Positions 1 to 29,256 of a stretch of 29,256 bases of DNA are shown in pieces. The notes under the pieces are model-generated. The model did no database searches and had not been told where the DNA came from. It worked only from the letters and a program-made list of their open reading frames with translations. The position numbers and the translations under genes were made by a program. Each line of letters begins with the position of its first letter. The first letter of the stretch is position 1. Location of the stretch: assembly GCA_046732015.1 (NCBI GenBank), contig JBKPMF010000091.1, positions 1 through 29,256 of the forward strand, read 5' to 3'. This DNA is from Actinomycetota bacterium (GTDB taxonomy: Bacteria > Actinomycetota > UBA4738 > HRBIN12).

Positions 1-1118
1 CTCACACGCTGGGAGAAGTCGGACAACAGCTCGTACGGGGTCGCGCGCGAGCCGTAGACCAACCGGTCGGCGATCCGCTGCGCGCCTCGGCGGACCGGCT
101 GGAAGGCCAGCGCCACCGCGGCGGCCGCCACCGCGGACAACACGGTGTTGCTCGCGGCGCCCGCGATCGTCCCCACGCCCACCACGATCCCCACGTACAC
201 GGCGGTGATGAAGGCGGCGAGCAACGCGAACACGACGGTCTTGCGGATCACCAGATCGAGGTCGTAGAGGCGGTACTTCAGCACCGCGATCCCGATCGCG
301 ATCGGCAGCAGGCCGAAGCTGGCCAGGCACAGGCCTTGCAGGGTCTGCACCCATCCGGGCGTCACCTGGCTGTCCCATCCCCAGGAGAACGAGACGACCA
401 ACGCCGTCGCGTACAGGACCCCGACGATCGCCGCGGCGACGGCGATCCATTTGATCTGTTGTCGGTCATCGCCGGTGGCCCGCCGGAACCGGATCACCAG
501 ACTCGCGACGGCGGCGACGACGCCGATAGGGATGACGAAGATCCCGACGGTGAGCCACTCCAGCGAGCTCACCGCGAAGGGGTTGAGCACCCCGGGGAAC
601 CCGTCGACGGCTCCGGGGGAGAACAGGATCCCGATCGATCCGGCGATCATGCCGGCGGCAAGGACGCGCGCGAACCACCGCCAGCGTGGCGACGGCAGGT
701 GACCATCGGGGAAGATCAGCAACAGGAACGTGGCCGGGAGGGCGACGGCGGGGATCCAGAGCCACGACGTCATGCCGGCGACCTCGGCGCCGAACGGTGC
801 ACTGGGGTGGACGTAGAGCGCCCATGCCGGATAGGCGCTCGAGAGGAGCCCGACACCGTTCGCCACCCCGATCCCGAGCAAGAGCCACCCCACCGCGTTC
901 TCGGGCCTGCGTGATGCGATCAGGACCCCGACGATCGAGAACATCTGGAACGACACCAGGAACAGGACGTCACCGACGCCGATCGAGGTCACCGACGGTT
1001 CCGACGATCCACCCGACATCAAGCTGAAGACGACCGCGACCAACGCGGTGCCGATGGCCACGGAGAACAGGAGCCAGGCCAGTCCCGCGCGGGAACGGTC
1101 AGGAGCCGTGGACGACAC
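1..1118 (-). CDS. Multi-TM sensor histidine kinase, N-terminal part (runs off the window edge); paralog of 3669..5942 and 5939..8002
   Basis: Not in the ORF track; translated by hand. GTG at 1118 follows GGAGGT and gives MSSTAPDRSRAGLAWLLFS...IASRRPENAVGWLLL...LLLIFPDGHLPSPRWRW...RFRRATGDDRQQIKW...KYRLYDLDLVIRKTVV...ADRLVYGSRATPYELLSDFSQRV. These motifs match the two complete kinases. The kinase domain lies outside the window, so it is inferred. Confidence 0.85.
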   Translation of the reverse strand, partial: MSSTAPDRSRAGLAWLLFSVAIGTALVAVVFSLMSGGSSEPSVTSIGVGDVLFLVSFQMFSIVGVLIASRRPENAVGWLLLGIGVANGVGLLSSAYPAWALYVHPSAPFGAEVAGMTSWLWIPAVALPATFLLLIFPDGHLPSPRWRWFARVLAAGMIAGSIGILFSPGAVDGFPGVLNPFAVSSLEWLTVGIFVIPIGVVAAVASLVIRFRRATGDDRQQIKWIAVAAAIVGVLYATALVVSFSWGWDSQVTPGWVQTLQGLCLASFGLLPIAIGIAVLKYRLYDLDLVIRKTVVFALLAAFITAVYVGIVVGVGTIAGAASNTVLSAVAAAAVALAFQPVRRGAQRIADRLVYGSRATPYELLSDFSQRV

Positions 1119-2382
1119 GGAACACCTCCACCGGTTCCTCGCGGCCCTTCACGTGCTTCGTGCCGATCGACTCACAGATGACGCCCGGCGCGGCGGCGAC
1201 GGTGCTGTCCGTCGCCACGATCTCGCCGCCGGCCGCTTCGTTCTGGAGCCGCGAGGCGATGTTGACCGCGTCTCCCACCACCGTGTACTCGAGCCGGCCG
1301 CCACCGCCCACAGTGCCGGCGATCACCTTGCCGGTGTTCACCCCGATCCCCACACCCATCTCTGGCAGATCGACGACCTCCCACCCGGCAGCATTGAGCT
1401 CCGCCTGTCGTTCCTGCATCGCGATGGCGCAGCGCAGCGCTCGTTCCGCGTGGTCGGGCAGGGGCTCGGGGGCGCCGAAGACCGCCATCACGGCATCGCC
1501 TTGGAACTTGTCGATCGTGCCGCCGTGTGCGGCGACCACCTCGGCCATCGCCTCGAGGTGTTTGCCGACGACCGAGGCGACCTCGCGAGCTTGCAGTCGT
1601 TCGGCGATCGTCGAGAACCCACGGATGTCGCTGAACAGGACCGTGACCACAACCTCTTGGGGCTCGATCGCCGTCTTCGGGTGTGAGGCCAGCTGCTCCG
1701 CGAGCTGCCGCGGGACGAACGACGCCAGCATGCGACGTGACTCGGTTTGCTCCACGACCGCCTCGTGCAAGCGCTTGAGCTCGTCGACCAGGCTGGTGCC
1801 GCCGCCGTCGCCCGCCATGGACCGGAACAGGTCGGTGACTTGGCGGTCGACCGCCTCCTGGGTCGTGCCGAGCGCCTCGGCGATCTCCGCGTAGCCGAAC
1901 CCCTTCGCCATCATGTCCAAGAGCTCGCGATCACGCTCCGCGGTCTCGCCCCGGCCGGACAACCGCTCGGCGATCGTGGGGTCGACGACGCTGCCTCCGG
2001 CGTGCACCTCGCGGATCGCACGCACGAGTTCATCGCCCTGTGCGATCCGGTCCTTCAGCAGGTAGGCGAGGCCGCTCTGCCCCTTGCCGAGCAGCGCGAT
2101 GGCGTACTCCTCGTCGTCGTGGGCGCTGAGGACGACCACCCCGGTGTCGGGGTGGCTGTCGCGGATCGAGTGCGCGCAGTCGATCCCTTCGAGCTGGAAG
2201 CTGGGTGGCATCTTGATGTCGGTGACCACGACATCGGGTTCGTGCTCGGCAGCCGTGGCGAGCAACGACGGGGCATCCTCGGCCACCCCCACGACCTCGA
2301 TGTCGTCGTAGGAGTCCAGCAGGGCTCGCACGCCCTCGCGCACCAACACGTTGTCCTCGCCGAGCACGACCTTGATGTTCAC
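1099..2382 (-). CDS. Receiver (NarL-type) + LuxR-like HTH + class III adenylate/guanylate cyclase fusion protein
   Basis: REC motifs: GEDN, VTDIKMPP (phospho-Asp), LSAH, LLKD. HTH: RDRELLDMMAKGFGYAEIAEALG. Cyclase: LFSDIRGFS, IDKFQGDAVMAVFGAP, GIGVNTG, EYTVVGDAVNIASRLQ. GTG start preceded by GGAAGG. Confidence 0.9.
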   Translation of the reverse strand: MNIKVVLGEDNVLVREGVRALLDSYDDIEVVGVAEDAPSLLATAAEHEPDVVVTDIKMPPSFQLEGIDCAHSIRDSHPDTGVVVLSAHDDEEYAIALLGKGQSGLAYLLKDRIAQGDELVRAIREVHAGGSVVDPTIAERLSGRGETAERDRELLDMMAKGFGYAEIAEALGTTQEAVDRQVTDLFRSMAGDGGGTSLVDELKRLHEAVVEQTESRRMLASFVPRQLAEQLASHPKTAIEPQEVVVTVLFSDIRGFSTIAERLQAREVASVVGKHLEAMAEVVAAHGGTIDKFQGDAVMAVFGAPEPLPDHAERALRCAIAMQERQAELNAAGWEVVDLPEMGVGIGVNTGKVIAGTVGGGGRLEYTVVGDAVNIASRLQNEAAGGEIVATDSTVAAAPGVICESIGTKHVKGREEPVEVFRVVHGS

Positions 2383-2414
2383 GCCGCTCGCCTTCCTGGC
2401 CGGGGGTGCACGTG

Positions 2415-2420
2415 TACCAT
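2415..2420 (+). promoter_or_regulatory. -10 element TACCAT, 6 nt before ATG 2427 (leaderless transcript)
   Basis: TACCAT-ccgcgc-ATG with no Shine-Dalgarno; matches the actinobacterial TANNNT consensus. Confidence 0.6.
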
Positions 2421-2426
2421 CCGCGC

Positions 2427-3095
2427 ATGATCAGAGTGGTGTTCGCGGAGGATAACTACCTCGTGCGCGAAGGAACAGCCGCGCTGCTGGCATCGGTCGA
2501 CACCGTGGAACTCGTGGGGACGGCCGAAACGCGCGACGAACTGCTCACCGCCGTCACCGAACTGGCTCCCGACGCGGTGCTGACCGACATCCGGATGCCG
2601 CCGACGAACAGCAACGAAGGCATCGAGGCGGCCAAGCTGATCCGCGAGACCCACCCGCAGATCGGCGTGGTCGTGCTCTCGCAGTTCGCGGACGAGGAGT
2701 ATGCCTACGAGCTGCTGAAGGACGGCGCCGCCGGGCTCGGCTACCTGCTGAAGGAACGCGTCGCCGATGTGGACGAACTCGTCCGCGCCCTCGAAGAGGT
2801 GGCTCGCGGGGGCAGCGTGCTCGACCCCAAGGTGGTCGAAGCGCTCGTCGCCGCCAAGGACCGGATGGCGCACTCCCCGCTGGCCTCCCTCACCGACCGC
2901 GAGCGCGAGGTCCTCTCGCACATGGCGCAGGGCCAGAACAACGCCGCGATCGCGAAGTCGCTCTTCCTCACCGAACGCGCCGTCGAGAAGCACATCAACT
3001 CCCTGTTCCACAAGCTGGACCTCACGGAGGAACCCGATGTGCACCGCCGCGTGATGGCCGTGCTCGCGTTCCTCCGTGAGACCGATCAGCCCTAG
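2427..3095 (+). CDS. NarL/LuxR-family DNA-binding response regulator
   Basis: MIRVVFAEDN, LTDIRMPP, YLLKERV, LTDREREVLSHMAQGQNNAAIAKSLFLTERAVEKHINSLFHKL. Start moved from the ORF-track 2406 to ATG 2427. Confidence 0.93.
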   Translation: MIRVVFAEDNYLVREGTAALLASVDTVELVGTAETRDELLTAVTELAPDAVLTDIRMPPTNSNEGIEAAKLIRETHPQIGVVVLSQFADEEYAYELLKDGAAGLGYLLKERVADVDELVRALEEVARGGSVLDPKVVEALVAAKDRMAHSPLASLTDREREVLSHMAQGQNNAAIAKSLFLTERAVEKHINSLFHKLDLTEEPDVHRRVMAVLAFLRETDQP

Positions 3096-3097
3096 CG

Positions 3098-3505
3098 TCA
3101 CTGAGCTCTCCGCGTGTCCACGATGAACACGCTGCACGGGGCGTGGCGCAGGACGAGGTTCGGGACGCTGTCCTTGACGCGCCACCAGCTCCCGTGGACG
3201 CCTCGGTTGCCCACCACGATCGTGTCGGCGTGCTCCTCGGCCGCGACCTCGACGATGCGCTCGGCGGCGTCGCCCGTCTCGGTCCGTGTCCGGGTCGCCA
3301 GGCCGGGGAAGCGCTCCCCCATCCTGGCGAGGTAGCCGGAAGGGTCCGCGGACTTCGCTGGATCCACCACCGTGCGGAGGTCGCCGTCCTTGCGGACGTA
3401 GAGCACGAGGAGCTCGGCTCCCCTCGCATGGGCCAGGGCGGCGGCGTCTTCCACCGCGAGATCGGCCGAGGCCGTGGTGTCGGTGCCTACCAGGATGGTC
3501 GTCAT
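3098..3505 (-). CDS. Universal stress protein (single USP domain)
   Basis: TILVGTD...ADTIVVGNRG...SVPNLVLRHAPCSVFIV; AAGGAG upstream. Confidence 0.9.
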   Translation of the reverse strand: MTTILVGTDTTASADLAVEDAAALAHARGAELLVLYVRKDGDLRTVVDPAKSADPSGYLARMGERFPGLATRTRTETGDAAERIVEVAAEEHADTIVVGNRGVHGSWWRVKDSVPNLVLRHAPCSVFIVDTRRAQ

Positions 3506-3542
3506 CGTGGGTCATCTCCTTCGGGCGGTTGTCTGCGATCTC

Positions 3543-3548
3543 ACCGTA
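3543..3548 (-). promoter_or_regulatory. Putative -10 element TACGGT for the USP gene
   Basis: TANNNT match about 38 nt upstream of the start. The same ccTACGGTg context occurs upstream of the receiver gene at 8454..8459. Confidence 0.4.
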
Positions 3549-3653
3549 GGCCCCCTGACCTGCGACGACGACCCGGCCGCCACCACGGTTGGCGGGGGTG
3601 GAGGCACCTGGCGAAGTGGTGGCGTTCTCCCCCTGGCCCTGGGTGGACGCGGA

Positions 3654-3662
3654 TGCGACCAT
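3654..3662 (+). promoter_or_regulatory. Extended -10 TGc-GACCAT, 6 nt before ATG 3669 (leaderless)
   Basis: TGCGACCATCCGGGCATG, nearly identical to TACCATCCGCGCATG at 2415. Confidence 0.45.
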
Positions 3663-3668
3663 CCGGGC

Positions 3669-5942
3669 ATGGAGGGAACCGCCAGACCTGAGGTGTCCCG
3701 AAGTGATCGTCCGCCCACGGGCTCACGCACGGCGCGAACGATCGCCATCGTCGCGATCGTGCTGTGCGCCGGCGCCTCGATAGCGGCATTCGCGCTCAGA
3801 GCGATCGCTCCGCCCGACCCGTCGCCAGCGACGATCGTCGTGATCGGCGACCCCACGGCGGATCGTGTCCAAGAGGTCAGGAAAGCCTCTGAGGCCTTGA
3901 TCGCCGACGGAGCGCGATTCGGCCAGACCCAGACGAGCACGGTGATCGGTCTTGTCGCGGTACTCCTCGCCTGCTTGGGCTGGATGGCGGTCGGCGCCCT
4001 GATCGTCTCGAAACAGCCCCGGAACTGGGCGGGATGGATCTTCTTGGCGATCGGTGCGACCCTTCCCTTGGCGAACCTGTTCCAGGTGTTGGTCTTCGTC
4101 GGCGCGCGTCGAGATCCCGGCTCGATCCCCTTCCTTGGCTTGATCGCCTTCGTCGGCTTCTACCTGATCTTCCCCATCGCTCTGCTCCCGCTGCTGTTCC
4201 TCCTCTACCCGGACGGTCATGTGCCGAGTCCGGGATGGCGATGGGCCGTCCGTGGCCTGCTCGGTGGCACCGGTCTGGCGATCCTCGGCTACGTCGTCTC
4301 CCCCGGCCCGCTCAACTCCTACATCTCGGACGGGGTTCTCTACGTCAACCCCATTGGGATCGACGGCGCCGCCCCCGTGGCCAACGCGTTGATCACCGCC
4401 GGCACGATCGTCGCCCAGATCTCCGCCTTCGCCCCGGCGATCGCGATCCGCCAGCGCTACCGCCGATCCACCGGAACCCTGCGGGAGCAGATGCGGCTGT
4501 TGGTGCTCGTTGCGGCGACCGCCGGGACGATGCTGCTCCTTGGGTTCATCGGCACCTTCGTCGGAGCACTCCTCGGCAACGACCAGGAGACGCCGCCGTT
4601 CTTCTTGGTGCTCTTCGCGTTCCTGGTCCTGACGTTGTTGGTCGGGGTGCCGGGCGCCTACCTCGTCGCGATCTTCCGTCACGGCCTGTGGGACATGGGC
4701 CTGGTGATCCGCAAGACGGTCCAGTACGGCGTGCTGGTGGTCGCCTTCATGGTGCTTGGATTCGTCATCGTGGCCGTCGTGCCGACCTTGCTGATCGGCG
4801 TCGGCGGCACGGACTACGTGGCGACGGTCATCATCGCGGCGTTCCTCGCCGGGTCCTTCCTCTGGCTGCGACCCCGCGCGACCCGCTTCGCCAACCGGCT
4901 GGTCTACGGACGGCGCGCCACCCCGTACGAGGTGCTCTCGGAGTTCAGCGAACGCGTCGGGGAGACCTACTCCACCGACGACGTCCTGCCACGGATGGCG
5001 CATCTACTCGTGCAGGCCACAGGAGCACGTCGTGCCGACGTGTGGTTGCGCGTCGGTTCCGAGCTGCGCTGTGAGGCGAGGTGGCCCACCGACGTCGAGC
5101 CACCGGCGAGCCGACTCATCCGCGGGGACGAGATCACGGGACCGCACGATGACTACCTCGCCGAGGTCCGCCACCAGGACGAACTCCTGGGTGCGATCAC
5201 CCTCGACCTCCCGGCGGATGATCCGATGAACACGTCCAAGGAGGCGCTGGTTCGCGACCTCGCCGCCCAGGCGGGGCTCGTCCTTCGCAACGTTCGATTG
5301 ATCGAGGAGTTGCGCGCGTCACGTCAGCGGTTGGTGGCGGCCCAGGACGAGGAACGCCGCAAGCTCGAACGGAACATCCACGACGGTGTGCAGCAGCAGC
5401 TCGTGGCGCTCACGGTGCAGCTTCGGCTCGCCGAGCAGCTCACGGATCGCGATCCGGCCAAGGCGCGCGAGCTCATGGCGACGCTCCAAGGTCGGACGAA
5501 CGAAGCGCTGGAGGATCTGCGAGACCTGGCCCGCGGGATCTATCCACCGCTGCTGGCGGACAAAGGCCTCACCACAGCGCTCGAGGCGCAGGGCCGGAAG
5601 TCGCCGGTGCCGGTCACGGTCCAGGCGGACGGGATCACGCGCTACCCGCAGGCGGTCGAGTCCGCGGTCTACTTCTCGTGCTTGGAGGCGCTCAATAACG
5701 TGGCGAAGTACGCGGAGGCCGAACACGTGACGATCACCCTGGCGCGCATGGACGGTTCGCTCGCCTTCGACATCACCGACGACGGTCGCGGCTTCGACAC
5801 GGAGGTGACCACGCACGGCACCGGCCTGCAGGGCATCGCCGACCGGCTCGACGCGCTCGGAGGCACGATGCGGATCGAGAGCGCGGCCGGCGAGGGCACG
5901 TCTCTGCACGGGACCGTGCCCGCCGCCGAAGGGCAGCGATGA
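3669..5942 (+). CDS. Multi-TM sensor histidine kinase (TM region - GAF-like - HisKA_3 - HATPase)
   Basis: Many hydrophobic segments; H-box ERRKLERNIHDGVQQQL; EALNNVAKYA, DDGRGFD, GTGLQGIADRL. Start moved from 3474 to ATG 3669. Confidence 0.92.
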   Translation: MEGTARPEVSRSDRPPTGSRTARTIAIVAIVLCAGASIAAFALRAIAPPDPSPATIVVIGDPTADRVQEVRKASEALIADGARFGQTQTSTVIGLVAVLLACLGWMAVGALIVSKQPRNWAGWIFLAIGATLPLANLFQVLVFVGARRDPGSIPFLGLIAFVGFYLIFPIALLPLLFLLYPDGHVPSPGWRWAVRGLLGGTGLAILGYVVSPGPLNSYISDGVLYVNPIGIDGAAPVANALITAGTIVAQISAFAPAIAIRQRYRRSTGTLREQMRLLVLVAATAGTMLLLGFIGTFVGALLGNDQETPPFFLVLFAFLVLTLLVGVPGAYLVAIFRHGLWDMGLVIRKTVQYGVLVVAFMVLGFVIVAVVPTLLIGVGGTDYVATVIIAAFLAGSFLWLRPRATRFANRLVYGRRATPYEVLSEFSERVGETYSTDDVLPRMAHLLVQATGARRADVWLRVGSELRCEARWPTDVEPPASRLIRGDEITGPHDDYLAEVRHQDELLGAITLDLPADDPMNTSKEALVRDLAAQAGLVLRNVRLIEELRASRQRLVAAQDEERRKLERNIHDGVQQQLVALTVQLRLAEQLTDRDPAKARELMATLQGRTNEALEDLRDLARGIYPPLLADKGLTTALEAQGRKSPVPVTVQADGITRYPQAVESAVYFSCLEALNNVAKYAEAEHVTITLARMDGSLAFDITDDGRGFDTEVTTHGTGLQGIADRLDALGGTMRIESAAGEGTSLHGTVPAAEGQR

Positions 5943-8002
5943 ACGAGGCCCGACCGCTGCGATGGCCCTGGGCGATCTCGGTCGCCGCGATCCTCGTGCT
6001 CACCGCGGCGATCGTGCTGACGATCGTCAACGACACGTTCGGCCTGTTCGTGGTGGTCGCCGCGATGATGGTGACGGGGTACGGCATCGTCGGCGCCTTC
6101 CTGGCCACGCGCGTACCGCGCAACCCCATCGGCTGGCTGATGCTCGTCATGGCTGCCTCGTTCGCGGTCGTCGGGGTGGCGGACGAGTACCTCACGTACA
6201 CGCTCAAGACCAACCCCGGAGCCCTGCCGTTGCCAGAGGTGGCCGCATGGCTCAACGGCTTCGTCTTCTACGGGGTCTTCATCCCGCTGCTGGTGATCCT
6301 GCTCCTGTTCCCCACCGGGACCCTGTTGTCGTCCCGATGGCGCATCGTGCTCATCGCGGTCCTGACGAGCGGCGGCCTCCTGATCGCGTCGGCGATCCTG
6401 AAGCCGGGTCTCTACACCGACTTCCCCACGATCACCAACCCCACCGGGATCGAGGGCCTCCGGTCGATCACCGTGGTGTTCGACTGGGTCGGGGGGCCGT
6501 TGCTCATCCTCGGGGCCATCGGCTCCGTGGCTGCCGTGGTGGTCCGCTACCGCCGTGCCGCCGGCGACGAACGACAGCAGATCGCGCTGCTGGCATGGGT
6601 GGCTGCGACCGCGATCGTGATCCTGACCCTGGGGCTGACGCTGCAGTCCGTCTTCCCCGTCGTGGGCTCGATCGGGTTCACGGCACTGTTCGCGGTGATC
6701 GGCATCGGAGTCCCGCTGGCGATCCAGAACGCGGTGATGCGTCATCGTCTCTACGACCTCGACGTCGTGATCAAGAAGACGGTGGTATTCGCGATCGTCG
6801 TCGTGCTGCTGGTGGGGGTGGGTGGGGTCATCGCCGTGCTCGTCGGCGTCGGTATCGTCCCCTCGTTGTCCGACTCGCCGGCGCTCATGCTCTTCCTCGG
6901 CCTGGCGTACGGGTTGATGGTCGCTCCGGCATACCGGCTCGCGTCTCGTATCGCCGACCGGGTCGTGTACGGCGGCCGGGCCAGCCCGTCCGAGGTGCTC
7001 AGCGAGTTCTCCGAACGGCTTTCGGAGACCTACGCCACCGACGACGTGCTGCCCCGGATGGCCGCGATCGTGGGTGGAGCCACCCGGGCGAAGGACGTCC
7101 GCGTCTGGCTGCGTGTGAGCGGGGTGTACCGGGTGGCGGCGACCTGGCCCTCCGACCTGCCGCCCGAGGATCCCGTCGCCGACCCCGGGAAGACGTTGCC
7201 GCGATTCCCGGACGACGGCCATCGCACGGAGGTGCGAGACCGCGGCGAGCTGCTGGGGGCGATCACAGCGTCGTTCCACGCCAACGATCCGATCGACCCC
7301 GCGCGGGAACGGCTGATCCGCGACATGGCCGCCCAAGCCGGCTTGGTTTTGCGCAACGTGGGATTGATCGAGAACCTCCGTGCGTCCCGCCAGCGGATGG
7401 TCGCCGCCCAGGACGAGGGTCGGCGCCGCCTCGAACGCAACATCCACGACGGCGCGCAACAACAGCTGGTCGCACTGTCGGTCAAGACCAGGCTGGCCGA
7501 CACGTTGATCGACCGCGACACCACGAAGGCGCACGAGATGCTGGCCCAGATCCAAGCGGACACGAACGACGCGCTGGAGACCCTGCGCGACCTGGCACGC
7601 GGGATCTACCCGCCGCTGCTCGCTGACAAGGGCCTGGCGACGGCACTTGCCGCGCAGGGACGCAAGGTCGCCGTGCCGGTGCGCCTGGACGCCGACGGCA
7701 TCGGGCGCTATCCGGCTGAGGCGGAGGCGACCGTGTATTTCTGCGTGCTCGAAGCCATGCAGAACGTGTCGAAGTACGCGCAGGCATCGGGGATCGAGCT
7801 TCAGCTGCGGACGTCAAACGGCTCGCTGACCTTCGAGGTTCGCGACGACGGGGTGGGCTTCGATCCAGAGACGTACACGCCGGGCACGGGGATCCAGGGG
7901 ATGCAGGACCGGCTGGATGCGGTCGGCGGCTCGCTGCAGGTGACCTCCGCCCCCGGGATCGGCACCGTCGTGTTCGGGATCGTGCCGATCTCACCGACAT
8001 GA
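5939..8002 (+). CDS. Multi-TM sensor histidine kinase (TM region - GAF-like - HisKA_3 - HATPase)
   Basis: H-box RRRLERNIHDGAQQQL; EAMQNVSKYA, DDGVGFD, GTGIQGMQDRL; ATGA overlap with the upstream kinase. Confidence 0.92.
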   Translation: MNEARPLRWPWAISVAAILVLTAAIVLTIVNDTFGLFVVVAAMMVTGYGIVGAFLATRVPRNPIGWLMLVMAASFAVVGVADEYLTYTLKTNPGALPLPEVAAWLNGFVFYGVFIPLLVILLLFPTGTLLSSRWRIVLIAVLTSGGLLIASAILKPGLYTDFPTITNPTGIEGLRSITVVFDWVGGPLLILGAIGSVAAVVVRYRRAAGDERQQIALLAWVAATAIVILTLGLTLQSVFPVVGSIGFTALFAVIGIGVPLAIQNAVMRHRLYDLDVVIKKTVVFAIVVVLLVGVGGVIAVLVGVGIVPSLSDSPALMLFLGLAYGLMVAPAYRLASRIADRVVYGGRASPSEVLSEFSERLSETYATDDVLPRMAAIVGGATRAKDVRVWLRVSGVYRVAATWPSDLPPEDPVADPGKTLPRFPDDGHRTEVRDRGELLGAITASFHANDPIDPARERLIRDMAAQAGLVLRNVGLIENLRASRQRMVAAQDEGRRRLERNIHDGAQQQLVALSVKTRLADTLIDRDTTKAHEMLAQIQADTNDALETLRDLARGIYPPLLADKGLATALAAQGRKVAVPVRLDADGIGRYPAEAEATVYFCVLEAMQNVSKYAQASGIELQLRTSNGSLTFEVRDDGVGFDPETYTPGTGIQGMQDRLDAVGGSLQVTSAPGIGTVVFGIVPISPT

Positions 8003-8019
8003 CCCGACATAGGGGGGCC

Positions 8020-8042
8020 CGGTAGTCTGAGCGAGACTACTG
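8020..8042. terminator. Hairpin between convergent genes (possible bidirectional terminator)
   Basis: GTAGTCT-gagcg-AGACTAC perfect 7-bp stem, extendable by G-U and C-G. The right arm includes the stop codon of 8037..8411. No U-tract. Confidence 0.5.
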
Positions 8043-8411
8043 TGAAGCGCTCGCGGCCGACCAGGCGTCTTCGAGCCGGTCCGGTCCGAACACGGCCTTG
8101 GGGATGTAGGACGCCGCCCCGCATTCGGCCGCCTTGGGCGCGTATTCGTCCTCTTCGTAGGTGGAGAGCAGGAGCACCACGACCGTGTCCGAACCGCTCA
8201 GGATCTGTCGCGTGGCGTCCAGGCCGTTGATCCCGGGAAGGTTCACGTCCATCAGCACGAGGTCGGGCTGCAGGTCGGCCGCCATCGTCACCGAGTCTTC
8301 ACCGGTTTCGGCCTCGCCCACGACGTCGAAGCCGTCCGTGGCGTCGACGACCATGCGGGCCGCCATGCGGAACGGCTCCTGGTCATCGACGATGAGCACT
8401 CGGACGGACAT
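8037..8411 (-). CDS. Stand-alone (single-domain) response regulator receiver
   Basis: MSVRVLIVDDQEP...LVLMDVNLPGING...LLSTY...YIPKA, then stop after 124 aa with no output domain. AGGAG upstream. Start moved from 8783 to 8411. Confidence 0.9.
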   Translation of the reverse strand: MSVRVLIVDDQEPFRMAARMVVDATDGFDVVGEAETGEDSVTMAADLQPDLVLMDVNLPGINGLDATRQILSGSDTVVVLLLSTYEEDEYAPKAAECGAASYIPKAVFGPDRLEDAWSAASASQ

Positions 8412-8453
8412 GGCTGATGCTCCTGTGGGTTCGGGCGATACGACCAGCGTCCC

Positions 8454-8489
8454 ACCGTAGGGTCCGACCGCCAGTAGTGCCAGCACCAC
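8454..8489 (-). promoter_or_regulatory. Putative -10 TACGGT (8454..8459) with an inverted repeat GTGGTGC-tg-GCACTAC (8474..8489) over the -35 zone
   Basis: Read directly from sequence; the inverted repeat has one mismatch in 7 bp. Activator-site role is inferred. Confidence 0.4.
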
Positions 8490-8542
8490 AGTTGAAGTAG
8501 TCCTGGGTGCGCGGCATGAGTAGCAGAGGGCGTCGATGCCCG

Positions 8543-9655
8543 TCAGGCGGCGAGTTCGACCAGCGAGAGGAAGGCCCGCTCCAGCACGAGCCGCACGTTG
8601 AGGTTGAAGTCGTCGGCGAGCTCGGCTCGGGCGGCCTCGATCCCTGCGAGACCCTTCGCCGCCCGGGTGACCCCCAGGACGTCGCCGGGGGCGAGGTCGG
8701 GGTTCAACAGGTCGGCGGCGCGGACGCCGACGCCGGCGGCGATGCGATCGCGGAGCAGCGCCGAGACGGCCAGCAGCACCCAATCGACGTAGTCGCGTTC
8801 CGCTCGGCGTTCCTTGCGCTTGAAGCGGGTCTCGATGCGTTTGATCGCGCCACGGTAGGCGTCCTCGGGGCGGCCCTTCTCATCCATGAACGGCGCGAGC
8901 TCCTCGTCGAGCTCGCCCTTGAGGTTCTTCTTGTATTCGGCGGCGGCCTCCAGCACGACGGTGGCGGCGGCGAGACCGCCGGGCGGACCCTGCGCCGCGA
9001 GCTCGATCGCGTCACGTGCGGCTTCGCGGAACTTCAGGCCGTCGGCCGAGACCGCGAGGCGCCGGGCACGACCCAGGTTGCCACCGGCGAGCCGCGCCGC
9101 GAGGGCTGCCTTCGTCTCGTCCACCCCTTCGGTGACGAGGGCGTCCACGACGAACGCCTCGGAGAGAGCGGTGAACGTGACGACGTGACACCGCGACAGC
9201 ACGGTGTCGGGCAGCTCATGCGCGCGTGCCGACATCAACAGGAACACGGCGTCGGCGGGCGGCTCCTCCAGCACCTTCAGCAGGGTGTCGGCGGCGGCGG
9301 GTGAGAGCCGGTCGGCCTCGCGGATCACGAAGACCTTGCGGCCCGGTTCGGGCGAGGTGCGCGATGCGGGATGCCACACCTCGTCGCGGATCGTGTCGAC
9401 GTGGATGTCGCGGCCCTCGGGTTCGATCAGGAACTCGTTGGGATGGTGGTCCTTCAACGCCAGGCGGCAGTCGCGGCACTCCCCGCAGCCGCCGTTGCGA
9501 CACATCAGGGTGGCGACGAAGGCGCGTGCGGCGATCGACTTGCCGCTGCCCTCCGGTCCGGCGAACACGTAGGCGTGGTGCGGCCGCGAGGCGGCGCTGG
9601 TGAGGAACGCCATGGCGACGTCCTGGCCTGGAACGCTCGAGAGGACGGGCTGCAT
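8543..9655 (-). CDS. holB: DNA polymerase III subunit delta-prime
   Basis: HAYVFAGPEGSGKS, Zn motif C..CGECRDC, KVFVIREADRL, ADTLLKVLEEPP, TVLSRC; expected topA-tmk-holB neighbourhood. Confidence 0.9.
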   Translation of the reverse strand: MQPVLSSVPGQDVAMAFLTSAASRPHHAYVFAGPEGSGKSIAARAFVATLMCRNGGCGECRDCRLALKDHHPNEFLIEPEGRDIHVDTIRDEVWHPASRTSPEPGRKVFVIREADRLSPAAADTLLKVLEEPPADAVFLLMSARAHELPDTVLSRCHVVTFTALSEAFVVDALVTEGVDETKAALAARLAGGNLGRARRLAVSADGLKFREAARDAIELAAQGPPGGLAAATVVLEAAAEYKKNLKGELDEELAPFMDEKGRPEDAYRGAIKRIETRFKRKERRAERDYVDWVLLAVSALLRDRIAAGVGVRAADLLNPDLAPGDVLGVTRAAKGLAGIEAARAELADDFNLNVRLVLERAFLSLVELAA

Positions 9656-9661
9656 CCGGCG

Positions 9662-9667
9662 ATGGTA
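9662..9667 (-). promoter_or_regulatory. -10 element TACCAT, 6 nt before the holB ATG (leaderless)
   Basis: Minus strand reads TACCAT-cgccgg-ATG with no SD. Confidence 0.6.
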
Positions 9668-9719
9668 GCGCGAAGGTGCGACCGCCCGGCCGGATGCCGA
9701 GACGACTAGGGTTGACCCG

Positions 9720-9725
9720 GACCAT
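9720..9725 (+). promoter_or_regulatory. Putative -10 GACCAT, 7 nt before ATG 9733
   Basis: GACCATCCGGTCCATG; same pattern as 2415 and 3657; overlapped by the GGACC-atcc-GGTCC inverted repeat. Confidence 0.35.
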
Positions 9726-9732
9726 CCGGTCC

Positions 9733-12546
9733 ATGGGGACGTGGCGAGGCGCGGCGATGACCGGCGACCAACCGATCGGACGTGAGGACGAACTCGCTGC
9801 GATCATGTCGTTCGTCCAGGCGGCCCCCACCGGACCGGCCGGCATGGTCATCAGCGGCTCGGCGGGGATCGGCAAGACCATCCTGTGGCTCCAAGGCGTC
9901 TCGATCGCCGGGGCAGCGGGTACCGATGTCCTGACGAGCCGCCCGAGGCAAGCGGAGACGGCGTTCGCCTTCGCCGCCCTCGCCGATCTGCTGAACGAAC
10001 GCTTCGAGCATGTGGCCGGTCAGCTCCCGGCCCCGCAGCGCCGCGCGTTGGAGGTCGCATTGCTCCGCGCGGAGGGCGACGACCGCGGCCCGGACCGTCA
10101 CGCCGTTTCCGTGGCGGTCTTGAGTGCGCTGCGGTTGCTCGCGGACGAGCGACCGGTGCTGCTCGCGATCGATGACGTGCAATGGATCGACCCGCCCTCG
10201 GCGCACGCCTTGTCGTTCGTCCTGCGTCGTCTGGAGGCCGAGGCCGTCTCGGTGCTCACGACCCTGCGGGTCACCGAAGGGATCCCCGATCCCTTGGACC
10301 TCGAGACGTCGCTGGGTGAGCGTCTGACCCGGCTGGACGTGGGACCGCTCCCTTTGGACGTGTTCACGCGGTTGATCCATGAACGCACCGACGGGCGCTT
10401 CTCCCGGCCGATCCTGGTCAAGATCCACGAGGCCTCGGGCGGCAACCCGTTGTTCGGCCTCGAGATCGTGCGGGCGATGCGATCGGTCGACGGGGAGCCG
10501 CCGCCGGGAGAACCGCTCCCGGTCCCCGACGACCTGGGCAACCTGCTCCACGATCGCATCGGGTCGGTCCCGCCCGAGACGCAGGATGTCCTGCTCCTGG
10601 CGTCGGCCACCTCCAGTCCCACGGTCGAGCTCCTTCGTGAGTCGGGAGGTTCCGGCGACGATCGCCTGGGGCCCGCCGAAGCGGCAGGGATCGTCCGCGT
10701 CCTCAGCACCGGTGAGGTCGAGTTCACGCACCCACTCCTCGCTTCCGCCGTCTACGGGCAGGCGACCTCGGCGTGGCGGCGGGACGCGCACGCTCGACTC
10801 GCTCGGACGATCGCCGACCCCGAGGAGCGCGCTCGCCACCTCGCACTGTCCTCCTCCGCGCCAGATCCCGAGGTAGCCGGTGCCCTCGACACGGCGGCGA
10901 TCCACGCCTCGAAGCGTGGCGCTCCCTGGACCGCTGCCGAGCTCGAGGAACTCGCCCTGCGGTTGACCCCCGACCACGACACGGCGATGCACCGGCAACG
11001 GTCACTGCACACCTCGGAGTACCGATTCCAAGCGGGGGACGCGGGAGCGGCACGGCGAGCGGCCGACGACGCCCTGCGTGCCTCGACGTCCGGCCCCGAG
11101 CGGGCCGAGGTCCTCTACCTGTTGTCGGGCTTCGGTTGGAACGACCTCACGGAGATCCGGCCCCTCCTGGAGCAGGCGGTCGCCGAGTCGGACGGCGCTC
11201 CCGATCTCATGGCATCCGCGATGGCGGATCTGGGATGGATCGAGATCGTCGGCGGTGATCTCAAGGTCGCGGCGCGTCATGCCCGACGTGCGATCGAGCT
11301 CGCGGGAACCGGCGGCGATCCCGGCCCGCGATCGCTCGCGCTCATCACCACCGCCTATGCCGAATTCATGCTCGGCATCGACGCGTCGTCGCTCCTGGCC
11401 GAGGCCCAGGAACTCGAGGACCCACAGGCCGACCGGCAGATGCTCTCGTACCTGCTCACCAACTCGCTCAATACGCTGGGGGCCCAGCGGATGTGGTCGG
11501 GAGACCTCGAGGGCGGCCGGCAGATCCTGGAGCGCGCGCACACCGATGTGGTGGAGCGAGGTCGGTACCTCCTGCTGTGGGAGATGCTCGTCTACCTGTC
11601 GGAGTTGGAGACCCGCGCCGGAGCGTTCGCTCGTGGTCTTGACTATGCCGAGGAGCTGCTCGAGACGCTGGCGGAAGCTGGGTACGACCAAGCCCGCGAG
11701 CTGGGACTGTGGGCTCGCTCGCTGGCGGAGGCGCATCTCGGCATGGTGGAAGCGGCGCGGGCCGATGCCACCGAAGGGCTCGCCCTGGCCGAACGCCACC
11801 GCGACCTCTTCCACGTGATCACGAATCGATCCGTGCTCGGATTCCTCGAACTGTCGCTCGGCGACCCAGCCGCGGCCCATCGCTGGCTCGAACCGCTTCC
11901 GGACCTGCTCGCCGCTCGCAACATCGTCGAACCGGGGATCTACCCCGTCGTACCGGACGCGGTCGAAGCACTCATCGGCATCGGAGAGATCGACCGGGCT
12001 GAGGAGGTGCTCGAACCCTTCCAGGCCTGGAGCGAGAAGCTCGACCGTCCCCTGACGCTCGCAACCGCCGCGCGGAGCCGGGGATCGATCGCAGCCGCGC
12101 GCGGTGATCTTCCCGCTGCGCTGGCGTACGTCGAGGACGCGGTCGCTCGCCACGCCCGCGTGAGCCAACCGTTCGAGCTCGCACGCACCACCTTGGCCTT
12201 CGGGGATATCCAGCGGCGCGCGAAACAGAAGCGAGCCGCCGCGGCGTCCCTGCGATCGGCCCTGTCGATGTTCGAGGCGCTGGGCGCACCGCTCTGGGCG
12301 GCCAAGGCCCGGGCCTCACTGGCGCGGATCAGCGGCCGGACCGCCACCGTCGGCCTCACCGAGAGCGAGCGGCAGACGGTGGTCCTGGCGATCGAGGGCC
12401 GGACCAACCGTGAGATCGCCGAGTCGATGTTCGTGAGCGTCCGCACCGTCGAGGCGAACCTGTCCAGGGCGTACGCGAAGTTGGGGGTGGGCTCACGCCG
12501 CGAGCTGCGGGTCGACCTGTTGCCCCCTGCGCCGCAAGAGCCCTAG
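9733..12546 (+). CDS. Large ATP-binding LuxR-family (AAA ATPase - TPR-like - HTH) transcriptional regulator
   Basis: IGREDEL, Walker A GSAGIGKT, Walker B LLAIDDVQW, SGGNPLF, C-terminal LTESERQTVVLAIEGRTNREIAESMFVSVRTVEANLSRAYAKLG. Start is ATG 9733 or ATG 9757. Confidence 0.9.
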   Translation: MGTWRGAAMTGDQPIGREDELAAIMSFVQAAPTGPAGMVISGSAGIGKTILWLQGVSIAGAAGTDVLTSRPRQAETAFAFAALADLLNERFEHVAGQLPAPQRRALEVALLRAEGDDRGPDRHAVSVAVLSALRLLADERPVLLAIDDVQWIDPPSAHALSFVLRRLEAEAVSVLTTLRVTEGIPDPLDLETSLGERLTRLDVGPLPLDVFTRLIHERTDGRFSRPILVKIHEASGGNPLFGLEIVRAMRSVDGEPPPGEPLPVPDDLGNLLHDRIGSVPPETQDVLLLASATSSPTVELLRESGGSGDDRLGPAEAAGIVRVLSTGEVEFTHPLLASAVYGQATSAWRRDAHARLARTIADPEERARHLALSSSAPDPEVAGALDTAAIHASKRGAPWTAAELEELALRLTPDHDTAMHRQRSLHTSEYRFQAGDAGAARRAADDALRASTSGPERAEVLYLLSGFGWNDLTEIRPLLEQAVAESDGAPDLMASAMADLGWIEIVGGDLKVAARHARRAIELAGTGGDPGPRSLALITTAYAEFMLGIDASSLLAEAQELEDPQADRQMLSYLLTNSLNTLGAQRMWSGDLEGGRQILERAHTDVVERGRYLLLWEMLVYLSELETRAGAFARGLDYAEELLETLAEAGYDQARELGLWARSLAEAHLGMVEAARADATEGLALAERHRDLFHVITNRSVLGFLELSLGDPAAAHRWLEPLPDLLAARNIVEPGIYPVVPDAVEALIGIGEIDRAEEVLEPFQAWSEKLDRPLTLATAARSRGSIAAARGDLPAALAYVEDAVARHARVSQPFELARTTLAFGDIQRRAKQKRAAAASLRSALSMFEALGAPLWAAKARASLARISGRTATVGLTESERQTVVLAIEGRTNREIAESMFVSVRTVEANLSRAYAKLGVGSRRELRVDLLPPAPQEP

Positions 12547-12590
12547 CCACGACCGCGGCATCACTGGTTCGGTCGACGCCCGTCATCCAT

Positions 12591-12633
12591 GTGGTCGGTC
12601 ACCGATTCCACGCGCCCTTCCCGGTCCTAGGTT
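12591..12633 (+). promoter_or_regulatory. Imperfect inverted repeat GTGG-TCGGT-c-ACCGA-tt-CCAC (12591..12611) and -10 TAGGTT (12628..12633) upstream of the small ORF
   Basis: Read from sequence; the repeat sits where an activator site would overlap -35. Confidence 0.4.
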
Positions 12634-12676
12634 CGATGACACGACGCGATGCCATCGCGACCGAGGAGGGGTCGAC

Positions 12677-12994
12677 ATGCAGCCCGACACCGGAACGATC
12701 CAGGCCCTGGAACAGCGACGCCCTCGGCGAGTGCCCCGGGCGGTCTTCGCGGCCGCGGCTGCTGCTGCCGTGGTGACCGTCGTCGCCGTTGCCGCGCCCG
12801 CCGCGCTCGACGAGACCCAACCCCGTCCGGTCGTCCAGCCGGTCACGGTGAACACGTCGTTGCCAGCGATCGGGTTCTCACACGTGCCCTCACATGCGAT
12901 CGGGTTCTCGCACGTTCCCCCGCGTGGGACGCTCGCCTCACGGCCGACCCATGGTCCGAGGCAGGTTCCGAAGCAAGGAGGATCGGGCGGGTAG
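12677..12994 (+). CDS. Small hypothetical exported or membrane-anchored protein (105 aa) with a duplicated AIGFSHVP motif
   Basis: Strong SD GAGGAGGGG 5 nt before ATG; basic n-region RRPRR, Ala/Val h-region, APA-A. The two repeat copies differ only at synonymous third positions. Confidence 0.7.
   Translation: MQPDTGTIQALEQRRPRRVPRAVFAAAAAAAVVTVVAVAAPAALDETQPRPVVQPVTVNTSLPAIGFSHVPSHAIGFSHVPPRGTLASRPTHGPRQVPKQGGSGG
12866..12919 (+). repeat. 24-bp direct repeat, 30-bp period (AIGFSHVP x2)
   Basis: GCGATCGGGTTCTCACACGTGCCC at 12866 and GCGATCGGGTTCTCGCACGTTCCC at 12896 (22/24 identical). Confidence 0.9.
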
Positions 12995-13039
12995 CCGAAG
13001 CGAAGCGAACCCGTCGTCGATCTGGGCGCCGCGGCGTCG

Positions 13040-15064
13040 CTACGCCGACGGTGGCCCCAGGTCGTCGCGATCGGCCAGCACCTTCTCCACCGCGGCCCTC
13101 ACGTCTTCGAACACCTCGTCGGGCGTTCGGTCGGCGTCGATCACCACGAACCGCTCGGGGTGTTCCTCGGCGATCTTCAGGTAGGCATCGGACACCTTGG
13201 CGTGGAAATCCTGGCCTTCGAGCTCCATGCGGTCCGGCGCCTCGGTCGAGCGCAGCAATCCGCGCTCGGGTTCGAGGTGGAGCAGGATCACCAGGTCGGC
13301 GAACAACCCCTGCGTGGCCCACACGTTGAGGGTGAGCACGTCCTGTTCCCCCAGGCCGCGGGCCCACCCCTGGTAGGCGAGCGAAGAATCGACGTACCGG
13401 TCGCAGATCACGATCGAGCCGTCGGCGAGTGCGGGGCGGATCACGGTCGAGACCGTCTGGGCACGAGCGGCGGAGAAGAGGAGGGCTTCGCTCCGGGCAT
13501 CGAGCTTGCCGGTCTTCGGGTCGAGCAGGACCTCGCGGATCTTCTCACCCAGCTCGGTCCCGCCGGGTTCGCGGGTCACGAGCACGTCGTGCCCTTCGGC
13601 TCGCAGGTGCTCCGCGGCAAGCCGGATCTGCGTGCCCTTGCCCGCCCCTTCGACGCCCTCGAAGGCGATGAACAGCCCGGTGGCCGGCGGCCGCTTCAGC
13701 TTCGGCACGAGCGCGAGGGGCTGGGGTCGGGAGAGGCGATGCCGCTTGAGCAGCCTCCGCGTGTTGACACCGGCGGCCGCGGCGAGCGCGCCGGCGGTCC
13801 ACAGTGCGAGTCGAGGGCCGGGTGGATCGTAGACCTGGCCGTTGAACGTGAATGGTCGGTCATAGATGCTCGACAGGATAGGGAAGATGGTGAGGCTCAT
13901 GAACAGACCCAACCGGGACAGGGTCGTGAGCGAGGCGAACGTCCGTCCTCGGAACTCGTCCTCGACGTTCTCCTGGAGCAGGGTGTAACCGCTCACCCAA
14001 GCCAGGCCGCAGAAGGCGCCGAGCCACACCGAGACGACCGCGGTGAGCGCCAGGCTCGGCATGGCAGCCAGCACGAACAGCGTGGCCGCGGCCGCGAGCA
14101 ACGCCCACACGAAGGCGATGTCGCGCTCCACGAACTTGTTGACCTGACTCGCCGTCGCCATCCCCAGGAACATCCCGACGCCGAACGCAGTGACCACCAC
14201 GCCCCACGCGGCCTGGTTGTTGTCGAGGCTGCTCACGAAGATCGGGCCCAGCGCGAGCACCGCCCCCACCGCGGCGAACGCCACCACGATCCCTCCGGTC
14301 ATGGCCGAGGCGATCGAGTCCTCGCGCAGGAATCGCACGCCGTCGACGATGTCGTGCCACACCTTGCTCAGATCGAACCGGCCGGTGAGCCCGTGCACCG
14401 GCGCGGGGAACGCGATGCGGCTCACCATGAACGCCGAGAACCCGAACGTGCAGGCGTCCAACAGCAGGGCGAGCGTCTCGGGGCGGTCGCCCAGGAACGG
14501 CACCCACTGCCCCACGCTCTGGCTGATCCACGTCAGCACGGCGAACACCGCGCCTCCCAGCGGCAGCGTGGCGTACGTGCTCACCAGGCCCAGCGAGTTC
14601 GCGTTCGCGAGCTGACGCCTGGGCACCATGTTCGGCAGGGAGGCATCGCGCGCCGGGGTCCACAGCAGGGAGAGGCATTCGATCGCGAACGACAGCAGGA
14701 AGATCGCCCACAGTTCGCCCATGAAGGCCATGACGGCGTACATCACGCCCCGGCCGAGGTCGGCGATGATCATGATCTGCTTGCGGTCCACCCGGTCGAC
14801 CAGCGCTCCCGCGATCGGACCGAACAGGATCGCGGGAAGCATGCGCGCGATCATCACGGCGCTGATCGCGAAGCCCGCCCTCGCCACCGAACCCGACAGC
14901 GTGGTCACCAGCGACGTGACCGCCACGAACCCCACCCAGTCGCCGAGCGAGGAGATGCTCATGGCGGCGAGCAGCCGCGAGAACGCCGGATGGGTGAGGA
15001 GGTCCTTCAGCGTGGCCGCACGGGTTCCGCGGAGTGCCGCGACCTCGTCGGCGACGGAAGCCAC
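13040..15064 (-). CDS. tmk: MFS transporter - thymidylate kinase fusion
   Basis: N-terminal MFS (ISSLGDWV, GALVDRVDRK, RGRTFA); C-terminal FIAFEGVEGAGKGTQ, VTREPGG, ICDRYVDSSLAYQG. GGAGG upstream. Confidence 0.92.
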   Translation of the reverse strand: MASVADEVAALRGTRAATLKDLLTHPAFSRLLAAMSISSLGDWVGFVAVTSLVTTLSGSVARAGFAISAVMIARMLPAILFGPIAGALVDRVDRKQIMIIADLGRGVMYAVMAFMGELWAIFLLSFAIECLSLLWTPARDASLPNMVPRRQLANANSLGLVSTYATLPLGGAVFAVLTWISQSVGQWVPFLGDRPETLALLLDACTFGFSAFMVSRIAFPAPVHGLTGRFDLSKVWHDIVDGVRFLREDSIASAMTGGIVVAFAAVGAVLALGPIFVSSLDNNQAAWGVVVTAFGVGMFLGMATASQVNKFVERDIAFVWALLAAAATLFVLAAMPSLALTAVVSVWLGAFCGLAWVSGYTLLQENVEDEFRGRTFASLTTLSRLGLFMSLTIFPILSSIYDRPFTFNGQVYDPPGPRLALWTAGALAAAAGVNTRRLLKRHRLSRPQPLALVPKLKRPPATGLFIAFEGVEGAGKGTQIRLAAEHLRAEGHDVLVTREPGGTELGEKIREVLLDPKTGKLDARSEALLFSAARAQTVSTVIRPALADGSIVICDRYVDSSLAYQGWARGLGEQDVLTLNVWATQGLFADLVILLHLEPERGLLRSTEAPDRMELEGQDFHAKVSDAYLKIAEEHPERFVVIDADRTPDEVFEDVRAAVEKVLADRDDLGPPSA

Positions 15065-15070
15065 TGGGCC

Positions 15071-17629
15071 TTAGCCCTCCGCCGGTCCCTCGGTGGAGGG
15101 GATCGATGCCGCCGCGGTCGTCGTGGCCGCCGGCTGCTTGCGGGCGGCGGGCTTCTTCTTCGCGGCCGGCTTCTTCTTGGCTGTCGACTTCTTCCTCGTC
15201 GACTTCTTGGCGGTGGACTTCTTCGCCGTTGGCTTCTTCGCAGCGGCACGCGCGGCCTTCGCGGCGGCCTTGGCCTGCCGAGCCGCGGTCTCCGCTTCGA
15301 CGTCGCCGTCCTTCGTCACGTGGAAGTCCAGGTCCAGCTCGGCACCGCAGCCCCAGCACCGGAGCGACTTGGGCCGTCGGAGCAGGAGGGAACCGCACTG
15401 GGGACACGGGTGGTCCTTCTCCGGCGGGTTGCCCACCGCGCAGTCGCAGTCGGGGTAGCGGCTGCAGCTGTAGAACATCGTGCCGAACCGGCTGCGCTTC
15501 TCGATCAGCTCACCCTGCTTGCACTGCGGGCAGGTGACGCCGGTCGAGACGGGCGGATCCTTCTTGATGTACTTGCAGTCGGGGTAGCCGCTGCATCCGG
15601 TGAACGGCCCGAAGCGGCCCACGCGCTTCTGCAGCTGCCTGCCGCACTCGGGGCACAGTTCGTCGAGCATCTCGGGCTCGGGACGCACGCTGCCGTCCAT
15701 GTTCCGGATGTACTTGCAGTCCGGGTAGTTCGTGCAACCGATGAACTTGCCGTAGCGGCCGAGCTTCACCTCGAGCTTGCCCGGCTCCCGTCCCTCGGTG
15801 GGACACAGGGGACATTCCTCGTCGAGCTCCTCGCTGAAGCGCTCGAACGAGTGCTCGGCCTTCTCCAGGGCGCGTTCGAACGGTCCGTTGAACTCGTGGA
15901 GCATCTGGACCTTGCCCAGGTCGCCCTCGGCGATGTCGTCGAGTTCCTTCTCCATGTACGCGGTGAACGTGACGTCGACCACATCGGGGAAGTGCTCGAT
16001 CAGCTTATCGGTGACCACCTCGCCGGTGTCGGTGGGGGTGAACCGCTTGTCCTCCAGCGTCACGTACTGTCGGCGCTGGATCGTGTCGATGATCGAGGCG
16101 TACGTGGACGGACGGCCGATCCCGAGTTCCTCGAGCGTCTTGACCAGCGACGCCTCGCTGTAGCGCGGCGGCGGCTGCGTGAAGTGCTGCTCGGGCAGGA
16201 CCTCGAGCATGCGCAGCAGCTGGTCCACGGTGAGCTCGGGCAGCATCTTCTCGGCGTCCTCGTCAGGACCTTCGTCCCGGCCCTCCTTGTAGACGCGGAT
16301 GAACCCGTCGAAGATCATCGTCTGGCCGGTGGCCCGCAGGCCGTACGTCACGTCGCCGGCTCCTTCTTCCTGCGCGGCGGCGGCCGCGACCGCCGACACG
16401 TCGATGCCCACCTGGTTGAAACGGGCCTCGGCCATCTGGGTCGCCATCGTGCGCTGCCAGATCAAGGTGTAGAGGCGGAGTTGGTCGCGGTCCAGGACGC
16501 TCGCCATGCGACTCGGGGTGCGCATCACGCTGGTGGGACGCACCGCTTCGTGTGCCTCCTGGGCGTTGCGCGACTTCGTCTTGTACCGGCGGAACTCCGC
16601 CAGCGAGTACTCCGTGCCGTAGTCGGTCTTGACGAGTTCGGCGATCTCTCGCAAGGCGGTGTCGCTGATCGTGACCGAGTCCGTCCGCATGTAGGTGATG
16701 AGCCCCACGCTGCCTTCGCCCGGCAACGTGATGCCTTCATAGAGGCGCTGGGCCACCGACATCGTCTTGCGGGCGCCGAACCCGAGCTTGCGTGCGGCCT
16801 CCTGCTGCAGGGTGGAGGTGGTGAACGGCGGCGACGGAGAGCGCTTGCGTTCCTTGCGCTCGACGTTCGTGACCTGGTAGCTGGCCCGGCGCAGGCGCTC
16901 CACGTGCGTGGCGGCATCGGCCTCGGTGGAGAGCAGCACGCCCTTCTTGTCGGGTGAGGTGGCGAGCTTGCCGTCGGGGATCTGATTCAGGCGCGCGGTG
17001 AAGGGCTGATCGGTGCCGTCGGGGGTGAGGCGGACGTCGACGCTCCAGTACTCCACCGGGTTGAACGCCCGGATCTCGCGCTCCCGCTCGACGATGAGGC
17101 GCACGGCCACCGACTGGACGCGGCCGGCGGACAGGCCCGGGCGGACCCGCTTCCACAGGATCGGCGAGATGCGGAATCCCACCAGGCGGTCCAGGATGCG
17201 GCGAGCCTCCTGCGCGTCGAACAGCTGCAGGTCGATCTCACGGGGCTCCTGGAAGGCCGCGAGGATCGCATCGCGGGTGATCTCGGTGAAGGTCACCCGC
17301 TTCGCGTGGGTGGGGTCGACGCCCAGCAAGGTGGCGACGTGGTAGGCGATGGCCTCACCCTCGCGGTCGTAGTCCGTCGCCAGGATGACGTCGCCCGAGC
17401 CCTTCATGACCTTCTTCAGGTCGGCCAGGTGCTTCTCGGAGTCCTCGGGAACGACGTAATCCGGCACGAAATCGTGCTCGATGTCGACGCCCAGGCCCCC
17501 GAACCCCTTGCCCAGGTCCCGGATGTGGCCATAGGAAGCCCGGACGGCGTAGTCGCCGCCCAGGTACTTCTCGATCGTCTTCGCCTTGGCCGGCGATTCG
17601 ACGACCACCAGGGTCTTGGTATTGGCCAT
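15071..17629 (-). CDS. topA: DNA topoisomerase I (type IA) with four C-terminal Cys4 Zn-ribbon motifs and a Lys-rich tail
   Basis: LVVVESPAKAKTI, LATDYDREGE, SAGRVQS, catalytic ITYMRTDS, GIGRPSTY; SD GAGGAAGG. Confidence 0.96.
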   Translation of the reverse strand: MANTKTLVVVESPAKAKTIEKYLGGDYAVRASYGHIRDLGKGFGGLGVDIEHDFVPDYVVPEDSEKHLADLKKVMKGSGDVILATDYDREGEAIAYHVATLLGVDPTHAKRVTFTEITRDAILAAFQEPREIDLQLFDAQEARRILDRLVGFRISPILWKRVRPGLSAGRVQSVAVRLIVEREREIRAFNPVEYWSVDVRLTPDGTDQPFTARLNQIPDGKLATSPDKKGVLLSTEADAATHVERLRRASYQVTNVERKERKRSPSPPFTTSTLQQEAARKLGFGARKTMSVAQRLYEGITLPGEGSVGLITYMRTDSVTISDTALREIAELVKTDYGTEYSLAEFRRYKTKSRNAQEAHEAVRPTSVMRTPSRMASVLDRDQLRLYTLIWQRTMATQMAEARFNQVGIDVSAVAAAAAQEEGAGDVTYGLRATGQTMIFDGFIRVYKEGRDEGPDEDAEKMLPELTVDQLLRMLEVLPEQHFTQPPPRYSEASLVKTLEELGIGRPSTYASIIDTIQRRQYVTLEDKRFTPTDTGEVVTDKLIEHFPDVVDVTFTAYMEKELDDIAEGDLGKVQMLHEFNGPFERALEKAEHSFERFSEELDEECPLCPTEGREPGKLEVKLGRYGKFIGCTNYPDCKYIRNMDGSVRPEPEMLDELCPECGRQLQKRVGRFGPFTGCSGYPDCKYIKKDPPVSTGVTCPQCKQGELIEKRSRFGTMFYSCSRYPDCDCAVGNPPEKDHPCPQCGSLLLRRPKSLRCWGCGAELDLDFHVTKDGDVEAETAARQAKAAAKAARAAAKKPTAKKSTAKKSTRKKSTAKKKPAAKKKPAARKQPAATTTAAASIPSTEGPAEG
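15137..15238 (-). repeat. Lys-rich low-complexity coding repeat (AKKST/AKKKP) in the TopA tail
   Basis: KKPTAKKSTAKKSTRKKSTAKKKPAAKKKPAARK; repeated cttctt on the + strand. Confidence 0.85.
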
Positions 17630-17688
17630 GGCCGGGGACCTTCCTCATGACCCGCGGGATCCGTTGATCGGCGGGCCGGTTCGCGGGG

Positions 17689-17697
17689 ACGGTACCA
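17689..17697 (-). promoter_or_regulatory. Extended -10 TGG-TACCGT for topA
   Basis: TGn + TANNNT about 60 nt upstream of the start. Confidence 0.45.
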
Positions 17698-17763
17698 CCG
17701 GTCACCGGCGAAGCGGCGCAGGTCGCAGGCGGTGGCATCCCCTCTGGAGCCCCCAGAACACGC

Positions 17764-17772
17764 TGGTACCTT
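17764..17772 (+). promoter_or_regulatory. Extended -10 TGG-TACCTT for dedA
   Basis: TGn + TANNNT upstream of SD GAGGAAAGG (17792..17800). Confidence 0.45.
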
Positions 17773-17807
17773 CTTCCTATTCCCCGGCCCTGAGGAAAGG
17801 TTCTCCC

Positions 17808-18500
17808 CTGCTCGCCCTGTTCACCGACACCGTGACCCAGGCCCTGTCCGATTACGGATACCTGGCGATCTTCGTCCTGATGCTGCTGGAATCGGCTTGT
17901 ATCCCGATCCCCAGCGAGGTCACGATGCTGTTCGGTGGAGCCCTCACCACGGCGGCGTTCGCGGGGGCGGGCAACGAGCTCACGCTGGCGGGGGTCGTGC
18001 TGGCGGGCACCCTGGGGAACCTGATCGGTTCCTGGCTGGCCTACTGGGCCGGCGACTACGGCGGCCGGCCCATGATCGACCGGTGGGGCCGTTACCTGTT
18101 GATCCGGCCCCACGAGGTGGACCGGGCCCACGCCTGGTTCCAGCAGCGCGGTGAGGTCACGGTCTTCGTCTCCCGGCTGCTACCCGTGGTGCGCACGTTC
18201 ATCTCCTTGCCGGCGGGGGTGGCCGAGATGCCGTTCTGGCGATTCACGCTCTACACCCTCCTGGGGTGCCTGCCCTGGTGCCTGGCGCTGGCCCTGATCG
18301 GGGCGGCGCTGGGCGACCGGTGGACGGTAGCCGAGGAATACATCCGTGAGTTCGCCTGGGTGATCGCCGCGGTCATCCTCGTGGCGGGCGTCATCGTGGT
18401 GAAGCGCCGCTGGAAGAGCGTTCGCGCCGACTACGCGGCGCTCGATGCGGCCGCGGCCGCCGCGGCGGCATCTGAGGACGGAACCTCGCTCCCGGACTGA
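17808..18500 (+). CDS. DedA-family membrane protein
   Basis: LESACIPIPSE, GNLIGSWLAYWAGDYGGR, FVSRLLPVVRTFISLPAG. Start uncertain: CTG 17808 (SD-supported) or GTG 17832. Confidence 0.88.
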   Translation: MLALFTDTVTQALSDYGYLAIFVLMLLESACIPIPSEVTMLFGGALTTAAFAGAGNELTLAGVVLAGTLGNLIGSWLAYWAGDYGGRPMIDRWGRYLLIRPHEVDRAHAWFQQRGEVTVFVSRLLPVVRTFISLPAGVAEMPFWRFTLYTLLGCLPWCLALALIGAALGDRWTVAEEYIREFAWVIAAVILVAGVIVVKRRWKSVRADYAALDAAAAAAAASEDGTSLPD

Positions 18501-18515
18501 GTCGGACGAAACCCT

Positions 18516-18995
18516 CTACAGGTTGACCAGCATCGTCCAGCTGTCGCCGTGCTCGCCCACCTTCTCGAAGCCGACGCGCTGGTACATCATCCGGGACCGG
18601 TTGTGCACGGCCACCGACAACGACAGGGTCCGGTAGCCCTCCTCGCGGGCCTGCACCATGGCTGCACGCAGCAGCGTGCCGCCGATCCCCTTCCGCCGAT
18701 GCAGCGGCTCCACGGCCACCGACACCTCCGGCGTCTTCTCGTCCACGAACCCGTAGCCCGGTTCCTCGGCCGTGAACAGCCGGTACCACACGGCCCCGAT
18801 GGGCACGCCTTCCATCTCGGCGATCACGCCGCCGTCGCCAGGGCGGCCCCAGCCCTCGTGGTAGCGGCGCTGGATGGGTTCGTCGAGGACCTCCTGGATC
18901 GGCTCGCGCGGCCAGTCCGGATTCCATCGGGCGGCTTCGTACAGCATCGTCTTGAGGAAGTCGTCGTCGTCCTTGTTCGCCGGCCTGATGTTCAT
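18516..18995 (-). CDS. GNAT-family N-acetyltransferase
   Basis: VAVEPLHRRKGIGGTLL (acetyl-CoA motif A), LSVAVHNRSRMMYQRVGF; SD AGGAGG. Start moved from 19097 to 18995. Confidence 0.88.
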   Translation of the reverse strand: MNIRPANKDDDDFLKTMLYEAARWNPDWPREPIQEVLDEPIQRRYHEGWGRPGDGGVIAEMEGVPIGAVWYRLFTAEEPGYGFVDEKTPEVSVAVEPLHRRKGIGGTLLRAAMVQAREEGYRTLSLSVAVHNRSRMMYQRVGFEKVGEHGDSWTMLVNL

Positions 18996-19033
18996 CCTTG
19001 GTCCTCCTGGGGGTGTGCGAAGCTTCGGCGCGC

Positions 19034-19990
19034 ATGCCAAACCTAACGCAGCGAGCCACCTACCGGGTGCGCGACACCGCCCAGACCGCACTGGCACGCG
19101 CGATCCAGATGACGAGCCAGTTCCTGGGGCGGTTCACGCCGGGGGTGCAGACCCGCATCGTCCGCGGGGTGCAGGTGTGCGTCGAGGTCCACGTCAAGAG
19201 CGGCGCCGACGACGTGAGCACGCACGCCGCGGCCCTCACGTACGCGGCGTTCCTGTCCCTGGTCCCGCTGATCATGCTGGGCCTGGCGGTCACCGGGAAG
19301 GTCGAAGCGAGCGCCGCCTCGGACGCGCACTGGTACTCGGCGTTCGTCAACTCGATCCCCGGGCTCGCGCCGTTGATCGAGAGCCAGCAGCAGGCGCTGA
19401 CCCGGAACGCCACGAGCCTCGGCCTGATCGGGATCGTCACCGTCCTGTGGACTGCCTCCACGCTGACGAACCGGGCGCAGCGCGCCCTCGGGATCGTGTT
19501 CGGCGCCCCCAGGCGCGTGATCGCCAACCGGTTCCGAGCGCTGGGGGTGACGGTCGGCCTCGGGGTGACGCTGATCGTGACCCTGGCGTTCACCGGCCTC
19601 ATCGTGGGCCTGCACGTCGAGGGCCTGCTCTCGTTCCCGCTGAAGGTCGCGAGCTTCGTGGTCCTGCTCGTGATCGACATCGGGTACTTCACCCTGGCGT
19701 ACTGGGCGCTGACGCCGATGCGCGGGGTTCCGTTGCGAGAGCATCTCGCCGGCGGCGTCCTGATGGCCGTGGGATGGGCCATCCTGTCGTTCGTAGGCGT
19801 GTACCTGGTCGACCGATCGATCAGTCACGCGTCCGCGCTCTACGGCACGCTAGGCACCGTCTTCGGGCTGCTGCTGTTCATCCGACTGGCGATGTGGCTG
19901 TTCCTCTACGGAGCCGAGGTCACATCACTGGTCCACCGCATCCGCCTCGGCGACGAGACGGGCGCCGGCACGTCAGGCGTTCGCGGGTGA
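19034..19990 (+). CDS. YihY/BrkB-family membrane protein
   Basis: AAALTYAAFLSLVPLI, VLWTAS, LYGTLGTVFGLLLFIRLAMWLFLYGAEV. Start approximate. Confidence 0.8.
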   Translation: MPNLTQRATYRVRDTAQTALARAIQMTSQFLGRFTPGVQTRIVRGVQVCVEVHVKSGADDVSTHAAALTYAAFLSLVPLIMLGLAVTGKVEASAASDAHWYSAFVNSIPGLAPLIESQQQALTRNATSLGLIGIVTVLWTASTLTNRAQRALGIVFGAPRRVIANRFRALGVTVGLGVTLIVTLAFTGLIVGLHVEGLLSFPLKVASFVVLLVIDIGYFTLAYWALTPMRGVPLREHLAGGVLMAVGWAILSFVGVYLVDRSISHASALYGTLGTVFGLLLFIRLAMWLFLYGAEVTSLVHRIRLGDETGAGTSGVRG

Positions 19991-22330
19991 GGGCTCGGCT
20001 GCGCCCGAGGCGTGAGGGTCGAGGAGGAACGGCACGGCCGTCAGCACGGCCCGCTCCTCGAACAAGAACAGGCGCTTGACGAACAGCGCGGTCTGGTTGT
20101 GCAGCGGCAGTTGCCACCAGCGGTGCACCACGAACTCGGGGATGATGACGTTGACCACGGTGTCGACGCGCTGGGTGTAGCGGCGCACCTCGTCGAGCAT
20201 CGGACCGGTCAGGTCGCGGAACGGCGCCCCCACGATGTCGAGCGGGATCTCCAGTCGCGCGTCGAACCATCGCTGCTCGAGCTCATGCGCTTCGTCGGGG
20301 TCCAGGTCGAAGTAGATGGCCCGGGTCTCGGCGGCGCCGATCGATTGCGCGTAGTTGACGGCCCGTATGGTCACCTCGTTGACGTTCGAGACGAAGACCA
20401 GCGTCACGGTGCGCAAGGGGATCAGCGGACGCGCGTCGACCCCGGCGGGGCCGGCGTCCCGTGTCGCCACGGGCACGTCGGTGACCACCACGTTGGGTTC
20501 GCGCAGCAGGCTGTTCTTCAAACGGATCAGCATCCGGTTGCGCAGCACGTAGGCCGAGAGCCCGCCGCGGACCTCCTCGGGCACCACGACCGTCACGAAG
20601 TCCTCAGGGCTCCGGTCGAGACCGCGGACGAACTGGCGGACCTGCCGCCGCAGGTCGCCGCGGCCCGTGAGCGGCTCCAGATCGGGGGCGTCTCCCGCGA
20701 ACCCACGCCAGGCATCGACCATCTCGGGCGGCACCGCCCCGTGGGGGGCGGGATACACCACGTGCAGGTTCGAGGGCCGGAACGAACGGATGTAGCCGAG
20801 GGCCTCAGCGGTGGCGGCGTCGAGGTGCTGCACGAGCAGCACGACGTGGTTGCCGCCGTACTCCCCGGGCCGGACCGTGCCCCGCTGCAGTTGGGCGGCC
20901 ACCGCGGTGTAGTGCCGGTGGATCGCCCGCAGCAACGGGATGATCGCGATCATCACCAGGATCGAGAGCCACGCTCCCTTGGCGAACTTCGTGGCCGTCA
21001 CCACCACCAGGACGATCGCGGTCGTGAACCCGCCGATCGCGTTGACCACCATGGCGCTGCGCCACTTCGGGTAGGCGTCGGCGCCCTTGCGTGCCTCGGT
21101 ACGCCAGTGCTTCACCATGCCGGTCTGCGACAGCGTGAACGAGGTGAACACGCCCACGACGTACATCTGGATCAACTTCGTGAGGTTCGCGTCGAAGGCG
21201 TAGATCACGATGATCGAGGCCAGCCACAGTCCGATCACCCCGTTGGAGAAGACCAGCCGGTCACCACGGTTCATGAACTGGCGCGGCATGTAGCGGTCGC
21301 GGGCCAGGATCGCCGAGAGCCGCGGGAAGTCCTGGTAGGCGGTGTTCGCCGCAAGGATCAAGATCGCGGCCGTGAACCCCTGCACGATGTAGAAGAACAC
21401 CCCGCCGTGCGAGACCGTGAACGCGATCTGACCCAGGACCGATCGTTCCTCGCTCGGGACGATGCCGTGGATGTGGGTGGCCAGGAACGAGATCGCGAGG
21501 AACATCGTGATCGCGATGATGCCCATCATCGCCAGCGTGGTCGACGCGTTGTGCGCCTGCGGCCGGCGGAACGCCGGCACGCCGTTGGAGATGGCCTCGA
21601 CGCCGGTGAGCGCCGTCGACCCGGACGAGAAGGCGCGCAGGATGTACCAGAGGGTCACCGTGCCCACCCCGGTGGCGAGTTCCGGCAGCGGCGGCACGTG
21701 CGCCGCGACGGGACATCCACCGACACACTGGTAGAACCCCACCACCGCCATGATGAAGACGCACAGGATGAACCCGTAGGTGGGCACCGCGAACACCGTG
21801 CCGGCCTCCTTCACCCCGCGCAGGTTCGCCAACGTGATCAGCGTGACGAACCCGATCGCCAGCGCCACTCGGTGTTCGGACAGCGACGGGATCGCCGACG
21901 TGATCGCGACCACGCCGGCCACCGTCGAGACCACCACGGTGAGCATGTAATCCACCAACAGGGCCGAGGCGGCCACCAGGCCCGCGCCCTCGCCCAGGTT
22001 CTCCTTGCTCACGATGTAGGCGCCGCCGCCGCTGGGATAGGCCTTCACGGTCTGGCGGTAGGACAGGATCACGATCACCATCAAGGTGGAGACCGCGACG
22101 GCGATCGGGAACGTGAGGCTCCCCGCCGTGGTGCTGACGCTCAGCAGCACCAGCAGGATCTCCTCGGTGGCGTAGGCCACCGATGACAAGGCATCCGAGG
22201 AGAAGACGGGAAGCGCCAAGATCTTGGGGAGCAGCGTGTGCTCCATGCGGTCGCTGGACACGGCGCGCCCCACCAGCAGACGCTTGGTGAGGCCGCCGGA
22301 AGCGTGCGATGGCGTGGCGGTCGGTGGCAT
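19973..22330 (-). CDS. KimA/YdaO-like (APC-fold) potassium transporter, copy 1, with a tandem cytosolic domain
   Basis: PVFSSDALSSVAYATEE, YPSGGGAY, LLVDYMLTV, ALTGVEAISNGVP, ANTAYQDFPRL, FMNRGDRLVFSNG, HNQTALF. Confidence 0.85.
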   Translation of the reverse strand: MPPTATPSHASGGLTKRLLVGRAVSSDRMEHTLLPKILALPVFSSDALSSVAYATEEILLVLLSVSTTAGSLTFPIAVAVSTLMVIVILSYRQTVKAYPSGGGAYIVSKENLGEGAGLVAASALLVDYMLTVVVSTVAGVVAITSAIPSLSEHRVALAIGFVTLITLANLRGVKEAGTVFAVPTYGFILCVFIMAVVGFYQCVGGCPVAAHVPPLPELATGVGTVTLWYILRAFSSGSTALTGVEAISNGVPAFRRPQAHNASTTLAMMGIIAITMFLAISFLATHIHGIVPSEERSVLGQIAFTVSHGGVFFYIVQGFTAAILILAANTAYQDFPRLSAILARDRYMPRQFMNRGDRLVFSNGVIGLWLASIIVIYAFDANLTKLIQMYVVGVFTSFTLSQTGMVKHWRTEARKGADAYPKWRSAMVVNAIGGFTTAIVLVVVTATKFAKGAWLSILVMIAIIPLLRAIHRHYTAVAAQLQRGTVRPGEYGGNHVVLLVQHLDAATAEALGYIRSFRPSNLHVVYPAPHGAVPPEMVDAWRGFAGDAPDLEPLTGRGDLRRQVRQFVRGLDRSPEDFVTVVVPEEVRGGLSAYVLRNRMLIRLKNSLLREPNVVVTDVPVATRDAGPAGVDARPLIPLRTVTLVFVSNVNEVTIRAVNYAQSIGAAETRAIYFDLDPDEAHELEQRWFDARLEIPLDIVGAPFRDLTGPMLDEVRRYTQRVDTVVNVIIPEFVVHRWWQLPLHNQTALFVKRLFLFEERAVLTAVPFLLDPHASGAAEPSPANA

Positions 22331-22340
22331 GGCGCCCGAC

Positions 22341-22346
22341 AGCCTA
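22341..22346 (-). promoter_or_regulatory. Putative -10 TAGGCT, 10 nt before the start of transporter copy 1
   Basis: TANNNT match with no SD; the same hexamer and spacing occur before trkA (27164). Confidence 0.4.
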
Positions 22347-22378
22347 CGCCCCGGTCGGACGCCCGACGCCCACGGCGG

Positions 22379-24736
22379 TCACAGCGTCTCCGGCGTCCGC
22401 AGGTGGAACGGCACGCTGGTGACCACGACGCTGGGCTCGAACAGCAGCAGGCGCTTGAAGAACAGCGCGGTCTGGTTGTGCAGCACGCTCTCCCACCAAT
22501 GGCGAGGCACGAGCTCGGGCAGCACCACGGTCACGACCGTGTCGCCGCGTTCGGTGTGCTTGTGCACCTCCTCGAGCAGCGGAGCGCCGAGATCGCGGAA
22601 CGGCGCTTCGACCAACAGCAGCGGCACATCGATCTGGCGGTCGTACCAGGCCTCGATCACGCCGGGGGTCTCTTCCGGATCGGTCGCCAGGTAGACGGCC
22701 TCGATCATCGTTGGACGCAGCGACTTCGCATAGACCACCGCACGGACGGTGGGATCGTGCACGGCCGACACGGGGATCAGCACCACGCTGCGGGCCGGTT
22801 CCAGCGGACGGTTGTCGGGTCCGCGTCGCGGCTCGCCCGGCACCAGGGGCACATCGGTGACCACCACGCCGGGCTCGAACAGGAGCGCGGTCTTCAACAG
22901 GAACGCCTCGCGGTGCACCAGGAACTGCGCCACCGTGCGTCGCGTGAGCAGCTCGGGGATCACCACGGTGACGAAGTCGTCGGGTTTGCGCGCCACCGTG
23001 CGGATGTACCCGCGGACGGCGCGCACCAGGTGATCGTCGCCCCGCGGCAGCAACTCCAACGGACCGAGCCTCGGGGCGTTCAGGGCCCAGGCATCGCGCG
23101 CCACCGGGAAGTCCTCCTCCGGCCCCACGAACAGCGCCGACAATCGCTCGGGACGCACCGCGCGCAGGTAGGCGATCGCGTCCTTGGTGGCCGGGCCCAG
23201 GTCGTGGACCAGCAGCAGCATGGCGCCTTCGGCCGGCGTGTCGGGGGCCATCAGCCGTTGGGCCAGCACCGCCTGCACCTTCCGGTAGTGGCGGTGGATC
23301 AGCAGGAAGATCATCACGATGATGGGGATCGCGATCACCACCACCTTCGCGCCCTTCTGGAACTTCGTGGCGGTGACGATCACGAGGACCACGCCGGTGG
23401 TGAACGCGCCGACGCCGTTGATGATCGCGCTGCGCCTCCACCCCGGTCCCTTCACGCGGAACCATCGCCGCACCATGCCCGTCTGCGACAGCGTGAACGC
23501 GGTGAACACGCCCACCACGTACAGCTGGATCAGGCGCGTCAGCTGCGCGTCGTAGATCCAGATCAGGGCCATGGCGAGCCCCGCCAGGATCACCACCCCG
23601 TTGGAGAACACGAGACGGTCGCCTCGGTTGCGGAACTGCGACGGCATGAACCCGTCGCGCGCCAGGATCGAGGACAGCCTGGGGAAGTCCTGGAACGCGG
23701 TATTGGCGGCCAGGATCAGGATGCCGGCCGTGAACACCTGCAGCAGGATCCACATGAACCCGCCCCCGAAGATCGTCGAGCCTACCTGGGAGAGCACCGA
23801 GTTCGACTGCGCGATGTGCTCGTCGACGCGGACGTGCAGCAGCTGGGTCATCACCGTGATGCCCAGGAACAGGGTCACCGCCATCGCGCCCATGATGGCG
23901 AGCGTCGACGCCGCGTTCTTGGCCTGCGGGCGACGGAACGCCGGCACCCCGTCGGCGATGGCCTCCACGCCGGTGAGCGCGGTGGCGCCCGAGGAGAACG
24001 CCCGCAACAGCAGGAACAGGGTGATCGTCGTGGTGGCCTCGATGTGCAGGTCGGCGGTGGCGGCCGTTCGGCAGCCGGTCAGGCATTGCGCGAACCCGAC
24101 GATCAGCGTGAGGGACACGATCGCGACGAAGCCGTAGGTGGGGATCGCGAACAGCGTGCCCGCCTCCTTCACCCCGCGCAGGTTCGCGAGCGTGACGAAC
24201 GCCACCAGCCCGATCGCGATCGGCACGCGGTAGGGCAGCAGAGAGGGCGCCGCCGAGGTGATCGCCACGGTGCCCGCCGTGATGCTCACCGCCACGGTGA
24301 GGACGTAGTCGGTCAGGATCGCGGCGGCCGCGGTCAGTCCCGGGATCGTGCCCAGGTTGTCCTTCGCCACGATGTAGGACCCGCCGCCGTGCGGGTAGGC
24401 GCGCACGGTCTGCCGGTAGGACGTCACCACGATCGTGAGCAGGATGCCGATCGCCACACCGATCCAGATCTTGTCGTTCAGCGCTCCGGCGCCCGCCAGC
24501 ACGAGCACCAGCATCATCTCCTCGGTGGCGTAGGCCACGGAGGACAGCGGGTCGGAGGAGAAGACCGGCAGCGCCAGGAACTTGGGCAGCAGCTGGTGAT
24601 CGGCCTTGTGGCTCGCCAGGGCGCGTCCCAGGAGCAACCGTTTCACGCCGCCGCTCAGCCCCACGCCGTCGTGTTTGGCGCTGGGTTTCGAGACTTGGTC
24701 CGTCGCGGGCTTCGGGGCCGGTTCCGTGGTCCTCAC
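22379..24736 (-). CDS. KimA/YdaO-like (APC-fold) potassium transporter, copy 2, with a tandem cytosolic domain
   Basis: PVFSSDPLSSVAYATEE, YPHGGGSY, ALTGVEAIADGVP, ANTAFQDFPRL, FRNRGDRLVFSNG, HNQTALF. Confidence 0.85.
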   Translation of the reverse strand: MRTTEPAPKPATDQVSKPSAKHDGVGLSGGVKRLLLGRALASHKADHQLLPKFLALPVFSSDPLSSVAYATEEMMLVLVLAGAGALNDKIWIGVAIGILLTIVVTSYRQTVRAYPHGGGSYIVAKDNLGTIPGLTAAAAILTDYVLTVAVSITAGTVAITSAAPSLLPYRVPIAIGLVAFVTLANLRGVKEAGTLFAIPTYGFVAIVSLTLIVGFAQCLTGCRTAATADLHIEATTTITLFLLLRAFSSGATALTGVEAIADGVPAFRRPQAKNAASTLAIMGAMAVTLFLGITVMTQLLHVRVDEHIAQSNSVLSQVGSTIFGGGFMWILLQVFTAGILILAANTAFQDFPRLSSILARDGFMPSQFRNRGDRLVFSNGVVILAGLAMALIWIYDAQLTRLIQLYVVGVFTAFTLSQTGMVRRWFRVKGPGWRRSAIINGVGAFTTGVVLVIVTATKFQKGAKVVVIAIPIIVMIFLLIHRHYRKVQAVLAQRLMAPDTPAEGAMLLLVHDLGPATKDAIAYLRAVRPERLSALFVGPEEDFPVARDAWALNAPRLGPLELLPRGDDHLVRAVRGYIRTVARKPDDFVTVVIPELLTRRTVAQFLVHREAFLLKTALLFEPGVVVTDVPLVPGEPRRGPDNRPLEPARSVVLIPVSAVHDPTVRAVVYAKSLRPTMIEAVYLATDPEETPGVIEAWYDRQIDVPLLLVEAPFRDLGAPLLEEVHKHTERGDTVVTVVLPELVPRHWWESVLHNQTALFFKRLLLFEPSVVVTSVPFHLRTPETL

Positions 24737-24748
24737 GTGAGGAACCTA
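24730..24748 (-). promoter_or_regulatory. -10 TAGGTT (24743..24748, includes the kdpE stop) 6 nt before GTG, with perfect palindrome TCCTCACGTGAGGA (24730..24743) over the start
   Basis: Read directly from sequence. Confidence 0.5.
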
Positions 24749-25444
24749 CCCCGTTCCCGAGGTGTGCTCGGCCACCCAGCGGTATCCCACCCCGGGCTCG
24801 GTGACGATGAGGTCCGGCGCCTGGGCGTCATCGCCCAGCTTCTTGCGGAGGGCCCGCACGTACGTGCGCAGGTACGTGGTCTCGGTGCCGTAGCCCTGAC
24901 CCCACACCTTGCGCAACAGCCACTGATGGGTGAGGAGCTTGCCCGGGTTCGTCACGAACGCCTCGAGCAGGCCGTACTCGGTGGGCGTGAGGTGGATCGG
25001 TTCGCCGTCGCGGGAAACCAGCCGTCGTCCCAGGTCGACCTCGAGCCCACCGAACCGTTGGACCGGCACCGCCGGTTCCTCCGGTTGCTTTCGGCGCATC
25101 GCGGCGCGGCCACGCGCCAGCAGCTCCTCCATGCCGAAGGGCTTCGTGACGTAGTCGTCGGCGCCGGCGTCGAGGGCCGCCACCTTGTCCGACTGGTCCT
25201 CGCGCACCGACACCACGATCACGGGCACGTCGGAGAACCCACGGATCCTTCGCAGCACGTCGGTGCCGTCCAGGTCGGGCAGGCCCAGGTCGAGCAGCAC
25301 CAGGTCCGGCCCCTGCTCGGCCACGCCGACCACGCCTTCCTCGCCGGTGCCCACCGTGGCCACCTGGTAGCCGTGGGCCTCCAGGCTGGTGCGGAGCGCC
25401 CGCCGGATCTGCGGCTCGTCATCCACCACCAGGACCAGCGTCAC
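24746..25444 (-). CDS. kdpE: KdpE-like OmpR-family response regulator
   Basis: VVDDEPQIRRALRTSL, LLDLGLPDLDG, ALDAGADDYVTKPFGMEELLAR, HLTPTEY, LLTHQWLLRKVWG, YLRTYV, TEPGVGYR. Confidence 0.85.
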   Translation of the reverse strand: MTLVLVVDDEPQIRRALRTSLEAHGYQVATVGTGEEGVVGVAEQGPDLVLLDLGLPDLDGTDVLRRIRGFSDVPVIVVSVREDQSDKVAALDAGADDYVTKPFGMEELLARGRAAMRRKQPEEPAVPVQRFGGLEVDLGRRLVSRDGEPIHLTPTEYGLLEAFVTNPGKLLTHQWLLRKVWGQGYGTETTYLRTYVRALRKKLGDDAQAPDLIVTEPGVGYRWVAEHTSGTG

Positions 25445-26913
25445 GCAAGCTCCTCGGACGCTCGCGCTTCTTCGACCATGACCGCTCCCTCCACCGGCAG
25501 CTCGAACACCACCGCCGTGCCGCCCGCAGGCGTGCCCTCCACCCAGATGCGCCCGCCGTGCGCCGTGACGATCGCATTGGCGATCGCGAGGCCCAATCCG
25601 CTCCCCGGCATCTCGGGACTCCGCGCGCCACGATAGAACGCTTCGAAGACGCGTTCGCGGTCGCTCTCGGCGATCCCCGGGCCTTGATCGCTGACGCGCA
25701 CCTGGACATGGTCCCGCACCGGAGCCACCGTCACCGTGACCTCGCCGCCGTCCGGGGAGTAGCGGGCGGCGTTCTCGAGCAGGTTCGTCAGCACCTGATC
25801 CATCTGGACGCCGTCGACCGGCACGTCGGGAACGTCGTCACGGATCGAGAGCTTGAGGGTGACCCGGTCCATGCGAGGACGCATGCGGGCGATCACGGTC
25901 TCGACCGATTCGTCGAGCGAGGCGTCCTTGCGGCTCGGGATCAACGCCCCCGCGCGGATCTTGGCCAGGTCGAGGATGTTGCCCACCAGGCGGTTGAGGC
26001 GATCGGTCTCCTCCAAGATCGTGGTGAGCAGCTCGGTCTCCTGCTCGGGCTCGTACCGCACCGTGGGGTCGAGCAGGCTCGTCACACCCGCCTTGATCGA
26101 AGCCAGCGGCGTCCGCAGGTCGTGGGTCACCGACGAGAACATCGCGGCCCGGAGCTGGTTCGTCTCGGCCTCGAGCTGTGCGGACCGCGCCCGGACGTCC
26201 AGCCGCGCGCGGTCGAGCGCGGCGGCGGCCTGCTTGGCGGCCGCCTCCAACAACTCGAGTTCGTCGGGCGTGAACGGCCGCTTGCCGACGGGCCGCTCCA
26301 CCTTGAGGGTGCCGAACGCCACGGTGCCGACCACCAGCGGGACCACCGCGTCGGGGCCACCGGAGGTCACATCGGGCCGTGACGCCACCGCGTGCAGCTG
26401 GCTTCCGGCCAGCTCCACCGTGATCTCGCACCGCGCCAGGCCGAAGGGTTCCAGGAGCACGGTGGCGAAATCGTCGAGCACGCGGTCGGGCAGCTCGCCG
26501 GTCAGCAGCTTCGTCGACAGGTAGCCGAGCAGCCGTGCCTCACGTTCCCGACGCGACGCGCGAGCGCGTTCCTCGGACGCGCCGCCCACCAGGAGGCCGA
26601 CCACCATGGCCACCGCCAGGAACACCACAGCGGTCACCACCTCTTCCGTGCCGTTGAGGCGGAGCCGGAACCGGGGAGCCCCATAGAGGAAGGGCAGCGC
26701 CATCGAGGACAGCAGCGCCGCGATCAACCCGCTGGACAGTCCGCCCGCCACCGAGGCGATCACGATGGCCAGCAGGAACAGGGCGATCGCGGCAGCCGGC
26801 CCGCCCCGGCTCAGCGGGATCGAGGCCAGCCCTGCCACCAGGGGGGCCACCACGGCGATCATGCCGCCTCGGGCGGTCAACCCCCGCCACCGCCGATCGG
26901 TCTCGGTGCGCAT
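25441..26913 (-). CDS. KdpD-like sensor kinase lacking the N-terminal KdpD/USP domains (DUF4118-like TM - GAF-like - HisKA - HATPase)
   Basis: About four N-terminal TM helices; H-box SSVTHDLRTPLASI; QVLTNLLENAARYS, DQGPGI, GSGLGLAI; GTGA overlap with kdpE. Confidence 0.88.
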   Translation of the reverse strand: MRTETDRRWRGLTARGGMIAVVAPLVAGLASIPLSRGGPAAAIALFLLAIVIASVAGGLSSGLIAALLSSMALPFLYGAPRFRLRLNGTEEVVTAVVFLAVAMVVGLLVGGASEERARASRREREARLLGYLSTKLLTGELPDRVLDDFATVLLEPFGLARCEITVELAGSQLHAVASRPDVTSGGPDAVVPLVVGTVAFGTLKVERPVGKRPFTPDELELLEAAAKQAAAALDRARLDVRARSAQLEAETNQLRAAMFSSVTHDLRTPLASIKAGVTSLLDPTVRYEPEQETELLTTILEETDRLNRLVGNILDLAKIRAGALIPSRKDASLDESVETVIARMRPRMDRVTLKLSIRDDVPDVPVDGVQMDQVLTNLLENAARYSPDGGEVTVTVAPVRDHVQVRVSDQGPGIAESDRERVFEAFYRGARSPEMPGSGLGLAIANAIVTAHGGRIWVEGTPAGGTAVVFELPVEGAVMVEEARASEELA

Positions 26914-26954
26914 GTTCGGTCCATCGTGCCACGGGTGGTCCCGGCACCATGGCT

Positions 26955-27003
26955 TTCACGCGATCTTCACGCGGGGCCATAGATCCTTCACGCCGCGCTC
27001 ACG
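26955..27003 (+). repeat. Four phased (T/C)TCACG direct repeats, spacing 11/21/11 bp; candidate OmpR-family (KdpE) operator
   Basis: TTCACG at 26955, 26966 and 26987; CTCACG at 26998. Confidence 0.7.
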
Positions 27004-27050
27004 CCGACGGGACGATGCTTTCGGCAAGGAGCTACCCATCCTCCGAATAC

Positions 27051-27098
27051 TGCCCGGAGATCCACCGGATGCCCTCCAGCTCGGTGGATCTCCGGGCA
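27051..27098. other. Perfect 17-bp inverted repeat with a 14-nt loop in the intergenic region
   Basis: TGCCCGGAGATCCACCG (27051..27067) and CGGTGGATCTCCGGGCA (27082..27098). Confidence 0.9.
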
Positions 27099-27163
27099 CC
27101 GTCCTGTCCGGGGTCCGTTCGGGCCCTTCACCGAGAGCGATGCCAGTGCTTCAGATGGTCCGA

Positions 27164-27169
27164 TAGGCT
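27164..27169 (+). promoter_or_regulatory. Putative -10 TAGGCT, 10 nt before the trkA ATG
   Basis: TANNNT match with no SD before ATG 27180. Confidence 0.4.
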
Positions 27170-27179
27170 ACGGCGCGTC

Positions 27180-27845
27180 ATGCGGGTCATCATCATGGGT
27201 TGCGGCCGTGTCGGATCGGAGCTGTCGGAGGAACTCGCCGACGGCGGCCACGACGTCGTCATCATCGACAAGGACCCGGAGGCCTTCTTCCGATATCCGC
27301 CGGCGGAGGGCACCACCACGGTGGTCGGGCTCGGCTTCGATCGCGACGTCCTGCGCGAAGCCGGGATCGAACAGGCCGACGCCTTCGTCGCGGTCTCCAG
27401 CGGCGACAACTCCAACATCGTGTCGGCACGGGTGGCGCTCGAACGCTTCCACGTGCCGAAGGTGGTGGCGCGGATCTACGACCCGCGGCGTGCCGAGATC
27501 TACGAGCGGCTGAACATCCCCACGGTGGCCACGACCGCGTGGGGCATCAAGCAGATCCAGTTGATGCTGTTCCACGACCGCAAGGAGATCCGCGAGAGCC
27601 TGGGAGGTGGTGACCTGTTGCGCATGCGCGTGCCGGTGCCCGCCCACCTCGTGGGTCGCTCACCCTCCTCGCTCAACGTCGAGGGCAAGGTGCTCGTGGC
27701 GGGGGTCTCGCGAGGCGGGGGTGGGTTCCTCCCCACGGACGACAGCACGATGCAGGCCGGCGACTTCCTGGTGCTGATGCTGACGAAGGACGGCGTGGAG
27801 ACGATGGACCAGATGCTCGAATCTCCGAGCGGTGATCACGCATGA
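27180..27845 (+). CDS. trkA: TrkA/KtrA-family RCK protein (CeoB-like)
   Basis: MRVIIMGCGRVG, VVIIDKD, AFVAVSSGDNSNI, VPKVVARIYDP. Start moved from 26949 to 27180. Confidence 0.88.
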   Translation: MRVIIMGCGRVGSELSEELADGGHDVVIIDKDPEAFFRYPPAEGTTTVVGLGFDRDVLREAGIEQADAFVAVSSGDNSNIVSARVALERFHVPKVVARIYDPRRAEIYERLNIPTVATTAWGIKQIQLMLFHDRKEIRESLGGGDLLRMRVPVPAHLVGRSPSSLNVEGKVLVAGVSRGGGGFLPTDDSTMQAGDFLVLMLTKDGVETMDQMLESPSGDHA

Positions 27846-28561
27846 AGGTGATCGTGACCGGCGGTGGGGCCGTGGGACGCCACCTGGCGGTCGACCTCGT
27901 GGAGCGCGGCCACGATGTGACGCTGATCGAGCAGAACCATGCGTTGGCCGACAAGCTGCGGTCGTGGGCCGAGGGCGTGAACATCGTGTTCGGCGACGCC
28001 TGCGAGCCGTGGGTGCTCGAGGAAGCGCAGATGGCGCAGGCCGAGGTCGTGGTGGCGGCCACCGGCGACGACGAGGACAACCTGGTGACCTCGCTGCTCG
28101 CCAAGCAGGAGTTCGCGGTCCCGCGCGTCCTGGCCCGGGTGAACCATCCGAAGAACGAATGGCTCTTCAACGAGCAGTGGGGCGTCGACGCCGCGGTCTC
28201 CCCGCCGCACATCCTCACCGCCATGGTGGAGGAAGCCGTCACCGTCGGCGACCTGGTTCGGCTGATCCGATTGGAAGGCGGCGACATCTCGATCGTGGAG
28301 ATGACCCTGCCGGAGGGTTCGAGCTCGGTGGGCAAGGCGATCTACGAACTGCGACTGCCCACCGACGCCGCCATCGTCGGGATCCTGCGGGAGGGCCACG
28401 TCGTGATCCCGCAGCCCGAAACGGTGCTCTCGGCCGGCGACGAGGTCATCGCCCTGGCGAGCGCTCCGTCCGAACGCTCGCTCCGCGATGCCGTGGTGGG
28501 CGCCGGCATGCCGGGTGGCATCCCCAACGACACGATCGACGGCGCGAGCGGCGTCGTCTAG
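27842..28561 (+). CDS. trkA: TrkA/KtrA-family RCK protein (CeoC-like)
   Basis: MKVIVTGGGAVG, VAATGDDEDNLV, VLARVNHPKNEWLF, RCK_C-like AIVGILREG; ATGA overlap with the upstream gene. Confidence 0.88.
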   Translation: MKVIVTGGGAVGRHLAVDLVERGHDVTLIEQNHALADKLRSWAEGVNIVFGDACEPWVLEEAQMAQAEVVVAATGDDEDNLVTSLLAKQEFAVPRVLARVNHPKNEWLFNEQWGVDAAVSPPHILTAMVEEAVTVGDLVRLIRLEGGDISIVEMTLPEGSSSVGKAIYELRLPTDAAIVGILREGHVVIPQPETVLSAGDEVIALASAPSERSLRDAVVGAGMPGGIPNDTIDGASGVV

Positions 28562-29256
28562 CCGGGCGTCGCGCCCCGCAACAGGCGGTCGCGTTCCAAC
28601 AGCAGCGCCAGCTGGTTCCCGAACGCCTCGAGGATGCGGCGCTCCGACGCGGTGAGCGGCGCGCGGTCGCCGCGCAACACCAGCAATCCGAGGTTGCGCC
28701 GACCCACGTTCAAGGGGAACCGCTCGATGCCGTCACCTGCCGTCGTCGCGATCGCGCCGGGCTCGGCGTTCACCACGGTCATCTCCTCGAGACCACCGAG
28801 ATCGGCGTGCGGCTGCTCGAACAGCACGCCGTCGACGAACCCGAACGAGCTGACGATCAGGCGCAGCACCACCGCGTAGCGGTCGGGGCCGGTGTCGGGC
28901 TCCACGAGGGCTCGCGACAGATCCTGCTGCATCCGCAGCTCGGAGGCCCGCGCCTCGGCGGCCGCAGCACGCGCGTCGCTTCGCGTCACCAACAACGAGA
29001 TCACCACCGACAGGGCGAGGAACGCGAACAGCATCACGACGTCCTCGCTCTTGCCGATCGCGAACGTGTCGAACGGCGGGATGAAGAAGTAGTTGAAGCA
29101 CGCGAACCCCAGGAGCGAGGCGAAGATGCCAGGCCACAGTCCGCCGAGCCACACCGTGCCCACGACCACGAACAGGAACGCGAACGCCTCGGACACCGCG
29201 TCGATGTCACCTCGGTGCGGGTGCAACACCACCACGAGCGCCGCGGTGGCCACCAC
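28558..29256 (-). CDS. KdpD-like membrane protein, C-terminal part (DUF4118-like TM + GAF-like), ending without a kinase domain; start is outside the window
   Basis: GGLWPGIFASLLGFACFNYFFIPPFDTF, then LTASERRILEAFGNQLALLLERDRLLRGATPG-stop. The stop overlaps the trkA stop (CTAG). Confidence 0.8.
   Translation of the reverse strand: MVATAALVVVLHPHRGDIDAVSEAFAFLFVVVGTVWLGGLWPGIFASLLGFACFNYFFIPPFDTFAIGKSEDVVMLFAFLALSVVISLLVTRSDARAAAAEARASELRMQQDLSRALVEPDTGPDRYAVVLRLIVSSFGFVDGVLFEQPHADLGGLEEMTVVNAEPGAIATTAGDGIERFPLNVGRRNLGLLVLRGDRAPLTASERRILEAFGNQLALLLERDRLLRGATPG

What the first reader, a model, noticed from the sequence alone, without database searches (positions are those of the whole stretch)
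1..8411. Candidate undescribed two-component/cAMP signalling island
Seen: seven consecutive genes form one block: three paralogous multi-TM sensor kinases, a NarL-type regulator, a stand-alone receiver, a receiver-HTH-cyclase fusion whose stop overlaps one kinase start, and a USP. Inference: the kinases phosphorylate three kinds of receiver and give a transcriptional output, a cAMP output and a phosphate sink, with the USP as possible cAMP effector. I do not know of a described locus with this composition, but I cannot search.
Basis: partly seen in the sequence, partly recalled or inferred. Interest (0 to 1): 0.82.

Follow-up and report, generated by a model that had tools for sequence, protein, structure and literature searches.

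The report
Kinase array feeding a receiver-regulated cAMP cyclase
An uncultured soil actinobacterium carries a conserved gene cluster in which related membrane sensor kinases probably control an ordinary gene-switch protein, a small receiver protein and a sister protein that makes cAMP; it is real and unstudied, but it is a new arrangement of known parts.

Summary

The key gene is a NarL-type response regulator fused to a class IIIb adenylate cyclase. Its receiver and all six catalytic residues are invariant in 12 orthologs from 8 families.

The cluster is not chance. In 80 species of this soil class, the canonical NarL sibling lies back to back with the fusion in 75 of 76 loci. A USP is present in 52 of 55, and a kinase lies directly downstream of the fusion in 56 of 65. 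Loci hold 0-8 paralogous kinases.

Fusions at 45-50% identity in other classes, including Acidimicrobiia, mostly keep a HisKA_3 kinase, NarL and the stand-alone receiver, but not the USP.

The fusion's HTH lacks helix alpha10, is acidic and evolves faster than its sibling's. It is most likely an adaptor, so transcription is the sibling's job.

USP as cAMP effector remains weak: this genome has 14 cNMP-binding domains. Phosphotransfer wiring is inferred, not shown.

This scan has met the same family before on other genomes. I found no publication. Verdict: a new variant of a known kind, of moderate interest.

The parts
3..1118 (-). HK1: N-terminal 372 aa of a polytopic sensor kinase. It lies downstream of the fusion in the same operon and is cut by the contig end, so the kinase core is not in the window.
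   Evidence: ORF and GC3. 35% identity to the HK3 membrane and linker region. No Pfam hit in this part. The window is a whole contig. A kinase sits directly downstream of the fusion in 56 of 65 species.
1099..2382 (-). REC / three-helix LuxR-type HTH remnant / coiled-coil and CTE-like linker / class IIIb adenylate cyclase fusion, 427 aa. GTG start at 2382; the stop overlaps the HK1 start.
   Evidence: Pfam. PDB sequence matches to Cya2, CyaB and CyaC. AF2 model with mean pLDDT 82; the cyclase domain superposes on CyaB 3R5G with Z 27.8 and rmsd 1.5 A. Invariant D10, D55, S86, K110 and D252, K292, D296, T367, N374, R378.
2383..2426 (.). 44-bp gap between the two diverging start codons. It holds a class-wide conserved GTGTA(C/G)(C/G)ATCC motif. 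TACCAT at 2415-2420 lies 6 nt before the NarL ATG and is read as a TAnnnT -10 box for a leaderless NarL mRNA. An AGGAAGG Shine-Dalgarno sequence for the fusion lies on the other strand.
   Evidence: Alignment of this region in 21 loci; sequence. The general promoter scan found nothing, so the -10 reading is an inference from conservation and spacing.
2427..3095 (+). Canonical NarL/FixJ-type response regulator (REC plus four-helix GerE HTH). It is the paralog of the fusion's first 190 residues (49-51% identity). An alternative GTG start lies at 2406.
   Evidence: Pfam Response_reg 2e-15 and GerE 3e-14. tblastn paralogy. Recognition helix invariant in 12 genomes of 8 families.
3098..3505 (-). 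Single-domain universal stress protein, 135 aa, convergent with the NarL gene (2 nt between the stop codons).
   Evidence: Pfam Usp 8e-22. Best PDB matches are 5AHW and 1TQ8, E about 6e-6. Ortholog alignment. Present in 52 of 55 class loci.
3669..5942 (+). HK2: polytopic sensor kinase (membrane domain, GAF-like domain, HisKA_3, HATPase_c). Probable ATG start at 3669.
   Evidence: Pfam. Start chosen by comparison with the ortholog L022:7628. Falls in the NarL-side kinase clade.
5939..8002 (+). HK3: polytopic sensor kinase, 687 aa, about 10 TM helices. Its start codon overlaps the HK2 stop codon.
   Evidence: Pfam. AF2 model with mean pLDDT 87 and 93-98 in the membrane part. TM scan. Falls in the NarL-side kinase clade.
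8037..8411 (-). Stand-alone receiver, 124 aa, with canonical DD / D54 / T / K residues. Convergent with HK3 and downstream of holB.
   Evidence: Pfam Response_reg 3e-23. Orthologs at 46-67% identity sit beside NarL in fusion loci of other classes, whereas the best paralog in its own genome is 41%.

Best explanation
This is a conserved, branched two-component signalling module of uncultured soil Actinomycetota.

Shown by sequence, structure models and comparative genomics:
- There is an array of paralogous kinases. Each has about 10 TM helices, a GAF-like domain, HisKA_3 and HATPase_c. Their membrane domains have diverged while the DHp helix around the phospho-His is nearly identical.
- There are three intact receivers: a canonical NarL-type transcription factor; its duplicate whose DNA-binding domain lost helix alpha10 and now carries a coiled-coil/CTE-like linker and a complete class IIIb adenylate cyclase; and a single-domain receiver.
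- Gene order is conserved across a class of about 290 species. Most fusion loci sampled in other classes still hold a HisKA_3 kinase, NarL and the receiver.

Inferred mechanism:
- Each kinase senses a different membrane-borne or membrane-proximal cue, autophosphorylates, and passes the phosphoryl group to the receivers.
- Phosphorylation of D55 dimerises the fusion. The helical linker then brings two cyclase domains into the active head-to-tail dimer, so cAMP is made.
- The sibling, phosphorylated in parallel, binds a conserved operator and changes transcription.
- The single receiver competes for phosphoryl groups or modulates the kinases, as DivK does.

In this window HK1, which shares the fusion's operon, is most likely the fusion's main kinase. 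HK2 and HK3 most likely serve NarL and the receiver. Cross-phosphorylation is likely.

The fusion's HTH is most likely a structural adaptor, not a DNA binder. The USP is a class-level passenger of unknown role.
For: Domains and paralogy.

Cyclase:
- Best solved relatives are Cya2, CyaB and CyaC (E down to 6e-34).
- The Lys/Thr substrate pair is the same as in P. aeruginosa CyaB.
- All six catalytic residues and the receiver's D10, D55, S86 and K110 are invariant in 12 orthologs of 8 families.
- The model's cyclase domain superposes on 3R5G (Z 27.8, rmsd 1.5 A).

Conservation:
- The fusion is found in 227 of 294 genomes of the class, and in 89 of 109 high-quality ones.
- In 80 species loci, the diverging NarL is present in 75 of 76, a kinase directly downstream in 56 of 65, at least one NarL-side kinase in 48 of 55, and the receiver in 36 of 55.
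- Outside the class, 23 of about 370 sampled genomes have full-length fusions at 45-50% identity.
- Of 14 such loci fetched, 8 hold a HisKA_3 kinase, NarL and the receiver, 3 hold some of them, and 3 show the fusion alone.

Input diverges, output is kept: column identity is 0.29 in the sensor, 0.64 in the DHp and 0.53 in the CA domain. The H-box is nearly identical in all paralogs.

Shared kinases: in families f2, f4, f5 and f6 the fusion has no kinase of its own, and the only kinases in the locus lie beyond NarL. DHp helix 1 shows no clade-specific signature.

Sub-specialisation: in f1 and f3 the downstream and NarL-side kinases form separate well-supported clades.

HTH as adaptor:
- Alignments to VraR, NarL and DevR stop at alpha9.
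- HTH conservation is 0.63, against 0.82 for REC and 0.70 for the cyclase. The sibling's HTH scores 0.86.
- Net charge of alpha7-alpha9 is -4.6 (class) and -2.7 (distant), against +0.7 in the sibling.
Against: No phosphotransfer, cAMP synthesis or DNA binding has been measured. All wiring is inferred from gene order and sequence.

- The fusion and its sibling carry three fixed differences on receiver helix alpha1 (V/Y, V/T, R/A), and the fusion usually has its own co-operonic kinase. Both facts fit insulated pathways as well as a branched one.
- The stand-alone receiver's alpha1 is quite different from the other two, so it may use another kinase.
- The fusion's HTH is still clearly more conserved than the linkers (0.63 against about 0.45), so some specific function remains and DNA binding is not excluded.
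- Some distant loci use kinases with a different sensor domain and insert an ABC transporter. The module's input is therefore not uniform.
- HK1's catalytic core is not in the window.
Confidence: 0.55

Rival explanations
1. There are two or three insulated two-component systems that merely stay side by side. The fusion plus its downstream kinase(s) form a pure cAMP pathway. NarL (with the single receiver) plus the NarL-side kinases form a separate transcriptional pathway, with no cross-phosphorylation.
For: - The fusion and a kinase form a tight operon with overlapping or near-overlapping codons in 56 of 65 species.
- Downstream and NarL-side kinases form separate clades in f1 and f3. The position label needs 5 changes on the tree, against 15 in shuffles.
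- There are three fixed paralog-specific differences on receiver helix alpha1. This is the pattern expected when duplicated pathways become insulated.
Against: - In families f2, f4, f5 and f6 the fusion has no kinase of its own in the locus, yet its receiver is fully intact.
- DHp helix 1 is nearly identical in all paralogs and carries no clade-specific residue.
- The two genes stay back to back 23-86 bp apart in 75 of 76 species. That is hard to explain if they are functionally unrelated.
Confidence: 0.25
2. The fusion is a true dual-output regulator. On phosphorylation its HTH binds DNA, and the same dimer makes cAMP, or DNA binding gates the cyclase.
For: - Within the class the recognition helix is fairly conserved (0.69).
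- It aligns position by position with the sibling's: AVDRR(V)T.LF against AVEKHINSLF.
- The cyclase dimer and coiled coil could replace the lost alpha10 as a dimerisation device.
Against: - Helix alpha10 is missing.
- Pfam GerE is detected in only 1 of 12 orthologs at E<0.01.
- The HTH is net acidic (-4.6), and in the distant fusions the recognition helix has almost no basic residue.
- The HTH evolves faster than either flanking domain, whereas the sibling's HTH is its most conserved part.
Confidence: 0.12
3. The USP next to NarL is the dedicated cAMP receptor or buffer for the cAMP made by the fusion, like mycobacterial Rv1636 / MSMEG_3811.
For: - Its best solved relatives are exactly the two cAMP-binding USPs (5AHW and 1TQ8, E about 6e-6).
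- The two glycines that contact cAMP in MSMEG_3811 (G10, G114; PMC11107214) align to G7 and G99 and are invariant in the orthologs.
- The USP is present in 52 of 55 class loci.
Against: - Those glycines belong to the general nucleotide-binding motif of ATP-binding USPs, so they do not discriminate between ligands.
- The PDB matches are weak.
- No USP is found in the 14 fusion loci of other classes.
- The genome has 14 cNMP-binding domains and about 20 cyclase domains, so other effectors abound.
- The Asp that replaces the third motif Gly occurs only in family f1.
Confidence: 0.2
4. The grouping is accidental: signalling genes are common in this genome and happen to lie together.
For: The genome is rich in such genes. 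It has at least 5 kinases of this family, many NarL paralogs and about 20 cyclase domains.
Against: The same arrangement recurs in 80 species and, in its core, in other classes.
Confidence: 0.02

Closest known systems
Receiver-regulated class III adenylate cyclases, such as cyanobacterial CyaC of Spirulina/Anabaena and Dictyostelium ACR (PMC3009899).
   Same: A receiver domain controls a class III cyclase domain in one polypeptide. The CyaC catalytic domain (1WC1) superposes on the model (Z 26.7).
   Different: CyaC and ACR are hybrid proteins that carry their own kinase domain and have no HTH. Here the protein is a stand-alone NarL-family regulator that keeps three HTH helices between the receiver and the cyclase. 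It also sits beside its canonical sibling and separate kinases.
P. aeruginosa CyaB (PDB 3R5G), a class IIIb adenylate cyclase
   Same: Closest solved catalytic domain (34-35% identity, Z 27.8, rmsd 1.5 A). Same Lys/Thr substrate pair and the full metal and transition-state residue set.
   Different: By recollection, CyaB is regulated by an N-terminal MASE2 membrane domain, not by a receiver.
NarL/FixJ (LuxR-type) response regulators: VraR, NarL, DevR/DosR, DesR
   Same: The fusion's residues 1-189 align end to end with these proteins up to the recognition helix (E 1e-15 to 7e-13). The neighbouring sibling is a full member of the family.
   Different: The fusion lacks helix alpha10, its HTH is acidic and scores below Pfam's GerE threshold, and a cyclase follows.
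Mycobacterial Rv0386-type cyclases (cyclase / AAA ATPase / TPR / LuxR HTH)
   Same: This is the only cyclase+LuxR combination reported in the 2012 census of actinobacterial LuxR proteins, and only in Mycobacterium (PMC3466318). A cyclase and a LuxR-type HTH share one protein.
   Different: The domain order is opposite, there is no receiver, and a large ATPase lies in between. The window encodes a cyclase-less relative of that type next door (9676..12546).
Caulobacter PleC/DivJ - DivK - PleD branched pathway (established knowledge, not tested here)
   Same: It works alike. Several kinases would serve both a single-domain receiver and a receiver fused to a nucleotide cyclase that is activated by phosphorylation-induced dimerisation.
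   Different: The second messenger is c-di-GMP made by a GGDEF domain. The kinases belong to another family. There is no sibling transcription factor, and there is no homology beyond the receiver domains.
DesK-DesR and LiaS-type intramembrane-sensing HisKA_3 systems (established knowledge)
   Same: HisKA_3 kinases with short extracellular loops pair with NarL-family regulators. The best NCBIfam similarities (MctS, UhpB, LiaS) are all far below their cut-offs.
   Different: The domain here has about 10 TM helices and no Pfam family, and it has conserved cytoplasmic-face motifs (FPDG.LPS.RWR and R.RR..G.ERQQ). A GAF-like domain is inserted. The kinases occur in tandem arrays of up to 8 per locus.

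Membership tests
Class III nucleotidyl cyclase, subclass IIIb adenylate cyclase (fusion, residues 242-427) | Cyclase homology domain above Pfam's threshold | tested here: met
   PF00211 scores 87.6 bits against a cut-off of 21.9, and all 12 orthologs match.
Class III nucleotidyl cyclase, subclass IIIb adenylate cyclase (fusion, residues 242-427) | Two metal-binding Asp plus the transition-state Asn and Arg | tested here: met
   D252, D296, N374 and R378 are invariant in 24 sequences. They align to the same residues of Cya2 and CyaB.
Class III nucleotidyl cyclase, subclass IIIb adenylate cyclase (fusion, residues 242-427) | Adenine-specifying Lys, with Thr in place of Asp at the second substrate position | tested here: met
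   K292 and T367 are invariant within the class, the same pair as in CyaB 3R5G. One distant subgroup has Gln at the Lys position.
Class III nucleotidyl cyclase, subclass IIIb adenylate cyclase (fusion, residues 242-427) | Homodimer that makes cAMP | not testable with these tools
   This needs an enzyme assay. No complex prediction was run, because a pass would only reflect likeness to solved cyclase dimers.
NarL/FixJ response regulator (the fusion) | Receiver with the acidic pocket, phospho-Asp, Ser/Thr and Lys | tested here: met
   D10, D55, S86 and K110 are invariant. PF00072 scores 62 bits against a cut-off of 30.2.
NarL/FixJ response regulator (the fusion) | Complete four-helix GerE/LuxR DNA-binding domain | tested here: not met
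   GerE is found in 1 of 12 orthologs at E<0.01 and never at threshold. Alignments to solved family members end at alpha9. In the AF2 model the helix at 175-190 is followed by a Gly linker and a long helix at 196-220.
NarL/FixJ response regulator (the sibling at 2427..3095) | Receiver plus GerE HTH above the Pfam thresholds | tested here: met
   PF00072 scores 57.1 bits and PF00196 scores 53 bits against a cut-off of 23.5. No NCBIfam equivalog reaches its cut-off (MadR 129 against 300), so it is a family member with no named ortholog.
HisKA_3 sensor histidine kinase (HK2, HK3) | HisKA_3 dimerisation/phospho-acceptor domain with the H-box His, plus HATPase_c | tested here: met
   PF07730 scores 59 and 49 bits, and PF02518 scores 36 and 34 bits, all above their cut-offs. 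The H-box reads ERNIHDG.QQQL.
HisKA_3 sensor histidine kinase (HK1) | The same catalytic core | tested here: inconclusive
   The core lies beyond the contig end. Only the membrane and linker part is present, and it is homologous to HK2 and HK3. Kinases at this position in other genomes are full length.
cAMP-binding USP of the Rv1636 / MSMEG_3811 type | USP fold with the two glycines that contact cAMP (G10, G114 of MSMEG_3811) | tested here: met
   G7 and G99 align to them and are invariant in 17 orthologs. These residues are not specific to cAMP binders.
cAMP-binding USP of the Rv1636 / MSMEG_3811 type | Full G-2x-G-9x-G(S/T) nucleotide motif | tested here: not met
   The motif reads GNRG-9x-DS in the window and in family f1. 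Orthologs in the other families have Gly, Gln or Arg at that position.
cAMP-binding USP of the Rv1636 / MSMEG_3811 type | Binds cAMP in preference to ATP | not testable with these tools
   This needs a binding assay.
Rv0386-type cyclase-ATPase-LuxR proteins | N-terminal cyclase, central AAA/NB-ARC ATPase, C-terminal LuxR HTH, no receiver | tested here: not met
   The domain order here is REC, HTH, cyclase, with no ATPase.

The most novel reading that the evidence does not exclude
The three-helix HTH remnant is not inert. It may make the cyclase DNA-dependent or promoter-tethered, so that one phosphorylated dimer both occupies the shared 44-bp control region between the two genes and makes cAMP. 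Alternatively, it may heterodimerise with the canonical sibling, so that the cAMP and transcriptional branches gate each other directly. Either case would be a new type of dual-output response regulator.
Probability: 0.12. Interest if true: 0.8.

Novelty: new variant of a known kind. Interest (0 to 1): 0.5.

Why it matters
Response regulators are usually thought of as having one output. Here a duplicated NarL-type regulator has been turned into a phosphorylation-controlled cAMP source while its sibling kept the DNA-binding job. The pair has stayed back to back, with expandable arrays of sensor kinases (0-8 per locus), through a whole class of abundant but uncultured soil Actinomycetota, and it also occurs in Acidimicrobiia.

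If the inferred wiring is right, the locus links two-component signalling to cAMP signalling in bacteria that are very rich in cAMP components. This genome has about 20 cyclase and 14 cNMP-binding domains in 2.6 Mb.

It also offers a natural case of how a DNA-binding domain is recycled into a signal-transmitting adaptor. The membrane sensor domain of the kinases is a large family with no Pfam model and no known ligand.

All parts can be expressed in E. coli, so the questions are testable without culturing the host.

Tried and rejected
- **Membrane domain of the kinases.** Pfam at E up to 10 gave nothing usable. The protein-atlas features pointed only to unnamed actinobacterial clusters, plus a weak 0.84 lead to HisKA_7TM. 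The AFDB fold search returned only uncharacterised full-length homologs. I therefore do not claim a new fold.
- **Fold search for the HTH.** Both PDB searches with the fusion model were filled by cyclase domains. The HTH was judged by sequence alignment instead.
- **First cyclase query.** It was out of frame and returned an error. It was repeated correctly.
- **Promoter scan.** The generic sigma-70 scan found no site in 1-9800, and terminator-like hits were at the level of the shuffles. Operon boundaries therefore rest on spacing and strand only.
- **Rfam.** No match in the window.
- **Specificity residues.** The DHp helices show no clade-specific pattern that pairs with the three fixed alpha1 differences of the receivers. 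The wiring cannot be resolved this way.
- **Expression.** Four metatranscriptome runs gave short contigs. A few match with 0-2 differences: 3716-3905 and 5201-5406 in HK2, and 2355-2634 across both start codons. They are contigs without strand or ends, and RNA libraries can contain DNA. I take this as a weak hint only. Parts without cover mean nothing.
- **Search for a cultured carrier.** The distant fusion from a complete genome matched only MAG proteins, the named ones labelled Acidimicrobiia or Acidimicrobiales. No cultured carrier appeared in the lists shown.
- **Complex prediction.** Not run. Kinase-receiver and cyclase-dimer pairs would pass or fail by likeness to solved structures and would not settle the wiring.
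- **Literature.** Five full-text searches found no description of a REC-HTH-cyclase regulator or of this locus. The library lacks most subscription journals.

Full report
**What is in the window**

The window is a complete 29,256-bp contig (C91) of a fragmented metagenome-assembled genome. The assembly has 2.58 Mb in 321 contigs, is 83% complete, and is about 69% G+C.

Because high-GC DNA is full of spurious ORFs, I chose genes by third-position GC and confirmed them with Pfam.

1. HK1, 3..1118(-), N-terminal 372 aa only; the gene runs off the contig.
2. A REC-HTH-cyclase fusion, 1099..2382(-), 427 aa.
3. A NarL-type regulator, 2427 (or 2406)..3095(+).
4. A USP, 3098..3505(-).
5. HK2, 3669..5942(+).
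6. HK3, 5939..8002(+), whose ATG overlaps the HK2 stop.
7. A stand-alone receiver, 8037..8411(-).

The fusion's stop lies within the first codons of HK1. HK2 and HK3 are 45% identical over 681 residues, and the HK1 fragment is 35% identical to HK3.

To the right lie housekeeping genes: holB, an MFS-thymidylate kinase fusion and topA. There is also a large AAA-TPR-LuxR regulator and an unrelated KdpD/KdpE-like locus.

**The fusion protein**

Residues 1-127 are a canonical receiver. Residues 144-190 form three helices that align residue for residue with the LuxR-type HTH of the neighbouring NarL paralog (49-51% identity over residues 3-189). A Gly-rich turn, a long helix (196-220) and a short helix (225-233) follow, and then a cyclase domain (242-427) (AF2 model, mean pLDDT 82).

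The closest solved cyclases are Synechocystis Cya2, P. aeruginosa CyaB and Spirulina CyaC (E 6e-34 to 8e-25). The model's cyclase domain superposes on CyaB with Z 27.8 and rmsd 1.5 A over 188 residues.

In 12 orthologs from 8 families the following residues are all invariant:
- the two metal Asp (D252, D296);
- the adenine-specifying Lys (K292);
- Thr at the second substrate position (T367);
- the transition-state Asn and Arg (N374, R378);
- the receiver's D10, D55, S86 and K110.

The Lys/Thr pair matches CyaB, whereas guanylate cyclase Cya2 has Glu at the Lys position. I therefore read the enzyme as a class IIIb adenylate cyclase under control of receiver phosphorylation. The chemistry itself is inferred.

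**Is the HTH still a DNA-binding domain?**

Earlier agents of this scan called it a relic on other genomes. I tested this here in three ways.

1. Sequence alignments to solved full-length NarL-family regulators (VraR, NarL, DevR, DesR, ChrA) cover the fusion from residue 1 to 186-189 and stop at the end of the recognition helix. Helix alpha10, which those proteins use to dimerise on DNA, is absent. Pfam GerE is detected in 1 of 12 orthologs.
2. In the same 12 genomes the sibling's HTH is its most conserved part (column identity 0.86, with the recognition helix invariant). The fusion's HTH scores 0.63, below its receiver (0.82) and cyclase (0.70) but above the linkers (about 0.45).
3. Helices alpha7-alpha9 of the fusion carry a mean net charge of -4.6 within the class and -2.7 in distant fusions, whose recognition helices have almost no basic residue. 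The sibling scores +0.7.

I conclude that the HTH most likely survives as a structural adaptor between receiver and cyclase. I give DNA binding about a 12% chance. The transcriptional output of the locus then belongs to the sibling alone.

**The kinases**

HK3 folds with high confidence: pLDDT is 93-98 across the membrane part. It has about ten TM helices, a small alpha/beta domain with weak GAF similarity, a long DHp helix and the ATPase domain.

The positive-inside rule puts both termini in the cytoplasm. It also places the two conserved motifs (FPDG.LPS.RWR and R.RR..G.ERQQ) on the cytoplasmic face. The outside loops are short. This suggests sensing within or at the membrane, which is an inference.

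The membrane domain matches no Pfam family even at E = 10. It finds only uncharacterised full-length homologs in AFDB.

Across 45 paralogs and orthologs, column identity rises from 0.29 in the sensor to 0.64 in the DHp. The H-box and the helix after it are almost the same in every copy. This is the pattern expected if many different inputs converge on the same receivers.

**Conservation**

The relatives are all uncultured soil Actinomycetota MAGs, including soil-MAG catalogue and Microflora Danica bins. The GTDB class holds one order, 8 families and 294 species.

- The fusion is found in 227 of these genomes, and in 89 of 109 high-quality ones.
- Those tallies, and those, include unpublished genomes G029, G069, G190, G218, G219, G220, G284 and G405. 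None of the loci I fetched and analysed comes from them.

In 80 species-level loci:

| Feature | Count |
|---|---|
| Sibling back to back with the fusion | 75 of 76 |
| USP on the NarL side | 52 of 55 |
| At least one kinase on the NarL side | 48 of 55 |
| Kinase directly downstream of the fusion | 56 of 65 |
| Stand-alone receiver within 9 kb | 36 of 55 |
| Kinases within 9 kb either side | 0 to 8, most often 4-5 |

The window's three kinases are thus a modest version of a variable array.

A maximum-likelihood tree shows that in families f1 and f3 the kinases downstream of the fusion fall into two clades and the NarL-side kinases into a third, all well supported. In families f2, f4, f5 and f6 the fusion has no kinase of its own, and the only kinases lie beyond NarL.

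**Beyond the class**

A sample of 400 other genomes of the phylum gave 23 full-length fusions at 45-50% identity in about a dozen families. The relatives of one of them that carry a source name are labelled Acidimicrobiia or Acidimicrobiales.

I fetched 14 of these loci:
- 8 hold the fusion together with a HisKA_3 kinase, a NarL paralog and the stand-alone receiver. NarL and the receiver are adjacent on the same strand in all 8.
- 3 hold some of these partners.
- 3 show the fusion alone.
- None has the USP.

The receiver in those loci is 46-67% identical to the window's, more than any paralog in the window's own genome (41%).

The conserved core is therefore a kinase, NarL, the single receiver and the fusion. 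The receiver belongs to the module even though in this class it has moved next to holB. The USP is a later, class-level addition.

Some distant loci use a kinase with a different sensor domain and insert an ABC ATPase and an FtsX-type permease. One distant subgroup has Gln instead of the adenine-specifying Lys.

**Wiring**

Nothing here measures phosphotransfer.

For shared kinases:
- the DHp helices are near-identical and have no clade-specific signature;
- 9 of 12 alpha1 positions are shared by the fusion and its sibling;
- some lineages have a fusion with no kinase of its own.

For partial insulation:
- the fusion and a kinase form a tight operon;
- the kinase clades follow gene position;
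- three alpha1 differences (V/Y, V/T, R/A) are fixed across the class.

The single receiver's alpha1 is different again but is strongly conserved across the phylum.

My best reading is a branched module with sub-specialisation. HK1 would act mainly on the fusion and HK2/HK3 mainly on NarL and the receiver, with cross-phosphorylation likely. The nearest functional analogy is Caulobacter PleC/DivJ with DivK and PleD. This is an analogy from established knowledge, not homology.

**The control region**

The two start codons are 44 bp apart (23 bp if the NarL GTG at 2406 is used). Across all families a motif, GTGTA(C/G)(C/G)ATCC, lies 6-7 nt before the NarL ATG.

Its TACCAT/TAGCAT/TACGAT core fits the actinobacterial TAnnnT -10 box at the distance typical of leaderless mRNAs. 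I therefore place the NarL start at 2427 and read the apparent conservation of the eight upstream codons as promoter conservation.

The fusion has an AGGAAGG Shine-Dalgarno sequence in the same gap. Its promoter must therefore overlap the NarL promoter or its coding start. One RNA-library contig spans 2355-2634 with two differences, which fits a transcript crossing the gap, but it carries no strand information. All of this is inference.

**The USP**

Its best solved relatives are the two cAMP-binding mycobacterial USPs. The glycines that contact cAMP in MSMEG_3811 (PMC11107214) are conserved. However, these belong to the general nucleotide-binding motif.

The third motif glycine is Asp only in family f1. 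The association stops at the class boundary. The genome also encodes 14 cNMP-binding domains and about 20 cyclase domains. I rate the cAMP-effector idea at about 20%.

**Habitat and expression**

Soil and rhizosphere metagenomes from at least nine studies hold a third to three quarters of the sampled words of the 3-kb test stretch. Four metatranscriptome runs yield short contigs on the block, a few identical to the window. This is a weak hint of expression only.

**Novelty**

- REC-cyclase proteins, NarL regulators, HisKA_3 kinases, USPs and branched two-component pathways are all known.
- I found no description of a NarL-type regulator with a cyclase appended behind a truncated HTH, kept beside its sibling, a single receiver and an expandable kinase array.
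- The 2012 census of actinobacterial LuxR proteins reports cyclase+LuxR proteins only in Mycobacterium, in a different architecture (PMC3466318).
- Automatic annotation already labels the fusion's domains.
- This scan has flagged and followed up the same family on several other genomes.

I file it as a new variant of a known kind, with moderate interest.

Noticed in passing
window 2383-2426 (motif core 2412-2423): A motif, GTGTA(C/G)(C/G)ATCC, is conserved in all families of the class 6-7 nt before the NarL ATG. It fits a TAnnnT -10 box for a leaderless mRNA and moves the NarL start to 2427. The fusion's Shine-Dalgarno sequence lies in the same 44-bp gap, so the two promoters must overlap.
   Followed up: partly
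window 9676-12546 (+): A 956-aa AAA_16 / TPR / LuxR-HTH regulator sits next to holB. It resembles the non-cyclase part of mycobacterial Rv0386-type proteins. Elsewhere the genome has several cyclase domains in open frames of more than 1000 aa, which may be the full type.
   Followed up: partly
window 13040-15064 (-): A single 674-aa ORF joins an MFS transporter domain (residues 23-389) to a thymidylate kinase domain (468-654), between holB and topA.
   Followed up: no
window 19973-26913 (-): Two tandem 785-aa amino-acid-permease-family proteins are followed on the same strand by an OmpR-type regulator and a KdpD-like kinase (DUF4118, GAF, HisKA, HATPase_c). TrkA and tRNA-Ser(GGA) lie beyond them. 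No kdpFABC genes are in the window.
   Followed up: no
L124-L129, L133-L137 (fusion orthologs of other classes): In these distant fusions the adenine-specifying Lys of the cyclase is replaced by Gln (GGTVMQF instead of GGTIDKF), while the other catalytic residues are kept. Substrate choice there may differ.
   Followed up: no
L125:8255-9001, L128:8129-8938, L133:3775-7012, L126:10850-13525: In some distant loci an ABC ATPase and/or an 890-aa FtsX-type permease lie between the fusion and a HisKA_3 kinase with a different sensor domain. This layout is reminiscent of transporter-coupled envelope-stress modules.
   Followed up: partly
G000 contigs C270:1133-3034 and C175:3393-5417: Two more full-length paralogs of the polytopic kinase (40-44% identity) lie on other contigs of the same genome. 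The closest paralogs of the NarL sibling (53-55%) are on C4 and C85. Their neighbourhoods were not examined.
   Followed up: no
L038, L039, L040, L027 (genomes G009, G022, G016, G012): The fusion and some kinases appear split over two or three frames in these few-contig assemblies. These are probably long-read indel errors rather than real pseudogenes.
   Followed up: no

What the first reader, a model, noticed from the sequence alone, without database searches (positions are those of the whole stretch)
1099..2382. Receiver-LuxR HTH-class III cyclase fusion with a full catalytic set
Seen: an intact receiver (acidic pocket GED, phospho-Asp in TDIK, Ser, Lys), a LuxR-like HTH, a short helical linker, and a cyclase with both metal Asp (FSDI, QGDA), Lys (IDK), Thr (EYTV), and Asn/Arg (VNIASR). 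Established: Lys plus Asp/Thr at these positions indicates ATP specificity in class III cyclases, and receiver-cyclase fusions exist. A complete NarL-type REC+HTH placed before a cyclase is unusual. Inference: a phosphorylation-gated adenylate cyclase that may also bind DNA.
Basis: partly seen in the sequence, partly recalled or inferred. Interest (0 to 1): 0.8.

Follow-up and report, generated by a model that had tools for sequence, protein, structure and literature searches.

The report
Receiver-regulated adenylate cyclase, relic HTH
This gene encodes a two-component response regulator whose output is a complete cAMP-making enzyme, joined through a worn-down but still conserved remnant of a DNA-binding domain. 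The family is common in uncultured soil Actinomycetota, no study of it was found, and it is a new variant of a known design.

Summary
Window 1099-2382 (minus strand) is an intact 427-codon gene. It has a receiver domain with every phospho-acceptor residue, a LuxR/NarL-derived helix-turn-helix, a long helix ending in a cyclase-transducer-like segment, and a class IIIb cyclase with the full Asp/Asp/Lys/Thr/Asn/Arg set.

Two points of the interpretation need correcting.
- **The HTH is not a complete NarL module.** It scores 17.5 bits on Pfam GerE (cut-off 23.5). Sequence homology is confident only through the third helix. The residues invariant in canonical paralogs are replaced, and the domain is acidic. 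DNA binding is therefore unlikely. It is nevertheless under purifying selection (dN/dS 0.30, like the cyclase).
- **The architecture is not rare.** Full-length relatives were found in all 18 other same-genus genomes searched and in at least 75 species-level genomes (Actinomycetota MAGs, Acidimicrobiia, Jiangella, a few Dormibacterota/Chloroflexi). I found no study of the family.

Best reading: a homodimeric adenylate cyclase gated by phosphorylation of Asp55 from the co-transcribed multi-pass HisKA_3 kinase, with the signal passing through the relic HTH and a coiled coil. This scan has already found the family on other DNA several times. It is a new variant of a known kind, of moderate interest.

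The parts
1993..2382 (-). Receiver (REC) domain, residues 1-130. Acidic pocket E9/D10, phospho-acceptor D55 (codon 2218-2220), S86, K110.
   Evidence: Pfam Response_reg E 7e-17. These residues are invariant in 76 family members. dN/dS 0.14.
1948..1992 (-). Interdomain linker helix (alpha6 equivalent), residues 131-145, with the conserved GGSxxDPxI motif.
   Evidence: Aligns to the NarL/VraR linker. AF2 helix 135-141.
1813..1947 (-). Relic LuxR-type helix-turn-helix, residues 146-190 (three helices: 146-159, 164-171, 175-190).
   Evidence: GerE 17.5 bits, below the 23.5 cut-off. hhalign to canonical paralog C-terminal domains gives probability 96.7. Fold match to DosR has Z 8.4, rmsd 1.7 over 50 residues. 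Net charge is -4.7 against +0.4 in canonical paralogs, and the conserved R/E-K-H/N-S residues are lost. dN/dS 0.30.
1798..1812 (-). Gly-rich loop, residues 191-195 (GDGGG).
   Evidence: Low conservation, and dN/dS about 0.9 over residues 191-197. Loop in the AF2 model.
1663..1797 (-). Long signalling helix (196-222, predicted parallel coiled coil, conserved L205-H206) followed by a cyclase-transducer-like segment (LASFVPRQLAEQL, 218-233).
   Evidence: AF2 helices 196-222 and 225-233. The dimer model has symmetric contacts 209:209 and 219:219. The fold match including this helix is to 6fht, bPAC and OaPAC linker-cyclase structures. The start of the helix aligns to alpha10 of NarL, DosR and GerE C-terminal domains.
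1102..1662 (-). Class IIIb nucleotidyl cyclase catalytic domain, residues 241-427: D252, D296 (metal), K292 (codon 1507-1509), T367 (codon 1282-1284), N374, R378, K412.
   Evidence: Pfam Guanylate_cyc E 1e-24. PDB sequence hits: Cya2 2e-33, CyaB 1.5e-31, CyaC 2.5e-24. Foldseek TM 0.90 to CyaB.
3..1118 (-). Downstream gene on the same strand: N-terminal multi-pass membrane part of a histidine kinase, cut off by the contig end. Its longest frame overlaps the cyclase stop by 20 nt. This is the presumed cognate kinase.
   Evidence: ORF list and junction sequence. It is paralogous to the full-length HisKA_3 kinases at 3474-5942 and 5939-8002. A kinase of this family follows the cyclase gene in most clade A loci.
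2427..3095 (+). Divergent canonical NarL-type response regulator, 44 nt from the cyclase start if the ATG at 2427 is used. It is 51% identical to residues 3-189 of the fusion.
   Evidence: Pfam Response_reg plus GerE at 55.5 bits. 51% identity. Conserved head-to-head in all clade A loci.
3098..3505 (-). Universal stress protein (single Usp domain, 135 aa), a conserved member of the cluster in clade A.
   Evidence: Pfam Usp E 8e-22. Synteny. The only PDB sequence hits are the cAMP-binding USPs 5ahw and 1tq8.
3474..8002 (+). Two tandem paralogous multi-pass HisKA_3/HATPase_c histidine kinases (3474-5942 and 5939-8002; the start of the first is uncertain).
   Evidence: Pfam. Conserved upstream of the regulator pair in clade A loci.

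Best explanation
The gene encodes a homodimeric class IIIb adenylate cyclase that serves as the output of a two-component system. A multi-pass HisKA_3 histidine kinase, most likely the one encoded immediately downstream, phosphorylates Asp55 of the N-terminal receiver. The resulting change in the receiver passes through a folded, conserved remnant of a NarL-type HTH domain that probably no longer binds DNA. From there it enters a parallel coiled coil that starts where the HTH's dimerisation helix (alpha10) used to be, and ends in a cyclase-transducer-like segment. That segment sets the relative position of the two catalytic domains, each of which supplies half of two symmetric ATP sites (K292 from one chain, T367 from the other), and so changes cAMP output. 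Shown here: the domain anatomy, the residue set, family conservation, purifying selection on each part, synteny with kinases, and a predicted dimer. Inferred: phosphotransfer from the neighbouring kinase, ATP rather than GTP as substrate, the direction of regulation (I favour activation by phosphorylation, about 60:40), and loss of DNA binding.
For: - **Domains and catalytic residues:**. K292 and T367 match the Lys/Thr of the solved adenylate cyclases CyaC and CyaB, whereas the guanylate cyclase Cya2 has Glu/Gly at these positions.
- **Receiver:** the D-D-S-K residues are invariant in 76 members, and the receiver has the lowest dN/dS, 0.14.
- **Relic HTH:** GerE scores 17.5 bits against 55.5 in the neighbouring paralog. 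Seven residues that are invariant or nearly so in 46 canonical paralogs (R176, E179, K180, H181, N183, S184, K188) are largely replaced. Net charge is -4.7 against +0.4. The tri-helical fold is retained (DosR Z 8.4, rmsd 1.7 over 50 residues), and dN/dS is 0.30 against 0.27 for the cyclase and about 0.9 for the Gly loop.
- **Linker:** the long helix plus the following segment superpose on linker-CTE-cyclase structures 6fht, bPAC and OaPAC. The CTE concept is taken from PMC5995499.
- **Homodimer model:** score 0.73, best of 3 controls 0.00. The mark was reached by 20 of 30 proteins solved as pairs of one chain and 1 of 23 solved as single chains. Runs agree in at least 93% of contacts, and pLDDT is 81. 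The interface runs along 198-225 and is head-to-tail in the cyclase domain. Solved cyclase homodimers exist, so this pass may reflect likeness to them.
- **Operon and synteny:** the kinase frame overlaps the cyclase stop, and a kinase of the same family follows the gene in most clade A loci and many clade B loci.
- **Age and retention:** the fusion's REC-HTH modules sit on one side of a branch with 99% support against canonical regulators. The gene is present in all 18 other same-genus genomes searched.
- **Downstream signalling:** the genome has at least 14 cNMP-binding domains to read cAMP.
Against: - There is no biochemical evidence for any member, and I found no paper on this architecture.
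- The confident interface of the dimer model does not include the receivers, so the model says nothing about how phosphorylation is transmitted.
- Clade A's recognition helix (AVDR(Q/R)VTDLF) still resembles its canonical paralog's AVEKHINSLF in character (D for E, R for K, Q for H). Residual DNA binding in this clade therefore cannot be ruled out.
- Most of the wider family (clade B and two clade A members) has Gln in place of Lys292. Substrate choice in the family is thus not uniformly canonical, although this protein has the canonical pair.
- Three paralogous kinases and two regulators lie in the cluster, so the cognate kinase is not settled.
- dS is about 0.8 and the pairs are not independent, so the dN/dS values are rough.
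Confidence: 0.72

Rival explanations
1. Bifunctional regulator: the HTH still binds DNA, so the protein is both a transcription factor and a cyclase. It might, for example, make cAMP at a promoter, or DNA binding might compete with cyclase activation.
For: - The HTH fold is retained and under purifying selection.
- In clade A the recognition helix keeps an acid-base-polar triplet (D179-R180-Q/R181) that parallels E-K-H of the canonical paralog.
- The gene lies head to head with that paralog across only 44 nt, so a shared operator is conceivable.
Against: - GerE scores below the cut-off in clade A and is almost undetectable in clade B (12 bits or no hit).
- R176, H181, N183 and S184 are invariant or nearly so in 46 canonical paralogs and are not kept. 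Clade B has Ala or Asp at 179-181 and Glu at 183.
- The HTH has a net charge of -4.7.
- The alpha10 position is occupied by a helix committed to a parallel coiled coil. That geometry differs from the alpha10-mediated arrangement of LuxR-type domains on DNA, which I know from the NarL and DosR C-terminal domain-DNA structures and did not test here.
Confidence: 0.1
2. A phosphorylation-independent cyclase: the receiver is an atypical or pseudo-receiver used only for dimerisation or as a docking site, and activity is set by something else such as bicarbonate/CO2, as in other class IIIb enzymes.
For: - Class IIIb enzymes with Thr at the T367 position are known to respond to bicarbonate (own knowledge, not tested here).
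- The dimer model shows no receiver contacts.
- Atypical NarL-family receivers exist in Actinobacteria, for example BldM and WhiI (PMC4125116, listed).
Against: - All five phospho-chemistry residues (E/D9, D10, D55, S86, K110) are invariant in 76 members.
- The receiver is the most constrained part of the protein (dN/dS 0.14).
- The gene is followed by, and often overlaps, a histidine kinase gene.
Confidence: 0.08
3. The cyclase makes a product other than cAMP (cGMP or another cyclic nucleotide), or is catalytically silent and acts as a nucleotide sensor.
For: - The best PDB sequence hit is the guanylate cyclase Cya2.
- Most family members carry Gln instead of Lys292. According to the text read, a Gln-Asn pair goes with mixed AC/GC activity in Rv0386.
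Against: - This protein has Lys292 and Thr367, identical to the ATP-specific CyaC and CyaB. Cya2 has Glu and Gly at these positions.
- All metal-binding and transition-state residues are present and invariant.
Confidence: 0.07

Closest known systems
Receiver-regulated class IIIb adenylate cyclase CyaC of Spirulina/Anabaena (structures 1wc0, 1wc1)
   Same: A class IIIb catalytic domain with the same Asp/Asp/Lys/Thr/Asn/Arg set. A receiver domain sits N-terminal to the cyclase. Activation by phosphotransfer was reported by Kasahara and Ohmori 1999, which I saw only as a reference inside PMC1183210.
   Different: By my own knowledge, CyaC is a hybrid protein (receiver, kinase, receiver, cyclase) with no HTH-derived module. 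Here a stand-alone NarL-type regulator has been extended: REC, relic HTH, coiled coil, cyclase. Identity in the cyclase domain is only about 32%.
NarL/FixJ (LuxR-type) response regulators: VraR, NarL, DosR, DesR and the neighbouring gene at 2427-3095
   Same: The receiver plus linker plus first three HTH helices align end to end (VraR E 2.5e-15, NarL 7e-14). Identity to the neighbouring paralog is 51%. They share receiver signatures (TDI(K/R)MPP, AYLLKDR).
   Different: GerE is below threshold. The conserved DNA-reading residues are replaced. The domain is acidic. Alpha10 is remodelled into a coiled coil. A cyclase is added at the C-terminus.
Sensor, coiled coil, CTE, cyclase photoreceptors and chimeras (bPAC, OaPAC, phytochrome-Cya2 chimera 6fht)
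   Same: A long helix, a short helix and the cyclase core superpose (238-247 aligned columns). A dimeric parallel coiled coil feeds the cyclase dimer. The signal-transmission logic is described in PMC5995499.
   Different: The input is a phospho-receiver acting through an HTH remnant, not a BLUF or phytochrome module. The CTE motif here is LASF/LSRL rather than FGRY.
Mycobacterial cyclase-LuxR proteins Rv0386, Rv1358 and Rv2488c
   Same: They contain both a class III cyclase domain and a LuxR-type HTH in one actinobacterial protein (PMC3466318).
   Different: The domain order is reversed and the architecture differs: cyclase at the N-terminus, then ATPase/TPR, then a bona fide HTH at the C-terminus. 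There is no receiver, the proteins are about 1,000-1,100 aa, and the cyclase is class IIIc.

Membership tests
Class III nucleotidyl cyclase, subclass IIIb adenylate cyclase | Cyclase homology domain above the curated threshold | tested here: met
   PF00211 scores 87.6 bits against a 21.9 cut-off. Foldseek TM 0.90 and rmsd 1.9 to CyaB 3r5g.
Class III nucleotidyl cyclase, subclass IIIb adenylate cyclase | Two metal-binding Asp plus transition-state Asn and Arg | tested here: met
   D252, D296, N374 and R378 align to those of CyaC and CyaB. They are invariant in 76 members.
Class III nucleotidyl cyclase, subclass IIIb adenylate cyclase | Substrate-specifying Lys, with Thr (not Asp) at the second position | tested here: met
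   K292 and T367 match CyaC and CyaB, whereas Cya2 has E and G. Most wider-family members have Q at 292.
Class III nucleotidyl cyclase, subclass IIIb adenylate cyclase | Head-to-tail homodimer with active sites at the interface | tested here: inconclusive
   The model supports it: score 0.73, best of 3 controls 0.00. The mark was reached by 20 of 30 proteins solved as pairs of one chain and 1 of 23 solved as single chains. Contact agreement is at least 93% and pLDDT is 81. K292/F293 touch E365/T367 of the other chain. This may reflect memory of solved cyclase dimers, and it is a prediction, not a measurement.
Class III nucleotidyl cyclase, subclass IIIb adenylate cyclase | cAMP synthesis; bicarbonate response | not testable with these tools
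   Needs an enzyme assay.
NarL/FixJ-type DNA-binding response regulator | Receiver with a conserved phospho-acceptor pocket | tested here: met
   PF00072 scores 62 bits. E9, D10, D55, S86 and K110 are invariant.
NarL/FixJ-type DNA-binding response regulator | GerE/LuxR-type HTH domain above the curated threshold | tested here: not met
   17.5 bits against a 23.5 cut-off, covering profile positions 5-42 of 57. The neighbouring paralog scores 55.5 bits. Clade B members score 12 bits or nothing. None of the 120 closest homologs carries PF00196 in the precomputed Pfam.
NarL/FixJ-type DNA-binding response regulator | Four-helix C-terminal domain with a free alpha10 | tested here: inconclusive
   Helices 7-9 match DosR and DesR (Z 8.1-8.4 over 50 residues). 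Some C-terminal domains (NarL 1je8, GerE 1fse, DosR 1zlk) align on into the first turns of the long helix. Sequence homology is confident only through alpha9. The Z values are middling for a small helical domain.
NarL/FixJ-type DNA-binding response regulator | Recognition-helix residues conserved in DNA-binding paralogs | tested here: not met
   Canonical paralogs have R176 (44/46), E179, K180 and H181 (46/46 each), N183 (42/46), S184 (44/46) and K188 (46/46). The fusion has E176, D179, R180, Q181, T183, D184 and S188. Clade B has mostly A/D/E at these positions.
NarL/FixJ-type DNA-binding response regulator | Sequence-specific DNA binding | not testable with these tools
   Needs EMSA or DAP-seq.
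Mycobacterial CHD-ATPase-TPR-LuxR cyclases (Rv0386 type) | Cyclase at the N-terminus, NB-ARC/AAA and TPR in the middle, GerE HTH at the C-terminus | tested here: not met
   The domain order here is REC, HTH, cyclase. There is no ATPase or TPR, and the protein has 427 aa.

The most novel reading that the evidence does not exclude
In the query's clade, the HTH remnant might still recognise DNA, perhaps in the 44-nt region it shares with its canonical paralog. The recognition helix there keeps a D-R-Q/R triplet parallel to the paralog's E-K-H. The protein would then be a DNA-tethered, phosphorylation-gated adenylate cyclase that couples a promoter site to local cAMP synthesis. A milder form of this idea is that the relic HTH acts as the receiver's docking latch, NarL-style, and the conserved neighbouring Usp is the dedicated cAMP receiver of the module.
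Probability: 0.1. Interest if true: 0.75.

Novelty: new variant of a known kind. Interest (0 to 1): 0.42.

Why it matters
Receiver-regulated cyclases and NarL-type regulators are both textbook. A regulator that kept its DNA-binding fold only as a mechanical link to a new enzymatic output is a clear natural example of how output domains get swapped. The HTH is retained under selection across two clades that are only about 45% identical overall. Its alpha10 position is taken over by the start of a coiled coil. Together these make a testable case that a former DNA-binding domain can be exapted as an allosteric transmitter. In practical terms, this family links two-component sensing to cAMP in abundant, uncultured soil Actinomycetota whose genomes of about 3 Mb carry around 20 cyclases. 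It also offers a compact, soluble, 427-residue phospho-switchable cyclase for biochemistry. It does not open a new category of system.

Tried and rejected
- **Literature.** Five full-text searches and four papers read found no description of a REC-HTH-cyclase protein. The 2012 actinobacterial LuxR census lists only the CHD+LuxR proteins of Mycobacterium. Most subscription-journal papers are not in the library, so absence there is not proof.
- **'Recent duplicate of the neighbour'.** Rejected. The fusion and canonical REC-HTH modules split on a branch with 99% support, and the neighbour is only 51% identical.
- **'HTH is a decaying spacer'.** Rejected. Its dN/dS is 0.30, like the cyclase, whereas the Gly loop is at about 0.9.
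- **Representative search at the 50% cluster level.** Only about four clean full-length clusters appeared (P0122, P0126, P0127, P0130). Several other 'representatives' (P0140, P0156, P0160, P0200) are frameshifted reads and were dropped.
- **Expression.** RNA-library contigs from two rhizosphere metatranscriptomes and one soil metatranscriptome cover parts of the gene at about 90-96% identity. One 161-nt contig spans the cyclase-kinase junction. These come from relatives, DNA carry-over cannot be excluded, and contigs cannot show a single transcript. I do not count this as evidence of expression or of an operon.
- **Receiver contacts in the dimer.** The model did not place the receivers in a confident interface, so nothing can be said about receiver dimerisation.
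- **Intramolecular REC-HTH packing.** The tools return no coordinates, so I could not inspect it.
- **Usp as cAMP receptor.** This remains a lead only (see Noticed in passing).
Full report
**What is there.** On the minus strand, a 427-codon frame runs from GTG at 2382 to TGA at 1099-1101. Pfam finds a receiver at residues 6-110 (E 7e-17) and a class III cyclase domain at 245-417 (E 1e-24). Between them only a sub-threshold HTH signal appears (Sigma70_r4_2, E 6e-4), and GerE is not reported at E 0.01. NCBIfam models of NarL-type regulators (MctR, MadR, NarL) align from residue 3 to about 190 and stop 15-25 positions short of their own ends. The window is the first 29 kb of a contig from a 2.58-Mb MAG in 321 contigs, 83% complete, about 69% G+C.

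**The cyclase.** The closest solved sequences are Synechocystis Cya2 (E 2e-33), P. aeruginosa CyaB (1.5e-31) and Spirulina CyaC (2.5e-24). Residue by residue:
- D252 (FSDI) and D296 (GDA) are the metal aspartates.
- K292 (IDKF) and T367 (EYTV) fall on the Lys/Thr of the adenylate cyclases CyaC and CyaB. The guanylate cyclase Cya2 has Glu and Gly at these positions.
- N374 and R378 (VNIASR) are the transition-state pair.

The AlphaFold model has mean pLDDT 81.7. Its cyclase part superposes on CyaB with TM 0.90 and rmsd 1.9 Å. With the preceding helices included, it superposes on linker-CTE-cyclase structures (6fht, bPAC, OaPAC) over 238-247 columns.

**The receiver.** E9/D10, D55, S86 and K110 are present. 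They are invariant in 76 full-length family members taken from species-level genomes. This is the most constrained part of the protein, with dN/dS 0.14.

**The HTH is a relic, not a complete NarL module.**
- Residues 149-187 align to helices 7-9 of VraR and NarL. A profile of the family's middle region matches the C-terminal domains of canonical paralogs with probability 96.7, but confidently only through helix 9.
- Scanned on its own, the segment scores 17.5 bits on GerE (cut-off 23.5), covering profile positions 5-42 of 57. The regulator next door scores 55.5 bits. More distant family members score 12 bits or nothing. None of the 120 closest database homologs carries PF00196.
- In 46 canonical paralogs from related loci the recognition helix is almost invariant: R176, E179, K180, H181, N183, S184, K188. 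The fusion has E, D, R, Q, T, D, S at these positions. The larger clade B mostly has Ala, Asp or Glu.
- The HTH's net charge averages -4.7 in clade A and -2.9 in clade B, against +0.4 in canonical paralogs.
- After helix 9 comes a Gly-rich loop (GDGGG) and then a 27-residue helix (196-222) with a conserved L205-H206.
- A separate model of residues 128-240 matches LuxR-type C-terminal domains: DosR Z 8.4 and rmsd 1.7 over 50 residues, DesR Z 8.1. Several C-terminal domains (NarL-DNA 1je8, GerE 1fse, DosR-DNA 1zlk) align on into the first turns of the long helix. The alpha10 position is therefore occupied, but by the start of the signalling helix. These Z values are middling for a small helical domain, so I treat this as consistent with the reading, not decisive.
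- The relic is not decaying. Pairwise dN/dS in clade A is 0.30 for the HTH, 0.27 for the cyclase, 0.46 for the coiled coil plus CTE, and about 0.9 for the Gly loop. This is rough: dS is about 0.8 and the pairs are not independent.

**Dimer.** A two-copy prediction scored 0.73, against 0.00 for the best of 3 controls. That mark was reached by 20 of 30 proteins solved as pairs of one chain and by 1 of 23 solved as single chains. The runs agree in at least 93% of contacts, and pLDDT is 81. The interface has these parts:
- a parallel coiled coil along 198-225, with symmetric contacts 209:209 and 219:219
- the CTE-like segment
- a head-to-tail cyclase dimer in which K292/F293 of one chain meet E365/T367 of the other
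- a few HTH residues (158-161, 189-190)

The receivers are not in the confident interface. Because cyclase homodimers have been solved, the pass may reflect likeness to them. It shows compatibility, not binding.

**How common, how old.**
- The protein database search returned more than 7,500 hits. The top 120 are 81-98% identical, 416-433 aa long, and come from 'Actinomycetota bacterium' MAGs. JGI names them 'class 3 adenylate cyclase/DNA-binding NarL/FixJ family response regulator'.
- A scan of one genome per species hit its 80-locus limit. Of these, 75 encode the full architecture. Sources include Actinomycetota MAGs, Acidimicrobiia (Microthrixaceae, Ilumatobacteraceae), Nocardioidaceae, Streptosporangiaceae, Nitriliruptorales, the cultured Jiangella ureilytica and J. 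muralis, and a few Dormibacterota/Chloroflexi MAGs.
- Full or split copies were found in all 18 other same-genus genomes searched and in 7 of the 12 other genomes of the order.
- Two clades exist. Clade A is at least 65% identical to the query. It keeps TIDKF (Lys292), except L019 and L026, which have Gln. Clade B is about 45% identical, has 52 members, and carries TVMQF (Gln292) with Thr or Ser at position 367.
- In a tree of REC-HTH modules, the 77 fusion rows and the 47 canonical regulator rows fall on opposite sides of one branch (SH-aLRT 99). A single old fusion is therefore not ruled out. The gene is not a recent copy of its neighbour, to which it is 51% identical.

**Context.**
- In the window, the kinase frame downstream overlaps the cyclase stop by 20 nt. 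The contig end cuts it off after 372 residues of multi-pass membrane domain.
- Head to head, 44 nt away, lies the canonical NarL-type paralog. Next come a Usp gene and two tandem paralogous HisKA_3 kinases.
- The arrangement kinase(s), Usp, canonical regulator, cyclase regulator, kinase recurs in nearly all clade A loci. Clade B loci are more varied, but many have a kinase of the same family immediately downstream.
- The genome carries about 20 cyclase domains and at least 14 cNMP-binding domains.
- Near-identical DNA occurs in soil and rhizosphere metagenomes from several studies.

**Mechanism proposed.** The steps below are inferred from the anatomy and from what is known of the parts. None has been shown directly.
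1. Phosphotransfer from a cluster kinase to D55 changes the receiver.
2. The change passes through the folded HTH remnant into the coiled coil and CTE.
3. This re-sets the cyclase dimer and cAMP output.

I favour activation on phosphorylation, by analogy with CyaC and with dimerisation-driven receiver outputs, but only at about 60:40.

**Comparison and novelty.** The protein works like the receiver-regulated class IIIb cyclase CyaC and like coiled-coil/CTE-coupled cyclases. By descent it is a NarL-family regulator, but it fails two defining tests of a DNA-binding family member: the GerE threshold and the conserved recognition residues. It is unrelated in architecture to the mycobacterial cyclase-LuxR proteins. 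I found no paper on it. Earlier passes of this scan reached the same reading on other genomes. I reproduced the main points independently and added the per-domain selection analysis, the paralog-referenced residue comparison, the dimer prediction and the alpha10 mapping.

**Verdict.** This is a new variant of a known kind, of moderate interest.

Noticed in passing
window 3098-3505 (-): The single-domain Usp that is conserved in the clade A cluster has only two PDB sequence hits at E below 1e-5. Both are the mycobacterial cAMP-binding USPs, MSMEG_3811 (5ahw, solved with cAMP) and Rv1636 (1tq8). The two glycines reported to contact cAMP (G10 and G114 in MSMEG_3811, PMC11107214) are conserved as G7 and G99. 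The last Gly of the GxxGx9G(S/T) motif is Asp here. Usp could be a cAMP (or ATP) binder paired with the cyclase. [quoted passage not shown]
   Followed up: partly
L034-L088 (clade B loci); also L019 and L026: Most members of the wider family have Gln instead of the substrate-specifying Lys (TVMQF against TIDKF), with Thr or Ser kept at the second position. This is a non-canonical pair. According to the papers read, a Gln-Asn pair in Rv0386 goes with mixed AC/GC activity. The nucleotide specificity of clade B is open.
   Followed up: partly
window 3-1118 (-), 3474-5942 (+), 5939-8002 (+): Three paralogous histidine kinases share a large multi-pass N-terminal membrane domain with no Pfam match, followed by HisKA_3 and HATPase_c. 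Arrays of such kinases flank the regulator pair in related genomes. The signal they sense is unknown.
   Followed up: partly
window 2383-2426: Only 44 nt separate the divergent start codons of the cyclase regulator (GTG 2382) and the canonical regulator (ATG 2427). Both promoters must overlap or lie inside the genes, or the transcripts are leaderless.
   Followed up: no
P0127 (561 aa): One distant family representative carries an extra C-terminal receiver domain after the cyclase (REC, relic HTH, cyclase, REC).
   Followed up: no
window 9676-12546 (+): A large AAA_16, TPR, GerE (LuxR-type) regulator of 956 aa lies 1.7 kb beyond the kinase pair. The genome also has several cyclase ORFs of about 1,000-1,275 aa, which may be cyclase-ATPase-TPR proteins of the Rv0386 kind.
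   Followed up: no
window 13040-15064 (-): An MFS transporter domain and a thymidylate kinase domain appear in one 673-aa open frame. This may be a fusion, or two genes read through by the ORF caller.
   Followed up: no
G009, G015, G016; L032: In a few relatives the gene appears split into two frames at different places. These genomes are in few contigs. The splits could be assembly frameshifts or real pseudogenes.
   Followed up: no
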